From: a virus
DNA: 64,000 bases
Reading direction: 5' to 3' (one strand)
IMG/VR virus record: IMGVR_UViG_3300022918_000011
Location: 18,689 to 82,688 of that record
Shown: positions 1 to 64,000 of the stretch, piece by piece
How positions within the stretch are numbered: the first letter of the stretch is position 1
Layout: each line of letters starts with the position of its first letter
Program-made: the position numbers and the translations under genes
Notes under the pieces: generated by a model
Databases searched by the model: none
What the model saw: the letters and a program-made list of their open reading frames with translations, nothing else
Told to the model about the DNA's origin: nothing

Positions 1-2
1 GT

Positions 3-188
3 CACGGGTTCTACCCAGAGCAGACGCTGCATGAGTGCGTTGCCAGCGGGTTCAGCATGTGCATCGCTGAGCCGGCTATCAAGCGTATCTGGGCAGCGTG
101 GGATGCAGAGTACCGAGCGACGTGTGAACAGCACGGCGGTCCCTGCGAGGTGCAGGGTTTCGTTTCTCAGTTCAGAACCGACGGGTGA
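3..188 (+). CDS. hypothetical protein, 3' part (runs off window start)
   Basis: Open frame HGFYPEQTLHECV...FRTDG* read manually, stop 5 nt before next ATG. Confidence 0.5.
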   Translation, partial: HGFYPEQTLHECVASGFSMCIAEPAIKRIWAAWDAEYRATCEQHGGPCEVQGFVSQFRTDG

Positions 189-192
189 GCTG

Positions 193-432
193 ATGAATCC
201 ATTTGATCCTAAACCGTTTCCAGACGTTGTCGACTCTCTGGATCATGACGCCTTCTACCTGATCCACGGGTCCACCGTGGAAGAAGACACCGAATGCTGG
301 CGTACAGCTTGGTGGGACAACGACGATAACTTGTTCTTCGACGCCAGTGGTAACGAGGTCGTCGAGGAAAACCTGCTGGTGGTGTTGTTCGTACTGCCGA
401 GGATTGACACGGATGAAGAAGCTCCAAGTTAA
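193..432 (+). CDS. small acidic hypothetical protein
   Basis: ATG at 193 (MNPFDPKPF...) within ORF 31..432, packed between neighbours. Confidence 0.6.
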   Translation: MNPFDPKPFPDVVDSLDHDAFYLIHGSTVEEDTECWRTAWWDNDDNLFFDASGNEVVEENLLVVLFVLPRIDTDEEAPS

Positions 433-622
433 AGCCGGCGACACATGGGCCTGGGTGTTCTGCCGGTTCGCCGGACCAGAACGTCACGGCGAACTGATCA
501 CCACCGAGGACAAGTCCAAGGCGCTGCCCAGCGCCTCAGTCTGGGCAGACGATGACTTGGCCTGGGCCAAGAAGACGTGGCCGGAGCGAGAGTTCCGGCT
601 GGGGCAAATGCTGGACAACTAA
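413..622 (+). CDS. hypothetical protein
   Basis: ATG at 413 (MKKLQVKAG...) overlapping the upstream gene. Confidence 0.6.
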   Translation: MKKLQVKAGDTWAWVFCRFAGPERHGELITTEDKSKALPSASVWADDDLAWAKKTWPEREFRLGQMLDN

Positions 623-653
623 ACGATAACCTTTCTCATATGGGAATTTGAAG

Positions 654-1532
654 ATGCGAAAAATTTTACTTGCGGTTTCCCTGGCGATGTTCGCCTCTGC
701 AGCGTTCGCCGTGCCGGACTTGCGCTTCTGTACAGGAGGCGAGGGTGGGTTCTACGAAGGGTTGGGTACCAGCATCGGTAACGCCATCGTCAAGCAAGAC
801 GGCGGCGTCCTGAAGGTCCTGAACACCGGCGGCAGCGTTGAGAACGCCGAGCGCCTGAAGGACGGCACCTGTGACATCGCGGTCATCCAGAACGACGCGG
901 TCATCAGCCTGCCCATGCCTGCGGACCTGAAGGTCAGCGACGCTCATGTCGAGGTCGTCTACTGGCTGCACGGCAAGGCCGGGGTCGATGACTTCGGCAA
1001 GATGGAAAAGGACAGCGTCGCTGCCAAGTATGCTTTCGCAGCGGTGTCCGGCTCCGGCGCACTGGTGACGGTGCGTAACTGGATCAAGACCGACAAGGAC
1101 TATGAAGGTGCCCGCATCGTCGAGTTCGATGATTGGTACAGCGCTGCCGAAGCGGTTGCCCAAGGCTATGTCAGTAAAGCAGGTGTGCGGATTGAAATCG
1201 CCGGCATGCTTTACATCGGCCGAGCCGGAAAAATCCCGTCTGACATCACCGCTGACTTCGGTAAGCAGATCCTGATAGGCGAAGTGAATGATGACTCATT
1301 CGAGAACGCCAAAGACGCCAACAACAACCCGCTGTACACCCACTGCGAGGTGGACAAAGAAAGCCGCAGCGGCCTGGACACATCGACCACCGGCAAGCCG
1401 GACACCTACTGCTTGCGAGCCCAGATCGTATTCAACAATGAATACCTGAAGGGCCTCGCACCTGGTGATGTGAAGAAAGTTCGCCAGTCGGTGGACAAAG
1501 GCATCAACAGCATCGTGAAAGTCGTTCGCTAA
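654..1532 (+). CDS. TAXI-family (TRAP-associated) periplasmic solute-binding protein
   Basis: Signal peptide MRKILLAVSLAMFASAAFA; TGGEGGFY and NTGGSVENAERL..G.CDIAVIQND motifs typical of TAXI binding proteins. Confidence 0.75.
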   Translation: MRKILLAVSLAMFASAAFAVPDLRFCTGGEGGFYEGLGTSIGNAIVKQDGGVLKVLNTGGSVENAERLKDGTCDIAVIQNDAVISLPMPADLKVSDAHVEVVYWLHGKAGVDDFGKMEKDSVAAKYAFAAVSGSGALVTVRNWIKTDKDYEGARIVEFDDWYSAAEAVAQGYVSKAGVRIEIAGMLYIGRAGKIPSDITADFGKQILIGEVNDDSFENAKDANNNPLYTHCEVDKESRSGLDTSTTGKPDTYCLRAQIVFNNEYLKGLAPGDVKKVRQSVDKGINSIVKVVR

Positions 1533-1548
1533 CACAGCGCACTGAACG

Positions 1549-1572
1549 CTGCCGTCTGGATCCAGACGGCAG
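1549..1572. repeat. perfect 24-bp palindrome CTGCCGTCTGGATCCAGACGGCAG
   Basis: Read directly; extendable by ACTGA/TCAGT arms (1541-1577) with a bulge. Confidence 0.95.
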
Positions 1573-1624
1573 TCAGTTGAGTCCGTTGACAACCACAGAG
1601 CTTAGCGCTCACAGGAGAAACGAT

Positions 1625-2224
1625 ATGGGAACCCCGCACCGCGTTGAACAGGTTGAGATCTTCCACTTCGATCAGCTTTCGGATGGAGCCAAGGAGAAAG
1701 CCCGGGAGTGGTGGCGCAGGCTTGAGCAAAGCGACATGGCATGGGCAGCGGAGCGCCGCGACACGATGGACGCCTTCGCCAAGGAGTTCAACGTCACGTT
1801 CCCCAGGTGGGAGTATGACCAGTGGACATCGAGTGTCGAGACCAGTTGTAGCCGGGTGGATGACGCCATCCGGGATCTGGAGGGGCCGCGTCTCATGGCG
1901 TACCTCTGGAACAACCACAAGGGCATCTTGTACACCCCGAAGGTGTACGAGGTAGACAAGAAGAAGCGCCGTAGCCGCGTGATCCTTGAAGAAACCAGCT
2001 GCCCGTTCACCGGTTACTGCATGGACGATGACATCCTGCAGCCGATCCGGGACTTCATGAAGAAACCGGTCGGGTTCAAGTTCGACACGCTGATGGATGC
2101 CTGCGGTGACGCTTGGGGCAAGTCAGCGCAAGAAGACTTGGCCTGGATCATGGCCGATGAGCAGGTGGACGAGACAATCATGGCCAACGAGTACGAATTC
2201 ACAGTGGAAGGGGAGCGTGTATGA
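1625..2224 (+). CDS. conserved phage/ICE protein (family often labelled 'antitoxin of TA stability system')
   Basis: AGGAG RBS; N-terminal FDQLSDGAKEKAREWW and C-terminal DEQVDETIMANEYEFTVEG signatures. Confidence 0.65.
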   Translation: MGTPHRVEQVEIFHFDQLSDGAKEKAREWWRRLEQSDMAWAAERRDTMDAFAKEFNVTFPRWEYDQWTSSVETSCSRVDDAIRDLEGPRLMAYLWNNHKGILYTPKVYEVDKKKRRSRVILEETSCPFTGYCMDDDILQPIRDFMKKPVGFKFDTLMDACGDAWGKSAQEDLAWIMADEQVDETIMANEYEFTVEGERV

Positions 2225-2688
2225 ACGAAGTCACCCTCTCCGTCGTCCTGCGCTACTCCAGCGCCGCGGCGTTCGCACCGGCCATTGATCGGGTCCAGCA
2301 GATCCTGGACGCTGCCATCGCAACCGAGCTGCTAAACTTTCCTGATTACCAGAACGAGTGTCAGGGTGCCAAGGTGTACGGCGCCCCGCTGTATCTGTGC
2401 TACCTGCCGGACATCATCACCGTCAAGGGTGATTACATCACCCGGCACGGTAACAAGGTCAGCATCGACACCATCAAGCCGCCCGGTACCAACACCGGTA
2501 CCGAGTACAGGGCCGTAGGCCGCGTCTGGCGGCTTTTCCGGGGCAAGATGCGCCCACGCATGCCCAACATGTGGCATGTCAGCGGACGCTGCGACGGCTC
2601 ACGAGAGAGCGGCAAGGACATCGTCGGGCCGTGGCCTGGTGATGACGTGATGGCCCCGCCGAAAGACGGGGCAAAGTGGTTACCATGA
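2221..2688 (+). CDS. hypothetical protein
   Basis: ATGA overlap with upstream gene, GGAG RBS. Confidence 0.7.
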   Translation: MNEVTLSVVLRYSSAAAFAPAIDRVQQILDAAIATELLNFPDYQNECQGAKVYGAPLYLCYLPDIITVKGDYITRHGNKVSIDTIKPPGTNTGTEYRAVGRVWRLFRGKMRPRMPNMWHVSGRCDGSRESGKDIVGPWPGDDVMAPPKDGAKWLP

Positions 2689-2787
2689 GTTAGTCGAAAC
2701 TTCCCGGCGACGGTCGGGTTGTCTGCAGGGCTCGGCCTACCTGCACTGAGGTGACAGGCCAACCACACGCTGGACCAAGCAGTGAGG

Positions 2788-2805
2788 CGTTAATCTAGAT
2801 TAACG
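2788..2805. repeat. perfect 18-bp palindrome CGTTAATCTAGATTAACG (possible operator)
   Basis: Read directly in the intergenic region upstream of 2842. Confidence 0.9.
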
Positions 2806-2841
2806 GCAGCAAAGCAGTAGCCGAAGCAGAGGCTATTAAAA

Positions 2842-3441
2842 ATGAAGCAGTTAGACTTGGCAGTTATATTAACCGACATCGAGAATGCCAGTGGCAAGGT
2901 CGAAGATGTAGCAACCGGGATCATCCAGTTCATCAGGGAGAACGACGTCAAGGACATCGACCACCTCAACGAGGTGTTGGCCGATGCTTTTGCCAAGAAG
3001 AACTGGAGTCAACGGCAAGGCCGGCCACCTGCAGGATCGACCGAGGTCGCCGCGCCGCGCGCCGTGAAGCTGTATGTCTCCACGCTGCGCACCGGGTACC
3101 GTTATGGGTTCGATGTGCAGTCGTTCGAGACCATGCGGGCACTGCGGGATGCAGTGGCCACTGAAACAGAAGCGCGTCGACCTTCACCGGCGTCTCAGGT
3201 TCGCCTGGCTGCGCTGAAGGGTGTAAAGCTGACCTCAGAGTCAGAATTTAACGGAGCAGTTTGGCACGATGGCCCGTTGTTGTTCATCCGGCTGCCGGAT
3301 GAGCGCAAGGAAGCGCTGGAAACAGCCATCCAGAAGGTCATCAACAAGTTCATGAAAGAACTTCCGAAGGTTGAGGATGAGCCGGAGGAGGAGCAGTATC
3401 AGGAAGAAGGCGAGGGGGAGGAAATGCAAGAAGCCTCCTAA
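2842..3441 (+). CDS. hypothetical protein with acidic C-terminal tail
   Basis: 199-aa ORF, GAGG RBS, tail EDEPEEEQYQEEGEGEE. Confidence 0.8.
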   Translation: MKQLDLAVILTDIENASGKVEDVATGIIQFIRENDVKDIDHLNEVLADAFAKKNWSQRQGRPPAGSTEVAAPRAVKLYVSTLRTGYRYGFDVQSFETMRALRDAVATETEARRPSPASQVRLAALKGVKLTSESEFNGAVWHDGPLLFIRLPDERKEALETAIQKVINKFMKELPKVEDEPEEEQYQEEGEGEEMQEAS

Positions 3442-3443
3442 AG

Positions 3444-3484
3444 TATTATCCGGATAATAGTTACGCCCTGCGGGGCGTAACTAT
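3444..3484. repeat. 16-bp palindrome TATTATCCGGATAATA overlapping a 12-bp-stem hairpin
   Basis: 3444-3459 palindrome; ATAGTTACGCCC-TGCG-GGGCGTAACTAT at 3457-3484. Confidence 0.9.
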
Positions 3485-3497
3485 CTGAGAGGCTGGG

Positions 3498-3899
3498 ATG
3501 AAAGCAGTAACCCTGTTGTTTGCCGTGCTGCTGTGCGCTGGATGTGTCGAGAAACGCCCGACCCCGCCGCCAGAAATATTCAAGCTTGGGTTGAACGGGT
3601 TCTACTGCCCAACCCAACATCTGATCTTCGCCCAGGCGTACATGTTCGCCATCCTCCATCGACCCCAGATCATGGAAGGCTGCACCACTGAAGGTGCGGG
3701 CAACTTTGTCACGCTGATCTCCGAGCGCCGCGACGGCGTGGCAGCTGAGGTTGAGCTGAACGGACGCCGCGTCTGGGTGCTGGACGTGCAGCTGGAGACC
3801 ACCGTAACCCCGCCGCCATCCGCCGCAGTGGTACCGCTCAAGGTACCGACTCTGCTGGTGCCTAAAGACGGGCTGCCACAGCATAAGGAGTACCTATGA
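3498..3899 (+). CDS. putative lipoprotein
   Basis: MKAVTLLFAVLLCAGC lipobox-like signal. Confidence 0.65.
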   Translation: MKAVTLLFAVLLCAGCVEKRPTPPPEIFKLGLNGFYCPTQHLIFAQAYMFAILHRPQIMEGCTTEGAGNFVTLISERRDGVAAEVELNGRRVWVLDVQLETTVTPPPSAAVVPLKVPTLLVPKDGLPQHKEYL

Positions 3900-4081
3900 A
3901 CGAGCGGGCTGAGCTGGAGAGGTTCAAGCAGGCGTTTGTTCATGCGGACTTGACGCTGGCAGATACACTGATCCCGGTCGCGACCTTCAAACACCTGACG
4001 ACCCAGCTGTTGTGGCTGGGCTGGCAGGCAGCGCTGACCTTCCGGGAAGGCCGCCTGGACGACGACGGCATCCCGCTCTAA
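3896..4081 (+). CDS. hypothetical protein
   Basis: TAAGGAG RBS, ATGA overlap. Confidence 0.7.
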   Translation: MNERAELERFKQAFVHADLTLADTLIPVATFKHLTTQLLWLGWQAALTFREGRLDDDGIPL

Positions 4082-4152
4082 ACGCAACACATTCCCATCC
4101 ACCAAAACCAAAATCCGAAAAATTTCTTTTCGGGTTCTCAGGAGTCACGCCT

Positions 4153-4329
4153 ATGCGATTCTTCGTCGATGACGAACGCCGCCTGGTACGCACCCATGAC
4201 AGTGTCGGCGGTTACCCCTTCAGCTCTTACAACTGGCGAGAGGTCACGCCGGAAGAGTACGACGCCTTCAGAAAAGTGACGGCGTCGATGAAGCCCAAAG
4301 AACTGCGCAAGTTGCGGGGGTTCGCATGA
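4153..4329 (+). CDS. hypothetical protein
   Basis: AGGAG RBS before ATG 4153 (MRFFVDDERR...). Confidence 0.65.
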   Translation: MRFFVDDERRLVRTHDSVGGYPFSSYNWREVTPEEYDAFRKVTASMKPKELRKLRGFA

Positions 4330-4511
4330 CCGACACCCCTCGCTCCACCGGCCGGATCAAACGCTTGGCCCGTCGGTACCGTAAAGAACATCCCGAGGCG
4401 AGTTGGACAGAATGTCTGAACGCCGTGTCCCAGCAGTTCGGCTGGGCTGACTACAAGGCAGCGTTCAAAACGCTGCCAGAGAAAGACCCGGAGGTCAGCG
4501 ATGGAAATTAA
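4326..4511 (+). CDS. small helical protein (glyoxalase-superfamily N-terminal-like)
   Basis: IKRLARRYRK...WTECLNAVSQQFGWADY pattern; ATGA overlap. Confidence 0.55.
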   Translation: MTDTPRSTGRIKRLARRYRKEHPEASWTECLNAVSQQFGWADYKAAFKTLPEKDPEVSDGN

Positions 4512-4902
4512 CATCACCAAATTCTTCAACACGGCAGCTGTCCGGGAGTTCTCCGGGTCGATAGCCGAGCGTGGCGAGAACGCCGGCAAGGAAACGTGGG
4601 CCAACGCCTGCGAGGAGGCAGCGGACGAACCGCTGCTCACCACGCCGGAGCAGCTGCAAGCCATGCGTGACCACGTCAAAGGCTTCGGTTCCTGGAGCGA
4701 CGAGGAGATCGCAGGGTGGACCGACGTTGAGGTCAATGCACTGTTCATCCAGATGATCGCTGGCGACATCCGTGAGGTGCCGGACATGACCCCGCAGACT
4801 TGGGACTGGGACCTGTACGAGGAGATGTCGCAGGAAGGCATCATCGGCAGTGAGGTGTTCAAGGGTGACGACGGCGAAATTTATTACCACTTAGGAAACT
4901 GA
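4501..4902 (+). CDS. acidic hypothetical protein
   Basis: GGAGG RBS, 133-aa ORF. Confidence 0.75.
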   Translation: MEINITKFFNTAAVREFSGSIAERGENAGKETWANACEEAADEPLLTTPEQLQAMRDHVKGFGSWSDEEIAGWTDVEVNALFIQMIAGDIREVPDMTPQTWDWDLYEEMSQEGIIGSEVFKGDDGEIYYHLGN

Positions 4903-4904
4903 CC

Positions 4905-5096
4905 ATGGCTGAGAAAATCACCATCGTCATCGAGACCGGCAACGCTGCGTTCGATGACAGTCCGGCTACTGAAGTAGGCCGGATCCTCAAGGACTTGGCA
5001 GACAAGTTCCAATACAGCGGTGTGGTGATAGGCACGCTGCGTGATATCAACGGTAACCGGGTTGGTACCGTGAACATTGAGCAGGTGCCCGAATGA
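4905..5096 (+). CDS. conserved small phage protein
   Basis: ITIVIETGNAAF...EVGRIL...LRDINGNRVG motif; AGGA RBS. Confidence 0.7.
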   Translation: MAEKITIVIETGNAAFDDSPATEVGRILKDLADKFQYSGVVIGTLRDINGNRVGTVNIEQVPE

Positions 5097-5560
5097 AACT
5101 CGTCCAACGCATCACCTTTGAAACAACCTTCGAAGTCCCGGACAACGTGGACTACAAGCAGCTGGTCAAGAACCGCATGGCTGCGCTCGATGACTTCGAG
5201 ACTGAGCTGGGAGACAACAAGGCCCTGCGCCCTGCTGGCTCCGTCGGCGCCGACGTCACCATGAGCGTGAACCTCAAGACGGACGTCGAACTGCTGACCA
5301 TGCCGGCGCTGAGCACGGCGCACATCAGCTACGAGGCTGACAGCTGGTTGGGCGAGTGGGGCAGCTCATGCCACGCTCTGGTAATGGCCGACGGAGACGC
5401 CGGTTACTTCGTCCGGGTTCTCACAGACCACGCTGATATAGAGTTGGTACCGCAGTCCATCCGCGAGGTCGCTGCCTGGGCCAACAACTGCGGCCACCAC
5501 TGGTTCCGGCTGGACCGAGACGCCCCGCGCGTTGACGGCCTAACCGCTTACGACTGGTGA
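5093..5560 (+). CDS. DUF5983-like protein
   Basis: LSTAHIS...GYFV...WFRLDRDA...L..YDW C-terminal pattern. Confidence 0.6.
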   Translation: MKLVQRITFETTFEVPDNVDYKQLVKNRMAALDDFETELGDNKALRPAGSVGADVTMSVNLKTDVELLTMPALSTAHISYEADSWLGEWGSSCHALVMADGDAGYFVRVLTDHADIELVPQSIREVAAWANNCGHHWFRLDRDAPRVDGLTAYDW

Positions 5561-5564
5561 TCCC

Positions 5565-5894
5565 ATGATGAAGCGAATGACGGTCACCTTCTCGACGGTG
5601 ATCGAGGCTGAGAACTGGTCAGGGCATGACCGGCGAGAGTTCAACGTTGAGTTCGACAGCACCAAGACCCTCACGGGTGTGGACCTGATGAGGCTCAACG
5701 ACCTGATGGAGTACGCCCACTCCATCAACAAACTCCAAGGCTTCGACATCGCCTACACGGTAGGCAAGATGATCGAACAGGATCTGTCCCGCCCAGCTGA
5801 AACCTTCACAGCCTGTCAACAGGATCTGGATGACCTCGACCTGCTGTCGTGGAAGCTGGAAGTGAAGGTCCGTTACGCGAGGCTACCAACGTGA
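5565..5894 (+). CDS. hypothetical protein
   Basis: ORF packed in operon. Confidence 0.7.
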   Translation: MMKRMTVTFSTVIEAENWSGHDRREFNVEFDSTKTLTGVDLMRLNDLMEYAHSINKLQGFDIAYTVGKMIEQDLSRPAETFTACQQDLDDLDLLSWKLEVKVRYARLPT

Positions 5895-6511
5895 AGATCA
5901 AAGTCACCGAGTACCACATCAGGGAGTTCACTATCGAGCTCCCTGATTGCTTCACCACCTACGACAAGGTGGACAAGCACACCGAGCGCCAGCGTCTCAA
6001 GTACGACGGCCCGGTGCAGGAATCAGTAAGCCAGATCGAATGGAGTCATGTTCTGGAGACCAACCGGGACGTGGCCAAGACCTTGGCTCTGTTCAAGCCG
6101 ACGTTCCAGCACATCCCGTTCAACTTCAGCGGGTACGAGCGGGAGTGTTGGCTGCTGTACATCACTGACTGCCTCCCGGCGGGCGGCGCCTGGCTGAACT
6201 ACCGGACCTGGCTCAACACCGGAGCGTTCGAGCATCACCCTGACCGGGTGGCAGAATGCTTCGAAGACGGTGACAGTGAGCGTATCTACGTTCACTTCCG
6301 GGTTGCCCCGGAGGGCGATGTGGTTGCGCTGTGGGGTGAACCTGACCGCAGGGGGCTCATCAGCAGCTATCAGCACGTCGGCCAGCACGGTGACGCATCG
6401 CCTGAACTGGTCGCTGACTGGCGGGTGGCTACGGCAGCCGAGAAGGCTGACCTGTTCAAAGAATTGGAAGGTCGCGGTTACGTGATCGTGGATAAGGAAC
6501 CGAAAGCATGA
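5891..6511 (+). CDS. hypothetical protein with conserved phage C-terminal domain
   Basis: GTGA overlap; FR..PEGDVVAL...SYQHVGQHG...ELE.RGY pattern. Confidence 0.7.
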   Translation: MKIKVTEYHIREFTIELPDCFTTYDKVDKHTERQRLKYDGPVQESVSQIEWSHVLETNRDVAKTLALFKPTFQHIPFNFSGYERECWLLYITDCLPAGGAWLNYRTWLNTGAFEHHPDRVAECFEDGDSERIYVHFRVAPEGDVVALWGEPDRRGLISSYQHVGQHGDASPELVADWRVATAAEKADLFKELEGRGYVIVDKEPKA

Positions 6512-6831
6512 TTTTCGACACCGGAAACACCAGCGACAAAGCCGACGTAGGCATGCTGATTTTCAGCATCACCACTTACCTGCGGGATAACCATGGTGTC
6601 GGCTGCCAGATCGTCGACACCATGCGGGTTGCCGAGGAGGCAGCGTACTGGTTGCACGAGCTGGTTCTGGTAGATGACAGCTGGGACGGCGTCGTCTGGT
6701 ACGAATATCTGGAAAGCGCCAGCAAAGGATCTCTTGCACAAACGCTTTCCGGCTGTGTAGATTGCGAGGCTATCCCTGTACCTGCTGCGGTACGGCTCTG
6801 GCTTAAAATCAACGAGATCCAAATGAAATGA
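6508..6831 (+). CDS. hypothetical protein
   Basis: AAGGA RBS, ATGA overlap. Confidence 0.65.
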   Translation: MIFDTGNTSDKADVGMLIFSITTYLRDNHGVGCQIVDTMRVAEEAAYWLHELVLVDDSWDGVVWYEYLESASKGSLAQTLSGCVDCEAIPVPAAVRLWLKINEIQMK

Positions 6832-7073
6832 TTCACGTTATCTGTCGCAACGGGCAGCTTGAAATTCTCAAGCGTGAGGCGGTAAGCAGGCGTCGACGGT
6901 GGGACATCAGGGTTACATACGACACACCACTCGGTGAGCAGGTGATCCACATCAAGCCTGACAACAAATGCCGACTGCCTCAGTTAGCCAAGATAGTGTC
7001 AGACGCCATCCACGAAGACATACGCCTTACCGGCACCGTAAATAACATTGCCTGGGAAGCCAAGGGCAGATAA
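6828..7073 (+). CDS. hypothetical protein
   Basis: ATGA overlap; ends just before the MTase RBS. Confidence 0.65.
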   Translation: MIHVICRNGQLEILKREAVSRRRRWDIRVTYDTPLGEQVIHIKPDNKCRLPQLAKIVSDAIHEDIRLTGTVNNIAWEAKGR

Positions 7074-7083
7074 GGAGTTGCAC

Positions 7084-9042
7084 ATGCAGCAGTCGTCTCC
7101 GTACCACTATCCAGAACCCGCCAACTACCGCTGGAAAGGCGGCTTGATCATCGACAACTTCGCAGGCGGTGGCGGTGCCAGCACCGGCATCTCTCAGGCC
7201 ATCGGCCGCAGCCCCGACATCGCGGTCAATCACAACGTTGAAGCGTTGATGATGCACGAAGAGAACCACCCTACCACCCGCCATTACAACGAGTCTGTGT
7301 GGGACATCGACATCCGCAAGGCTACCGGCGGTGCGCCGGTGTTGATGGGTTGGTTCAGCCCAGATTGCACCCACTTCTCCGTCGCCAAAGGCGGCAAGCC
7401 GGTGAAGAAGGCCATCCGTGGCTTGGCCTGGATCGTCAAGAAGTGGTACGGGCAGAGCGACATGGCCATCCTGAAGATGGAAAACGTCGTCGAGTTCATG
7501 ACGTGGGGTCCACTGATTGCCAAGCGCTGCAAGGTGACCAAGCGCGTCATCAAGCTGGTGCCGGACGGCAAGGACAAGAAGGGCGAGGACAAATTCAAAG
7601 AGGTGGTCTGCGAGCCAGGCGAGTACGTTGCCTACCGCGATCAGGCTCTGGTACCGGACAAGAAGCGCGCCGGCAAAACCTTCCGCCAGTTCGTCAAACA
7701 GATGCGCGAAGCCGGTTACGCAGTCGAGTGGACTGTCAAAGGTATGGTAGCCAGCGACTTCGGCGATCCAACCACCCGCAAACGCTTCTTCCTGATGGCC
7801 CGTAAGGACGGGCTGCCAATCACCTGGCCTGCAGCTACCCATGGCAGCCCGAGGCTGGTGGCTGCCAACCCGGGCAAGTTGCAGCCGTGGAAGACGGCCG
7901 GCGACAACCTGGACTGGTCCATCCCATGCCCATCGATCTTCAATCGCAAGAAGCCGTTGGCTGACAACACGCTGCGCCGCATCTTCAAGGGCATCGAGAA
8001 GTTCGTCATCGGCGCCGGCGACAACGCCTTCCTCGTGAAGACGAACCACGGTGGCAACGAGTTCCGTGGCCAGTCAGCTGACGAGCCGCTGCAAACCATC
8101 ACCAGCAAGTTGGGTACCGGGGTGGCAGCTGTGTCGCTCACCAAGTTCAACGAGAACAGCATCGGCCAAGCCGCTGACCAGCCGCTGGACACTGTGATGG
8201 CGGGTGCTACACGGTTCGGCGCCGTACAGGCTGAGCTGCAGGTCGTGAAGGATCTGGATCAAGCCATGCATGCAGGCTTCATCGCCACCATCGATCACAC
8301 CTCCAACAAAAACCCGGCCACCGGCATGGACGAGCCGATTCCAACGGTGACATCCAAGGCGCGGCACATCCACGTTGCAGCGCTGCTCAAGCATTACACC
8401 GGTGTCGTGGGCCAGACTCTGGACAAGCCGCTGCCAACCATCACGGCAACCGATCACAATTCTGTGCTTGAGGTGACGGCGATGCATGTTCAGCGTGACT
8501 TCGGCGCCAGCATCGGCAGCCGGTTGTGCGAACCGCTCGGCGCTATCACGGCGGGTGGCGGTGGCCATGCAGCCATCATCGCTTCGTCTCTGGTGAAGCT
8601 GAAGGGCAGCTGCAACCACGGCCAGGCGTTGGACCGGCCGATCGATACCATCGCTGCCCAAGGCAACCACTACGCAGCGGTGCAGACCTTCCTTGAGGAA
8701 CAGTCGTTCCTTGTGAAGTTCTACGGCACCGGCGGCGCGGTGACTTGCGAGGCCCCACTGGACACAATCACCTCGAAGGGGCGGTTCGGTCTGGTCACCA
8801 TCCAAGGCATTGATTATCAGATCGTCGACATCGGCATGCGAATGCTGGAGCCGCACGAGCTGTTCAGCTGCCAAGGGTTCCCGGCCGACTACCGCCACGA
8901 GGTGGTGATGGGCAAGAAACTTCCGAAGCATGCACAGGTTCGCATGGTTGGCAACTCGGTACCTCCGGGGCTGGCCAGGGCGTTGGTGCAGGCGAACATC
9001 CCCAAGTGGGCACTCGAACGTAAACAGGCAGCAGTAGCATGA
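7084..9042 (+). CDS. DNA (cytosine-5)-methyltransferase, long phage type
   Basis: Motif I FAGGGG, motif IV SPDCTHFS, motif VI ENV, motif VIII RKRFF, motif X GNSV; AAGGAG RBS. Confidence 0.93.
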   Translation: MQQSSPYHYPEPANYRWKGGLIIDNFAGGGGASTGISQAIGRSPDIAVNHNVEALMMHEENHPTTRHYNESVWDIDIRKATGGAPVLMGWFSPDCTHFSVAKGGKPVKKAIRGLAWIVKKWYGQSDMAILKMENVVEFMTWGPLIAKRCKVTKRVIKLVPDGKDKKGEDKFKEVVCEPGEYVAYRDQALVPDKKRAGKTFRQFVKQMREAGYAVEWTVKGMVASDFGDPTTRKRFFLMARKDGLPITWPAATHGSPRLVAANPGKLQPWKTAGDNLDWSIPCPSIFNRKKPLADNTLRRIFKGIEKFVIGAGDNAFLVKTNHGGNEFRGQSADEPLQTITSKLGTGVAAVSLTKFNENSIGQAADQPLDTVMAGATRFGAVQAELQVVKDLDQAMHAGFIATIDHTSNKNPATGMDEPIPTVTSKARHIHVAALLKHYTGVVGQTLDKPLPTITATDHNSVLEVTAMHVQRDFGASIGSRLCEPLGAITAGGGGHAAIIASSLVKLKGSCNHGQALDRPIDTIAAQGNHYAAVQTFLEEQSFLVKFYGTGGAVTCEAPLDTITSKGRFGLVTIQGIDYQIVDIGMRMLEPHELFSCQGFPADYRHEVVMGKKLPKHAQVRMVGNSVPPGLARALVQANIPKWALERKQAAVA

Positions 9043-9410
9043 CCAAGCCTATGAGCAAACTCCCGTCCATGCCCTTGATCAACCCCAAGGGCAAGAACAA
9101 GCCTCGCAAACCCCGCGTACCAAAGCCTGTGTGGACCGTCACCGCCGACTACTGTGACGGTGCCCTGACCGGCTACAACATGGCCTTTGAATCCGAGCGC
9201 ACCGCGCGCATCACCGCTGACTGGCTGCACTCCTCCAGCGGTACGATGAACGTCAAGATCGAAGGCCCAGGCTACAAGGGTCAGATCCACGACGCTACCG
9301 AGGCTGACCGCGAGGTTGGCTACGCGCTGGCAGAAATCCTTGAGCACCGCGCTGTAGGCCCGGTTGCGAAGTACCTCATCAACGAATGGATGGACAGCAA
9401 GGCGTGGTAA
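9039..9410 (+). CDS. hypothetical protein
   Basis: ATGA overlap with MTase. Confidence 0.7.
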   Translation: MTKPMSKLPSMPLINPKGKNKPRKPRVPKPVWTVTADYCDGALTGYNMAFESERTARITADWLHSSSGTMNVKIEGPGYKGQIHDATEADREVGYALAEILEHRAVGPVAKYLINEWMDSKAW

Positions 9411-9426
9411 CGCGCCGGGAGCTCAC

Positions 9427-9960
9427 ATGATCCTGTCAGAAAAATCGCTGCGCCCCTGGGCTTTGCCGGAAGGCTCCAAGTGTTGCGTGTGTGGTGCCGA
9501 GAACGACTCTCGGTTCTACTACGACCCGCCGGCGCGAAAGTTCTACTGCAGCAGCCACACGTTGCTGGAAGATCTGGACCCGCTGAACAAGCGCAACGCC
9601 AGCATGTTGTTCGGCTGCCCGGTCAGCCGACTGACCGTGTTCCCCGAGCTGGAGAACATCCGCGACCTGCTGGTGCCGATCACGGCGCCCAAGCGGGGCG
9701 AGCCGAACTTCTACTGCCGCAGCGATATGTTCCCCAACCTGCGGGTCATGCCGACGCCGGCGTTGACAGCCTGGGTGTACAACAACATGTTGTATCCCCG
9801 GCTGACGCCGGACAAATACTTCTTCGACCTGCACATCCGTGAGTACGGCGGTGTGGATCTGGCGTGGTTGTCCCTCCGGTACCAAGAAATTCTCGGCACT
9901 CGCTACCTCGCGGTGGTGACCCGAGCCAACGTTGAAAAGATCTTTGGAGCAGTAAAATGA
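9427..9960 (+). CDS. hypothetical protein with putative Zn-binding N-terminus
   Basis: GGGAG RBS; CCVC...FYCSSH. Confidence 0.7.
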   Translation: MILSEKSLRPWALPEGSKCCVCGAENDSRFYYDPPARKFYCSSHTLLEDLDPLNKRNASMLFGCPVSRLTVFPELENIRDLLVPITAPKRGEPNFYCRSDMFPNLRVMPTPALTAWVYNNMLYPRLTPDKYFFDLHIREYGGVDLAWLSLRYQEILGTRYLAVVTRANVEKIFGAVK

Positions 9961-10388
9961 CAGACGTAGTTCAGGTCCGCACGAAGGACGGTATCAAAGA
10001 AATCCCTTGCCTGGGTCGCTGGAAGAAGACCATTGACGGCGAAGAGTTTGAGTTCGCTCTGCATGTCGCGCCGACCAAACTCGTCGGGCAGCGCCCGCTG
10101 TTGTTCAGCGAAGTGTCCACCGGGCACAGCGCCCAGATCGCGGTACGTCACCCGTCAATCCACTCGCTGCTGACCGAAGCCCACCTGCGCCAAGGTCATG
10201 AGCACTACTGCACCGCGCGAAAAGTGAACCGCGCGGCAGCAGCTGCGCTGCACAACGGCATCAAGTCTATGGACGGCGAGTCGTTCCGCGCAGCTGTGGG
10301 TGTTGCGCTGATGGCCATCGCCAACAAGGAACGCGCTAATGTCCTTGAGAACGGTGCCAAGCCCGCAGTTGTAGAGGAGAAGGTCTGA
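9957..10388 (+). CDS. hypothetical protein
   Basis: GGAG RBS, ATGA overlap. Confidence 0.7.
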   Translation: MTDVVQVRTKDGIKEIPCLGRWKKTIDGEEFEFALHVAPTKLVGQRPLLFSEVSTGHSAQIAVRHPSIHSLLTEAHLRQGHEHYCTARKVNRAAAAALHNGIKSMDGESFRAAVGVALMAIANKERANVLENGAKPAVVEEKV

Positions 10389-10699
10389 TGCAGGTCATCT
10401 TCAACGGTCAGATCCTGAGCCAGGCACACCTCGACCTGCTGGTCCCGCTGCTCAACGAAGGCATGAGCGAGAAGAAACTTCGCAAGTGCATGGGGGAGGT
10501 CTTCGAAGCTGCGGGCATCCCGGTGCCGCAGCTGAAGATCGGCGACCTGGTGCATTGGCAGGGACTGGAGGAGCGCATGGACAAGGGCGTGATCCTCGGC
10601 ATCGAGAGCCGCGGCGACAAGCTGCGTGTTCAATCCAAACAGCGTGGCCGTGCGGTCACAATCGGTCAGCGCGATGCGCGGGTGGTGGCAGATGCCTAA
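10388..10699 (+). CDS. hypothetical protein (SH3/KOW-like C-terminus)
   Basis: TGATG overlap; LKIGDLVHW...GVILGI. Confidence 0.65.
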   Translation: MQVIFNGQILSQAHLDLLVPLLNEGMSEKKLRKCMGEVFEAAGIPVPQLKIGDLVHWQGLEERMDKGVILGIESRGDKLRVQSKQRGRAVTIGQRDARVVADA

Positions 10700-11021
10700 G
10701 TCGGTTATTACCAGCATCACCTTCTCCTCGGCACCGGCGCGGCGCAAGCCGCAAGCCGGCGACCTGAAGACCCTGAAGAGGGACGGCAAGACCTACATCC
10801 GGCAGCAACAACGCTGCTACCACGGCCCAGGCCGCGGCGCCATGGTGGTCAGCAACGGCCGCCCGGTATGGGAGTGGGTTGAACAGGGCAGCTCGCAAGA
10901 CCGTGTCGCTGTTTACGCGAAGCAGCTGGCCTGCCCACACGAAACGTGGCTGGGTCACAGCGGTACCGGCCGGATCTTCTGTGCAGCCTGCAACAAGGAG
11001 CGCACCGATGCTGAAGCTTGA
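10692..11021 (+). CDS. hypothetical protein
   Basis: ATG 10692 (MPKSVITS...), C-terminal CPH...FCAAC. Confidence 0.65.
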   Translation: MPKSVITSITFSSAPARRKPQAGDLKTLKRDGKTYIRQQQRCYHGPGRGAMVVSNGRPVWEWVEQGSSQDRVAVYAKQLACPHETWLGHSGTGRIFCAACNKERTDAEA

Positions 11022-11412
11022 GCAAGTAAAAGCCCTCGTCGCCGAGGGCGTCGGGGTCTTCCGGATCCTTAGCACCTATCCGGTGCGGGAGCAGGACGGG
11101 GTTCTCCGCTGGGGCCACCTCGACGACAAGGTGTTGACCGATGTCGACACCAAGTATTTCCGAGAGGCGGATTACGAGGTGGCAGCCGCTACCAATAACC
11201 CCCCTGCACTCTTCCGCAGCGTAGGCGACCCCCGCATGTTCGCTAACGGTTGCTACGTGGTGAAGTTCGGAGGCAAAGGCATCTGGACTACCTACGTCAT
11301 CGTTCGCTACGCCCATCCCATCGACGCAGGTCAAGCCACTGAGATGGCCATCGATCACCTGGTTCAGGCCGGGTGGACCGAAGTCGAAGCCCAACCACTG
11401 CTCGTTATCTGA
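11008..11412 (+). CDS. hypothetical protein
   Basis: AAGGAG RBS before ATG 11008. Confidence 0.7.
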   Translation: MLKLEQVKALVAEGVGVFRILSTYPVREQDGVLRWGHLDDKVLTDVDTKYFREADYEVAAATNNPPALFRSVGDPRMFANGCYVVKFGGKGIWTTYVIVRYAHPIDAGQATEMAIDHLVQAGWTEVEAQPLLVI

Positions 11413-11420
11413 GGTGAATC

Positions 11421-11807
11421 ATGACCACGCTTTCCAGCCTCATCGGCATCATCGGCAACGACAAGATCAAATTCCAGACGCTGGACGCCAGCATCTCTGG
11501 GTTCAATAACCCCAGGAGCGGCGGCTCGCGCATCACTTTTGATACTGAAAGCCCCTGCGGTGTGGGACCTGGCATGACGCCCCGCACCGAAAGTATGGGC
11601 CTGATCCTCTGGCTGGACCGGGAGGAGGTGGCGAGGATCAACGCGCTGCCTCGTGGAGACGAGCTCGGGGCGCACGTCGACGAGCTGCGAACCCTGCGCG
11701 CTGCCTTACAGGACTGTATCAAGGCCGGTGCATCGATCCCGCTGCTCAGCGTTAGCCAGATGCAAGACCATCTGGATAGCCTGGACGTGTTCTTCGAGGA
11801 CGAATGA
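11421..11807 (+). CDS. hypothetical protein
   Basis: GAGGT RBS. Confidence 0.7.
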   Translation: MTTLSSLIGIIGNDKIKFQTLDASISGFNNPRSGGSRITFDTESPCGVGPGMTPRTESMGLILWLDREEVARINALPRGDELGAHVDELRTLRAALQDCIKAGASIPLLSVSQMQDHLDSLDVFFEDE

Positions 11808-11989
11808 TGGCGACAGTCAAGAAGCTGCGCCGTATGGACGGCGGATGGCGGGTGCATTGGCTGACAGCAACGGGCTGGGTGTTGGGCAAAAAGCTCGCCA
11901 CCCGGCAGCTGGCCACTGATTACGCCAAGACGTACATGCGCCGAAGCGCTGAGTTCGAGGACTTCAAGGTCCTCCCCGCAGAAAGGTAG
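11804..11989 (+). CDS. hypothetical protein
   Basis: GAGGA RBS, ATGA overlap. Confidence 0.6.
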   Translation: MMATVKKLRRMDGGWRVHWLTATGWVLGKKLATRQLATDYAKTYMRRSAEFEDFKVLPAER

Positions 11990-11994
11990 TTGCC

Positions 11995-12393
11995 GTGGAC
12001 ATCACAGCGTTGATACAGGCTGCACACCCGGAGATGTCCGGGCCGCTGGACGACCTGCTGGACAGGAAACAGAGGCTCGCGATGGACAAGGTCAAGGTTC
12101 AGTTCGCAGCAGACCAGATGGTAACGCTGCAGCAACTGATCCGCCTGGCAAAGCAGGACGACCTGCCCTCGTTGAAACTGAGCGAGGCAGCGTTGGCTAT
12201 GCTGATGGAGAAGTTGACCATCCGCTGCCGCGCTGACGCCATCGAGCAGATCAGCCGGAACATGGGCCGTCCGCTGAGTCTGGTACCGCACTTCGTATGG
12301 GCGGTTGACCTGCACTTCTACCCCAAGCGGGTAGCGGTGCCGAGGTCGCCGAAAGCAATCACCAACATTCGAAAGGACATTCAAAGTGCCTGA
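11995..12393 (+). CDS. hypothetical protein
   Basis: AAGGT RBS, GTG start. Confidence 0.7.
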   Translation: MDITALIQAAHPEMSGPLDDLLDRKQRLAMDKVKVQFAADQMVTLQQLIRLAKQDDLPSLKLSEAALAMLMEKLTIRCRADAIEQISRNMGRPLSLVPHFVWAVDLHFYPKRVAVPRSPKAITNIRKDIQSA

Positions 12394-12826
12394 TGATAAA
12401 GACAACAAGACGCCAACCGGTCGCATTACCGATCCGCGCGCTGCGTTCGCTCTGCCGTATGGCAAGAGCCTGAACGGCATCGGCAAGGTCTATGTAAACG
12501 CGGACTTCTCCGCGATTGAGGAGCGTATCGCGGAGGGACTGATGGGTGCAGCCGCTGGCAGCAACCTGCTGGACCCCTACAAGATCATCGCAGCGGTGAC
12601 CCACATCGTCATGTACAGCGAGGTGACCAAAGAGCAGCGTCAGTGGGCCAAGAGTTACTTCTACCTGAACTTGTACTCCACGGAAGGCTTCAGCCTGCCG
12701 CCGCGCGTCCAACTGTTCGCCATCTACACGACCGAGGAGATCGTGCAGATTCAAATCGATACGAAGTGGCCAGGCACCCTGGACCTCTACGATCACATCG
12801 CCAACTTTTACAAGCCGAAGGTATAA
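12386..12826 (+). CDS. miniature family-A DNA polymerase-like protein (palm/fingers fragment, no motif C)
   Basis: TPTGRIT, ADFSAIEERI (motif A), DPYKIIAA...EVTKEQRQWAK (motif B region) and KWPG in PolA order; AAGGA RBS. Confidence 0.7.
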   Translation: MPDDKDNKTPTGRITDPRAAFALPYGKSLNGIGKVYVNADFSAIEERIAEGLMGAAAGSNLLDPYKIIAAVTHIVMYSEVTKEQRQWAKSYFYLNLYSTEGFSLPPRVQLFAIYTTEEIVQIQIDTKWPGTLDLYDHIANFYKPKV

Positions 12827-12828
12827 CC

Positions 12829-13605
12829 ATGCAGTTGAACAAGAAGCTCAAAGAAGAAATCATCCTCAAGCTGGTCGGCAAGGCCACCAAGAAGCACGCT
12901 CAGGCCATGAGTAAGGCAGCGGCATCGCTGAACCTGCTGTGGCGCCAGGCGGTGATCAAGCACGCCCAGCAAGCCATCCCGGAGCTGCCGCAGGAACGGT
13001 GGGCAGACTTGATCCAGTCGCAGACCTTCAAGGGTTTCGGCAGCCTGTCTGTGAGCACGGTAGCGCCCGCGCCACTGAAGGGTCAGGACAACCGCACGGT
13101 CACCAACGACATTGGCGACGCTGGTCGGCGCATCCAGTGGGAGCGGGCCGCCACTGAGAAGTATCAGTCGATCAAGGTCACGATGGCTGACAACGGTTGG
13201 AGCGGGTTCTTCAGCGTGTGCGGCGTTATGTGCCGGGACCATTTCCTGAACGTCGGCTGGCCGCTGCCCTTCCATGACCTGCCTGCGTTTAGCTGGATGT
13301 CGGTAGTCGACCTCACCGGCAAGTCTACAGGTCCGGCAGCGGCCTGGTCTCTGGACACCGCACCGCTGGCAGAACAGGCAAACGCCCTGACCGCCAAGTT
13401 CCAGAAGGTGCTGGTGGAAGCCGCCGAGTTCTACGACTCCCTGCAGATCATCATGGCGTCGATCAACACCGATACCCAGTTGATCGATCAGTTCCCCGAG
13501 GCTGCCAAGTTCCTGCCGGAGCAAGCGCCGAAACGCAATCAGCTAGCACCTACTGAACTGATTGCCAAAGCCCGCCAGATGCTTGAGACAGGCATCCCTA
13601 ACTGA
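12829..13605 (+). CDS. Nmad5-like (nucleotide-modification-associated domain 5) protein
   Basis: N-terminal MQLNKKLKEEII and C-terminal INTDTQLIDQFPEAAKFLP resemble the Nmad5 ends (T..L...WPE...LP). Confidence 0.6.
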   Translation: MQLNKKLKEEIILKLVGKATKKHAQAMSKAAASLNLLWRQAVIKHAQQAIPELPQERWADLIQSQTFKGFGSLSVSTVAPAPLKGQDNRTVTNDIGDAGRRIQWERAATEKYQSIKVTMADNGWSGFFSVCGVMCRDHFLNVGWPLPFHDLPAFSWMSVVDLTGKSTGPAAAWSLDTAPLAEQANALTAKFQKVLVEAAEFYDSLQIIMASINTDTQLIDQFPEAAKFLPEQAPKRNQLAPTELIAKARQMLETGIPN

Positions 13606-13615
13606 GTAGTACCCA

Positions 13616-13933
13616 ATGCAAAAGCTACGAGCCCAACTGCGACTCATCTCCACCGAAAGGGGTGACTACGGTACACCCGAGGATCGAGGGCTGTTCATCG
13701 ACAACTTCGTTGACGCCCTCGAAGAACTGCTCACGCCAAGAGCCATCGCCACGTTCACTGCGGACGAGATCCGCCATGTGCTGCTGGCCTACGCTCAGGA
13801 GAACCTGAACTCACCCACCCCGATCACCATCGAACAGAGCATCATGTCCCGGTTCGCTGTCTTGTTCTTCAACAGCCCGCGTCGCGAGGTTGTCCTGCCG
13901 TTGCCACCGAGCAACGTTGTAAGCCTGCATTAA
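13616..13933 (+). CDS. hypothetical protein
   Basis: ORF packed after the Nmad5-like gene. Confidence 0.7.
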   Translation: MQKLRAQLRLISTERGDYGTPEDRGLFIDNFVDALEELLTPRAIATFTADEIRHVLLAYAQENLNSPTPITIEQSIMSRFAVLFFNSPRREVVLPLPPSNVVSLH

Positions 13934-13942
13934 CACTTCCGC

Positions 13943-13971
13943 TTGACCGCATGGCGGCCACCCCATAGGAT
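13943..13971 (+). promoter_or_regulatory. sigma70-like promoter TTGACC-N17-TAGGAT
   Basis: Canonical spacing upstream of the helicase; overlapped by inverted repeat GGCGGCCA...TGGCCGCC. Confidence 0.6.
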
Positions 13972-14011
13972 GGCCGCCTGTATAAACTGTATAACATTAT
14001 AAGGTGACCAC

Positions 14012-15349
14012 ATGGGACTCAATGTTGGTCAACAGGCAGCTGTTGACGAAACTCTGCATGAGATCTTTGAAGGTGAGTACAGCCCGAACCAAGGGCATAC
14101 GATCATCGGCGAAGGCGGTACTGGCAAGACGTTTTGTGTGACAGAGATCGCTCGTGTGGTGATCGAGGCAGGGCACAGCGTGCTGTTCGCAGCGCCCACC
14201 CACAAAGCCCTCAAGCAAATTCAGCGGTCGTGCCGTGAGAACGGTTTGATCAGCAACAACATCGGCTTCGCCACCATCTACAGCGCCCTGGGCCTGGGGA
14301 TGATGCCGGCGGATGAAGACAAGTTCATCACCCCGTTCAAGGAAAGCATCATCGGGAACTACGACGTTCTGGTCGTGGACGAGATCTCGATGATGCCCAA
14401 GCTGCTAGTCGAACGTTACCTGCTGCCAGAGCTGGAGCAAACCGGCACCTACCCGCTGTTCATGGGTGACGACATGCAGCTGCCGCCGGTCAAGGAAGCA
14501 AAGGCTGTGGCCTTTGACCTGTTCAAGACCTCGGAGCTGACAGAGAACCAGCGGCAGCTGACCAACGAGGACGGCACGCCGAACGGCATCCTGCAGCTGG
14601 CCCGCGCCATCCGCCCTTGCATCAAGGAGAAGCGCGTCTTCCGGTTCGACTTCACCGTCGAGAACAACGTGACGTGCGTGAAGGACAAGGACTTCCTGTC
14701 CACCATCCTCGACCACTTCACCCTCGACACCGATCTGGAACAGACCCGGGTACTTGCCTGGCGCAACTTCCGGGTCGATGACCTGAACCGCGCGATCCGC
14801 AAGAAGGTGTACGGCCCCGACGCCGCTCGCTTTGAGATCGGCGAGCGGGTCATCACCGGCGGCTCGATCAAGGACGCGAACGACGAGGTCGTGTTGACCA
14901 GTGCCGAAGAGTGCATCGTCATGGCCGAGCGTGAAAGCCAGCTGGTCTACCGCGCCACGAACGAGCCGTGGAAGACCCGCCTGCTGACGCTGCGCCCGTG
15001 CTACGCCGGACAGAAGCAAGTCTTCGCCCATGTGCTGCACGAGGACGAAAAGGAACGCTACAACAACGTGATGGGCAAGCTGAAGAAGAAAGCGCTGGAT
15101 GCCGTGGGCAATGAGCGCGGCCTTTACTGGCGCCGGTTCCACGAGTTCCGCGATGCGTTCGCTGACATCCGCTACTGTTTCTGCATGACCACTCACCTCG
15201 CGCAGGGCAGCACTTACGACACGGTGTTCGTCGATGTGAAGGACATTCTCGAGAACCCGCAGCCGATGGAGCGGCGCAAGCTGATCTACGTTGGCTTCAG
15301 CCGGCCTCGCAAGGAGCTGGTTATCAACAAAACTAGCTTCATCGCTTGA
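14012..15349 (+). CDS. Dda/RecD-like SF1B DNA helicase
   Basis: GEGGTGKT Walker A, APTHKA, VVDEISM, GDDMQLPPV, HLAQGSTY, YVGFSR. Confidence 0.9.
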   Translation: MGLNVGQQAAVDETLHEIFEGEYSPNQGHTIIGEGGTGKTFCVTEIARVVIEAGHSVLFAAPTHKALKQIQRSCRENGLISNNIGFATIYSALGLGMMPADEDKFITPFKESIIGNYDVLVVDEISMMPKLLVERYLLPELEQTGTYPLFMGDDMQLPPVKEAKAVAFDLFKTSELTENQRQLTNEDGTPNGILQLARAIRPCIKEKRVFRFDFTVENNVTCVKDKDFLSTILDHFTLDTDLEQTRVLAWRNFRVDDLNRAIRKKVYGPDAARFEIGERVITGGSIKDANDEVVLTSAEECIVMAERESQLVYRATNEPWKTRLLTLRPCYAGQKQVFAHVLHEDEKERYNNVMGKLKKKALDAVGNERGLYWRRFHEFRDAFADIRYCFCMTTHLAQGSTYDTVFVDVKDILENPQPMERRKLIYVGFSRPRKELVINKTSFIA

Positions 15350-15432
15350 TCGTTGTATGCTGTGATCATTCTCACTGACTTTACACAGGCGCCTCTGGCG
15401 CCTCAAAAGTCGTGCCAAGCCAGGAGTAACAA

Positions 15433-15678
15433 ATGGAACTCGCCAAGCCAGAAGACACGCCGTCTCCTATGCAGATTGACTACGCGCTGATCGCTCGTAA
15501 ATACAACACTGCGGAGCAAGGCGGCTCGGTAAAGATGAAGAAGGTGTACAACATCACCTTGTTCAAGAAGGCCCTATCGCGCCGGGGAGTCCGAGAGAGC
15601 ATCGACTTTCAGGCATTCAACCAAGACGGTTTCACCTACGTCAAACGGATCTCCGCGCTGCGCATGACTGAGGTGTAG
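15433..15678 (+). CDS. hypothetical protein
   Basis: AGGAG RBS. Confidence 0.7.
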   Translation: MELAKPEDTPSPMQIDYALIARKYNTAEQGGSVKMKKVYNITLFKKALSRRGVRESIDFQAFNQDGFTYVKRISALRMTEV

Positions 15679-15680
15679 GT

Positions 15681-18542
15681 ATGATTTCTTACCTTCAGTT
15701 TAAGCCCGACAAGTCGGACAGGTGGAAGCCCTACACCGATGAGCAGCTGGCTAACAACAAGCTGCCATCGGCCCCGACCTTCCAAACCGTGCTGACGCTG
15801 GACCAGGACCCTGAAGCGCTGGCTGAGCAGGGCATCGACCCGGCCCAGACGGTCAAGTACCTGGGTCCAATGTATCTGGACTTCGACGATGCTAACGACA
15901 TCGACCGAGTGCTGGATGAAGTGCGCGCTGTACTGGATTTTCTGATCCACAAGCTGGACATCCCGGAACACTACATCAACTGCTGGTTGTCCGGCGGCAA
16001 GGGTGTGCATATCACCATTGCTCAGGAACTGTTTGGCGTTAAGTCAGCCACAAAGTTCCTCCCGCTGATCTACCGCGAGATCATGCTGACCATTCAGGAA
16101 GGCGCTGGCCTGCCGCGTGACAGCTCTATCGACGACAGCGTGTACAGCCTCGGCCGTGGCCGGATGTGGCGCTGCGAAGGCATACCTCGGCCAGGCAAGG
16201 GCACCTACAAGGTGGCCACCAGCCCGGACGAGCTGGCCCACATGGACGGCGAGCAGTACCAGATCTTGGTAGCTGCTGCCCGCCCAAACCTGCAGGTCAA
16301 GACACCAGGCAAAGAGATGGTGTCGATGAAGGCCGCGGAGCTGTTCAAGAAGGCCAAGGTCACCGCTGCCAAGCGTGTGCGGGCCATGTCCGAAGCCGTC
16401 ACCATCCCCAAAGAAGCACTGCGTCTCTGGGAAGGCGTGCCTGGCTGCATCGAACTGCTGATCACCGAGGGTGATCAGGCTGGGTCCAACTGGAATCAGG
16501 CAGCCATGCAGCTGGCCTCCTACATCGCTGCTCGTTACGAGCGGTCTGAGGAAGCCGAGTACACAACTGACCTGATCGATCCCTTCGTCAAGAATGTCCA
16601 GAGCAGCAGCCGCAGCAGTGAGGCCGAGCGCCGCAAGCACGTCAAGGAACAGCTGAACCGGACCTTCCGGGGCAACTTCAAGCTGTCACCTGGTGCAATC
16701 ATCGCGGTCATCGGCGGCAAGTGTGGCAACTGCCCCATCTGCCGCGCTGACATTGCCAGTGGCGACACGGAGCAGAGCGAAGACGGCGACGGGAAGTTTC
16801 ACCACGCCACCAAGATCGCCTGGGATGCAGACGGTTACTGGAAAGTGGGTGAGACAGGCCGCCGACAGCTGACAGCGTTCACCTTCTGGGCCACCTGCGA
16901 AGTCTTCCAGGCTACCGAGGGCAACCGCGAAGGGCCGCGTCTTGAGCTGCAGGGCTTCATCATCGACGACGCTGGACACAAGTTCGAAGAGAACATCAGC
17001 GAGAACGCCTGGGGTTCCAAGAAGGAGTTTCTGGCAGCGTTCAAGGGGCTGGGCGAGGCGCAGACATACTGCGGTGACGCGGATCTGCAGTACCTGCTCA
17101 AGGCAATCATGTACTTCTCTCGGCATGCAGCCGAGGACAAGGAGTTAGATAAAATGACCCGCAGCACTACCTGTGGGGTCGTTCTGGACCAGAAGGGTGG
17201 CAAGATCGTCCCTCACTACATCGAGGCAGACGGTGCTATTACCAACGTCGGGCGCAGCCATTACAAGTTCGACGGCCAGCCTGACCAGTCTCCTGACCTG
17301 CTCAGTATCCAGACCCCTGTTGCAAACGACACCGAGCTGGAAGTGGCGATCACATCGCTCTGCCAGATCAACGAGCCGGTCGCCGTGGCGCTGACCATGG
17401 GTTGGATGGTGGCCTGCCACTATCGCCAGCACATTCAGTTCGAGGAGCCGCAGTTTCCGCTGCTCAACCTCAACGGTAACGCTGGCAGCGGCAAGACCTC
17501 GATGGCCGTGCTGATGTGCATGCTCAACGGGATTGATTACGGCAAGGTGCCGTACATGAACGTCGAGGTGGGCACCATGTGGCCACTGATCCGCTACATC
17601 ACCTCGACCACCACCATCCCCCGGCTGGTGGAAGAGGTCAACCCGCTGACCTGCGGCAACAACTACGCCCGTGTCGTCGGCTTGTTCAAGGCTTCATGGA
17701 ACAAGGCGCCGGTGTCCCGCGGCATGCTACGAGACCGAGAGATGTCGGTCAACGATGACCGGGTCCAGGCCCCCATCGTCTTCACCAGCGAGCAAACGTC
17801 GACCAGCCCAGCCATCCGTGACCGGACAGTTGAAGTGACGCTCAAGGGTAAGACCCGCACCAACCCCAAGTACAAAGAGCATTACCAGAAGGCCATGGCC
17901 AGACGGCAGTCTCTGCTCGGGTTGGCCAAGGCGCTGCTGACGGTGTCGATGCACACTCACCCGAAGAAGCTGATGGAGATCTTCCGCAGCAAGGACAAGC
18001 TGATCAAGGAACAGATCGCCGATCGGCCCCGCTGGAGCTACCAGACCTGCCTGACAGGGCTGCACATGCTGGCCCACACCATGCGGGAGTTCAAGATCAA
18101 GGGTGTCGAGGAAGTCGAGAAGCTGGAAGCGGCACTGGTCGCCTACCTGGGCGGCGTTGTTGTCGACGAGAGCCGCAGCAAGTCAGCGTCTGAAGTCGGC
18201 AAGGTGTTGGAAGTGCTCAACACGCTGGCTGATGACACCGCTGAGCCTCGCGATGCGTTGGTGGCTGGCAAGCATTACTGGCTGCAGGGTGACAGCCTGT
18301 ACCTGGTAGCGCAGTCCTGCCATCCAAACTACCTGCGGTATATGCGCAGCATCGGTGAGCCGGCGGTCATTCGCCAGCTGGACCAGCTGACGAGGCTGCT
18401 CAGTGGTGAGGTCTACCATGTCCGCACCGAGCCGCACCCAGCCAAGAAGGCCGAAGTATTCGTTATCAGCCTGGAAAAGGCTGCCGAGTACGGGGCCTAC
18501 CTCAACAACTTTAAAGAAAGCGATTTCGACGGGAGAGAGTGA
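15681..18542 (+). CDS. bifunctional AEP-type primase / P-loop helicase
   Basis: YLDFD and SGGKGVH primase motifs; CGNCPIC; GNAGSGKT Walker A. Confidence 0.85.
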   Translation: MISYLQFKPDKSDRWKPYTDEQLANNKLPSAPTFQTVLTLDQDPEALAEQGIDPAQTVKYLGPMYLDFDDANDIDRVLDEVRAVLDFLIHKLDIPEHYINCWLSGGKGVHITIAQELFGVKSATKFLPLIYREIMLTIQEGAGLPRDSSIDDSVYSLGRGRMWRCEGIPRPGKGTYKVATSPDELAHMDGEQYQILVAAARPNLQVKTPGKEMVSMKAAELFKKAKVTAAKRVRAMSEAVTIPKEALRLWEGVPGCIELLITEGDQAGSNWNQAAMQLASYIAARYERSEEAEYTTDLIDPFVKNVQSSSRSSEAERRKHVKEQLNRTFRGNFKLSPGAIIAVIGGKCGNCPICRADIASGDTEQSEDGDGKFHHATKIAWDADGYWKVGETGRRQLTAFTFWATCEVFQATEGNREGPRLELQGFIIDDAGHKFEENISENAWGSKKEFLAAFKGLGEAQTYCGDADLQYLLKAIMYFSRHAAEDKELDKMTRSTTCGVVLDQKGGKIVPHYIEADGAITNVGRSHYKFDGQPDQSPDLLSIQTPVANDTELEVAITSLCQINEPVAVALTMGWMVACHYRQHIQFEEPQFPLLNLNGNAGSGKTSMAVLMCMLNGIDYGKVPYMNVEVGTMWPLIRYITSTTTIPRLVEEVNPLTCGNNYARVVGLFKASWNKAPVSRGMLRDREMSVNDDRVQAPIVFTSEQTSTSPAIRDRTVEVTLKGKTRTNPKYKEHYQKAMARRQSLLGLAKALLTVSMHTHPKKLMEIFRSKDKLIKEQIADRPRWSYQTCLTGLHMLAHTMREFKIKGVEEVEKLEAALVAYLGGVVVDESRSKSASEVGKVLEVLNTLADDTAEPRDALVAGKHYWLQGDSLYLVAQSCHPNYLRYMRSIGEPAVIRQLDQLTRLLSGEVYHVRTEPHPAKKAEVFVISLEKAAEYGAYLNNFKESDFDGRE

Positions 18543-18781
18543 TGCAAGTTGACATGACAGAGGTGTGCGCTGACCCCGTGGACCGAGCCAGCCTGGAGGA
18601 GCAGCGCAACCTGCAGCTCAACATCCAGGCAGCGTTGGCCAAGACGGTCAAGGCCCTGCCCTACATCGGGCAGTGCTACAACTGTGACGAACTCCTCCCG
18701 CCAGGCAACCGGTTCTGCGATGCAGACTGCCGGGACGATCACCAGAAGCGTGAACGCAGCCGATCAGTGCGAGGGGTGTAG
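18539..18781 (+). CDS. TraR/DksA-like zinc-finger protein
   Basis: DPVDRAS (DxxDxA) coiled-coil tip plus CYNC...FCDADC zinc finger. Confidence 0.7.
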   Translation: MMQVDMTEVCADPVDRASLEEQRNLQLNIQAALAKTVKALPYIGQCYNCDELLPPGNRFCDADCRDDHQKRERSRSVRGV

Positions 18782-18783
18782 TC

Positions 18784-20463
18784 ATGGCTACGGCCAAACT
18801 GAGTGACCTAATGCTGTCGGTCGGGGTGCTTGATGCACCCGAGTGGTTCGACCAGATCGGGCTGCCTTTCTGGCCGATGCCACACCAGCTGGACATGGTG
18901 AAGACCTACCCCCGCAACATGCGCTTCCTCGATGCCGGCGAACCCGGCATCGGCAAGACGTTTCCAGCGCAGATCCACGCCATCTTGATGGCAGCGTTGG
19001 GAAACAAGGTGGTGTTCACCATGCCGCCCAAGCTGATCCTTCAGTTTTACCGGGAGTTCTTCGCGTTCTTCGAGGGCATCGGGTCGAAGCTGAAGATCTG
19101 CCATATGGATGTGGGGGCCAAGGGCAAGCAGGACTTGATGGCTGACTGGGAAGCCAATGGCTGGCCAGACATCCTGATCGTCAGCTACGGCACCTTCAGG
19201 CTGCTGAACGACCTGCACAGCGGGAAGAACATCGGCATGAACATGTGGAAGCTGCGCAAGAAGGACAGCATCGGCGCTCCGGACGAGTTCTCGACGCCGT
19301 ACTTCGACGCAGATGGCAACCCTGTCTCTCCCAAGTCGCAGCCCTACACCAAGGACGGACGCCGGATCGGCAAGGACGGCAAGGCGCCCAACCCGTACAA
19401 GCTGCTGCTGATGCGGCGCGGTTACCATGTGATGTTCTTCGACGAGGCTCACGCCCTGTGCGGGATGGATTCCATCCTGTCCAAGTCGGTGGCTGACATG
19501 TCCGAGGACCTGGGTGATGAGGTGGCCATCTACCTCATGACCGGAACGCCCATCCCGACCCACCTGCATGACGTCTACGGCATCATCAGGCTGATCAACC
19601 CTAAAGCGTACCAAGGCAAGGCGTCGTTCCTGCGCCAGCACTGCATCACCACGGAGTTCAACGTTCAGACGAATACGCCAGGCAAGACGCGGCGGATCAG
19701 CAGCATCGTCGACTACGTGGACACGGACAAGATCTACAACTCGCTCTGGCTCAACGCAAGTCGAGTGCAGAAGCGCGACGTGATCACCATCCCTGACCCG
19801 GTCATCAGCGAGGTGCCGGTGAAACTGACCGGGCCACACCGCAAGTTGTATCGGGACATCATCAAGAATCGGTTCGCCATTCTGGGTGACAGTGTTTTGG
19901 CGCCGGATAACCAGTCGCAGCTGCGGCACATGGCGCTGCAGCTGATCAGCTGCCCAGAGCACTACGGCTTTGTCGGGGTGAACGAGGTGGCTGTTGCAGC
20001 GGGTGAGTTGGTGGACAGCATTCGGCCCGCGCCGGATCGCAAGCTGATCATCTTCGCCTACTACAAGTCAGCCATGGAATCGCTGCAGAAACAGTTCGCC
20101 AGCTACAAACCGGCGGTGGTGTATGGCGCCACCAACGACAGCCAGGCAGAGATCGACAGGTTCAGCCAGGACCCGAACAGCTGCGTGCTGATCATCAACT
20201 GGATTTCTGGTGGCGCGGGCCTAAACTTGCAGATGGCCAACTACATCATGTTTTACGAATGCCCAACGTCTCCCAAGGACGCCAAGCAGGCCATCGCCCG
20301 GGCCGACAGGAAGGGCCAGCAGAAGATCGTCAACGTGTACTTCCTCCGGGTTCTGGACACGCTGTCGGATAAGAATTTCAAGGCTCTGCTCAAGAACGAG
20401 GCGAGCAATAACCGCGCGATCCGAGACAAACATGACCTGCTGCACGAGCTCATGATTGCCTGA
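18784..20463 (+). CDS. SNF2-like SF2 helicase
   Basis: GIGKT, FFDEAH, MTGTP, GAGLNLQ, QAIARADRKGQ. Confidence 0.9.
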   Translation: MATAKLSDLMLSVGVLDAPEWFDQIGLPFWPMPHQLDMVKTYPRNMRFLDAGEPGIGKTFPAQIHAILMAALGNKVVFTMPPKLILQFYREFFAFFEGIGSKLKICHMDVGAKGKQDLMADWEANGWPDILIVSYGTFRLLNDLHSGKNIGMNMWKLRKKDSIGAPDEFSTPYFDADGNPVSPKSQPYTKDGRRIGKDGKAPNPYKLLLMRRGYHVMFFDEAHALCGMDSILSKSVADMSEDLGDEVAIYLMTGTPIPTHLHDVYGIIRLINPKAYQGKASFLRQHCITTEFNVQTNTPGKTRRISSIVDYVDTDKIYNSLWLNASRVQKRDVITIPDPVISEVPVKLTGPHRKLYRDIIKNRFAILGDSVLAPDNQSQLRHMALQLISCPEHYGFVGVNEVAVAAGELVDSIRPAPDRKLIIFAYYKSAMESLQKQFASYKPAVVYGATNDSQAEIDRFSQDPNSCVLIINWISGGAGLNLQMANYIMFYECPTSPKDAKQAIARADRKGQQKIVNVYFLRVLDTLSDKNFKALLKNEASNNRAIRDKHDLLHELMIA

Positions 20464-20478
20464 CGGTGTTTCATGTTG

Positions 20479-20507
20479 TTGACAGTGTGTTAAGTCGTAG
20501 ATACAGT
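20479..20507 (+). promoter_or_regulatory. sigma70-like promoter TTGACA-N17-TACAGT
   Basis: Perfect -35 box, 17-nt spacer, AT-rich intergenic region. Confidence 0.7.
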
Positions 20508-20600
20508 TGCTCCAGTTCCAAACCTGCACCCCGGATAACACGGTGGGTGCCGATGAATCCCCAAAATTATTTCCAACCCAATCTGAATGAGATAACTATC

Positions 20601-21545
20601 ATGGCACTTCGCAAACCTTCAGTTACAGACGCAGTAAAAACCTCCACCGCAGCTGTGGTTGAGAAAGAGCCAGTGGTCAAGGCAGTGGAAACCAAGGCAG
20701 TTGAAACTGCAAAGGTCGACACCGCTGAAGTGAAAGACGATGCGCCGCTGGAAGGCGAGCTGGTCAATGACGCAGCCGACGCCGCCGCTGATGATGCAGC
20801 TGAGCCGGAAGTTGAAACCCCGGAAGTAGAAACCGAAGTTGTTGACGCTGAAGCCCAACCGGAAGCGGTCGCTGAAGCACTGGTTGAGTCTGCTGAATCG
20901 GGCAAGGCTGTTGCGGTGAAGCAGGAAAATACTGCGGTAGTCGCAAGCCCCAACGCGGTTCGCGGTGCGCTGGCACAGTTCAGCGAAGACCTGGCCAGCC
21001 AGGGCTATGAAGGCATGCAGCTAACCGGTATGTCGTTCGACCGTGTGAAGCTGCACGAGAATGACTTCAAGCTGGGCAGCGATGAGATCAGCCTGGGTCA
21101 GACTCTGGATGTTCAGATCATGTCGACCCGCCCTCTGTACATCGTGCGTCAGCACGACGGCAGCGGCGCTGAGATCTTCTACAGCTACGACAAGAACGGT
21201 CTACTGAACACCGATGGCTCCAGCGCCCAGGAAACTCTGGACAACTGGAAAGAAGACGGCTACGGCGTTGAAGGTTCCCCGCTGAACATCAAGGAATACA
21301 GCGAGGCCATGGCGCAAATCGTCGGTCGAGACGACGAGCACGAGGGCCTGATGGTCATGCTGTCGATCCCGCCAGCTTCCCGTAACCGCCTGGCTGGTGC
21401 GTTCGCTGTTGGTAGACAGCGTCTGAAGGTTGACCCGTCGAACCTGATCGTCCGCTGCAAGGTGGGCAACAAGATCGGCTCCGGCGAAGAAGCCTTCCGC
21501 CCTTGGGTGTTCACTGCCCACCGTGTCGCGGAAGCCGCTGAGTAA
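20601..21545 (+). CDS. putative ssDNA-binding protein with acidic low-complexity N-terminus
   Basis: Own promoter and terminator inside the replication module; codon style suggests high expression; function inferred from context. Confidence 0.5.
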   Translation: MALRKPSVTDAVKTSTAAVVEKEPVVKAVETKAVETAKVDTAEVKDDAPLEGELVNDAADAAADDAAEPEVETPEVETEVVDAEAQPEAVAEALVESAESGKAVAVKQENTAVVASPNAVRGALAQFSEDLASQGYEGMQLTGMSFDRVKLHENDFKLGSDEISLGQTLDVQIMSTRPLYIVRQHDGSGAEIFYSYDKNGLLNTDGSSAQETLDNWKEDGYGVEGSPLNIKEYSEAMAQIVGRDDEHEGLMVMLSIPPASRNRLAGAFAVGRQRLKVDPSNLIVRCKVGNKIGSGEEAFRPWVFTAHRVAEAAE

Positions 21546-21564
21546 TCAGCTGCTCTGAAGTGCG

Positions 21565-21593
21565 AACCCCGACTAGAAATAGTCGGGGTTTTT
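21565..21593 (+). terminator. intrinsic terminator
   Basis: CCCCGACTA-GAAA-TAGTCGGGG followed by TTTTT. Confidence 0.9.
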
Positions 21594-21622
21594 AATACCT
21601 AAAATTCCTTGGAAATCAAAGC

Positions 21623-22192
21623 ATGACCACTAAATTGACCGCTGAGCAGCTGCAGAAAATCACTGAAACCCCGTTCGACGTTATGGTCGACACGCTCGCC
21701 AAACCCGGCCAAGCGATCAAGGATACCCTGTCGTTCATCAAGTTCCTGAACCTGCTGCAGATCTGCACCAAGGTGATTGACAAGGGCAACGAGCTGGACA
21801 CCATCAAGAAGGCCGTCATCTACAACAAGGACGCCACGGCACTGCCGCAGTTCTTCCTGCCGAGCAGCCAGAAGCTGGCCGAAGCACACGACAGCCTGAC
21901 ACCTGAGCAGCTGCATCTGCTGCACATGGCGGTTGGCCTGGCCGGTGAAGCTGGCGAGATGCTGGAGCAGGTAGTGCGCCACATCCTCGGCGAGGCGCTG
22001 GACGAAGAGAACGTTGTGGAAGAAGCCGGCGATGCCACCTTCTACGTCGTGGGCCTGCTTAACGGCGTGAAGAAGTCCCTGGGTGAAGCGCTGCAGGCCA
22101 ACAAGTTGAAGCTGCTCGGCAAGCGTTACGCCTCCGGTGCATACAGCGACCAGCAAGCACAGGACCGGGCTGACAAACCCGCCGGCCAATGA
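21623..22192 (+). CDS. MazG-like nucleotide pyrophosphohydrolase
   Basis: GLAGEAGE...EEAGDATFY...N.LKL..RY. Confidence 0.8.
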   Translation: MTTKLTAEQLQKITETPFDVMVDTLAKPGQAIKDTLSFIKFLNLLQICTKVIDKGNELDTIKKAVIYNKDATALPQFFLPSSQKLAEAHDSLTPEQLHLLHMAVGLAGEAGEMLEQVVRHILGEALDEENVVEEAGDATFYVVGLLNGVKKSLGEALQANKLKLLGKRYASGAYSDQQAQDRADKPAGQ

Positions 22193-22452
22193 ACGAGTTC
22201 AACAGGCGCAAGGATGATCACCACGGGATCAAGAAGTTATTGCTCCTGGTCGTCTGCTTGTTGATCGGCAGCATCCTGGCTGCCGCCCTGATCGTCTGGG
22301 TTTACACAGAAGTCGATCGGGCACGGTGCGAGGCCAACGGTGACGAGACCGGCCGCGACACCCGTTACACCTTCCTCGTCGGCTGCATGGTCAAGCTTCC
22401 AGCTGGGAAATGGTTTCCACGGGAAGAAGTCCGGCAGATTCAGCGCAACTAA
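22189..22452 (+). CDS. small membrane-anchored protein
   Basis: Single hydrophobic segment, ATGA overlap. Confidence 0.7.
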   Translation: MNEFNRRKDDHHGIKKLLLLVVCLLIGSILAAALIVWVYTEVDRARCEANGDETGRDTRYTFLVGCMVKLPAGKWFPREEVRQIQRN

Positions 22453-22458
22453 ATTTAT

Positions 22459-22482
22459 GACCCGGCTTCGGCCGGGTCTTTT
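22459..22482 (+). terminator. intrinsic terminator
   Basis: GACCCGGC-TTCG-GCCGGGTC-TTTT. Confidence 0.9.
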
Positions 22483-22498
22483 GTTCTAAGGAATTGGC

Positions 22499-23134
22499 AT
22501 GAAAGCAGAACTCGTAGATTTTATGGGCACCGACCTGACAGTGGTTAACGCTGCCCGGGTGTCAATGGCCAAGCATAAAGACGTTCTCGACGCTGGCGAT
22601 GAGAAGCTGATCAGCTACCTGGCCTCGCATGGTCACTGGACCCCAGCGTCCCACCCGATGATCCAGATGCGCGAAACGGTACCGATCTTTGTGGCGCGGC
22701 AGCGGTTCAAGCACATGGTCGGGTTCACCTACAACGAAGTGTCCAGGCGCTATGTTGACGACACCCCTGAGTTCTACGTTCCCGACGTGTGGCGCAGCCG
22801 CCCGGACGGTAGCATCAAGCAAGGCAGCGCTGGAGCCCACCCCCGCAGTCACATGTGGTCAGCGGCTTACGACCTGTTCATCGACCAGTGTGTTGAGCTG
22901 TACGAGGGCATGATCGCTGACGGCGTGGCGCCAGAGCAGGCCCGCATGGTCTTGCCTCAGTCGATGCTGACCAGCTACTACGTCACAGGCAGCCTGTTTG
23001 CATGGGCTCGTGCGTACAAGCAGCGGGTCGATGCTCACGCCCAGCACGAGATTCAAGTGCTCGGGCACCAGTGGGGCGAGATCCTGAAACCGTTGTTCCC
23101 TGTCAGCTGGGCAGCGTTTGCGGAGGCAGCATGA
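22499..23134 (+). CDS. thyX: FAD-dependent thymidylate synthase
   Basis: VVNAARVS, GHWTP, PIFVARQRFKH...NEVSRRY, PEQARMVLPQ, AQHEI. Confidence 0.95.
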   Translation: MKAELVDFMGTDLTVVNAARVSMAKHKDVLDAGDEKLISYLASHGHWTPASHPMIQMRETVPIFVARQRFKHMVGFTYNEVSRRYVDDTPEFYVPDVWRSRPDGSIKQGSAGAHPRSHMWSAAYDLFIDQCVELYEGMIADGVAPEQARMVLPQSMLTSYYVTGSLFAWARAYKQRVDAHAQHEIQVLGHQWGEILKPLFPVSWAAFAEAA

Positions 23135-23694
23135 TCAAGCACGGCATCTCAATCGATCTCGAAACCCTTGGCCTGCACAACGACGCGCCGATCTTTGCCA
23201 TTGGCGCCTGCCGGTTCAACTATGACGGCAGCGATTGGGGAATTGGCCAAGGCCAGTATTTCTCCATGGAAGTGAACCCGGAGGGCCAAGGCCACCCGCA
23301 GGTCAGCAACCTGTTCTTCTGGCTGCAGAACGACACCCGACAGCTGTTCGCCAGCCAGTATGCTGACCCACTGGACGGCGTACTTCTGAAGCTGAACGAG
23401 TGGTTCGCTGACTTCGAAGGCAACATCTGGATCCGCGGCAATAAGGATTCGGTATGGCTGGAGTCGGCGTATGCCAGGCACCCAGGCATCAAACCACCGT
23501 TCCGCTACAACCAGTTCCGTGAGGTCCGCACGCTGATCGACTTCGCTCAGCAGGTGGTGCCGCATGACGAGCGGCTGAACCGAGGGTTCACGCTGCCCGA
23601 ACGCTGGGAGCAGGAACACGAGGCTCTGGACGACGCGCGGTACCAAGCCCGCTGCATCCAGGCTGTGTACAAAGCCTTCCCGATCAAGGAGTAA
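23131..23694 (+). CDS. DEDDh 3'-5' exonuclease (exoVIII-N/RNase AS-like)
   Basis: IDLETLG...IFAIGA...HEALDDARYQA. Confidence 0.85.
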   Translation: MIKHGISIDLETLGLHNDAPIFAIGACRFNYDGSDWGIGQGQYFSMEVNPEGQGHPQVSNLFFWLQNDTRQLFASQYADPLDGVLLKLNEWFADFEGNIWIRGNKDSVWLESAYARHPGIKPPFRYNQFREVRTLIDFAQQVVPHDERLNRGFTLPERWEQEHEALDDARYQARCIQAVYKAFPIKE

Positions 23695-23698
23695 CTAC

Positions 23699-23971
23699 AT
23701 GCGTCCATTGAAATTCACCCTCGACGGCGGACTGAACACGCTGACCTTGAAAGGTCGTTTGCACGGCCGTGGCCACCTCGCGTTCCAGCGTCGCAAACTG
23801 ACTTACTGGTCCACCGTGGTGGAGCGCGAGGAAGAGAGCACCTACATTCTCTTTGTCGCTGCAACCGGCGAAGAACTACCGGCTGGCTACAACGTTGAGT
23901 ACCTGGGTACCGCGATGAGCACTGCCGAAGACATCGTGCTCCACCTGTACCGTCTGGACCCAAAGGAGTAA
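23699..23971 (+). CDS. conserved small phage protein
   Basis: AAGGAG RBS; ATGEELP...YLGT...VLHLY pattern. Confidence 0.7.
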   Translation: MRPLKFTLDGGLNTLTLKGRLHGRGHLAFQRRKLTYWSTVVEREEESTYILFVAATGEELPAGYNVEYLGTAMSTAEDIVLHLYRLDPKE

Positions 23972-23975
23972 CCCC

Positions 23976-26900
23976 ATGCATTACCACATCCTCGACTTCA
24001 AAGCGGTCGCCAAGCACTCGTACTACGGTGCCAGCGACCCTGAAGCAATCCATTGTGAAGTGAAGGACCGCCGCTTTGCCCATTGGCAGGTCGGCGCCGC
24101 TGGGCTGCTCAGCCGTTACTTCCAGGCCGTACTGGATGCCGGGGATAGCCCTCGACAGCTGCTGGTTGCCCACGACATGGGCCAAGAGTTCCGCCAAGGC
24201 ATCTTCCCAGACTACAAGGGGCAGAAGTCCAAGAAGACCGAGAACAAAAGCCCGGTCGAGATGGAACAGATCGAGGGCCTGTACAACTGGTCGAAGCAGT
24301 TCTTCACCGCCGTCGGCGCCACGCAGATCGGCGTCAAGGGCGTCGAAGCGGATGACGTGATTGCCTGGGTTGCCCAGAAAGTTACGGCAGCGGGCGGTAC
24401 GCTAACCATCTACACCGTCGACTTCGACTTGGCAGCGTTGGCCTCAGACGCTGTCAGCATTGTCACCCCCAAGGGCGTATTCCACGGCGACGACGGTGTC
24501 TTCGATCTGGAAAGCGACAACGACCTGAACGGGTTCCCGTACCACCTGGCCAGCTTCTGCAAATCCATCCTCGGTGATGCCTCCGACAACTACGGCGGCG
24601 TGAAGGGGATGGGCAAGGTTGCCCTGCGCAACATGCAGAAGGCTTTCGGCGATGACGGCCTGCTGGAACTGCAGAAGGTCGTGGACACCGGCAACACCGA
24701 CATCCTCAACGAGGTGATCGCTGACACTGGCAGCAAGGAACTGAAGAAGCTGCTGGAAAACTTCACCGACTGGAAGCTGGGCTGGCGCCTGGCACAGCTG
24801 CGGCCTGAGTTGTGCTGGAAACCCCGCAAGAACAAGCTGGTCAAGCCCATCGTCTACAAGCGCGTGCCGAACCCAGGCAAGCTGCTTGAGCTGCTGACCG
24901 AGATCGACCACCAAGACCGCTGGGACGACACGTTCGCTGAACTGATGCCCAACCCGTTCGCTGTTGATGCAGCGAACTGGGGCGAGATGCGTGAAGCAAT
25001 CCTCAGCGAGCTCACCGCCGGTGACCTGATGGCCTTCGACTATGAGTCCTCTGACAAAGAGCCAATCCGGGAATTCCGGATGGCTTCTGGTGCCGGTGAG
25101 GACTTTGTCGATACGCTCAGCCAGGAGCTGGCTGGTGCATCGTTCCAGTTCGGCAAGCATCTGGAGAACGTCATCTACATCCCGCTGGATCACCGCGACG
25201 CGATGAACCTGAACCGGGAAGTGGTGCTGGAGATCCTGAAGCACGCCAAGGCCAAGGGCATCCGCCGGGTGGCACACAACGCCTTCTTCGAGGGTGTGGT
25301 GACCTACACCAACCTCGGCGAGTGGCTGACCGACGTGGAAGATACCCGGATCATGCAGCGGTTCTTTGACGAGAACAGCAGCGCTGGTCTGAAGTCCATG
25401 TCAGCTGACTATCTGGGCTTCGATCAGGTCTCGTTCAAGGAGACGTTGGCGAAGGGCTCCATCCGGGAGGGTGGCGCCACGATGATGTGCGAGCTGACCC
25501 TGGACGAGGTGTTCACCTACGGTACCGACGACAGCTTGGTAACCGGCCATCTGGCTGACCTGATGCAGCTGCAACTGATCCTTGATGGGCAGTGGCTGTT
25601 CTATCAGGAATACGCGGTGAAGCCGACTGAGGTCCTGCAGCGTGCCTACGTTGAAGGCGTGAAGATGAACTGGGCTCTGCAGAAACGTCTGCACCAGCGA
25701 GATCTGAAGGCCATTGAGGAAGGCATGATCGAACTGCGGGCCATCCTGAAGAAGAACGTCACCGGCAACCAGACGGCAGGCGCTGCCTCGCTCATCGCTG
25801 CCGAGAAGGACTACGTCTACAAGTCAGCGCTGAAAAAGTACGACGACAAGGAAATGGCGTCAACCAAGCTCCACGAATGGAAGCGCGCGGTCGAAGCAGC
25901 TTGCCAGTACACACCGTACCGCGAAGAACTGGTCATGCCGGCCTTCGCTTTCACGGCCAAGCAGGTATCGGCGGCTGCCAAGGCCGTTGGGCTGCCAGAG
26001 CTGGAGAAGTTGAACTACAAAGCCTGGGCTGACTACATGGTGCAGGTCGGCGCCGAGGGTTTCGAGGAAGACTGGGGGCTCACAGAGCCGCAGCTGGAAC
26101 TCGTCAAGACGGTGGCCAAGGCCATGGAGTTGGGCTGCATCAGCATCTCCAACATGCGCAAGCTGGTGGAAGCTGAGCAGGAACAAGGGCAGGAGGCTGC
26201 CGACGGCGGCCCTACCGAGAAGGCTCAACGGCTTGAAGCTGCTGAAGCCTACTGGGATGTGCTGGGCGAGGCTATCCAACGCATGGCGGGTGTCGAGGCT
26301 CGGACAGTTGCCTTCGGTGACCCACTGAACGTTGGCAGCCCGGTGCAGATGCAGCGTCTGCTGTACTGCAAGATCGGGGTGCCGGTGCGGTTGTTCGGGA
26401 AGATCAGCAAAGGGCGTCTGCAACTGGGCATCCGGGTCGCTGGTCCATCCACGGATGAGAAAGCAGTCGAGACGGCACTGGCCAACGACATCACAGCGGA
26501 TGGCTGGGAGCGCGAAGCTCTGGCCGTGCTGCTCAAGGTCAAGTCAGCGACGACCCGATGCAGCCTGTACCACGACAAGTGGCCACTGTGGCTGCACCGC
26601 GATGGCAAGGTCCACCCTTACGTCACCGATTACGGTACCGACACCGGCCGGCCAACAGCCAGCTCGATGAACGTGCTGCAGGTGTCGAAGAAGGACAAGA
26701 TCATGCGGTCCTGCTTCATCCCGCCGAGTCAGGACTACGTTTGTGTGGCCATCGACTTCAACGGCCAAGAGATCCGGTTGATGGCGAACCTTGCCAACGA
26801 CCCGGTGCTGCTGTCGGTGTACGAGCCAGGCAACGAGAAGGATCTGCACAGCATGACCGGTGCGGGTATCGCGAAGCTCTCCTACGATCAGTTCACACTG

Positions 26901-27662
26901 ATCCGGGAAGATGTGAAGCACCCCGACAACAAGAAGATCAAAAACATCCGGGACAAGAAGGCCAAGCCTTTGAACTTCGGTATGGCCTACGGCGCTGGTC
27001 CAGGCACGCTGGCTCGCAACATGGTTGCCCCGGTCGAGGAAGCGAAGCAGCTCCTCGAAGACACCATGAACCTCTACTACCGGATTCGTCCGTGGCAGGA
27101 AGAGAGTGCTGCGTTCATGGACAAGCATGGCTACACGCTGACGGCCTACGGCAACAAGCGTCACGCCAGCAACGACCTGTTCTCCACTGACAAGGGCAAG
27201 GTGTCCCGTCAGCATCGTCAGGGTACCAACTTCGAGATCCAGGGCTCGGCAGCTGACATGCTGCGGATCGCACTGACCAACGTGTCGAAGTCCGGGATGA
27301 TGGATCGGCTGCGGTTTGTTTTCTTCGCACCGATCTATGACGAAGTGGTTTCGTGGGTCCACAAGGACGACGTCTACGACTACTGCCTGGAGATGGGCGC
27401 AATCCTTGAAGCCACCACACCTCCTGGCCACATTGTTCGGCAGGTGCCGGAGTATTCAATCGGTTGCGACTGGGGTAACGTACATGAACTGGGCCGCGAC
27501 ATCAGCCCAGAGAACGTGGCCAAGTACGTCAAGCTCTCGCTGGAAGACAGCAAGCCAATCTGGGCAGAGGATGTGCTTGAGCCTTTCGATCCTATCCTGA
27601 AACGTGTTCTGGTCGAGTTGGCCGAGGACGAGGAGGCTGAAGTTGAAGTCATGCCTTACTGA
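23976..27662 (+). CDS. polA: DNA polymerase I-like (5'-3' exonuclease + 3'-5' exonuclease + family A polymerase)
   Basis: EADDVI and GDASDNYGGVKGMG (FEN); FDYES, HNAFFE, YGTDD (exo); TGRPT, DFNGQEIR, KPLNFGMAYG, IQGSAAD, IYDE (pol). Confidence 0.95.
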   Translation: MHYHILDFKAVAKHSYYGASDPEAIHCEVKDRRFAHWQVGAAGLLSRYFQAVLDAGDSPRQLLVAHDMGQEFRQGIFPDYKGQKSKKTENKSPVEMEQIEGLYNWSKQFFTAVGATQIGVKGVEADDVIAWVAQKVTAAGGTLTIYTVDFDLAALASDAVSIVTPKGVFHGDDGVFDLESDNDLNGFPYHLASFCKSILGDASDNYGGVKGMGKVALRNMQKAFGDDGLLELQKVVDTGNTDILNEVIADTGSKELKKLLENFTDWKLGWRLAQLRPELCWKPRKNKLVKPIVYKRVPNPGKLLELLTEIDHQDRWDDTFAELMPNPFAVDAANWGEMREAILSELTAGDLMAFDYESSDKEPIREFRMASGAGEDFVDTLSQELAGASFQFGKHLENVIYIPLDHRDAMNLNREVVLEILKHAKAKGIRRVAHNAFFEGVVTYTNLGEWLTDVEDTRIMQRFFDENSSAGLKSMSADYLGFDQVSFKETLAKGSIREGGATMMCELTLDEVFTYGTDDSLVTGHLADLMQLQLILDGQWLFYQEYAVKPTEVLQRAYVEGVKMNWALQKRLHQRDLKAIEEGMIELRAILKKNVTGNQTAGAASLIAAEKDYVYKSALKKYDDKEMASTKLHEWKRAVEAACQYTPYREELVMPAFAFTAKQVSAAAKAVGLPELEKLNYKAWADYMVQVGAEGFEEDWGLTEPQLELVKTVAKAMELGCISISNMRKLVEAEQEQGQEAADGGPTEKAQRLEAAEAYWDVLGEAIQRMAGVEARTVAFGDPLNVGSPVQMQRLLYCKIGVPVRLFGKISKGRLQLGIRVAGPSTDEKAVETALANDITADGWEREALAVLLKVKSATTRCSLYHDKWPLWLHRDGKVHPYVTDYGTDTGRPTASSMNVLQVSKKDKIMRSCFIPPSQDYVCVAIDFNGQEIRLMANLANDPVLLSVYEPGNEKDLHSMTGAGIAKLSYDQFTLIREDVKHPDNKKIKNIRDKKAKPLNFGMAYGAGPGTLARNMVAPVEEAKQLLEDTMNLYYRIRPWQEESAAFMDKHGYTLTAYGNKRHASNDLFSTDKGKVSRQHRQGTNFEIQGSAADMLRIALTNVSKSGMMDRLRFVFFAPIYDEVVSWVHKDDVYDYCLEMGAILEATTPPGHIVRQVPEYSIGCDWGNVHELGRDISPENVAKYVKLSLEDSKPIWAEDVLEPFDPILKRVLVELAEDEEAEVEVMPY

Positions 27663-28030
27663 TGTTTGATTGGATGGGCGTCAAGTTCCCGATCAGCGAG
27701 AAGGACAGGAAGCAGATGATGGAAGACGGTGGGCCGGCAGACGCCGACCTGCCAAGCTTTCCTCCTCCTTACCAGAATCGTGGTGAGGAGGAGATCTCAA
27801 CGCTGACCAAGGAACTGAACGTCACAGCTGCCAGTCTGGAGAAGGCGCTGGAAATGGTCCGGGAACTGGAGACTCATCTGGTCCGGATCAGAACCCAGCG
27901 CAACCTGTACAAACGCGGCGTCGAGCAGCTGCATATGGACTGGCCAGCGATCTACAAGCGGTACTTCACCGAACAAGGCGAGCAAGACCAACTCAATGGG
28001 GTGCCAACCAAGGCGCCCCGCAGGAAATAA
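27662..28030 (+). CDS. hypothetical coiled-coil protein
   Basis: TGATG overlap with polA. Confidence 0.65.
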   Translation: MFDWMGVKFPISEKDRKQMMEDGGPADADLPSFPPPYQNRGEEEISTLTKELNVTAASLEKALEMVRELETHLVRIRTQRNLYKRGVEQLHMDWPAIYKRYFTEQGEQDQLNGVPTKAPRRK

Positions 28031-28041
28031 GGAAGCAGTCG

Positions 28042-28800
28042 ATGTTTAACGCTAAGAGCATTACGGTATTCGCCCACGACTACGAGACAACTGGGGTTCA
28101 AACCCAGACCCTCGGTGTTGTGCAGGCAGCGCTGTGTTTTGCAACGGTACATCAGGACGGCACGTATGTGATCGTCGAGAAGGACGTGCAGAACTTGAAC
28201 CCGGGCATGCCGATCGAGCCTGGTGCGATGGCCATCCACGGCCTGTCAGACTTCGACGTCGCGGACTGCCCACCTTGGCAGCCGTACCTTGAAGAACAGA
28301 TGGCCACGGTCAACGAGTTCGGCGCCGACGCTGTCCTGTCGTTCAACGGCAACCGCTTCGACAACAAGATCGCCATGCGTTGCGGCTGGGTGCCAACCCC
28401 GTCCATCGACCTGTTCAAGTTTGCTTCGATCCAGAAGAAAAACAAACTCTGGGAGAAGGCGAACCTCGGTTACAGCCACGAGATGGTCACCGGCCGCAAG
28501 CTGGAGAAGGCTCACAACGCCTTCGCTGACATCGTCGGCACCCTCGATATGCTGGAAGGCATGATCAAGCTGTCCGGCGTTGCCAACCTTGATGAGTTCA
28601 TGGCCCTGATCCAGGGTGATGACGGCACCCCTGAGATGAAGATCAACTGGGGGAAACATGCCGGCAAGAAGCTCAAGCACCTGCCCATCTCTTACCTAGA
28701 ATGGCTGCTGAGCCCAGGCTGTGAGATCTCTCACAGCGTTGAGTTCCAGGGGGCGATTACCGCAGCGCTGGGTATGCCAGTCGCACCCGGTGCCCGATGA
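28042..28800 (+). CDS. exodeoxyribonuclease X-like DEDDh exonuclease
   Basis: DYETTG, IHG, FNGNRFD, AHNAFAD; C-terminal WGKHAG...P.SYLEW. Confidence 0.85.
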   Translation: MFNAKSITVFAHDYETTGVQTQTLGVVQAALCFATVHQDGTYVIVEKDVQNLNPGMPIEPGAMAIHGLSDFDVADCPPWQPYLEEQMATVNEFGADAVLSFNGNRFDNKIAMRCGWVPTPSIDLFKFASIQKKNKLWEKANLGYSHEMVTGRKLEKAHNAFADIVGTLDMLEGMIKLSGVANLDEFMALIQGDDGTPEMKINWGKHAGKKLKHLPISYLEWLLSPGCEISHSVEFQGAITAALGMPVAPGAR

Positions 28801-29399
28801 TCCTGCTGGGCATTGCGGGTCTGGCCCGCAGCGGTAAGGACACGGCCGCAAACCATTTGGCTGAAGTCCTGCGCCTTGAGCGTTACGCCTTCGCCGAGCC
28901 ACTGAAGACCATGCTCAAGTCGGTGTTCGGCGATCACTTCCATGTCGGCGACCGCAGCGGTATCTGCCCAGAGGCTGGGATCAGCTATCGACTGCTGATG
29001 CAGACGCTGGGTACCGAGTGGGGCCGCGAGCAGGTCAACCCACAGCTGTGGGTGAATCTGGTGGATCGTCACTGGAACGAGGTGCAATATCAAGCCAAGT
29101 TCGCTGACACTTACCGCCGTGCGTTCGAGACAGACCCACCGAATGGCATGATCCTCAGCGACGTGCGCTTCGACTCCGAAGCCAAGTGGATCAAGGACAA
29201 CGGTGGGTTCATCATCCACATTTCCCGCCCCGAAACCGAACGATCCGGCGCACCGCGAGAAGGTTCGCATGCCAGCGAGGACGGTATCACCCTGTCCTAC
29301 GCTGACGTCTGCTTGATCAACGATGGAGACATCGAGGATCTGAAGATCCAGCTGACGGCAGCGTACTCGATCATGCGGAACCGCAAACATGGCAGCTGA
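28797..29399 (+). CDS. deoxynucleoside monophosphate kinase
   Basis: GLARSGKDT, FAEPLK, MQTLGTEWGR, SDVRFDSE, HASE. Confidence 0.92.
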   Translation: MILLGIAGLARSGKDTAANHLAEVLRLERYAFAEPLKTMLKSVFGDHFHVGDRSGICPEAGISYRLLMQTLGTEWGREQVNPQLWVNLVDRHWNEVQYQAKFADTYRRAFETDPPNGMILSDVRFDSEAKWIKDNGGFIIHISRPETERSGAPREGSHASEDGITLSYADVCLINDGDIEDLKIQLTAAYSIMRNRKHGS

Positions 29400-29913
29400 C
29401 ATCGGCAAGGTATTTGAGAAGGAAATCCGAAAGGTCTTCGTCATCCTCAAAGACCAACGCCATGTTGCCTGGCACCGGCTGCTGGATACCGGTGCCGCTG
29501 GCAACACCGTCGGCGAGCAGCCCAGCGATTTCCTGCTGGGCCTGCCACCAGGCTGCACCAACCTGCTCGACAACCAGCGGCTCATGCTGCTGGAGGTCAA
29601 GGCCAGCGAGAAGCACCACACACTTGGCAAGGCGATGATGACGCCGAGTCAGCGTGGTGCAATCGCCCGGTACCGGCAGATGCTCAACATCCCCTACGTC
29701 ATCCTGTTCTGGGACACGCAGGACGGGGTGATCCAGATGTGGGATGGCGCTGCCATCCTCGGCGAGAAGAACATCAACAAGCGAGACATGCTCGCACAGT
29801 GGTCCGATTGCGGTGTCATATCAAAACTGCGTCACGAAGTTGTGGCTAAGTATCTGATTGAATACTTCCAAATCCCTGCAGGTGCAGCTACATTGGCTGC
29901 CGCTCTGCGATAA
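29389..29913 (+). CDS. PD-(D/E)XK nuclease, probable Holliday junction resolvase
   Basis: GKVFEKE...PSDF...LEVK. Confidence 0.7.
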   Translation: MAADIGKVFEKEIRKVFVILKDQRHVAWHRLLDTGAAGNTVGEQPSDFLLGLPPGCTNLLDNQRLMLLEVKASEKHHTLGKAMMTPSQRGAIARYRQMLNIPYVILFWDTQDGVIQMWDGAAILGEKNINKRDMLAQWSDCGVISKLRHEVVAKYLIEYFQIPAGAATLAAALR

Positions 29914-29928
29914 ATCGAGATGTAGTAT

Positions 29929-31089
29929 ATGAAAATTCTCTTTTCCACCACGCTCTACAAGAACCACTCCGGCAAAGTCGGCTACTGGGCTGTCGAAGCC
30001 CTGGCTGAAGACCGCGAGCCGTCAGCTGACAATCCCGCACCGGCAACCGCTGCCCTGCGTATGTCCTACGCCAAGACACTCGGCGGTAAAGAAGCCATGT
30101 CGATGGACCCGGTCAAAGGCAAGAACATCGGCCGAGCCAACCAGACGTCGCCGAGCGAGCAGGCGATTGCCGAGGCCAAGGCCCGTGCAGCCAAGCAGAT
30201 CCTCAAGGGCTACGTCGAAACCATCGAGGACGCAGCGGTGAAGTCGACCAACGCCCTCGGCAAGAAGAAGCCGATGCTCGCTGTCGACATCGACAAGATC
30301 AAGCCTGAAGTTCTGGAAGCTGCTATCGAGGCTGGTCGAGCATTCGTGCAGCCCAAACTTGATGGCCACCGCTGCATGAACGACCAAGGCATCTACAGCC
30401 GGGGTGGCAAGGACCACAACGTGGCCCACGTCACCGAAGCGCTTCACGCCACTGGCCTGATCGATCTGCCGCTCGACGGTGAGCTGTATGTTCACGGCCT
30501 GACCTTGCAGAAGATCGGCAGCCTGATCACCAAGCACCAGGAAGACTCGCTGAAGCTGGTCTACTGCGTGTACGACCTCGTGACTGAAGACCCGTTCCTG
30601 GAGCGTTACAAAGCGCTGTCCAACGCGGTGCTGAACAACCCACACCCTGCCATTCAGCTGGTACCGCTGGTCAAGGTGACCAGCATGAAGCAGGCGCTTG
30701 AGCAGACAGCGCACTGGGTAGCGTTGGGCTACGAAGGCGGCATCTTCCGCATCAGCGAGGCTGGCTACGAGGACGATGCACGGTCCAAACAGCTGGGCAA
30801 ACTGAAAGACTTCACGGATCTAGAAGTGACCGTTACTGGCTACAGCCTGGGCACCCCGAAGATGCACAACGGTGAACAGCTGGAGCAGCCGATCCTTGAA
30901 TACAAGACTGACGACGGCAAGGTCGGCAAGGTCACCGTGATGGGTGACATGCACGAGAAGCACGCCGAGTACCTGGAACTGGCAGCGGGCAAGAACATCG
31001 GCCGCCGCCTGACCATCGAGCACTTCGGCCTCACCAACAAGGGCGTCCCGAACATCGCGACCGCCAAGTGCTGGCACAACCCGCTATGA
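29929..31089 (+). CDS. ATP-dependent DNA ligase
   Basis: QPKLDGHR, DGELY, YDL, EGGIFR, KLK motifs. Confidence 0.93.
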   Translation: MKILFSTTLYKNHSGKVGYWAVEALAEDREPSADNPAPATAALRMSYAKTLGGKEAMSMDPVKGKNIGRANQTSPSEQAIAEAKARAAKQILKGYVETIEDAAVKSTNALGKKKPMLAVDIDKIKPEVLEAAIEAGRAFVQPKLDGHRCMNDQGIYSRGGKDHNVAHVTEALHATGLIDLPLDGELYVHGLTLQKIGSLITKHQEDSLKLVYCVYDLVTEDPFLERYKALSNAVLNNPHPAIQLVPLVKVTSMKQALEQTAHWVALGYEGGIFRISEAGYEDDARSKQLGKLKDFTDLEVTVTGYSLGTPKMHNGEQLEQPILEYKTDDGKVGKVTVMGDMHEKHAEYLELAAGKNIGRRLTIEHFGLTNKGVPNIATAKCWHNPL

Positions 31090-31283
31090 GCTATCTCAAC
31101 TGGCTGAAGATGCTGCCAAAGGGCAGCAGCGCGCTGGCATACCTCAAGGTGCTGGCCCGACTGCTGATAATCGATCTGGTCAAGACTGTAGACCGGGTGT
31201 GGGCAGCGATGGGCTGGGGCTTCGGCCTGGCCTTCGGTGCCACCCTGTTCTGGTCCCTGCTGAACCACCTCTCTCCTACGTAG
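31086..31283 (+). CDS. small membrane protein
   Basis: ATGA overlap; hydrophobic C-terminus. Confidence 0.55.
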   Translation: MSYLNWLKMLPKGSSALAYLKVLARLLIIDLVKTVDRVWAAMGWGFGLAFGATLFWSLLNHLSPT

Positions 31284-31308
31284 GCGGCAAAGCCGCCAAG
31301 GATAACCA

Positions 31309-31425
31309 ATGAAACACGCATCCAAGGCGGCGTGGACCGCGCTGGCAGTGTTCCTACTCGCTGCCAGCGCCTGCCCTATCGTCATCGCCCTGTTCCTGTC
31401 TATCAAGAAGGCTCTCACCGCATGA
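31309..31425 (+). CDS. 38-aa transmembrane peptide (below ORF-track cutoff)
   Basis: AAGGA RBS; MKHASKAAWTALAVFLLAASACPIVIALFLSIKKALTA; ATGA overlap with sbcD-like gene. Confidence 0.55.
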   Translation: MKHASKAAWTALAVFLLAASACPIVIALFLSIKKALTA

Positions 31426-32495
31426 AAAACCTGACTATCTTCACCGACCCGCACCTCGGGACCAAGCGCGCAGCTCACACCACCCGTGAATCGTCTGCAC
31501 GTCTGCAAGAGCAGCTGTACTTCCAAGCCCAGGCCATCGTCGAGACGGCAACCAACCCGGTCCTGTGCAACGGCGACCTGTTCGACAAAGCTTTCAACCC
31601 GGAATCTGTCCTCGTTCAAGGCTACAACGTGGCGTCCAAGTGCTGGATGACAGTCGCTGGCAACCACGACATGACCAACCGTGAAGGCACGGTGACTTCG
31701 CTGGATGCGCTGAAAGAGATGGGCGTGCCGGTGTGTGCAGCGCCGAACCTGACCGACCCGTACTGGGACAATCACGAGTCTATCTACATCGTCCCGCACC
31801 ATGCCTCACAGGCCGTGTTTGAAACAGCTATGCACGATGCGGCGCGGCATGCGACGGAGACCCGCGATGGGTTGGCGTCCTATATCTTCCTGCACTGTAA
31901 CTACCAGTTCGGGTTTGCCTGCGAAGACAACACGCTGAACCTCAGCCCTGAAATGACTGACATGTTGTGCGAAGCGTTCGACTATGTGTTCATCGGCCAC
32001 GAGCACAACCCGAACACTTACATGGACGGCAAGGTGGTGATCCTCGGCAACACCCACCCGACTTCCTTCAGCGACATCAGCGACAAGTTCATCTACCACC
32101 TGGAGCTGGACACCGCGGTCCTCACCGCCGAATGCGTATGGGCCAAGGGCGACCACTACCTGGAGCTCAAGCTTGGCCAGGCCATTCCGGATCTCTCCGG
32201 CATCCACTTCATCGACGTCAAGGGTGTCGAGGCGGTCAGCGAGGCGTCGGTAGTCAGCCAGTACATTCAGGAAGTGTGGAAGGCCGCCGAATATGTTTCG
32301 GCCGTGTCTGAAACTGAAAAGTATTGCGACCTACTCGCCGTGCGCAACAGCGTGCAGCTCAAGGATGCTCTGGCCGGCATCGACGATGAAGTCTCGGTCA
32401 AGGTCGAGGATCTGCGCAGCCGTATCGCTGCCGACCTGACAGGCAGCGACCTGGAGCCGCTGTATCGGGAGTTGCTTGCGGAGGTGGAAGCATGA
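31422..32495 (+). CDS. SbcD/Mre11-like metallophosphoesterase nuclease
   Basis: DPHLG, GDLFD, GNHD, LHC, GHEH. Confidence 0.9.
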   Translation: MKNLTIFTDPHLGTKRAAHTTRESSARLQEQLYFQAQAIVETATNPVLCNGDLFDKAFNPESVLVQGYNVASKCWMTVAGNHDMTNREGTVTSLDALKEMGVPVCAAPNLTDPYWDNHESIYIVPHHASQAVFETAMHDAARHATETRDGLASYIFLHCNYQFGFACEDNTLNLSPEMTDMLCEAFDYVFIGHEHNPNTYMDGKVVILGNTHPTSFSDISDKFIYHLELDTAVLTAECVWAKGDHYLELKLGQAIPDLSGIHFIDVKGVEAVSEASVVSQYIQEVWKAAEYVSAVSETEKYCDLLAVRNSVQLKDALAGIDDEVSVKVEDLRSRIAADLTGSDLEPLYRELLAEVEA

Positions 32496-32821
32496 AACAG
32501 AATATCTCGATCGGTCAGAAAGTCCTGATCACTACCCACAACTGGTTCATCGCGCCCAACGGTAACCAGTACATGGCGGCCTACGGCACGGTGAAAGCAG
32601 TGCTAGATTCTCAACAGACCCTGGGGGTGAAAACCAACGCTCGCTCCACCAACTGGTACGTCGAGGTGGGCAACATGACCATCGCGGGCTGCCAGATCTT
32701 TTACGCGGTGCAGGCCAGCGACTGCAATCTGGGGGACGTGGAGTCCTTTGAAGTGAAGGACGGTCAGGTGCTGAAGTTCAAGGTTCCATCGAAGATCTAC
32801 AACGCTGATGGGGTGTACTGA
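32492..32821 (+). CDS. conserved hypothetical protein
   Basis: GGAGG RBS, ATGA overlap. Confidence 0.75.
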   Translation: MKQNISIGQKVLITTHNWFIAPNGNQYMAAYGTVKAVLDSQQTLGVKTNARSTNWYVEVGNMTIAGCQIFYAVQASDCNLGDVESFEVKDGQVLKFKVPSKIYNADGVY

Positions 32822-33054
32822 TGACCGGCCCAATGACTCTTGAGTCCTGGCAAATGGTAGCCCGCCTGCTAGTGCAGCGACTGGGTGGCGACGTGGTAAT
32901 CAGCCACGAAGAAATACGCCAGCTGGTGGAAGCCGGCAAAGACCAACGCGCCATCATCGTGGTAACCAACGAGCCAGAAGGTCTTCAGTGCAAACTGATC
33001 ACCACCGAGGCGGCCATGAAGATAATCAAGAAGGCAGGAGGGTCGCTACATTGA
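32821..33054 (+). CDS. hypothetical protein
   Basis: TGATG overlap. Confidence 0.65.
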   Translation: MTGPMTLESWQMVARLLVQRLGGDVVISHEEIRQLVEAGKDQRAIIVVTNEPEGLQCKLITTEAAMKIIKKAGGSLH

Positions 33055-33338
33055 GAATAGAACCCTCCCGCGAACGGTTATTCGACATCGTAGATCGCCG
33101 TATCTTCAAGAACCGGTCAGTTGGTCTGTCAACCACGGTCAATCATGGCTCATCGATGGGCAAGAGCGAGGCGATCTTCAACGCCTTCGCTTCCTGCGGC
33201 AAGACAGAAACCAACATGCTCTGGTTGCACGAACGCCTGGCCGAGTGGGACTGGGACCCCAACTGGGTACCGACCACGTCCCGCCTCGCAAACTCCATCC
33301 GCTGGGCCAATCGCTCCCACCTGCGGAACCAAATTTAA
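33051..33338 (+). CDS. hypothetical protein with three P-loop-like segments
   Basis: GGAGG RBS, TTG start overlapping upstream stop; KNRSVGLST, GSSMGKS, ASCGKT. Confidence 0.55.
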   Translation: MRIEPSRERLFDIVDRRIFKNRSVGLSTTVNHGSSMGKSEAIFNAFASCGKTETNMLWLHERLAEWDWDPNWVPTTSRLANSIRWANRSHLRNQI

Positions 33339-33347
33339 GGAATCACC

Positions 33348-35594
33348 ATGCGCCTACTCAGCATCTCCACCGAGAACTTCAAGCGTCTCGGCACGTTCAA
33401 GTGCAACTTCACCACCGGCCTGAACATCATCGCCGGCGAGAATGCCCGTGGCAAATCATCGCTCTTGCAAGCCATTCAGGCGGCGTTCTTCGGTGCCAGC
33501 ACCATCGCCGGCAAGGTCGAGAACGTTCCCACCTGGGGCCAGAAGGACTTTCTGATCGAGCTGGACTTCGCGGCCAAGGGTGACACCTACATGGTGTCCC
33601 GCAAGAAGGCCACGGCCAAACTGTGGCGCATCAAGGCTGAAGGCAACGAGTTGGTGGCCAACGGCAACACCCCGGTCACCGCAGCCATCGAGGAGATGTT
33701 CGGCCTGGCAGCGAAGGATTACAGCTTGTTCTGGCAGTCCAAGCAGGGCGAGTCAGCTGGCATCCTGACCTTCGGTGCCGCCGCGTTGAACCGCAAGGTG
33801 GAGGAGTTCGCCGGCGTGGATCTGATCGACAAGGTTCAGGCCAAAGCCCAGACCAAATCCACTCAGCTGACCGCTTCGGCCGACGCCAAGGCCGTTGCTG
33901 AGGAAGTCATGACTGCTGCTGAGCAGGCCCGTGACGAAGCCAGTGCAGCGATGGACGTTGCCCAGGCAGCGATGGACGCAGCGACCACCGCGGTTGAAGC
34001 GCTGAAGCCGTTCAACTGGCCAATACTGGTTGATTCCGAGAAGCTGCGCGATGCCCAGCGTGAAGCTGAGCGTCTGTGGAACAAGGTAGAGGCCGCTGAC
34101 AAGGCGCTGGTGGCCGCTCAGGCAGCGTTGGCCGCTGCCCAGAAGAACGCTGAGGGTCTGGCGAAGCAGGACGGTGAAGCGCTTCAGGCTTCGCTGGACA
34201 AGGCCAAGGCCACTGGTACCCAGCTGGCTGCGGATCTCGAAGCGCTGCGTGACCAAAAGGTTAGCCATCAGCGCGCCGCCGATGACCTGGCCCGCGCCAC
34301 AACTGCTGTCGAGCACGCTGCTGAAAGCTTGGAGAAGGTCTCGGCCGGCTTCGATTACGCTACCGTCACAGCGATGGAGGCCACGCTGGAGGAAGTTGTC
34401 GTCGTCGCTGACAACGCCAAGGCCGCCGCCCTCGCCGCTGGCGTCAAGCTGATCGGCCTCAAGGAACTGGCTGCCGGTGCAGAGTGCCCAACCTGTGGTC
34501 ACGTCAAAGCGGACCACGACCCAGCCAAACTGGCCGCCGAAGTAGAGGCTGCTCAGGCAGACCACATCCGGCTGAAGGAGGCTCAGGCCGCCGCAGAAGC
34601 GAGCGTTAAGTCTGCTCGCACCGGGCTGGTGTCTGTTCAGGGTCGGGTAGCTGACATCGAGATGGCGAAGAAACAACTCGCTGTTGTCGAGCTGACCCGT
34701 GACAACGCGGCAATCGTGCTCAAGGGTACTGCAGCGGTCGACGACAGCGCGGTCAATGATCTCAACACCTCAGTTGAGGCCGCGCGCAACGAGTACGCTG
34801 AAATCAACTCCAAGCTCAAAGGCGTGGTCGAGAACAATCAGCGGTGGCAGCGTGCGATCGACGCAGTGCGCAGCGCTGAACCTGCTGTGGTCTCGGCGCA
34901 GGCGTTGGTCGTTGAGCTCAACGCTCAGTGGGAAGAACTGCCAGAGCCGCCTACCGATGAGGAAGTGGCCCAGGCTACAGCCGCCGAGCGCGCCAAGGTC
35001 TCTGCCCATGCCGCATGGCAGGCGCAGCGTACCGAGTTGACCACCGCTGTCACCACCGCGAATCAGTCCTGTGTCTACGCCGAGCAGCATCTGGCTCGCA
35101 CCTCGGACCACGTTCGGGATCTGTTCCTGCGCAACGAGCAGGCTCAGGGGGACGCTGACAAGGCTCAGAAGTACAGCCGCCTGGTGCGGTTCCTGCGTGA
35201 CAAGCGTCAAGCGTACCTGCAGGACGTCTGGACCACGGTGTTGGCCATGGCCAGCAAACTGGTCAACGAGGCCACTGCCGGTGAGATCACCCGCGTCACC
35301 AATGACGACGGTGAGTTCATGTTCGAGGAGGCCGGTGTGCTGGCTCCGGTGTCTGGCAGCGCCTCTGGTGCGCAGAAGGCAGCCATCGGCGTCTCGCTGC
35401 GTATTGCCCTGGCACGCTGCCTGTACGGCAGTGAGAGCCCGCTGATCTTCGACGAGCCGACCGCTGAGTGCAGCGAACGCAACGCCAGTGGTCTGGCTGC
35501 TACGCTGGCCACCTGTGCAGCGCAGGTTCTGCTGATCACACACCGTGAGAACGATCAGGGTCTCGCTGAACACATCATCAACGTAGGGGAATGA
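33348..35594 (+). CDS. SbcC/Rad50-like SMC ATPase
   Basis: GENARGKS, coiled coils, CPTCG zinc hook, ASGAQ signature, IFDEPT, LITH. Confidence 0.93.
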   Translation: MRLLSISTENFKRLGTFKCNFTTGLNIIAGENARGKSSLLQAIQAAFFGASTIAGKVENVPTWGQKDFLIELDFAAKGDTYMVSRKKATAKLWRIKAEGNELVANGNTPVTAAIEEMFGLAAKDYSLFWQSKQGESAGILTFGAAALNRKVEEFAGVDLIDKVQAKAQTKSTQLTASADAKAVAEEVMTAAEQARDEASAAMDVAQAAMDAATTAVEALKPFNWPILVDSEKLRDAQREAERLWNKVEAADKALVAAQAALAAAQKNAEGLAKQDGEALQASLDKAKATGTQLAADLEALRDQKVSHQRAADDLARATTAVEHAAESLEKVSAGFDYATVTAMEATLEEVVVVADNAKAAALAAGVKLIGLKELAAGAECPTCGHVKADHDPAKLAAEVEAAQADHIRLKEAQAAAEASVKSARTGLVSVQGRVADIEMAKKQLAVVELTRDNAAIVLKGTAAVDDSAVNDLNTSVEAARNEYAEINSKLKGVVENNQRWQRAIDAVRSAEPAVVSAQALVVELNAQWEELPEPPTDEEVAQATAAERAKVSAHAAWQAQRTELTTAVTTANQSCVYAEQHLARTSDHVRDLFLRNEQAQGDADKAQKYSRLVRFLRDKRQAYLQDVWTTVLAMASKLVNEATAGEITRVTNDDGEFMFEEAGVLAPVSGSASGAQKAAIGVSLRIALARCLYGSESPLIFDEPTAECSERNASGLAATLATCAAQVLLITHRENDQGLAEHIINVGE

Positions 35595-35595
35595 T

Positions 35596-35769
35596 ATGAC
35601 CGTTGACCAATACCGCAGCCATTACGCCACACACAGCAAAGAAGAACTGGTTGAGGCAGTGGTTAGGCTTCACGTTATTAACGAAGCCCAGGCTAAAAGG
35701 CTGCAATCATCTACCGGAACTGAAGACACTACGCCTCGCAACCTACAGCGTCCCACGGGAGAGTCATGA
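35596..35769 (+). CDS. 57-aa hypothetical protein (below cutoff)
   Basis: MTVDQYRSHYATHSKEELVEAVVRL...; fills the gap exactly between neighbours. Confidence 0.5.
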   Translation: MTVDQYRSHYATHSKEELVEAVVRLHVINEAQAKRLQSSTGTEDTTPRNLQRPTGES

Positions 35770-35770
35770 G

Positions 35771-36004
35771 ATGCGAATCCGTCACGTCTTCCGGCAGGTG
35801 AAGCTCAGCGCCACCAAGTGCGGGGCCTGTTCGGTCTGCGGGAAGTCCGCTACCCGCAGCCATACCGAGTTCGAGACGCTGAACCCGTTCAACACCAACC
35901 CTGACGGCAGCGTGAAGGACGCCAACGACATCCGTGAATCGCTCCAGCCCAAGCTCGCTGCCTGGAAGCTGCTGCCACTGACGCATGCTCGATGCGAGTC
36001 CTGA
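35771..36004 (+). CDS. small Zn-ribbon-like protein
   Basis: GGAG RBS; CSVCGK...TLNPFN.NPDG. Confidence 0.65.
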   Translation: MRIRHVFRQVKLSATKCGACSVCGKSATRSHTEFETLNPFNTNPDGSVKDANDIRESLQPKLAAWKLLPLTHARCES

Positions 36005-36284
36005 ATCGACACAGCCACGGCGTCCCTACCGGCGCCGTGTACGTCGGTCGGCCAGGCATCTGGGGCAACCCGTTCGAGATCGGCAAGGGCGGCGTGAAGA
36101 ACAGGACCAGGCCATCGCGATGCACAGGGAGTGGCTGCTCGGGCAGCCACACCTTATGGCCAAACTTGTTCAGCTCCGCGGCAAAGATCTGGTCTGCTCC
36201 TGCGCACCACTGGCCTGCCACGCTGATACCCTGATGGAACTGGCCAACCCCGGCTACGATAAATCAACCCACATACCGTTTTGA
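35992..36284 (+). pseudogene. DUF4326-family gene split by a 1-nt frameshift
   Basis: VYVGRPGIWGNPF in one frame and LRGKDLVCSCAPLACHADTL in the -1 frame; junction about 36082-36105. Confidence 0.75.
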
Positions 36285-36294
36285 GGTAGTACCC

Positions 36295-36558
36295 ATGGAA
36301 ATCACAATCAGTTCCCAACTCGGCACACAAATCAGCACGCTGCAAAATCTTCAGCAGCGTGCCAGCGACCTCAACGAGCTGTCAGAGTCGCTGAAAAGAG
36401 ACGCGGCTCCGAAGTTTCTCGGCCGCGACATGCTCAATGTAGGTGTTGATCCTGCTGAGCTCCGCGAGCTGGCCGAGAAGACGCTGCAGCGTGAACTGGC
36501 AGCGTTCAAGACCCAGCTGAACGACATGGGTATCAACCACGACCTGGAGATCGGCTGA
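36295..36558 (+). CDS. hypothetical helical protein
   Basis: GAGGT RBS. Confidence 0.7.
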   Translation: MEITISSQLGTQISTLQNLQQRASDLNELSESLKRDAAPKFLGRDMLNVGVDPAELRELAEKTLQRELAAFKTQLNDMGINHDLEIG

Positions 36559-36821
36559 TGCCTACCGACATCAAGGACTTCAGCGTCAACGCGCGGATCG
36601 TTCAGCTGCAGGACGTGGCTGAGCGGGTTTTAAGGCTGCGGGCTCTCAAAGAGGCAATGGGAAGCGACGGTTGTGTCGGTGACATCATGTACGCGCTGGG
36701 TCAGCTGCAGATGTGTGACGCGGATGTAGACGCGCTGGCCCGCGCCACTCTGGACCGCTGCCTGGCCAGCCTAAACCAAGACCTGGCAGCGTTGGGTGTG
36801 ACGTGTGAGGTGACGGGATGA
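36558..36821 (+). CDS. hypothetical helical protein, probable paralog of upstream gene
   Basis: TGATG overlap; same length (87 aa) and similar pattern. Confidence 0.7.
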   Translation: MPTDIKDFSVNARIVQLQDVAERVLRLRALKEAMGSDGCVGDIMYALGQLQMCDADVDALARATLDRCLASLNQDLAALGVTCEVTG

Positions 36822-37084
36822 ACTCTCAAGCCTATGAGTGGATCACCCTGGAGCGGCAGCTGCCGCCGACGGAGTGTCCGCTGGTGATCTTGGTGCCGGC
36901 GGGCACAGAGTACCCTTGGCTGCCTGGTTTAACCGCCACATCTGAGGTCGATCAGGTCCTTACCGTGCAGCGTAAGGACCACGTCGACAACAAGGAAAGC
37001 GACATCACCTACTGGCTGTTGGACGACAAGCGTCGGCTTACAGAGATGAATGTGGTAGGCCGCATGCCTTGGTCGTACCCCTAG
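36818..37084 (+). CDS. hypothetical protein
   Basis: GAGGT RBS, ATGA overlap; WITLERQLP start. Confidence 0.7.
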   Translation: MNSQAYEWITLERQLPPTECPLVILVPAGTEYPWLPGLTATSEVDQVLTVQRKDHVDNKESDITYWLLDDKRRLTEMNVVGRMPWSYP

Positions 37085-37089
37085 AAAGT

Positions 37090-37114
37090 AAAACGGCGCC
37101 CTACTGGGCGCCGT
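37090..37114 (-). terminator. terminator at convergence of the two arms
   Basis: ACGGCGCCC-N4-GGGCGCCGT hairpin followed on the - strand by TTT; overlaps holin stop. Confidence 0.65.
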
Positions 37115-37460
37115 CATCCGGCGGTGGCGCCGGAGGCTGCTGTTGCAACGCAGTCCTGAGCAAGTTCGGCAGCGCCGACTTGGCCCAAGTCGTTACAATT
37201 TCAAAGCCCTTCAATCCTGTTGCTCCGACCAAGAGCAGCACGGCATCTCGGTTCCCCCAGTCTGTCGGGATGAACCCACCGAATAAAACCCCCAAGTAAA
37301 ACCCAATCACCACCGTAGCGAAGATCATGAACACGGTCACCTTGTTACCCGGGTGCCTGGCTACCTGGTACAGGTAACCCACCAGAGCTGCGAAAGCCCC
37401 CAGTGTCCCGGAGTATGCGTAGGCTTGGAGCTTATCCAGCAGCTCAGTCGGAAGATTCAC
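37101..37460 (-). CDS. putative holin
   Basis: Three hydrophobic segments, in lysis cassette. Confidence 0.7.
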   Translation of the reverse strand: MNLPTELLDKLQAYAYSGTLGAFAALVGYLYQVARHPGNKVTVFMIFATVVIGFYLGVLFGGFIPTDWGNRDAVLLLVGATGLKGFEIVTTWAKSALPNLLRTALQQQPPAPPPDDGAQ

Positions 37461-37788
37461 TTAGCTTTCCTTGCGCAGGCACCGAGTCCTTGGCAATGAT
37501 GTCGATCATCATCCAGTACACAATGCAGTTCCCGACGATAAACAGCTGGAACATGCGCAGGGAGAGGTACGTCTTGCCGTACACAACCAAAGCATAGACA
37601 TTCGAGGCGAGGAACATGCCGATGACAACCGCAGCGATCAACAACACCGCTGCCAGTTTGTTGCGTCTGTCCTCTGACGCCTCGACCTGTATCAGCTTCC
37701 AGCTGCGGTACAGTTTGATCAGCACAGCTAGATAGATTGCGAACGGCGCCATGTCAACTATGAAGTCAATGATCTTTGGGGTAATCAT
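37444..37788 (-). CDS. 3-TM membrane protein (holin/antiholin candidate)
   Basis: Three hydrophobic segments, overlaps holin start. Confidence 0.6.
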   Translation of the reverse strand: MITPKIIDFIVDMAPFAIYLAVLIKLYRSWKLIQVEASEDRRNKLAAVLLIAAVVIGMFLASNVYALVVYGKTYLSLRMFQLFIVGNCIVYWMMIDIIAKDSVPAQGKLSESSD

Positions 37789-37922
37789 GTTCAGTTACCT
37801 GGCCCACTGATCAGCGAGCTATAGATGGTCGAGGAGGGCGTGCCCTCATGTTGACCTACTAATGCCAATTTCAGTTCGCGCTGCGATGCATCCATGTGAC
37901 AGGTATCTCGATTACTTACCAT

Positions 37923-38240
37923 CTATTTGGCACCAGAAGGTTTTGTCGCCCAAACACGCCAGGCATCGTCGCGAGTCTTGAGCGTTCTCAGAATGATTTT
38001 TAACTGATCCACGCCAGCCTTGTCCAGCGCCACGGCGCCGTTAGGGTCGTTGGTCAGCATGAACTTTGGGAGGTCCAGCGGGGCGTACTTACGCATCAGC
38101 TCAGCCGGTGGCTTTCGCTCGATGTAGACCGGGACTTTCGTCTCGTAGGGAATTCGCAGTGGCGCGGCCGGCGCTGGGCAGACGACGGGTTTAACCGCGC
38201 AGCCAGTGAGTAGCAACATCACGAGTAGGGATGCTTTCAT
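37923..38240 (-). CDS. o-spanin (Rz1-like lipoprotein)
   Basis: LLLTGC lipobox, Pro-rich, follows i-spanin. Confidence 0.8.
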   Translation of the reverse strand: MKASLLVMLLLTGCAVKPVVCPAPAAPLRIPYETKVPVYIERKPPAELMRKYAPLDLPKFMLTNDPNGAVALDKAGVDQLKIILRTLKTRDDAWRVWATKPSGAK

Positions 38241-38671
38241 TGGAATAGGTTCTGCAGCCAGGCGTTGGTCAGTGCCGGGGTAGCTGCCAGCTCCCTGTCG
38301 GCAGCGATCAGGCGAGGCAGCGTGGCCATGGCCTGTTCCGCTTTCTCGTTGCGGTCTACGTCTCGCTTCAGCTGCTCAAGGGCATGGTCAGCTATGCCCT
38401 GATTCAGTTGCTGGATCTGCCCGAGGCAGCCAGAGACCTCGATGTCCCTGGCCTGGATCTTGCTCTCCTTCTCCTCGATGGTCTTGTCCTTCATTTTCAG
38501 CGTGGACTCTGCATTGCGCAGGTTGGACTGAGCCAGGTCGCGCTCTCCCATCGTCACACTCAGCAGGATACCCATCGAGAACGTGATCAGTAGTAGCATG
38601 ATCATCACCCAGCGGCTCACGCCGGCTAGCGAGACGCCGGTCTTGAAGAAACCAAAAATGGTCTTGAACAT
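38237..38671 (-). CDS. i-spanin (Rz-like)
   Basis: N-terminal TM then coiled coil, directly after endolysin. Confidence 0.8.
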   Translation of the reverse strand: MFKTIFGFFKTGVSLAGVSRWVMIMLLLITFSMGILLSVTMGERDLAQSNLRNAESTLKMKDKTIEEKESKIQARDIEVSGCLGQIQQLNQGIADHALEQLKRDVDRNEKAEQAMATLPRLIAADRELAATPALTNAWLQNLFQ

Positions 38672-38747
38672 AGCAAAATCCCCGCGTGATTGCGGGGAGT
38701 ATATGCTGCGATGCGGCAGCGGGCCATCACTTATAACCGGCTGTTCG

Positions 38748-39395
38748 TCAGCTGGTGAGAACCTTCAACGCTTTGGCATACAGCGCGGCACGTTCCTCTG
38801 CATGTAGAGGGATCTTGTCCTCGTCGCCGGTGTTGATCTTGCCGCCGATCTGGGTGATCTTCCCGGCGTCTGCCAGCGCGTTCAGCTTGTTGGTTTTCCA
38901 GTACCAGGCCGACGACATCAGCCCAGGTCCAGGCTGCTCCAGCTGCTCAGGGTGGTTCACCAGATCGTAGCCCAGCGCCTTGCCGGCAGCCTCGTAGTTG
39001 GCGCGGCCGGTGATGCCGATAGGCCCGCGCGCGATGAAGCGGATACCGTCATTCGGCTCGGTGTTGCCCAGCTTCTTTTTGCCCCAGGCCCCGCCGTACA
39101 GCAGGTTGCCGATGTCAGCCTGCAGGGCAGGGCGCACTGCGGTTCTGCCTACCCGCTCGGCATCGATCTTCGAGATCCGATCTCGCTTGAACGTGGCCAG
39201 CAGCCCTTCGACGCTGTAGTTCATGCTCTCTTTCATCTTGGTAAACTGGCCTGACTCATGCCCGGTCTGCGCGAGGAACGCTGCCATACGCGCTGGCGTG
39301 TTGATCTCGGCCCACTTCATCGCCTCGTTCAACGGGTTCAGATAGAGCAGCGGTGCCTTGGGCAGGATCAGTGTCAGCTGGCGTACTGTGAGCAT
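38748..39395 (-). CDS. endolysin, glycoside hydrolase family 19
   Basis: FLAQTGHES, E.MNYS, RGPIGITGRANY, SAWYW, IN.G. Confidence 0.92.
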   Translation of the reverse strand: MLTVRQLTLILPKAPLLYLNPLNEAMKWAEINTPARMAAFLAQTGHESGQFTKMKESMNYSVEGLLATFKRDRISKIDAERVGRTAVRPALQADIGNLLYGGAWGKKKLGNTEPNDGIRFIARGPIGITGRANYEAAGKALGYDLVNHPEQLEQPGPGLMSSAWYWKTNKLNALADAGKITQIGGKINTGDEDKIPLHAEERAALYAKALKVLTS

Positions 39396-39405
39396 GGGTG
39401 TGACC

Positions 39406-39864
39406 TCAAACTAATTCAGGAGGGACGATCGGCTGGTAGCCAAGCATGTACTGGCACTGTACAGACAACGTACCAGGTGAATAGATCGATGGGTTCGGCA
39501 GTCCCAGGGCACTGGCGCACCATTCACTGCAGAACTGGGAGTGCTCGTCGACCCGGCCACGGTTGAACAGCTGGCTGCCGATCATGGAGAACCAGCCGTA
39601 GGTGTTGGCGTCCGTCATCTCGAAGTACGCGCGGATGCGATCAGGGTTTGCCTGCGGCAGATCGATCACGTCCCAGTTGTCTGGATCCAGATCGATCTCC
39701 TCCGGCACCCGCTTGGACCTGACGCCCTTGTCCATGATCGAGGACGAGTACGCCAGGCCGTCGACGACCAGCTCGCAGTGACTGTAGATGGACCCGCTCC
39801 AGAGGCAGATGAAACGGCTGCCAATGCGGCTATCGTTCTTGCGTAGAGCGAGTCTCACAGTCAT
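39406..39864 (-). CDS. permuted papain-like (NlpC/P60-type) protein
   Basis: YSHCEL ... FCSEW (His before Cys). Confidence 0.65.
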   Translation of the reverse strand: MTVRLALRKNDSRIGSRFICLWSGSIYSHCELVVDGLAYSSSIMDKGVRSKRVPEEIDLDPDNWDVIDLPQANPDRIRAYFEMTDANTYGWFSMIGSQLFNRGRVDEHSQFCSEWCASALGLPNPSIYSPGTLSVQCQYMLGYQPIVPPELV

Positions 39865-40166
39865 AGGGGAATTTCCACCGGGTCAATTGGAGCGTCGATG
39901 ATCTCAGCTGCCCGACCTTCTGCCAACAGGCCCGAGGCTTCAAGGGCCTCCAGGTTTGTGCGCAGCTTCTCAGTTCCGAGATCGATGAACGTGGCAGCAT
40001 CTACCAGGTTGAGGTAGCGCCGTACTGTGGCAGCTGGTTTGGTGGCACCGATGCTGGCGATGTCGATGTTGATGGCTTCCTCGTCGGTGAACCGGGAGAG
40101 GAACGCCAGCTTGGTGATGCGCGTGCCAGGCTGGGCGACGGGTTGATCTACTTCGACGATGGGCAT
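39861..40166 (-). CDS. tail fibre assembly-associated protein
   Basis: ITKLAFLSRFTDEE...RAAEII pattern, position after fibre genes. Confidence 0.6.
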   Translation of the reverse strand: MPIVEVDQPVAQPGTRITKLAFLSRFTDEEAINIDIASIGATKPAATVRRYLNLVDAATFIDLGTEKLRTNLEALEASGLLAEGRAAEIIDAPIDPVEIPL

Positions 40167-41281
40167 TATTTGATCCTCATGTACTTGATAGCCATATTGG
40201 AGCCGCCCAGGTATTCACCTGCTGGCAACCCAATTGAGTGGGTTGAGATGTAGATGGCACCCGTGGTACCGCCGCTGCTACCTTTTAGGGAGAGCAGTGC
40301 TTTGTTAGAGAACAAAAACATCAGGCCACCCGGTGCTATTTGCGAACCCGGTGTAGCCACCCAGTTAAGCCCGTCTTTTGACACCCCCACTGTAGTGCCG
40401 GTACTGCTATATACAAAGTAGCCGTCACCAAAACTAACAGACAATAGCTCAAACGAAGTTTTTGATGCACCTACAGTCCATACCAAGCCGTCAGGCGAGG
40501 TGTAAATTATACCGCCTGCCCCCACAGCAACAAACAGACCTAACCCATACACCACTGAGTTTAACGTACCTAGTGTGGGATGGGTCGCACGTAGCGTCCA
40601 TGCAATGCCGTCTGGCGAAGAATAGACAACGCCGGCCGATGCTACAGCGACAAACATACCCGCACCATAGGCCAAGCTCTTTGGCGCCGCGGTGGCGAAC
40701 GACACACTGGCACTAAGAGTCCAGGTTATACCGTCAGTAGACGTCATGGATCGGCTACCGTCAGCGACTGCTACAAACTTACCACTAGCGTAAACTAAGC
40801 CTATCCAGATGGTACTGAGTACGGACGTCCTCATTGTCCACGTTATGCCGTCAGGAGAAGTGGCAATGGTTCCGGCGGTACCCACCGCCACAAACAACCC
40901 TGCCCCATAGGCTAGGCCGTTGATGTTGTTGCCACCAAACAGCGCGCTTATGTCAATTGTGGTGAAAGTTAAGCCGTCGGTCGACCTCGAAATTCTACCG
41001 GTCGCGTGCCCGATAAGCAGGATGCCGTTCGCGTACACGGCACAGTTAGCGGAGTACATGTTGGGCGTGACCTTAGGGCCGGCCCAATAGTCCAAAAACA
41101 CGTCGAACTTGGAGAACGCCTCCGGGTAATTGGCTTGCTCATCCGTCATAAGAGAGCCAGACCGTAAGTAATATCGACCTTCAGTCTCTATAAGACTTGG
41201 TCCAGCTGTTGGAAACCAAGCGGTAGCGCCAATGGGTTTACCGCCGCCCCCGCCAAGCATGGACTTCAGATCACTAGCCAT
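40166..41281 (-). CDS. tail adhesin / receptor-binding protein 2 (collar-like ends, beta-propeller repeats)
   Basis: About 40-aa repeats YGAG.FVAVG..G.I.TSPDG..WT; lower GC. Confidence 0.7.
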   Translation of the reverse strand: MASDLKSMLGGGGGKPIGATAWFPTAGPSLIETEGRYYLRSGSLMTDEQANYPEAFSKFDVFLDYWAGPKVTPNMYSANCAVYANGILLIGHATGRISRSTDGLTFTTIDISALFGGNNINGLAYGAGLFVAVGTAGTIATSPDGITWTMRTSVLSTIWIGLVYASGKFVAVADGSRSMTSTDGITWTLSASVSFATAAPKSLAYGAGMFVAVASAGVVYSSPDGIAWTLRATHPTLGTLNSVVYGLGLFVAVGAGGIIYTSPDGLVWTVGASKTSFELLSVSFGDGYFVYSSTGTTVGVSKDGLNWVATPGSQIAPGGLMFLFSNKALLSLKGSSGGTTGAIYISTHSIGLPAGEYLGGSNMAIKYMRIK

Positions 41282-42405
41282 TACTTGACCCTCATGTAAA
41301 GTTGAGAAGTGGCGACTGGCAGACCGACGTAACGGTCGTAGGTCATCGTCAGGACAGCGGCTAACCCCGATGGGCCTGTAACCAACAGCCTTGTCCCATC
41401 AGTGCAGATGCTGGTTATCGAGCCGGTTAATCCGGCAAGGGTCAGCTTGGTGTAATTTATGAAGTCATTAGAGGCCAGTATCACGCCCTGGTCACCAGCC
41501 ACAATGGCAAGACCCTCGTACAAGAAGCCGGTTCTTAGAAGTTCGTTAGCGGCCAGCGCGGGGGTTATCGTGCGCGCTGTTGCGGTAGTGCTATCATTAC
41601 CCGCTGATAAAACCCCGACGTTTGTGTTACCGATAAAGGTAAACGATGGATTACTGGTGTAGAGAATAGTGTTTATCACCGTGCCAGCGGAGAATGATCC
41701 CAGCGAGGTCCAGCTCGCGCCGTCGGTACTGTAAAGGTTGTTGGCCTGGCTGCTGTAGTAGCTGTAGGAAACGATACCAGCGTAGGCGTTAAGCGCGGAT
41801 ACGTTAGCCACACCAGTTTGCACTTGTTGCCAAGTAAGACCGGCGTCGAAGCTTCTGTAAACAATTGTTGCAGTAGCGATCATGAACACAGACCACAACG
41901 GAACAAACGTAACCCGCGTGGCGGCAATCGTAGCTGACGTGATTGCAGTCCACGTAATACCGTCCGCGCTGCGGTAGACGTTGATGCCGTTCACGGCAAC
42001 AAAGACACTCATAGCGAAAGTGATATCGAACCCCATCCCGCTATTACCAATGCTGGTGCGCTTAACCCACGTCAAGCCGTCCGCTGACGTGTAAGAAAAC
42101 CCGTCATTGCCAAGCCCTACAAAGGTACCGTTACCGTAGGCGCATTTAACCAGGGAGACAGTGCCTAGTCCGTTCTGAGCGCCGGTTAACTTTGTCCAAG
42201 CAATGTTATCGGCCCTGCGCACCCCCTTTACCATGTATTTTGCGTACACGTCGGGGTAGTTGGCTTCCTCGTTCTTTAGCTGGAAACCTGACTTAAGGAA
42301 CGTCATACCATCCATTTCGATCAGCGACTCTCGCTGATTACCCATATAGATACACTCACCCAGCTCAACCCCACCACCCCCCAACTGCGAAGAAAGACTG
42401 AACAT
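41281..42405 (-). CDS. tail adhesin / receptor-binding protein 1 (paralog)
   Basis: S.DG.TW repeats; same N- and C-terminal motifs as the neighbour. Confidence 0.7.
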   Translation of the reverse strand: MFSLSSQLGGGGVELGECIYMGNQRESLIEMDGMTFLKSGFQLKNEEANYPDVYAKYMVKGVRRADNIAWTKLTGAQNGLGTVSLVKCAYGNGTFVGLGNDGFSYTSADGLTWVKRTSIGNSGMGFDITFAMSVFVAVNGINVYRSADGITWTAITSATIAATRVTFVPLWSVFMIATATIVYRSFDAGLTWQQVQTGVANVSALNAYAGIVSYSYYSSQANNLYSTDGASWTSLGSFSAGTVINTILYTSNPSFTFIGNTNVGVLSAGNDSTTATARTITPALAANELLRTGFLYEGLAIVAGDQGVILASNDFINYTKLTLAGLTGSITSICTDGTRLLVTGPSGLAAVLTMTYDRYVGLPVATSQLYMRVK

Positions 42406-43107
42406 TTAGACCTCCCAGTCCGTGCCGTTGAAGATGAATGTGATGTTGGCGTCAAGGTTGTAGCTGACCGAGGTGTCGCTTTTCTTCGGACCCTTGATCA
42501 GCGCGCCATCTGTGGTCTGGATGATCGGTGTGACCAGCAGCGACTTGGAGAACTCAACCGTGGCACCGACGGCCAAGCCCGCCTTCAGTGGCAGCGATAC
42601 CGTGGTCACCGTGGTACCCAGCCAGTACGAATGCCCGACGATAGCTCTGAACGCGCCCGTCTGGGTTGCGTCCATTGTGACGATGGTTCCCCACTCGACG
42701 GCAGTACCGGCAGCGTTCACCACCAGAGGGCGGCCCGCCTTACCTACCAGGCTAGGCAGTCCAGCAGCGCTACCGATGGCGGCTGCCACTGCTTCAGCTG
42801 CCTCCTTGTACGCTTTGGCAGCGTCCCGGTAGCCCTGCGTGGTCGTCACGGCCTGCGCGGCTGCGTCTGCCGATGCCAACGCTGCCGTTGCTGCCTGGCC
42901 TGCGGTCAGCGCGTACGCAGCGCACACAGCGATCGCTGCAATGATCCAGGTCACCGCCTGGTTGATCTGCACGCCCAACGGCGGCAGCGCTGCGAGGAAC
43001 GGGTCAGCCAACAGGTTGAACGCTGTCTTGCCGTCTTTACGCTGGGGTGCTGGCGGTACTACCGACACCACCGGCGTTGTGGGAAGCACTGGGATCGTAA
43101 CCGCCAT
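42406..43107 (-). CDS. tail fibre protein
   Basis: GGAG RBS; Ala-rich helical stalk, GLPSLVGKAG hinge, C-terminal FIFNGTDW domain. Confidence 0.7.
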   Translation of the reverse strand: MAVTIPVLPTTPVVSVVPPAPQRKDGKTAFNLLADPFLAALPPLGVQINQAVTWIIAAIAVCAAYALTAGQAATAALASADAAAQAVTTTQGYRDAAKAYKEAAEAVAAAIGSAAGLPSLVGKAGRPLVVNAAGTAVEWGTIVTMDATQTGAFRAIVGHSYWLGTTVTTVSLPLKAGLAVGATVEFSKSLLVTPIIQTTDGALIKGPKKSDTSVSYNLDANITFIFNGTDWEV

Positions 43108-43108
43108 A

Positions 43109-44023
43109 TCAAACCACTCCTTCAATTCTGAGGTTATATGACGACTCAATAGGTCCGTCGATAGTTACCGTGAAGTCCTTATAGTAACCGTAAATGATTG
43201 TGGATTCGTAGCCATCATAGCCAATCCACACGCATGTGATCGCACGCAGCTTGGCGAGCTTCTTCTGGACCCGGCTGATGTCAGCTGTATCCAGGTCACA
43301 ATCGAAGTCACCGAACTTGGAGAACCCTCGCTCTACCATGCTGGTGACGCCGAACTCGTCGGTGTCCTTCTTGGTGTAATCGAGGATGCCGATGGAAGAC
43401 CCGTAGCACGCGACGCCGATGTCCTCGATGTCACCAAGCGAGACAGAGCCGACCTCAGCGTTCGCCCCAACCCCAGCCGTTACCACGATCCGGATGTTCG
43501 CGCCCGGGTACGGAGGCAGGTTGCTGATGATGAAGTCGGACTTGTTCGCGAACGGCGCGAAGAAGTAGCTGTACCAGTCGAAGACCTCATCGTTGGGGTC
43601 AGACATGGTCTCGATGTGTGTGTAGACGATGCCGTCCGTGGGGTCTTCTACTGTGACCTTCACAGTGGTGGCAGCCACGTTGAACATGGCCACCGACGTC
43701 ACCGCGGTGCCTGGCGTCAACAGGACTTCAATCGAGGTTGGGTTCGACGTGATGGTCTGCACCATGTCGTCGAACATCCGCCACCGGTTAGTTGCCCCGA
43801 TAAGCAGCCACTTGGTTGCCGCCGACACGCCCGTCTCCGGGTTCACGTCGGTGGTCGCCGTCATGGCCAGCATCGCCTTGTAGACCTTGTGGTTGTAGAT
43901 CACCTGGTCGCCGATGGCGCGGATGGCCGGCACCGTCCACACAGGGAAGTCGGTTTCAGCCACGTTGCTGGAGACGAGCATCCCGTAGGTATACTCGACT
44001 GGTTCAATAACCTGCATTGCCAT
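43109..44023 (-). CDS. tail tip / distal tail protein with small CBM-like insert
   Basis: Directly after TMP (TAATG overlap); W...GDQVIYNHKVY...W motif. Confidence 0.65.
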   Translation of the reverse strand: MAMQVIEPVEYTYGMLVSSNVAETDFPVWTVPAIRAIGDQVIYNHKVYKAMLAMTATTDVNPETGVSAATKWLLIGATNRWRMFDDMVQTITSNPTSIEVLLTPGTAVTSVAMFNVAATTVKVTVEDPTDGIVYTHIETMSDPNDEVFDWYSYFFAPFANKSDFIISNLPPYPGANIRIVVTAGVGANAEVGSVSLGDIEDIGVACYGSSIGILDYTKKDTDEFGVTSMVERGFSKFGDFDCDLDTADISRVQKKLAKLRAITCVWIGYDGYESTIIYGYYKDFTVTIDGPIESSYNLRIEGVV

Positions 44024-47000
44024 TATAACGATTCCTCTGGAATGCCGGTCTGATCCCACCGTGGCAGGGTGTCAGTGTTGGTCGCGGTACGCGAAGTCCA
44101 TTTGGCGATAGATTTCAGAGCTTGTTTGATCTCCGCGATGTCACCTTCCATCGTGTCGACTCGGCCGCTACCGCTGCCCCCGCCGGAGATAGAAGCCCGC
44201 ACGCCCAGCACACCGCCGATGTTGGTCAGCGGCATGATCGCTTCCGGACCAGACTCGGCCATCAGCGATTCGTCGAAGTGCGTAGGAGTGCGGACTACAC
44301 CGCTGCCCATGAACGCGCCACCGGTTGCGTACTTCTTGCCGCCGGCTTCCACACTGCCAGCGATGGCAGCTGCCACCTGGGCTGCGCTCATGGCACCCGA
44401 AGCGATCTGGCCAGTCCAGAAGGCCAAGCCCGCAGCATCTGCACCTCGGCCGAGCGACGCCTGGTAGGCAGCCTCCACCGAGCTGTTCAGGTAGTTGGAG
44501 CCTGCCGAGCCGTCGGTGCCGCCGTTACCACTTGCCGAGCCGGCGATTGCACCGGGTAGCTTGTCGTAAGCCAGCCCGTTGTTCAGGGCGTCTGTCCACG
44601 CTGCCTGGCCTGCCGCGTCTGCGTCCCGGCCGAGCACCGCTTGATAGACGCTGTTCACCAGTGTGGCGTTGTTCAGTGAAGTGTTGGCAGCCGCCGAGTT
44701 CGAAGATGCCAGGATCGCCGCGACGACCGCTTGGTTCATGCGGTCAACAGCGTCCTTGACCGTCAGGACCGTGGTGTCCACGCCGTTCAGCGCGTCCATC
44801 TGGGCCTGCGCGTAATCGATCTGCGCGTCGAAGGCTTTCATCTGCAGGTCGTAGGTGTCTTCAGCTGCTTTGAGCTGATCCTTCAACGACTGCAGGGTCT
44901 TCTCGGCGGTGGTCAGCTGCGCGCCGTTGGTAAGGCTAAGCTCCTCGACGACGTTTGCTGTGGTGCCTTGGGCAAACAGGAAGTCGACCAGCGAGCTATA
45001 CGTGTCAGTGGTGTTGGCAGCGACCGCGTCGAGAGCGTCTTCCAGACCTTTGAAGTCTGCCAGGCTGCCGCCGGAGCGAGATGTCTTCAGCGCAGACTGC
45101 AGAACATCCTGCGCCTGGCCATAAGTGACCCGCCCGGTGACGTCCATCGAGTTGCGCAGCGTCTTCAGCGCGTTGGCCAGTGAGTTCGAGACGCTGGTCA
45201 AGTCAGAGATCGAGGTGCCGATCGTGTCGACCATGTCGTTAACCGACGTGGTCATCGCGGTGTAGGCTTCGGTCACCGAGTTGCGCTGTGCTTCAACCGC
45301 GCGGCCAACAGCGGCCTGCGCAGCCTGGGCTTTCGCTACGGCTCCGTCTTTGGCCGAATCCAGAATGTCATACACGCCATCAGCGGCGCTGGACATCGCC
45401 ATCATCGCTTCGTACAACGCTTTGCCGGACACGGTGGAGCGGTCGATACCCTCGACCATTTTCCGGAAGCCGTCACGGCTGTTCGGCAGAGCCACACCGA
45501 TCACCGCGAACTGCGCAGCCACCAGTGCCAGGGTGTCAGCCGTCTTCTCACCGTCGCTGTAGAACGCTTCGTAGTAGGCAGCTTGGTTCTCTTGAGCCTG
45601 GTTCGCTGCCTGCTCCATGATGGTGTAGGCAGAAGCAGCATCGGTGGCGTGCTTGGTCAGGGCCAGGAAACCTTCCTGGCCTTTCTCTGTGGTGATGTCC
45701 ATCGACTCGACGAGGTTGCGGAAACCAGCGCGAGTAGTTGGCAACGTGTAGCCGAGCTCTTTGAACTCTTTGTTGACAGCCAAGAGGGTGTCAGCGGCCT
45801 TCTCTTGGTCTGTGAAGAAGTTGTTGTAGTAATCGTTCAGCTGGGTGGCCAGGGTGTCGATGCCACCGGCAGCCGCCGTCAGGGACTCAGCGAGGTGGCC
45901 CCCGGCGATGTCCATCTTGTACAGGCCAACGTTCAGGTTGGTCAGCAGCGCATCAACGCTGATCAGGTTCTGCACGAACGCGGTCAGCTCGACGAAGTCG
46001 TAGCCGTCCAGCTCGCCTTTGGTATCGAGGTTGGCGTTCATGGCCAAGACGATGCTGTCAGCGATGCTGGCGAAGTATTTGTTGATCGCTTCCGTGATCT
46101 GCTCGTCGGTCAGATCGCGTGTGTCGATCTGCACGGCGGCGAAGTTCAGGCCCTGAATGATGTTGTCGTTGACCTTGAAGCCGAGTTTCGTATAGAGGTC
46201 GGTGACGGTGTCGCCAGTGGCCTGGAAGGCGTCGTCCAGCTGGGTAGCCTGTGCTTCCTCAAGCTCGTAGTAGTTCGTGCGCTTCTTGTTGCTGCCGAAC
46301 ATCCCGCCTTTTTTCTTCTGGTACTCGAAGTTCTTGGCGTCCAGTTCGCCATCGACCACGCCCATTTGCAGGCCAGAGCCTTTGGTTTCCCAGGCGCCGG
46401 CGAAGATCTTGGAACCGAAGGCAGCGCCGAGCGCGGCACCGATGATGGTACCGATGCCTGGCAGGATGGAGCCGAGGGCAGCGCCCATGGCTGTACCGCT
46501 GAGGGCCGCCGCTGCCGCTGTACCCAACACGGTACCTGCAACGCCGCCGCCGTAAGCCAACGCGCCGGATACGACCGCACCCTTCACGCCGTTCTCTTGG
46601 TAGCCCTGAATCGCGCCGCCGATACCGCCGATGATGGCGCCGCCACCAGTTGCCGCGCCGCCCCATGTGGAACCGGCAGCACCTGCGCCGACGTTGGAGG
46701 CTGTCGAGGTGTAGACGACGTTGCCTGCGTTGTCGAGCATGACGCCCGCGCCGCCAGAGGCGCTGTTGGCGCTGCCGCCGAGCCAGCTACCCGCCGCCGA
46801 ACTCGCAGCGTTTGTGCCGGTGGAGGCGGTACCGGACTTGAACAGGCTGCTGACATAATCAGAGCCGTTGCTGAACGCACCCTTCACGCCGCCAAAGAAG
46901 CCTTCGCCGGTGTTGAAGCCAGAGGTGACGGCTTTACCGAACCCGCTGGTAGAGACGCTGTAAAGCTGCTTAGCGCCTGACAGCAGTTGTTCAGCCGTCT

Positions 47001-50000
47001 GCGCCGTGGTCGGGCCTGTACCAGCCACTGGAGTTTTCTCGCCGCTGAACAGGTTGCTCAGCAGACCGCCAGCGCCCGAGCTGCCGCCGGTGATCCCGCC
47101 AGTAACGCCGTCACCGCCGGTGATCTTGCTCCAGACCTCGCCGAACCCGCCGGACTTGTTGGTGCCCAGTACCGAGTTGGCGAAGCTGATGACGATAGGT
47201 TTGGTGATGGCCTCGTGAGCCAGCTCAGCGAGTAGCTGCTTGAACCCATCCTTCAGGCTCGATGCGAAGCTGTCGAACCCGCCGTCGATGTTCTTCCAGG
47301 CATCAGCGAACGAGGCGTCTACACGCTCGATAGCCTTGTCTGTCAGCTGGCCCCAGGCCGTCAGTGCTGATTGGTTCTCGTCGTAGGTCTGGCCCAGTTT
47401 GGCCAGGTAGAACGCACCCTTCTCAGCGGTGATAGCGCCGGACGCGATGGCAGCGTTAAGAGCCTCGACGTCCTTGGTGTATTCGCGGGCGAGGGGGATC
47501 GCCTTGTCGTACTCGTCGACCAGCGCCATACCGCGCTGGGCTTTAGCCAGAGCATCAGCTGCCAGCTGGCGGGCGTTGGCCTGGGCGGTTACCTGCGCGG
47601 TCTCGGCGGCGATGACCTCGGCAGACTTGCCGGCCAGCACCTGGTTGATTTGCTTCTGGACGTTGAACGCCTTGAGCGCGGCTTCGCCGGCGTAGACGGC
47701 GAGCGTCTGGTCCTTGTTTTCTTCGGTCTCTTTGCGGATGGAGAACAGGGCTTTCTCCACGTCCTCCATCTGCTTGGCGTTGTTCGCGTCGACGACAGCC
47801 TTGGTCAGCTGACGTTGGGACTCGGCGCTGACATCCAGACCCTTCGAAGTGAACTTCAGGATCTCGTTGGCAACTTCCTGATCGATTGCGAACTGCTGCA
47901 CCGCGTCGGAACCAGCCTTGTAGGCGGCGGCCGAGGCGAGGGAAGCTGTGGTCGAGTTCTGCTGTTTGCCGATGTAGGCATCCAGCTGCTCGACCATGGT
48001 TTGTTCGGGGGTCTTCTTGGCCGCCGACTTGGCAGCTGACCGCGCGGCGGTGTCGATGGACTTCTGCGCGGTGTACTGGGCCTGCTTGGCAGCGGTGAGC
48101 CGGTTGGTAATGTCCAGCTCTTTTTCTTGCGCACGGCCGTTGGAAAGCGTGCCTGCCTCGCGCTGAGCGTTGACCGCGTTCAGTTCTTCCTGCAGACGGG
48201 TGACGTTGTTGGTCAGGTCGGAGATCTTGTCCTTCGGCGGCTGGCCCGCAACCGCCAAGGCGCGTTGGGCTTCTTCCAGCTTCGCGGAGGTCTCGTTCAT
48301 CTTGACGAGAGCCTTGCTGCGAGCAACCTCGGCAGCCACCAGCACCTTGCCTTCACGCTCTACCAGATCCGCGCCGGACTTGTTGTTCTTCATCTGCTCC
48401 AGTTTGGCGAGCGATGCGGTGACGTCGTTCAGTGCCTTGTCGTATTGCTCTGCAGCTGTGCCTTCCTTGACGAACACCGCGTCGCCGGCCTGGCGGGCCG
48501 CACTCATGATGCCGTTGAACGTCGCTTCGATCTGGATGGCGTTCTGAGCAACCGCGTTAAGTGCCTTGGCCTGCTCCTTGATCTGCTCGACCATCGCTTC
48601 CAGCACCAGGCGTTCAGCGATGTAGGCTGACTGCTTGGCGTCGTGGGATTCCGACCAGTCGGACATCGCGTCTTTGCGAGCGTTCTCGGTCCTCAGCTCT
48701 TGCGCTGCCAGGTCCTTGCCCGACACGCTGGCGGCGTCCGCCGCGTTCATCATTTCTTTTGCGGTGCTGCCTATCCCGTCGATCTGCTCTTGGAACGCAG
48801 CGATCTGCTTCTGAGTATCGGCGAGTTTCTTCTTGTTGATGGTCAGCTCGACCTCAACAACCTTCGGCACGTCAAGGCCGCTGGACTTGTAGATTTCCGC
48901 GGTGTCCTGCAGCGTCTTGATCCGAGCCTCAAGCGTGCCGGTAAGCTCTTTCTCGTACTTGATCTGCTCCTGCAGCGCGGTCTTTTCCTTGGCCTTACCG
49001 AACCTGTCCAGCTCGCCTACCAGGTTGGCGTATTCGACCTTCAGGCGGTTGATGCTCTCGGCCTGCGCCACGATGGCAGCGTCGTTGTCCTTGCTGAAGG
49101 CGTTGTAGATCGCGTAGCCGATGCTGCCGATGGCAGCGACCCAGCCCAGCGCACCCATCAGGAACGAGCCAGCGATGGCCAGTCCGTTGATGGCGCGGGC
49201 AGCGACCGAGGCAGCTGTGGTCATGCCGGCGAACCCACGGCTGGCCAACGCTGCCGCGCCGTAGGCACCGGACATCGCCACGTTCGACTGCGAGGTGATG
49301 ACGGCCGTAGCCCCCATCGCCTTGGCGGTTACGTTCGCGCGGGCGCCCAGCTCTGCCAGGCGTGGGGTCAGCTTGCCGATGTCGGTGCTGAGGTTCGTGA
49401 AGCCGGTGCGCAGCGCGCCCAGACCTTTGGATGCCACCAGGCCGCCGATTATGTACATCGCCGCCTCGCCGAACGTCTTGAACTTCTCGATCAGGACATC
49501 CAGCTGGGTGACGACGGTCAGCGAGCTCTGCGACAGCTGATCCATCGAAGCGACGAGCTCGTCTGCACCGACCTTCTGGCCGGTCATAGCGTTCAGGGCT
49601 TCTACCTGGCCGCTGGCGTTGGTGCTGGTTTTGTACGAACCCGGCTTGTTGGTGTTGGCCAAGTCGACAAGACCTTGGGTATCAACAGCCGAGGCGTCGG
49701 TGTTCAGCAGAACCTTGACCGGCTGGGTCAGGTCCAGCAGGGTCTTGGTGATCTTCGCCGAGGTCAGGCGCAGCGTGGCTTCGAACTTGTCGTAGACCTG
49801 AAGCTGCAGCTCCTCGTAGGCCGACATGGTGGTCTTCCAATCCACCTGCAGCGTGTCGGACATCTTGTTGCGCATGCGCTCAGCGGCGCCGGCGACGTTG
49901 TGTTCCAGGGTGAACAGAGCCGCTTCGAGGTTGCTGGCGTTGGCCACCAGCGCCGCGACCGGCGAGGTAGCGTACAGGCCGACCAAGTTCTGGATGTCGG

Positions 50001-52326
50001 AGAGGCGTTTGCCCTCGCTAACCCCAGCTGTGTTCAGCGCTGTGTTCAGATCCTTGACGATGTCTACCAGGCCACGCGTGCTGCCGTCGGCGTTCTGGGT
50101 AGCAATCGAGTATTCGTCCAGTACCGCCGCACCCTTTTTGGTTGGGTTCAGCAGGCTGGTGAAAAGTTTACGCAGCGCGGTACCGGCGCGCGAACCCTTG
50201 ATACCCGCGTTGGACAGGGTCTCAATGGCAGCGGTGGTTTCCTCAAGCGAGATCCCGGCAGCATGCGCCGCTGGGCCTGCGTAGGTCAGGGCGTTGGCCA
50301 GCTCCAGCACGTTGGTGTTGGAGTCGACGGCAGCCGTGGCCATGATGTCAACGATGTTGGTGAGGTCCGTGGCAGTTTTGCCAAAGGTCATCATCACGTT
50401 GGTGGCCATGTCCGCAGACTGCGACATGCTGACGTTGCCGATCTGTGCCAGATCCAGAGCAGGGCGCAGAGCGAGGATCGCTTCGCTCGAAGACAGCCCT
50501 GCTTGGCCAAGGTCAATCAGGCCCTTCGCAACTTCGGATGCGGTGAAGACGGTGGTCTGGCCGAGGGCGCGGACCTGGGTCTCCATCGCGTCGATGCTGC
50601 CAGACATCCACCACGGGTTGTTCGAGTTCATCACCGCGTTGGCCTGGGCCATCGAAGCGGTGAAGTCTGCACCCAGCGACACGGTGGACCGCATCGCGTT
50701 GAAAAGGGCGTAGGTGGACGAGGCGGCGACGATAGTGCCGCTGGTGTACATGCCGATGTTGGCGTTCAGGCCGGACAGGGCAGCGCGCAGCGAGGCAGCT
50801 GATTGGCTTCCTACGTTCATCGCGGCGCTGTGGCGTTCGTGAGCACCGGTCAGCCCCAGAAGTTGGGCCGTGCTCATCGTGGAGAGTTTGTTCAGCTGCT
50901 CTTGAGCAGTGATCTGTGCCCGGACCTGCGCCAGGTTCCGGCCGTAGGCAGAACTCAGGCCATCACGTTGGGCTACCAGCTTGGCCAAGGTCGCTTGTTC
51001 GCGCTCTTGGACGGTGTTCAGTTCTTTCTGTGCGGCGGAAAGCCCGTGTACAGCGCGGGCTGCTTCGATCAGTTTGGCGTTGCGCTGGGTGGTGTCGGCT
51101 GTGATCTTCTCAGCCAGCGCAATCTGCTTGGCATCAGCTTCGGTCAGCGCGTTCTGTGCCCGGGCAGCGGCCAGCGTTGCGGTGTTCTTCGCGTTCATCG
51201 TCGCGGAGCGAGCTTCGTCCTGAGCCTGGATGCGCGCTTGCACCATCGACAGCTGCTGGATCGAAGCGGTGTAGCGTTCCTCGGCAGCGATCGCTGCGGT
51301 GCGCGCCTTGACCTGCTCGTTCAGACGGACGATCGATTCCTGCTGGCCGCCGTTGAGCGATGCCAGGCTGGCGCGCATCGAGTCCATCTGCGCAATCTGG
51401 CGGGCAAGCAGTGTTACTTCCTGCGTGCGCGCCTGATTCTGCGTCTTCAGGATAGCGATCTGTTCAGCGGTGCCGCCGTTCAGCGACGCCTGGGCACGCT
51501 GAAGTTCCGAGAGCTGGTTGATCTCGCGGCTGCGGAATGTGGCCGCTTGTGTCAGCCCGTTGTTCATCTGCTGCTGGGCAGCGATCTGCTGCTGGATGCC
51601 GCCGTTCAGGGACTCGTAGGCACGGCGCAGCTCACCCAGTTTGGCGGTGAGCTTGATGTCTTCCTGTTGTTCGCGAGCAAGCACCGCGATGCGGGCCTGC
51701 TGTTCCGAGTTGGCGCGGCCGGTAGAGGTGGCCAGCAGGTCCAACTGGTTTTGCAATTCTTTGGCGTTCTGGATCTGCTTGGTGTTGGAGGCAGCCATCC
51801 GGGACTCGGACGCCATACGTTCCTTCAGCTGTACAGCCAGCTTGCCTTCGGTAGTGCTCAGCGCCTCGATGGACGCCTTCATCAACACGTTGTTCGCGGT
51901 CAGCTGGGCCTGCAGCGTGGCCTGGCGTTCCATCGACTTGACGTAGATGTTGTTTTGCGCAGTGTTGATGAGGACCTTCTGGACCTCCATCAACTCGCCT
52001 TTATAGGCAGCCGCAGCCAGGTTGGCCTTGACGTTGGCCTGGGCTACGGACTCGAAAGTTTTGGATGCGGACTGGCGGATCTTGACGAAGGCAGCGTCAA
52101 TCCCCTCGGCCGACTTCTTGGTGTCGGAGTTGAGGGCGGTGAACTGGGTCTGGAGCTTGCCGTAGTACGAGTTCATGTCCGAGAGCAACCGCTGCGCGGC
52201 TGTCCCGGACTTGCCCATCGTGGTGTTCAGACTGTCGAGGTGCTTACCAAGATTGGTCGACCCTAACTGGAACGCTGCCAGTTGACGCAGCGCCTCTTGA
52301 AAGTCGATCTCAAACTTAGCCGCCAT
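44023..52326 (-). CDS. tail tape measure protein (2767 aa)
   Basis: Ala/Gln-rich helical; TP901-type core (TTVFTASEVA...GIKGSRAGTALR); C-terminal YATGG...ESGPEAIMPL. Confidence 0.95.
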   Translation of the reverse strand: MAAKFEIDFQEALRQLAAFQLGSTNLGKHLDSLNTTMGKSGTAAQRLLSDMNSYYGKLQTQFTALNSDTKKSAEGIDAAFVKIRQSASKTFESVAQANVKANLAAAAYKGELMEVQKVLINTAQNNIYVKSMERQATLQAQLTANNVLMKASIEALSTTEGKLAVQLKERMASESRMAASNTKQIQNAKELQNQLDLLATSTGRANSEQQARIAVLAREQQEDIKLTAKLGELRRAYESLNGGIQQQIAAQQQMNNGLTQAATFRSREINQLSELQRAQASLNGGTAEQIAILKTQNQARTQEVTLLARQIAQMDSMRASLASLNGGQQESIVRLNEQVKARTAAIAAEERYTASIQQLSMVQARIQAQDEARSATMNAKNTATLAAARAQNALTEADAKQIALAEKITADTTQRNAKLIEAARAVHGLSAAQKELNTVQEREQATLAKLVAQRDGLSSAYGRNLAQVRAQITAQEQLNKLSTMSTAQLLGLTGAHERHSAAMNVGSQSAASLRAALSGLNANIGMYTSGTIVAASSTYALFNAMRSTVSLGADFTASMAQANAVMNSNNPWWMSGSIDAMETQVRALGQTTVFTASEVAKGLIDLGQAGLSSSEAILALRPALDLAQIGNVSMSQSADMATNVMMTFGKTATDLTNIVDIMATAAVDSNTNVLELANALTYAGPAAHAAGISLEETTAAIETLSNAGIKGSRAGTALRKLFTSLLNPTKKGAAVLDEYSIATQNADGSTRGLVDIVKDLNTALNTAGVSEGKRLSDIQNLVGLYATSPVAALVANASNLEAALFTLEHNVAGAAERMRNKMSDTLQVDWKTTMSAYEELQLQVYDKFEATLRLTSAKITKTLLDLTQPVKVLLNTDASAVDTQGLVDLANTNKPGSYKTSTNASGQVEALNAMTGQKVGADELVASMDQLSQSSLTVVTQLDVLIEKFKTFGEAAMYIIGGLVASKGLGALRTGFTNLSTDIGKLTPRLAELGARANVTAKAMGATAVITSQSNVAMSGAYGAAALASRGFAGMTTAASVAARAINGLAIAGSFLMGALGWVAAIGSIGYAIYNAFSKDNDAAIVAQAESINRLKVEYANLVGELDRFGKAKEKTALQEQIKYEKELTGTLEARIKTLQDTAEIYKSSGLDVPKVVEVELTINKKKLADTQKQIAAFQEQIDGIGSTAKEMMNAADAASVSGKDLAAQELRTENARKDAMSDWSESHDAKQSAYIAERLVLEAMVEQIKEQAKALNAVAQNAIQIEATFNGIMSAARQAGDAVFVKEGTAAEQYDKALNDVTASLAKLEQMKNNKSGADLVEREGKVLVAAEVARSKALVKMNETSAKLEEAQRALAVAGQPPKDKISDLTNNVTRLQEELNAVNAQREAGTLSNGRAQEKELDITNRLTAAKQAQYTAQKSIDTAARSAAKSAAKKTPEQTMVEQLDAYIGKQQNSTTASLASAAAYKAGSDAVQQFAIDQEVANEILKFTSKGLDVSAESQRQLTKAVVDANNAKQMEDVEKALFSIRKETEENKDQTLAVYAGEAALKAFNVQKQINQVLAGKSAEVIAAETAQVTAQANARQLAADALAKAQRGMALVDEYDKAIPLAREYTKDVEALNAAIASGAITAEKGAFYLAKLGQTYDENQSALTAWGQLTDKAIERVDASFADAWKNIDGGFDSFASSLKDGFKQLLAELAHEAITKPIVISFANSVLGTNKSGGFGEVWSKITGGDGVTGGITGGSSGAGGLLSNLFSGEKTPVAGTGPTTAQTAEQLLSGAKQLYSVSTSGFGKAVTSGFNTGEGFFGGVKGAFSNGSDYVSSLFKSGTASTGTNAASSAAGSWLGGSANSASGGAGVMLDNAGNVVYTSTASNVGAGAAGSTWGGAATGGGAIIGGIGGAIQGYQENGVKGAVVSGALAYGGGVAGTVLGTAAAAALSGTAMGAALGSILPGIGTIIGAALGAAFGSKIFAGAWETKGSGLQMGVVDGELDAKNFEYQKKKGGMFGSNKKRTNYYELEEAQATQLDDAFQATGDTVTDLYTKLGFKVNDNIIQGLNFAAVQIDTRDLTDEQITEAINKYFASIADSIVLAMNANLDTKGELDGYDFVELTAFVQNLISVDALLTNLNVGLYKMDIAGGHLAESLTAAAGGIDTLATQLNDYYNNFFTDQEKAADTLLAVNKEFKELGYTLPTTRAGFRNLVESMDITTEKGQEGFLALTKHATDAASAYTIMEQAANQAQENQAAYYEAFYSDGEKTADTLALVAAQFAVIGVALPNSRDGFRKMVEGIDRSTVSGKALYEAMMAMSSAADGVYDILDSAKDGAVAKAQAAQAAVGRAVEAQRNSVTEAYTAMTTSVNDMVDTIGTSISDLTSVSNSLANALKTLRNSMDVTGRVTYGQAQDVLQSALKTSRSGGSLADFKGLEDALDAVAANTTDTYSSLVDFLFAQGTTANVVEELSLTNGAQLTTAEKTLQSLKDQLKAAEDTYDLQMKAFDAQIDYAQAQMDALNGVDTTVLTVKDAVDRMNQAVVAAILASSNSAAANTSLNNATLVNSVYQAVLGRDADAAGQAAWTDALNNGLAYDKLPGAIAGSASGNGGTDGSAGSNYLNSSVEAAYQASLGRGADAAGLAFWTGQIASGAMSAAQVAAAIAGSVEAGGKKYATGGAFMGSGVVRTPTHFDESLMAESGPEAIMPLTNIGGVLGVRASISGGGSGSGRVDTMEGDIAEIKQALKSIAKWTSRTATNTDTLPRWDQTGIPEESL

Positions 52327-52350
52327 GGTCAAGGTCTCGTAGGTTAATGC

Positions 52351-52740
52351 TTATTTCCGGGGACCCCGGCGAGCAGGTTTTTTGCGAGCTTCCTCTTCCG
52401 CTTTTCTTTGCTTGACGGCTAGTTCGTGCTGATCAAAAAGTACAGCGTTGTCCGTAGCTTCCATGCACCGGAAGAATAGTGGCTCCAATGATCTATCTAA
52501 TCTGATCACATTGCCACAATAAAGTGTGAGTTCTTGATATGTAAGCGGTTGGATCCCGCCCATCTCTGCGTAATGCCGTCTTCTGTGGAGCCGGAAATAG
52601 GCGGTGATGAGCCATCCGAAAACAGCGGGTGGTTCCTCAAACCCTTCAAGCTCGGGGTGGGTCTTCCCAAACCGAGCTTGAAGTTGCTTCATCGCCTTGA
52701 GACCTTTGGCCCCATGTTTGATCAGGAGACGGCAGTAGGT
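52351..52740 (-). CDS. tail assembly chaperone GT extension (via -1 frameshift)
   Basis: Open -1 frame from GTAAAAC through ORF 52351..52692, immediately upstream of TMP. Confidence 0.7.
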   Translation of the reverse strand, partial: TYCRLLIKHGAKGLKAMKQLQARFGKTHPELEGFEEPPAVFGWLITAYFRLHRRRHYAEMGGIQPLTYQELTLYCGNVIRLDRSLEPLFFRCMEATDNAVLFDQHELAVKQRKAEEEARKKPARRGPRK

Positions 52741-53147
52741 TTTACGATTTCAGCTACCTGAGCTTCGGTCTTTTCTTTGTAGTTCTCGCGGTTCATCGAA
52801 ACGTTCTGGATGAACTGTTTCAGATCCTTGAAGCGCGGGTCAGCCAGGTACTTCTCGCCGATCTTCGGCGTGTACTTGAGTTCCTTGCCGGCGGCGGTCA
52901 TGTCGGACCAGTCCAGCAGGACGTGCTGGGTCAGTACCTTCAGCTGGATCTCGTCGCTCTTGGCATCGGAAGCTTCGGTGCCGGCCTGCAGAATTTCGAG
53001 GTTCGCCATGGCGAGTTCGTTCTGGAGGGTCTGGGCTTTGTCGTTGTTCGAACGAGCAACGAGGAATTTTGCGCCGGAATACGAAACCCAGGTGCCTTTC
53101 TCAGCTTTAACCGGGTCGATGGCGAGAGATTCAATATCAAGAGACAT
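52722..53147 (-). CDS. tail assembly chaperone G
   Basis: AAGGA RBS; position between tail tube and TMP; VLLDW motif. Confidence 0.8.
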   Translation of the reverse strand: MSLDIESLAIDPVKAEKGTWVSYSGAKFLVARSNNDKAQTLQNELAMANLEILQAGTEASDAKSDEIQLKVLTQHVLLDWSDMTAAGKELKYTPKIGEKYLADPRFKDLKQFIQNVSMNRENYKEKTEAQVAEIVKPTAVS

Positions 53148-53217
53148 GGTGTAATCCTTTGCGGAAGGGGATTTGTCAGCAACTGCTGGCGAAGCGGAGT
53201 ATGCCATGCAGTTACAC

Positions 53218-53249
53218 AAAGAAAAAGGCCCGACATCTCTGTCGGGCCT
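53218..53249 (-). terminator. intrinsic terminator after tail tube gene
   Basis: AGGCCCGACA-GAGA-TGTCGGGCCT-TTTTCTTT on the - strand. Confidence 0.85.
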
Positions 53250-53279
53250 CTCCCTTCCCACCGCTCTGTTACATCACGC

Positions 53280-54320
53280 TTACGGCGTGGTTTTTTCTAC
53301 GTAGACGATTGCGATTGCGCAGGTCACGTTCTCACCGCCGATTACCGCGACGCCTTCTTCGGCAGCCATGGTGATCGAGCTCATGTAGTCCGCGTTCTCG
53401 CCTTGGGCGTTAGCCGTCGGAGCCTGAGCCATCAGGTTTGGCAGGTAGATAGTGAAGGTGCCTTCACGGGTGTCGATGACCAACGAAGCCTTCACACGCT
53501 TGTTGTTCATGTGAACGTCGAGGATGGTCTGGTCGTAGAAGTACATGTCGCCGGACAGCTGCACAGCAACCTTGCCCATGCCGATACCGGAGGCGAACAC
53601 TGCGCCCAGGCCGTTCTGCTCACGCGCGTTGTTCTGCACCTGGATCTGGGCGCTGGCGAAGGTCACTTCCAGCGGCAGGCCAGTGTCGTCGGTGACGATC
53701 AGGCTTTGCAGGTTGTTCGAGCTGTCAGCGATCTCGTAAGCAGGTGGCTCAACCTTGCTGGTGGCCACGCTGCCGCCCAGCTTGTTGGCACCGACCACGC
53801 CTTCAGCGGTGTCAGCGAACACACCGATGAAGTTGGCAGCCAAGGTGATCAGAGCAGCGTCGCCCAGATCGATGGTGCCGTCGTTCATGATGCAGCCGTA
53901 GTAGCGCTCGTGATACTGCTTGGCGGTGATAGCGCCGTCCGGGCGGATGGTCTTCTCGACGAACATGTACTTCTTGATGTCGCCGTCAGCCAGGTACTGG
54001 CCCGCGTCAGCATCGTCGGTATCGACCGGCTTCCAGTTGTTCATCAGCATCAGTTCGAGGAAGTCGAGGGTGAAGTCGACGGCGCCGAACTCGATGGTCG
54101 CTGCGCCGGCTGCCGAACCACGGGTGTTCTTCGAGCCGGAGGTGCGGCGGGTGCCGCGAATGGCGGTGGACAGCACGCCTTCCTTGGACATACTGAAACC
54201 TTCCGTGGTGAACGGAAGATATTCAAGCGCCAGGGGGGTGGCCAGCTCACTTGCCTTGGATGCGTCGCTCAGGGCATACGCCAGAGAGACAGCTGATGTA
54301 TCCGAGAACGAACGAATCAT
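53280..54320 (-). CDS. major tail tube protein
   Basis: 346 aa, beta-rich, position upstream of chaperones and TMP, followed by terminator. Confidence 0.85.
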   Translation of the reverse strand: MIRSFSDTSAVSLAYALSDASKASELATPLALEYLPFTTEGFSMSKEGVLSTAIRGTRRTSGSKNTRGSAAGAATIEFGAVDFTLDFLELMLMNNWKPVDTDDADAGQYLADGDIKKYMFVEKTIRPDGAITAKQYHERYYGCIMNDGTIDLGDAALITLAANFIGVFADTAEGVVGANKLGGSVATSKVEPPAYEIADSSNNLQSLIVTDDTGLPLEVTFASAQIQVQNNAREQNGLGAVFASGIGMGKVAVQLSGDMYFYDQTILDVHMNNKRVKASLVIDTREGTFTIYLPNLMAQAPTANAQGENADYMSSITMAAEEGVAVIGGENVTCAIAIVYVEKTTP

Positions 54321-54769
54321 ATCGGTAATCCTTTGGGTTGTGTTTCAAAGTCGAAGCTTAACACGCCGCTATAAGCCATAAAGCCCATCACCCGCGCGGT
54401 ACTGAGTGGTAGCCAGGTTCGAAACCGGATGTCCTTCAGCGTCTTCTCCGCAAACCACGCAGATAATACTTCCAAACGCCGCTTTTGGGTTATATCCGAT
54501 TTCGAATTTTTGGTGTGCAGCGTGATCGTCAGCGAGCCCCACGCGCGGCCAGGCGAAACTCGGCTTGGGCCGGCGCGGCGAGTGGTGTCGATCTCTGCTT
54601 CGAACAGAACAAAGTCGAGGTTCTGGTCGAACATGGAATTCTGGACATGGCCGCTGGCATCGCGGCCTGAGTGGTACTCGAATCCGAACAGCAGATCAGC
54701 CGGGGCGTTCTCAAAGACGATGTCCTGGATGCGCGACAGCGACTCAACTGTGTCAATCAGCACTGTCAT
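54317..54769 (-). CDS. putative tail terminator
   Basis: Size and synteny. Confidence 0.6.
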   Translation of the reverse strand: MTVLIDTVESLSRIQDIVFENAPADLLFGFEYHSGRDASGHVQNSMFDQNLDFVLFEAEIDTTRRAGPSRVSPGRAWGSLTITLHTKNSKSDITQKRRLEVLSAWFAEKTLKDIRFRTWLPLSTARVMGFMAYSGVLSFDFETQPKGLPI

Positions 54770-55287
54770 CTCAGCGGTACCTTCCGTGTGTTCTCAAGGG
54801 CGATCTGCTTCTCGGCTTCTTTGATGACTTCAGCCACCCCAACTTCGCCGGCGTGATCGATGCCAGCCCGCGCGCTGTACGCCTCGACTTCGCCGACGGC
54901 GTTGTAGAGGTAGAACCTGAACTCCGGTCGGCGGCCGGACACCAGCTGGTTGATGACCTCGTTCAGTTCCTTCTGCGACACGAACTTCACCGTGGCAGCT
55001 GCATTCTTTCCTTCGTCGTGGCGGTAGCCTACCGGCGCCATGGGCGCACGGTTCACGCCGCCGCGCAGATACGTCAGCCTGCCGAGCTTTCGTTGCCACG
55101 GGCGACTGCTGCGGCCGTCGGCACCGGCAATCAGCCAGTGAGCGGCAGCCTGCGAGGAGTCGTGCTTCGTGGCCTTGACGGCAGCCTCGATCCCGCGCAG
55201 CAGCGCAGTCCGGATCGCGCGCACGAACAGCTGACCAACATAGTTGCTCATCGCCTCGCACTCGGCACTGCCAGTTCGGTTGGCCAT
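54766..55287 (-). CDS. putative tail completion / neck protein
   Basis: HDSSQAAAHW motif resembling HK97 gp10-like proteins; synteny. Confidence 0.55.
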   Translation of the reverse strand: MANRTGSAECEAMSNYVGQLFVRAIRTALLRGIEAAVKATKHDSSQAAAHWLIAGADGRSSRPWQRKLGRLTYLRGGVNRAPMAPVGYRHDEGKNAAATVKFVSQKELNEVINQLVSGRRPEFRFYLYNAVGEVEAYSARAGIDHAGEVGVAEVIKEAEKQIALENTRKVPLR

Positions 55288-56192
55288 CAGTTACACCTCA
55301 GAATCCACTGGCGTGTGCCAGCCTGGGTGCTGACGTGGCGGATGACCCGGCTGCGGCCGTTGTACACCAGGCTCATCACGTTCGGCAGCGGCTCGAACCC
55401 TATGTTCTTCTCCTCGAAGTACACGTCGATGTAGTCCTCGGCCTCGCTGCTCCACAGGGCAAAGCCCTCTTGGCGCACCATGACCCCGGTCACTTCATAC
55501 CGGCGCGGAGAGTCGATCCATTCCTTCAGCGTCCGGTCATAGACCGAGTTGCCCTGCACGTCCAGGTAGAAGTTGATGCGCGTGTCGCGCTCCTCATCCA
55601 CCCGGCCGCTGGTGAAGCCGCTGTCCACGAAGGCGTCTACCAAGCGGTACCGCTTGCCCTTGAGCTCCATGTAATCCCACGCCTTCAGCTCAAGCGTGAG
55701 CGGGGCATAGATCAGGAAGTTCTCGATCTTCAGGTCTTCTGAGTCGTTCTCGTCCGAGCTGTTGCGAAACTCGATGTCCGTGAAAGCCTTGGCCAACTGT
55801 GTGTCCACCAGCCAGCCTGGATCATCAGCTGGGCCGAGCGCCACCTTGCGGGTGTACGTGCCCAGACCCGATGCGCCACCTGGTACGTCGGTGGCCAGCT
55901 GCAGGATGGTCATGTTGACGTAGGCTTTGCCAGCACGGGCGTCCTGCCGGGTGCTGCCAATGATGTAGACGTCCTTGGTGTCCGGGTGCCGAATGGTCAG
56001 GCTATCCGGGAACACTGTCAGGTTGTCGGAGAACAGCATCCGGCGCCTGGTAGGCTTGTTGAAGTTGCTGAGGAACCTGTCCATCAAGTCGATGCGCGCG
56101 CGTAAAGCGTCCGGCACCCAGGTCTCTGTGACCGGGTCCCAGGCTTCGATAGGCTCGTTGGCCCAGTTCAGCGCGATGCGTTTGAGGAACAT
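55287..56192 (-). CDS. putative head closure / virion structural protein
   Basis: Synteny; overlapping stop/start codons. Confidence 0.6.
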   Translation of the reverse strand: MFLKRIALNWANEPIEAWDPVTETWVPDALRARIDLMDRFLSNFNKPTRRRMLFSDNLTVFPDSLTIRHPDTKDVYIIGSTRQDARAGKAYVNMTILQLATDVPGGASGLGTYTRKVALGPADDPGWLVDTQLAKAFTDIEFRNSSDENDSEDLKIENFLIYAPLTLELKAWDYMELKGKRYRLVDAFVDSGFTSGRVDEERDTRINFYLDVQGNSVYDRTLKEWIDSPRRYEVTGVMVRQEGFALWSSEAEDYIDVYFEEKNIGFEPLPNVMSLVYNGRSRVIRHVSTQAGTRQWILRCN

Positions 56193-56662
56193 TAGATGGC
56201 TGCTCTCGGCTCGGTGATTGGGTCACGCTCGGGGATCACCCGGGTCATGAGGCGGAACGGTGCCACTGCTACCGGCGTCAGGTCCAGATCATCGAGGATC
56301 AGGTTGATGTAGCCGTTGGCCTTGTTGAGCAGGGCAGGGGCCATCCAGAGGAAGCCGTCCTTGTCGGAACGCTGACCTTCGTTGGAGCCGTCAGCGATCT
56401 TCTTGAGAATGAATGTCTGCGCCGTCACCGCGAGGGTGGCAGCGCAGAAATACTTGGCGAACAGTTTGATCCGTCGGCCGTTCGGTGAGTCCAGCGGAAT
56501 CTGCGTCCACACCGGGTCAAGCGCTTTCAATGCCAGGTCCAAGGCCGCACCAAGATCATCCTCGATGCCGAAGCCGTCGATGATCTCATCGGGCAGGTCT
56601 GTTTCGCTGACCGTCAGGACAGCGCGGATCTGCGCGGTGGTGGTGAGGCCGAGGTAGTCCAT
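56192..56662 (-). CDS. putative head-tail adaptor
   Basis: TTTAQIRAVL.V...LPD start, helical; synteny. Confidence 0.6.
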   Translation of the reverse strand: MDYLGLTTTAQIRAVLTVSETDLPDEIIDGFGIEDDLGAALDLALKALDPVWTQIPLDSPNGRRIKLFAKYFCAATLAVTAQTFILKKIADGSNEGQRSDKDGFLWMAPALLNKANGYINLILDDLDLTPVAVAPFRLMTRVIPERDPITEPRAAI

Positions 56663-56664
56663 GG

Positions 56665-57243
56665 TCAGTCCTTCACTTCAACGAGGATCTTGGCGTTCAG
56701 CTGATTGCGCAGCCAGCCGTCATACTTCAGCTCGCTGGTATCGCCAGAACCGATCCACAGGCCGGTCGAATACTGGCGCTGAGCCTGGCTGCTGACGTTC
56801 TTGACCAGCACCAAGCTGCCCTTCTTGTGGCCTTCTTCCTTCGTCGCTTCAGACGCTTTCAGAGCCGCATCGGCTTTCAGGTCGTCTTCGGCCTTCAAGT
56901 CTGCCAGGCGTTTGATCTCAGCCTGTTCGGCCAGAGCGGCTTCTTCAGCTTCCTTCAGGGCAGCGTCGGAATTTTCTTCCGCGTCGCGCGACAGGGGTGC
57001 TTCCGGTGCCGGTTGAACAGGCAGTTCTTCGACTGGTCTTTCTTCAGCCAGGTTCTCGTCTGCATCAGGCGAGAGAGGGGCAGCTGCCGGAGCAGGCGCC
57101 GAATTATTGTCGCCAGTATTGATGGCGTTGCCTTCACCGTCGACTTCGACGGTCGGCTGTACAGCCAGCTCACCGGTAGGGGCTGGGATGGTGCTTGCTG
57201 CAGGTTCTGCCGTTCTGGCAGTAGTGCGTTTTTGGAGAGCCAT
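56665..57243 (-). CDS. hypothetical protein, Pro/Glu/Ala-rich
   Basis: GAGGT RBS; follows capsid terminator. Confidence 0.7.
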   Translation of the reverse strand: MALQKRTTARTAEPAASTIPAPTGELAVQPTVEVDGEGNAINTGDNNSAPAPAAAPLSPDADENLAEERPVEELPVQPAPEAPLSRDAEENSDAALKEAEEAALAEQAEIKRLADLKAEDDLKADAALKASEATKEEGHKKGSLVLVKNVSSQAQRQYSTGLWIGSGDTSELKYDGWLRNQLNAKILVEVKD

Positions 57244-57271
57244 GATAGAAACCTCTGAATCCGCGATGGAC

Positions 57272-57300
57272 AAAATCCGGCCCCTCTCGGGGCCGGATTT
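57272..57300 (-). terminator. intrinsic terminator after capsid gene
   Basis: AAATCCGGCCCC-GAGA-GGGGCCGGATTTT on the - strand. Confidence 0.85.
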
Positions 57301-57308
57301 CCTGCTGC

Positions 57309-58487
57309 TTAGACTTCCAGGCTGAGAACAGACCAGGCGTCATCGTTCAAGCGAGTAGCCATCTCGCCATAGTCAACGCGGAACGCGGTGGCCTTACGCA
57401 TCACGTACTCTTCGATCGCGTCGTAGGCAGCCGACACGTTGACGAAGCGCTGTACTGCGTAGCGAGTGTCCAGGCCAACGATGATGTTCGCACCGAACAC
57501 GTCGGTGTCGAAAGGCACATAGTCAGGCTGGGTCAGGTTCAAGTTCAGGCCGCCCCATGGGGTAGCGATCTTCGAACCGTTCGGGCCACCGACAGTAGGC
57601 GTCAGCGCTTCATCCAGAACGAACGCGGTGTCGATGTCGCCCAACGCCATGTTCAGGTTGAAGCGGTTGTGCTTGCTGTACAGCCACTTGATGTAAGCCT
57701 TCTTGGTGATCTGGCCATCGGCCGTGATCGTGCTGTCGAAGGACGCTGCGGTGACTTGCGGCAGTGCAGCCAGGTCTTGGTCAACATCACCCAGAACCAT
57801 TGCGCGCAGCTGCTCACCGACACGGGCGATCTTGTCGCCGCGGGCCTGGGCTTCCATCACTACACGAACCAGGTCGATAGTGGTGGCTTCCATGGCTTCG
57901 TCGGAGATCATAAGACCGATCGAGTTGGTAGGGATGCGGTACGATTTCTGACCAGTAGTGATACTGATCATGGTCGCAGGCTCTGCCAACTGAGCGATGC
58001 GGCCGCTGCGGCTACCTTCAGGACCACGAGTGTCGATGATCGGCTGCTCGGCTTTGGTGCCGATGATGTTTCGGCTGACCGAGATCATCTTTTCCCAGAT
58101 GGCCAGAATGTCGCTGCCGTCGTCGGTGTGAGCGTTGGCTTGGAGAGTTTCCAAGATCACCTGTGGGTACAGGAGACGCGCGCCCAGGCTGTTGTCTGAA
58201 CTATCCGGCTTACGGAAACCGTCAGCCAGGGTCATGCCCGACATTTCCTTCATGGTCAGGGCAGGGCCGTGACCTTGACGACCGTCCAGCAGGGCAGCCT
58301 GGGACATCATCTGGTCGATGACATCACCTTGGGAGGCGTCGAAGTCCGGCGCGATACGGCGCATGTACTGACGCAGATCCATCTTGGCGTCGGCAGCGTG
58401 CTTGTACACGTTGACACCAACCTCGATCTCTTTCAGCTCGGACTTACCGGTTGCAGCATTCACTGCGTAATATTTCAACTTGAACAT
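57309..58487 (-). CDS. major capsid protein
   Basis: 392 aa after protease/decoration genes, followed by terminator; IAQLAEP...GLMISDEA pattern of HK97-fold capsids. Confidence 0.85.
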   Translation of the reverse strand: MFKLKYYAVNAATGKSELKEIEVGVNVYKHAADAKMDLRQYMRRIAPDFDASQGDVIDQMMSQAALLDGRQGHGPALTMKEMSGMTLADGFRKPDSSDNSLGARLLYPQVILETLQANAHTDDGSDILAIWEKMISVSRNIIGTKAEQPIIDTRGPEGSRSGRIAQLAEPATMISITTGQKSYRIPTNSIGLMISDEAMEATTIDLVRVVMEAQARGDKIARVGEQLRAMVLGDVDQDLAALPQVTAASFDSTITADGQITKKAYIKWLYSKHNRFNLNMALGDIDTAFVLDEALTPTVGGPNGSKIATPWGGLNLNLTQPDYVPFDTDVFGANIIVGLDTRYAVQRFVNVSAAYDAIEEYVMRKATAFRVDYGEMATRLNDDAWSVLSLEV

Positions 58488-58530
58488 GATTTCAGTCCCT
58501 TAACTGGTGGAGGTCGCTAAGCCGCAGGGC

Positions 58531-58977
58531 TTAGCAGCGCTCGATGAGAACGGTGGTGCCAACAGCGCCAGCGCTGAACAGGCGGATCACCCGGTATTTG
58601 TAGACAGCGCCGACACCGGCCTTGACTACAGGCAGGCTCTTGGTGCCGAGGGCACCCTGAACACCTGCAACAACCTGAGCGCCGACGGTCAGAGCAGTAG
58701 CACCGCCCACCTTGGCTTCGAAACGGCAAGCCGGATCAGGGTGAGCAACACCGCCGAACGAGAAACCACCAGAGGTAGCGTCTTCGATGGAGTCGACGAA
58801 ACCGTCGATGTCATCGCCATCCGCCACAGGAACGTAGTTGCTCACAGGACCCAGTTTCACCACTTTGCCGATGTCGGCCATGGTGAACTTGGCTGCAGCG
58901 GACACGCCGAGCTTCGCGGAAATAACGTTCAGCCGCTCAGGGCTGTGAGTCAGAGTTGTGAATACAAAATCAGCCAT
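58531..58977 (-). CDS. putative head decoration protein
   Basis: 148 aa Gly/Val-rich, between scaffold and capsid. Confidence 0.65.
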   Translation of the reverse strand: MADFVFTTLTHSPERLNVISAKLGVSAAAKFTMADIGKVVKLGPVSNYVPVADGDDIDGFVDSIEDATSGGFSFGGVAHPDPACRFEAKVGGATALTVGAQVVAGVQGALGTKSLPVVKAGVGAVYKYRVIRLFSAGAVGTTVLIERC

Positions 58978-58989
58978 GACGTAGGCTCC

Positions 58990-60459
58990 TTAGCGGCTAT
59001 GTTTAACAGGGGACTTGGCGCGGAAATCCGTGTTCGCCGAGGATCCCACTGTCGTGGTGTCTGCCAGAGGCGCAGTCTGCGACTTCTGGGAGGTTGGAAA
59101 CCGAACTGCCATCTCGCTATGCAGATCAGTAAACTGGGCCAGCACTTCTGCTGGGGTGCCCTTGGCTTCCAGAGGCTTCTGCAGGGCAACCTGCAGCTTC
59201 TGGACACCGTGCTGGGCAACGGTCATCAGCGCCTGGATGTTGGCTTCGGCGGTGGTGACGCGCGCTTCAGCGGCAACGACGGCAGCCTGGGCTGCTTCAA
59301 GCTGAGCTTCCAGCCGGCCGTTTGCCTTTAGGGCGTCACGGTAGTCTGACGCCAGAGTGCCAGGCACTTCAGGCTCAACGACCGGAGCTGCCGGATCAGC
59401 AGGCTTGTTGGCTTCTGCCAAGGCTGCTGCGGCAATAACTGCAGCTGCATCAGCGTCGTCTTTTTCGACGATAGCGTCAGTCAACTGCTTGGTGTAGTGG
59501 GCAAACTCAGCATCGTTCAGGACCGTTTTTGGATCGGCGCCTGCTACGATCTGAGCCATTTTCTCAGCAGAGATGTTCATCTCAAACCTCCGGGAATCGC
59601 TCGGGTTATTTGCGGTCGCGCCGCTTCCAATCAGATCGTCAAGGGTTGTGACCTTGTCGATCAGTCCTACCGACACTGCTTGCGCAGCGAAGAAGGTTTG
59701 CCCCTCAGCCCAGATGCCAACGTCGCTGATCATCAGGTTGCGGTTGACGGATACGTGGTCAAGAAAGAACTTGTTCGTATCGTCGATATTCTTTTGCAGG
59801 TAAGCCTGGTCAGACGCGGTCATCGCCTCGTAAGGGTTCCCGATAGCCTTGAACTTGCCTGCCTTGATGACGGTGAACTTAATGCCCATGGTGGCTTCGG
59901 TGTTGGCGTAGGTGCGGACCACCGCCATCGTGCCGATGCTGCCGACCTCTGCCATCTTGCTGCCAGAGACCTGACGGCAGCTGCACATCAGCCAGTACGC
60001 AGCGGACATCGCCGCCGAGTCGGTGTGGGCATCAACCTTCACGCCAGTGGCGCGAAGTTTTTTGATCGCGGTGGTCACCGTGTCCAGGCCGCGCACCGCG
60101 CCGCCACCGGAGTTGATGTCCAACAGAACCTTCTTGTTGCCGGACTCTGCGATGATCTGCAGCGCGTCCTTGATGGCTTCGTAGCTGGTGGACTCGCCCG
60201 GGAACCACATCTGCCAGCGGCTGTAAGTTGGCGTCAGCGAACCGTGAACCTTGAGGACGACCGTCTCACCAACCTTTTCAAGCAGGTACAGGCCAATGCG
60301 ATCTTCCTTCACGCCGAAGACAGCGTCCGTGCCGACGTACCCATTCTCTGGGTCGAACGGGCTGCGCGAGAACGCCTTCACGTCGAACTTGTATTGCTCC
60401 AAGAACTTGTCGAGGCGCATGTACGAGGCTTCGGAGCCCAACCAAACCGTATCAAACAT
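58990..60459 (-). CDS. S49-family prohead protease fused to scaffold-like C-terminus
   Basis: AAGGAG RBS; DINSGGG, AMSAAYW, VGSIG, GKFK; coiled-coil tail. Confidence 0.88.
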   Translation of the reverse strand: MFDTVWLGSEASYMRLDKFLEQYKFDVKAFSRSPFDPENGYVGTDAVFGVKEDRIGLYLLEKVGETVVLKVHGSLTPTYSRWQMWFPGESTSYEAIKDALQIIAESGNKKVLLDINSGGGAVRGLDTVTTAIKKLRATGVKVDAHTDSAAMSAAYWLMCSCRQVSGSKMAEVGSIGTMAVVRTYANTEATMGIKFTVIKAGKFKAIGNPYEAMTASDQAYLQKNIDDTNKFFLDHVSVNRNLMISDVGIWAEGQTFFAAQAVSVGLIDKVTTLDDLIGSGATANNPSDSRRFEMNISAEKMAQIVAGADPKTVLNDAEFAHYTKQLTDAIVEKDDADAAAVIAAAALAEANKPADPAAPVVEPEVPGTLASDYRDALKANGRLEAQLEAAQAAVVAAEARVTTAEANIQALMTVAQHGVQKLQVALQKPLEAKGTPAEVLAQFTDLHSEMAVRFPTSQKSQTAPLADTTTVGSSANTDFRAKSPVKHSR

Positions 60460-60469
60460 TGTGGTCTCC

Positions 60470-61948
60470 TTAGTTATCGTCACCGCCGGACTTGGCCGGG
60501 GTGTCTGGTGAGAGGGCGGCTTCGGCCGAACCGGCGCGGTTGGCTGCTGGATCGTTGGCAGCGGCAACCTTGGTTGCGAACCCGGTACCGGACAGCGGTA
60601 CGGTCATGCCCTGTGGGCGCATGCCGAGTTCGTAGCAGGCGTGTGCGTCGTTGATCACGCCAAGACTCAGCAGCTCCAGGACTCGCTTCTGCTTGGTAGC
60701 GACATACGCTTCCAACTCGGCTTCCGGGCGAAGGTCAATCGGCATGAACTCAAAGCTGACGTAGCCGTCAATGCCGTAGAGGCGACATGCCAGCGTCAGT
60801 GCGCGCGACATTACCTCTTCGACCGGAGGGCGGCAAGCTTGAACGACTTTCAGGTAAATCAGGGTCTCCGCGTTGGACAGTGCCTGGCTTCCGCCTGCAC
60901 GCAACCCGGAGACAGAAGCTGGGGTCTTCAGCGCGGCGCCGAGCAGGTTGCCCAGCGTCGACAACATGCCGGTGTAATCGGACTTGTTGCCGCCGGTGTC
61001 TTCTACCTTGAACGACACGCTGTCGAACGCGATGATCGCGTCTTCAGGTTCCAAGCCAGCGAGCTCAGAGATCATCTCGTCGCGCACGGTGGCGTAGATG
61101 GCAGCCATCTTCTCCGGGCTGGCGCGGGTCTTCTCGTCAGTAGCGGCGAGGACCTTGTCGGCGGCGATGGTCGCGATCAGGCGGCTGTGCCCGGTGCGGT
61201 TCAGCGCACGGTGCGTGTCTTCGAGGAAGCTGTTGAAGTTGATCGTGTGGGACAGGCCCGGGCGAAGCAGCGATACCGCGTAGGCTTCGTCAGGGTTTCG
61301 GTTGTGCTCGGCCATGAACACCGTTGGGATGTTCAGCTCGATCTTACCGGCGTCCTGCGTCGGGTACCGACCGCCTTGACCATCAGCTACCCACGCAATC
61401 GTGGAGTAGCCGATCGGTACCAGACGGTCAGGGCCGAACTGCTGATCCAGCACCAGCTCCTGGCCGCAGCCGCCCGAGGTGACCACGTCCATCTGCATCA
61501 TGGCCAACAGAGTCGACGCGCCTGGCTTGTCGTTGTAGCCCTTGCTGTAATCACTCACCGCGCTGATCTTGTCCATCAGCTGGTAGGCCAGCGTCATGAC
61601 TTCAATCGACATCGTGCCGGTCGCATCGTACCCGCCAATCCGCCAGCCCGCGCCGGTGGACAAAGCCACCATCGAGTTGGCAGCCGAGCTGAAGAGACCA
61701 TCTTCACGGATAAGCGTGCGGATGATGTCAGTGACGTCGGTTTTGGAGGCAACGTTGTTGATGGCGGAAGCGGTGTAGCGGGCCAGCGTATTCGTGATCG
61801 CCGCGCCTTTGTCCAGATCAGAGCCTGGTCGTTGAGCGCGGGCTTTGCCAGCCAGATTCTTCTTCGGCAAGATTACCCCAGAGTCGCCTGCGCCTACCGC
61901 TTTATAGCGGGAGCCGGGTTTATCAGGTTGGGGGGTCTTGGCTGCCAT
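60470..61948 (-). CDS. portal protein
   Basis: 492 aa between terminase and protease; helical. Confidence 0.8.
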   Translation of the reverse strand: MAAKTPQPDKPGSRYKAVGAGDSGVILPKKNLAGKARAQRPGSDLDKGAAITNTLARYTASAINNVASKTDVTDIIRTLIREDGLFSSAANSMVALSTGAGWRIGGYDATGTMSIEVMTLAYQLMDKISAVSDYSKGYNDKPGASTLLAMMQMDVVTSGGCGQELVLDQQFGPDRLVPIGYSTIAWVADGQGGRYPTQDAGKIELNIPTVFMAEHNRNPDEAYAVSLLRPGLSHTINFNSFLEDTHRALNRTGHSRLIATIAADKVLAATDEKTRASPEKMAAIYATVRDEMISELAGLEPEDAIIAFDSVSFKVEDTGGNKSDYTGMLSTLGNLLGAALKTPASVSGLRAGGSQALSNAETLIYLKVVQACRPPVEEVMSRALTLACRLYGIDGYVSFEFMPIDLRPEAELEAYVATKQKRVLELLSLGVINDAHACYELGMRPQGMTVPLSGTGFATKVAAANDPAANRAGSAEAALSPDTPAKSGGDDN

Positions 61949-62085
61949 TCGGCTAAATATCTACTGGGTGGCGAATGCAGCAGATTCTAGGGGTCTAAGG
62001 TACTGATTTGCAAATTATAACTGGATCTTTCCGGGGCACTAGAACACCCTACATTGACATTCCGCTGCACCTACAGAGGTTTCCC

Positions 62086-62559
62086 ATGGAAGACAAAAAT
62101 CAGGCTCAGTCGGCCTTGATCACAGACGACGGTACTAACTGGCCACCTCTGGTGCTGATCGGCATCGTGGCGTGCTTCGTGCTGTCAGCGTTCGCCTACT
62201 GGTTCCACTCCAAGCCCGGATCGGACCACTACCAGGATGAGGTCCGGGAAGCGATCTGGACTACGTATGCCGTCGGCAACCCGTACACCTACGTGCTGCT
62301 GAACATGCGACAGAGTTTGCAGGACCCGCTGGTGGTGTGTGGACGGATCAACTACGAGAAGACCCTGAACGGCGGGTGGACCGGGTTCACGGATTTCTAC
62401 ATGGACAAGGGTGTGGTTTACATCGCGCCTATCGGCGGCCGGTACGAGAAGACGTTCCGGGAATTGTGCATTGCTACACCTGACACCTCGGATAAGCCTG
62501 CAGGACCAGCTGTAATTGAACTGGTCCTGCCGACGAAACCCGAAGTGAAGATCAAGTAG
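62086..62559 (+). CDS. membrane-anchored periplasmic protein inserted antisense in the head operon
   Basis: GAGGT RBS; TM segment; VCGRIN...GGWTGF..F motif. Confidence 0.7.
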   Translation: MEDKNQAQSALITDDGTNWPPLVLIGIVACFVLSAFAYWFHSKPGSDHYQDEVREAIWTTYAVGNPYTYVLLNMRQSLQDPLVVCGRINYEKTLNGGWTGFTDFYMDKGVVYIAPIGGRYEKTFRELCIATPDTSDKPAGPAVIELVLPTKPEVKIK

Positions 62560-62560
62560 C

Positions 62561-64000
62561 CTACCTTCTGCGGCCGCGTGCGGCCGCCGCTCCAACCCCG
62601 AACAAACCCTGAAGCACTCCCGCCTCCTCGGGCTTTGGCCCGATCTCAACGACACCACTCCCCAGTTTCACCGTACCCACACCTGGCATGACACCTACAA
62701 CGGTGGACGGCGCCAGCTCGTCGATGGCCAGCATCGCGATACCTGCATAGTTCGCCGCGTGTACCCAGTGGTCTGCGCCTGGCGTGCGGACGAACCGGTC
62801 CTTCATATCCCCGTCAGCGTTGCGCTCGCGGATCTTCTTGGTCGTCTTGAAATGCTCGAACAACTCGTTGGCCAGCTCAGGCTTGAACGGGTACAGGATG
62901 TCGCCACTGTTGTGCTGGTTGAGCAGCAGGCTCAGCGTCTTGGTCCGGTCGGCGTTGATCTGGTCACCGGCCTTGACCTCAACGATCGGCAGCGAGCCTG
63001 ACACGTTCTGCACGTAGACCACGGAAACGATGTTCTCCCGGGCACGCAGCAGCGTGTTGACCAGGGTGATGTCGGGGCCGGCGTCGATGCACAGCTTTTT
63101 CATGTTGTAGAAGTCGTAGCGGTCCAGCACCTTCGGCGCCGCAGGATCGTCCTTGGTGTTGGAGATCTTCTCCATCCAGATGACGTGGGTCTTGCTGCCG
63201 ACCTTGGCCTTGACCATCAGATGGCAGACCTTGCCGATGTCCATCCCGCCGACGGTTGGCGCGGTCACGATGTACTGGCCGTAGATCCACAGCTGCACGG
63301 TGCAGAGGCGGTCCTTGGTCACCTGATCGGTGAAGAAGCTGTTCTCGGCGCTGGAGAATGGCAGCCCGATTACGAAGTTGATGAAGTCGGACTGCAGCGG
63401 GTAATCGCCGATGGACTTGATCACGGTGTGAGGGGCGTTGTACTTGGGCACATCCCACGGGAACACCTGGTAGCTGTGGTCGTGCGCCGACGGGTGTTTG
63501 GCAACCCACTCGCGTCGTGACGGATCGCACAGGCTGGCCCAGAGGTTCTTGCCGCAGGATGGACACTTGATCCACGCCTCGTCCATCCGGTACCGCGATT
63601 CCATGGAATCGTTCCGGCTGAACTCGATCATCGGCCGGTCGAAGCCAGGCACGATGAAGTCCTGGAAGAAGTCCGGCACTACCTGTTTATTGCAGTGCTC
63701 GCACTTGCACATGTAGTAACGCTGGTCACCCTTTTGGAAGTCGATGTCGACCCCATATCCGTCCACCGTTGGCGTAGAGAACCGGTACCGATACCCGCGA
63801 TTACCAAACTCGTCTGTGGTCTTGGCGTGTCGAATACGTGATTCAAGTTTCCCAAGGATGGTTTCATTGGAGAAGTCCACTTCGTCAGAGATGATGAATT
63901 CGGCCGGTACCGAGATCGCCGCCTTGGCGCCGTGGGTACCGATGACGTAGAGCAGCGATGACCCGAGCTTCTTCTGGCTGGCAGAGTTGCCCCCGGCAGC
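62561..64000 (-). CDS. terminase large subunit (GpA-like), 5' end outside window
   Basis: Frame open to window edge; IISDEVD Walker B, STPT, CEHC and CPSC, GMDIG, DHWVHA nuclease end. Confidence 0.9.
   Translation of the reverse strand, partial: AAGGNSASQKKLGSSLLYVIGTHGAKAAISVPAEFIISDEVDFSNETILGKLESRIRHAKTTDEFGNRGYRYRFSTPTVDGYGVDIDFQKGDQRYYMCKCEHCNKQVVPDFFQDFIVPGFDRPMIEFSRNDSMESRYRMDEAWIKCPSCGKNLWASLCDPSRREWVAKHPSAHDHSYQVFPWDVPKYNAPHTVIKSIGDYPLQSDFINFVIGLPFSSAENSFFTDQVTKDRLCTVQLWIYGQYIVTAPTVGGMDIGKVCHLMVKAKVGSKTHVIWMEKISNTKDDPAAPKVLDRYDFYNMKKLCIDAGPDITLVNTLLRARENIVSVVYVQNVSGSLPIVEVKAGDQINADRTKTLSLLLNQHNSGDILYPFKPELANELFEHFKTTKKIRERNADGDMKDRFVRTPGADHWVHAANYAGIAMLAIDELAPSTVVGVMPGVGTVKLGSGVVEIGPKPEEAGVLQGLFGVGAAAARGRRR

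Follow-up and report, generated by a model that had tools for sequence, protein, structure and literature searches.

A stand-alone gene with homology to the fingers of family-A DNA polymerase in Lana/PMBT3-like Pseudomonas phages and their uncultured relatives

Genomic context

The window analysed here is a stretch of 64,000 nucleotides from the viral record IMGVR_UViG_3300022918_000011 (positions 18,689 to 82,688). Inside a tight plus-strand operon of early/replication genes it carries a short gene, hereafter mini-PolA, which lies between a 132-aa gene and an Nmad5-like gene; a complete family-A DNA polymerase (PolA) is encoded further downstream (Table 1). A preliminary description had presented the mini-PolA reading frame as intact, supplied with a ribosome-binding site and overlapping the gene upstream, and the Shine-Dalgarno-like motif, the overlap and the open frame all agree with this. 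The start is backed by two relatives of 148 aa that share the N-terminus, and, judged from the nucleotide sequence, the frame is a real gene of the expressed type. Among the sequencing runs listed for the sequence, three are of DNA and none is of RNA; the best is a leaf-litter metagenome, possibly the sample of origin.

Table 1. Positions of the features at the mini-PolA locus and of the resident polymerase gene, numbered from the first letter of the window
Feature	Position	Strand	Basis or remark
Upstream 132-aa gene	11995..12393	+	8-nt overlap with the mini-PolA gene
Shine-Dalgarno-like AAAGGA	12372..12377	+	8 nt ahead of the mini-PolA GTG; read from the sequence
mini-PolA gene	12386..12826	+	146 aa, GTG start, TAA stop; ORF list, sequence, homologues of 93-159 aa, PF00476 match
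mini-PolA residues 1-37, variable N-terminus carrying TPTGR	12386..12496	+	pLDDT <50; in the three closest members only
mini-PolA residues 34-101, sole segment with demonstrable PolA homology	12485..12688	+	hhalign, Klenow profile match, Pfam
mini-PolA residues 102-146, helical C-terminal part	12689..12823	+	conserved and confidently modelled; no detectable PolA alignment
Nmad5-like gene, 258 aa	12829..13605	+	starts 2 nt past the mini-PolA stop
Resident PolA, 1228 aa (5'-3' exonuclease, 3'-5' exonuclease, polymerase)	23976..27662	+	own motifs A, B and C; Pfam; PF00476 at 165 bits

The upstream 132-aa gene gave no significant family match, its best Pfam row being PF06752 (E 0.05, under the cut-off). 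Homologues of it are found at locus L003 and also, from inspection of the translation, in phage UAntarctica, 5' of the Nmad5-like gene. The downstream gene matches PF18757 over residues 172-251 (E 6.3e-10; 39.9 bits against a cut-off of 27) and phrog_15487 (E 1.2e-31). Its AF2 model (pLDDT 86) shows no polymerase fold, just generic long-helix rows being returned for it (Z at most 5.9), and the mini-PolA protein itself has no Nmad5 similarity. Complex prediction for the two proteins together scored 0.00 in both runs and yielded no usable prediction.

In public records this neighbour carries the label 'DNA polymerase (A)' in both the GenBank and the RefSeq entry of PMBT3; for Lana, phiR18 and KPP25 only RefSeq uses the label, and GenBank has 'hypothetical protein'. 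We considered whether the Nmad5-like protein could be a polymerase and rejected this, since Pfam, PDB profile search, hhalign and fold search gave no PolA signal for it. The label carried by these Nmad5-like genes is thus unsupported, and the real PolA-like piece is the adjoining, unannotated small gene.

Homology of mini-PolA to family-A polymerases

The segment homologous to PolA comprises the motif A strand and helix, the D-x-H helix and motif B/O-helix. Motif A reads KVYVNADFSAIEERI and motif B/O-helix reads QRQWAKSYFYLNLY, and the likeness to PolA is far beyond chance. DFSAIE (residues 40-45) aligns to motif A of the Klenow fragment and of four real PolAs, so that motif A (D-[YF]-S-x-[IL]-E) is present, and the O-helix pattern R-x3-K-x3-[FY]-x3-Y is present as R85, K89, Y93 and Y97. 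The Pfam profile PF00476 matches residues 33-108 of mini-PolA along profile positions 151-230 of 381 with an E-value of 2e-4 and a score of 20.9 bits, which is under the Pfam gathering cut-off of 34.3 bits; 13 of the 14 family members match this profile at E<=0.01, the best at 1.9e-11. A profile built from the 14 members finds Klenow with E 2e-9 (40.8 bits; Klenow chain 378-447), and when run against the PDB it returned 73 distinct sequences at E<=1, the best 60 of the 73 all being family-A polymerases with Klenow at the top. Alignment of the family to the four real PolAs by hhalign gave a probability of 98.8 % and an E-value of 1.2e-16 over residues 34-101.

The profile search called for in the preliminary description has therefore found a PolA match, and its assignment of DFSAIE and the O-helix to family A, together with the derivation of the protein from PolA, is upheld. 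Two further signatures that it had named are not supported by the profile comparisons. TPTGRIT had been equated with the T.TGRLSS motif, but the N-terminal stretch occurs in only 3 of 18 members, is modelled with low confidence and aligns in conflicting registers: BLASTP sets the mini-PolA copy on the TGRLSS of a real PolA, while the closest relative, P0002, aligns differently. IDTKWPG had been equated with the Y...YPG helix, but all sequence and profile alignments to PolA end at residue 101-108. On the evidence of the segment that does align, mini-PolA very probably derives from a family-A DNA polymerase and exists as a non-catalytic protein of its own.

The AF2 model of mini-PolA is all-helical, with a block-mean pLDDT of 92-97 in seven of nine 10-residue blocks spanning residues 61-146 and of 77 (residues 91-100) and 75 (residues 141-146) in the remaining two. 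The C-terminal part is modelled as three helices (block means of 88-97 over residues 101-140) and has conserved columns at I113, T115, Q121, L134 and Y135; as far as these tools can show, the last ~45 residues appear to be specific to the family. Residues 1-37 are probably disordered in the model. Three long proteins (1051-2299 aa) had 8-12 stretches each matching query residues 9-70 and were left out of the alignment, and a 'Pizza' propeller row stood among the PDB matches with an E-value of 1. Together these suggest that residues 11-39 resemble a beta-propeller repeat by chance.

Comparison of folds gave no strong structural match for either the mini-PolA or the Nmad5-like model (Foldseek, VIA-align). 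PolAs came top with Foldseek for mini-PolA, with a best E-value of only 0.68, and the top structural rows were again PolAs, covering model residues 43-108, but these were weak (Z 3.6 at most; rmsd 3.0-4.7 Å; 43-62 residues aligned), Z being 3.0-3.6 where 52-62 residues aligned.

Missing regions and relationship to the resident polymerase

Motif C (H/Y-D-E) and the rest of the palm are missing from mini-PolA, the PF00476 match stopping well short of the profile end and the protein ending 38-45 residues past the last aligned residue. The thumb and the 3'-5' exonuclease are missing as well, the protein being only 146 aa long with no profile alignment N-terminal of residue 33. A six-frame search of the whole 82.7-kb genome with PF00476 gave just two matches, the resident PolA and mini-PolA, and the earlier statement that the protein cannot polymerise without the motif C Asp is in keeping with both results. 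Since motif C, thumb and exonuclease occur nowhere but in the complete resident PolA, mini-PolA is neither a polymerase nor a part of a split one. A frameshifted second polA was also considered and is ruled out, as no other PolA piece is found in the six frames.

The motif A of the resident PolA (DFNGQE) differs from that of mini-PolA. On the resident PolA the family profile reaches 2.6 bits, compared with 40.8 bits on Klenow and, for three PolAs of bacterial type, 46.2, 41.6 and 34.8 bits, these four proteins making up the bacterial side of the comparison. The earlier view that the gene is not a recent duplicate of the resident polA is borne out by both differences. The sequence is nearer to the bacterial Pol I type than to the resident enzyme, so the gene was acquired long ago or is an old fragment.

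Distribution and conservation

The family consists of proteins of 93-159 aa from Lana/PMBT3-like Pseudomonas siphophages (80-92 kb) and uncultured relatives, and so far it is confined to these. The frame is open in all seven genomic copies (G000, Lana, PMBT3, G001, G002, G005 and G006). Further members are 11 metagenomic representatives of 50 %-identity clusters and the two closer 148-aa relatives; among ten of these thirteen that were looked up, contigs reach 80-90 kb. Searches with tblastn found the small protein solely in Lana and PMBT3 among phages (4 of 7 matching records, the other three being real polymerases). Scans of viral contigs for the family gave L003 and L004 only. The metagenome scan gave three loci, all full-length PolAs, and the genome scan three more, two with long ORFs that include a PolA motif region of bacterial type and the third being L013. 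No fused or longer homologue was seen among 421 candidates at E<=0.01. A protein atlas contains short clusters bearing PF00476 (175 aa, viral; 203 aa, actinobacterial) with a score of 0.90, which we regard as leads only.

The gene is absent from the related phages UAntarctica and G007, and from G003 and G008 (80-90 % complete); since related phages do without it, it is dispensable. Conservation over 18 sequences is highest at Tyr97 and Gln84 (18 each), followed by Arg85, Lys89, Asp63 and the aromatic residue at 93 (17 each) and His-65 (15), although the O-helix values partly reflect how homologues were discovered, as similarity searches favour that motif. Motif A is less well kept (Asp40 in 13/18, Glu45 in 14/18), being absent in G005, G006 and several metagenomic members, and the N-termini are ragged; a single member (P0008) no longer has Arg and Lys in the O-helix.

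Evolution of the gene is fast, the protein being 27-33 % identical to its counterparts in phages whose Dda is 51-54 % identical. Nei-Gojobori dN/dS for the three nearest pairs is 0.44-0.53; in these pairs Dda has 0.22-0.30 and the Nmad5-like gene 0.34-0.47. The ratios are rough because the pairs are all distant and dS is saturated even for Dda (pS of the mini-PolA gene 0.46-0.64). With the frame open in every copy, the O-helix residues near-invariant and an apparent dN/dS below 1, the gene does look maintained, as had been proposed.

Alternative explanations

The fragmentary appearance of the gene could be explained if it were a slowly decaying remnant, that is, a functionless left-over of a displaced or captured polA that is open by chance or weakly tolerated. 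Phages often swap polymerase genes (PMC11348598, in the part of the article available), and the ragged lengths, the loss or change of motif A in 5 of 18 members and its absence in G005/G006, the member without O-helix Arg and Lys, the relatives without the gene and the fast divergence would all fit. Ragged lengths and neutral dN/dS had been named beforehand as the marks of decay, and the first is partly seen, in N-termini of uneven length and in several members whose motif A is lost or changed; the core, though, is constant in length and dN/dS in the nearest pairs is below 1 and not neutral. The frame has moreover stayed open in 7/7 genomes despite saturated synonymous sites, specific residues are near-invariant among sequences only 27-55 % identical, the start with its Shine-Dalgarno motif and translational coupling is conserved, and no PolA fragment flanks the gene in any frame, so that decay seems quite improbable. 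Split PolAs do exist, the exonuclease and polymerase parts being separate in S-SBP1-like phages (PMC10201439, in the available excerpts), and the polymerase label on the neighbouring gene could be taken to mean that mini-PolA provides the fingers in trans to a palm and thumb encoded elsewhere, as in split T7-like PolAs. This is contradicted by the data and extremely improbable, since the resident PolA holds motifs A, B and C in a single chain, the genome has no second PF00476 piece, the neighbour has no PolA signal, and no gene supplies the missing palm or thumb in Pfam, PDB profile, hhalign, six-frame or fold searches.

Two other explanations give the protein a function but place it outside the polymerase reaction. 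It may be a subunit or adaptor of the Nmad5-like protein, binding DNA or a (modified) nucleotide and working only together with it in a DNA-modification or related pathway. The Nmad5-like gene is directly downstream in six of the seven genomes with mini-PolA (gap of 0-4 nt in four, ~0.2 kb in G005/G006), the close relatives P0022/P0025 and the Nmad5-like proteins P0020/P0019 are on contigs equally long (13259 and 3991), the tail of the metagenomic mini protein P0016 weakly resembles the Nmad5-like C-terminus (hhalign E 0.0096, probability 4 %), and thymidine-hypermodification cassettes of M6-like phages include Nmad5 genes (PMC9476957, as far as the accessible text goes). We nevertheless find such an obligate partnership unlikely: G001, which is 100 % complete with terminal repeats, has the mini-PolA gene and no Nmad5-like gene anywhere, UAntarctica, Jeremy, KPP25 and G007 have the Nmad5-like gene without mini-PolA, and the adjacency all comes from one syntenic lineage and so amounts to roughly one observation. 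In addition, a family search found no thymidylate-synthase-type hydroxymethylase in the genome, the sole other modification enzyme seen is a C5 methylase, and the Nmad5-like alignment contains no invariant acidic residue. As a mimic or decoy of host Pol I, on the other hand, the protein would present a free bacterial-type fingers surface that titrates a defence sensor, an inhibitor or a partner of Pol I, or that interferes with host Pol I itself. The much greater nearness of the family to the bacterial Pol I type than to the resident PolA speaks for this, as do the early region, small size, fast evolution and patchy presence that are typical of host-interaction genes, and so does the neighbour's type, in that Nmad5 proteins can trigger the Tmn defence system in Dhillonvirus (PMC11846954, in the portion at hand). 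In a surface mimic, however, there would be no need for the best-conserved positions to be O-helix residues that are buried or contact a ligand. We know of no defence system reported to sense PolA fingers, nor did literature searches surface one, and a role in mimicry is rather unlikely.

Possible role of mini-PolA

A protein that this Pseudomonas phage group has kept although it is unable to copy DNA probably has a new job. Our best guess is that mini-PolA is a non-catalytic accessory protein that would bind nucleotides or DNA. It contains a short strand of the palm that bears motif A, the fingers helices (D-x-H and O-helix) and ~45 family-specific helical residues. The best-kept sites correspond to those that contact the incoming dNTP in Pol I (Arg, Lys, Tyr and the aromatic residue of the O-helix, together with the D-x-H helix). 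Since these are the best kept and the metal-binding Asp of motif A is dispensable, we infer that mini-PolA may have retained the side of the fingers that binds the triphosphate/nucleotide or contacts the template, and may use it without catalysis. The protein could then assist or regulate the early replication/nucleotide module; it would usually be co-translated with the adjacent Nmad5-like protein without depending strictly on it.

As an overall explanation, a non-catalytic, fingers-derived accessory or regulatory protein is the best that we can offer, and it stands about evenly poised between true and false. Ligand binding as its mechanism is conceivable but falls somewhat short of probable; to our knowledge, useful dNTP binding by an isolated fingers subdomain has never been demonstrated. 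More specifically, mini-PolA could be an exapted free fingers domain. Its O-helix triphosphate pocket would sense, carry or sequester a nucleotide, be it a dNTP, a modified dNTP or a signalling nucleotide, or the protein would mimic host Pol I towards a host factor; in Lana/PMBT3-like phages, replication, DNA modification or anti-phage defence would in this way come under its control. At this level of detail the proposal is possible but on the unlikely side.

If it is true, this would be the first case in which a subdomain of a family-A polymerase has a non-catalytic role as a protein of its own. Polymerase subdomains are usually seen as parts of one machine, and a conserved fingers-only protein beside a full polymerase would show that the fingers can fold and serve alone. 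Binding of a nucleotide or a host factor would add a new kind of small accessory protein to those of phages, and would also provide a compact natural scaffold for nucleotide recognition. The cultured phages Lana (gp58, beside the Nmad5-like gp57) and PMBT3 (AUM59663) make mini-PolA directly testable.

Comparison with known systems

In the portions of the literature available to us, no stand-alone fingers or truncated PolA protein of this kind was found described. The main text of the PMBT3 paper does not contain the terms polymerase, modification, methyl or restriction, and the main text of the Lana paper contains neither polymerase nor methylase.

The downstream gene resembles the Nmad5 neighbourhoods of M6-like phages in that it passes the Nmad5 cut-off, and the locus differs from the cassettes of those phages in that a search of the present genome for the thymidylate-synthase family found none (PMC9476957, accessible text). 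Most of the Nmad5-like genes found are without a mini-PolA partner. In the split T7-like PolAs of the S-SBP1 type (PMC10201439, same excerpts) a PolA domain is likewise a small phage gene of its own, but there the pieces adjoin and are jointly complete, whereas mini-PolA has no complement and a complete PolA lies 11 kb away. Mobile elements and phages also have family-A polymerases that are reduced or diverged, among them the truncated CCPol of staphylococcal mobile elements (PMC10201439) and divPolA1 and divPolA2 (PMC11348598). As described in the available parts of these articles, CCPol is missing just part of the exonuclease domain, and divPolA1 retains the palm, including the main catalytic residues, and is presumed able to polymerise, in contrast to mini-PolA, in which motif C is missing altogether.

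Among the closest known counterparts are the fingers of bacterial Pol I (the Klenow, Bst and Taq large fragments), in which motif A strand, D-x-H helix and O-helix follow in the same order and can be aligned with those of mini-PolA (E 2e-9). Equivalents of D705, E710, R754, K758, F762 and Y766 of Klenow are present in mini-PolA. The alignable part is ~68 residues, compared with an enzyme of ~600 aa in Pol I, and motif C, thumb and exonuclease are lacking, the C-terminal 45 aa are family-specific and the Asp of motif A is not conserved in the family. The fingers themselves are shortened relative to Klenow, 59 residues of the model spanning 89 Klenow residues.

Sequence and predicted structure of mini-PolA

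Judged by its sequence, the 146-aa protein (mini-PolA) is PolA-like beyond chance across residues 34-101. The single sequence matched PF00476 at E 2e-4 (20.9 bits, below the 34.3 cut-off), joining residues 33-108 to profile positions 151-230 of 381, and 13 of the 14 members of the family alignment (A1) matched PF00476 individually at E<=0.01 (lowest E 1.9e-11). Against PDB sequences the A1 profile found 73 distinct sequences at E<=1, of which the best 60 were all family-A polymerases; the top match was Klenow (E 2e-9), aligned from motif A up to and including the O-helix. When the A1 profile was compared with a profile of four real PolAs, the probability reached 98.8% (E 1.2e-16) over residues 34-101, and the motif A and motif B/O-helix recognized in the preliminary description both lie inside this segment. 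Combining the usual Klenow numbering with the chain numbering of the alignment, we take D40, E45, R85, K89, Y93 and Y97 to be Klenow D705, E710, R754, K758, F762 and Y766. When 1.84 billion representatives were searched exhaustively, 15 proteins came up at E<=1e-3, 12 of them small (93-155 aa, the window's own included) and three long, and a word-index search added two relatives of 148 aa (55-56% identity).

Two further motifs named in the preliminary description did not hold up. There is no basis for matching IDTKWPG to the Y...YPG helix, because no PolA alignment (Pfam, A1 profile versus PDB, or profile-profile) reaches past residue 101-108. TPTGR, read as the T.TGRLSS motif, is found in just 3 of 18 family members, in a region modelled as disordered, and its registers conflict: BLASTP aligned the window's TPTGR onto TGRLSS of a real PolA, while the same region of the closest relative aligned to PolA in another register. 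Residues 11-39 also recall a beta-propeller (NHL/'Pizza') repeat, with a PDB match at E 1, and the three long proteins each match this region with 8-12 stretches; the likeness is probably due to chance.

An AlphaFold2 model built on A1 had a mean pLDDT of 74, with residues 1-37 below 50 and residues 61-146 mostly high (seven of nine ten-residue block means 92-97, the remaining two 77 and 75), and every element of at least four residues is a helix. In Foldseek, family-A polymerases top the list, yet with E of at least 0.68; VIA-align of model residues 43-108 with PolAs gave Z 2.3-3.6, and a search of 48,161 chains made independently of Foldseek also ranked Klenow first (Z 3.2; other folds <=2.6). 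Such a model would fit a shortened fingers subdomain but does not prove one; homology is argued from the sequence.

Relationship to the resident polymerase

Searched in six frames with PF00476, the whole genome yielded two places only, mini-PolA and the resident PolA (165 bits), and Pfam gave no PolA signal in the genes flanking mini-PolA. The resident enzyme unites 5'-3' exonuclease, 3'-5' exonuclease and polymerase domains in one chain of 1228 aa and has motifs A, B and C of its own. Mini-PolA is neither a polymerase nor a piece of one; its inability to polymerise, asserted in the preliminary description, agrees with a PF00476 match that stops at profile position 230 and with the absence of any PolA piece besides the resident enzyme. 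The A1 profile scored 40.8 bits on Klenow and 46.2, 41.6 and 34.8 bits on three bacterial-type PolAs, as against 2.6 bits on the resident PolA, and BLASTP of mini-PolA against the latter gave no match. In agreement with the preliminary description, mini-PolA is therefore not a recent internal duplication; it derives from a Pol I-like gene of some other lineage. The resident PolA is itself unusually long, with the 5'-3' exonuclease fused at the front, and its motif C is Y-D-E; in most PolAs this motif is H-D-E.

Gene and surroundings

The window is the final 64 kb of an 82,688-bp virus record that is about 95% complete. A sequencing run from a leaf-litter metagenome contains this stretch and may be where it came from. 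Within a closely packed series of early genes, mini-PolA shares 8 nt with the preceding 132-aa ORF and is separated by 2 nt from the ATG of the 258-aa Nmad5-like gene; the intact frame, ribosome-binding site and upstream overlap are as first described. Pseudomonas phages Lana and PMBT3 share this early-gene order. A sigma-70-like promoter search of 9000-16000 gave one match versus 1.8 expected from shuffles, which is not significant.

Features of the mini-PolA region, the resident polymerase and compared loci
Feature	Sequence	Position	Strand	Remark
151-aa ORF	whole record (L034)	14722-15177 (723-1175)		precedes the window by about 3.5 kb
C5 cytosine methylase	window	7048..9042	+	first named gene of early series; small unknown genes follow
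AAAGGA	window			8 nt before mini-PolA GTG
mini-PolA	window	12386..12826	+	146 aa, GTG start
Residues 11-39	window	12416-12502		
Nmad5-like gene	window	12829..13605	+	follows mini-PolA
105-aa gene	window		+	follows Nmad5-like gene
Sigma-70-like match	window	13943-13971		just 5' of Dda gene
Dda-type helicase	window	14012..15349	+	follows 105-aa gene
Primase-like 953-aa protein	window		+	follows Dda
Resident PolA	window	23976..27662	+	
Nmad5-like gene	L001	6438-7241		polymerase label or compared
Nmad5-like gene	L002	6372-7175		polymerase label or compared
Nmad5-like gene	L010	3512-4273		polymerase label or compared
Extended mini-PolA frame	L003 (genome G001)	5617-6330		

The 151-aa ORF has a weak helicase likeness: tblastn with the phage's Dda gave 29.6% identity over 54 aa (E 0.28), and Pfam AAA_30 matched at E 0.067 (13.4 bits, under cut-off). 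If it is truly helicase-derived, the genome would carry two fragments of replication enzymes. In three related genomes (G007-G009, loci L026-L028) Dda is 43% identical and the IMG/VR class is provirus; certain relatives of this seemingly virulent group may exist as integrated forms, unless the classification is mistaken.

Conservation and selection

The frame is open in all seven genomes or loci examined (G000, the record itself; Lana; PMBT3; G001; G002; G005; G006). Among 18 sequences, Tyr97, Gln84, Val80 and Ala70 are invariant; Arg85, Lys89, Asp63 and an aromatic residue at 93 are kept in 17, His at 65 in 15, Glu45 in 14 and the motif A Asp40 in 13. Only one member, P0008, has lost both the O-helix Arg and Lys, and in G005 and G006 the frame begins just 5' of the D-x-H helix, so that motif A is wholly missing. 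Constraint is thus centred on the O-helix face rather than on the metal-binding Asp. For the three nearest pairs (Lana, PMBT3 and locus L004), Nei-Gojobori dN/dS was 0.44-0.53 for mini-PolA (43-53% amino acid identity), 0.34-0.47 for the Nmad5-like gene and 0.22-0.30 for Dda, ratios that are merely rough because synonymous sites are saturated (pS 0.41-0.64). Mini-PolA is evolving fast under constraint.

The Nmad5-like neighbour

The two genes adjoin, mini-PolA first, in G000, Lana, PMBT3, G002, G005 and G006. Mini-PolA occurs alone in G001 (100% complete) and the Nmad5-like gene alone in UAntarctica, Jeremy, KPP25 and G007, while G003 (80% complete) and G008 (90%) have neither; the fragments G004 and G009 were uninformative. 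In UAntarctica a homologue of the 132-aa upstream gene lies immediately 5' of the Nmad5-like gene. In G001 the mini-PolA sequence continues in frame, with no intervening stop, from an extra segment of about 118 aa that by eye resembles two helix-turn-helix units, and has its own GAGGAG and ATG at the usual start. Residues 135-154 of P0016, a 155-aa metagenomic homologue, resemble the conserved C-terminal tail of Nmad5-like proteins, L-x-x-A-R-x-x-L-x-x-G-I-P (hhalign E 0.0096, but probability just 4%); its cluster-mate P0029 lacks this tail. The likeness in P0016 could reflect a deletion fusing the two genes, or chance.

Both PMBT3 records name the Nmad5-like gene 'DNA polymerase (A)', and so do the RefSeq entries for Lana, phiR18 and KPP25, whereas the GenBank copies of these last three phages say 'hypothetical protein'; phrog_15487 is likewise labelled DNA polymerase. 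Our analysis lends the polymerase assignment no support: the protein has no PF00476 match and no sequence relative in the PDB, and in its confident model (pLDDT 86, pTM 0.78) a beta domain is inserted into a long hairpin of helices, for which a fold search returned generic helical matches and no polymerase fold. Nor has it profile similarity to the mini-PolA family, and the label may have drifted onto it from the small PolA-like gene beside it.

Discussion

Mini-PolA is very probably a stand-alone, non-catalytic derivative comprising PolA motif A and fingers, and it is old, maintained and dispensable. In Pol I, fingers residues contact the incoming nucleotide; since the kept residues are the nucleotide-contacting ones, continued binding of a nucleotide triphosphate or template is the likeliest function, although we put it forward tentatively. 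The protein would then act as an accessory factor of the early replication/nucleotide module.

Four other explanations were weighed. That mini-PolA is an adaptor for the Nmad5-like protein is unlikely; the association is strong in one syntenic lineage, yet separable, because each gene occurs alone in some genomes. Mimicry of host Pol I, with which the Klenow match might be aligned, is slightly less probable. A decaying remnant is a little less probable again: the variable N-terminus makes overall lengths ragged (93-159 aa), but the core, which runs from the L-L-D-x-H helix to the C-terminus, is of constant length, and dN/dS is not neutral. A subunit of a split polymerase is highly improbable, and alone among the four is contradicted by the data here, namely the whole-genome search and the complete single-chain resident enzyme. 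The maintained non-polymerase module of the preliminary description remains a reasonable reading, given the open frames, constant core and near-invariant O-helix.

Stand-alone PolA pieces may exist in further lineages. A protein-cluster atlas lists, at score 0.90, two short-protein clusters with PF00476, one viral (175 aa, 100 members, family on 11%) and one actinobacterial (203 aa, 78 members, family on 86%). Although its family is small, mini-PolA is an unusual object that is testable in two cultured phages. The main texts of the papers on Lana and PMBT3 do not discuss the gene, and no fingers-only PolA protein is described in the portions of the literature searched, including those of PMC10201439 and PMC11348598. 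[quoted passage not shown]
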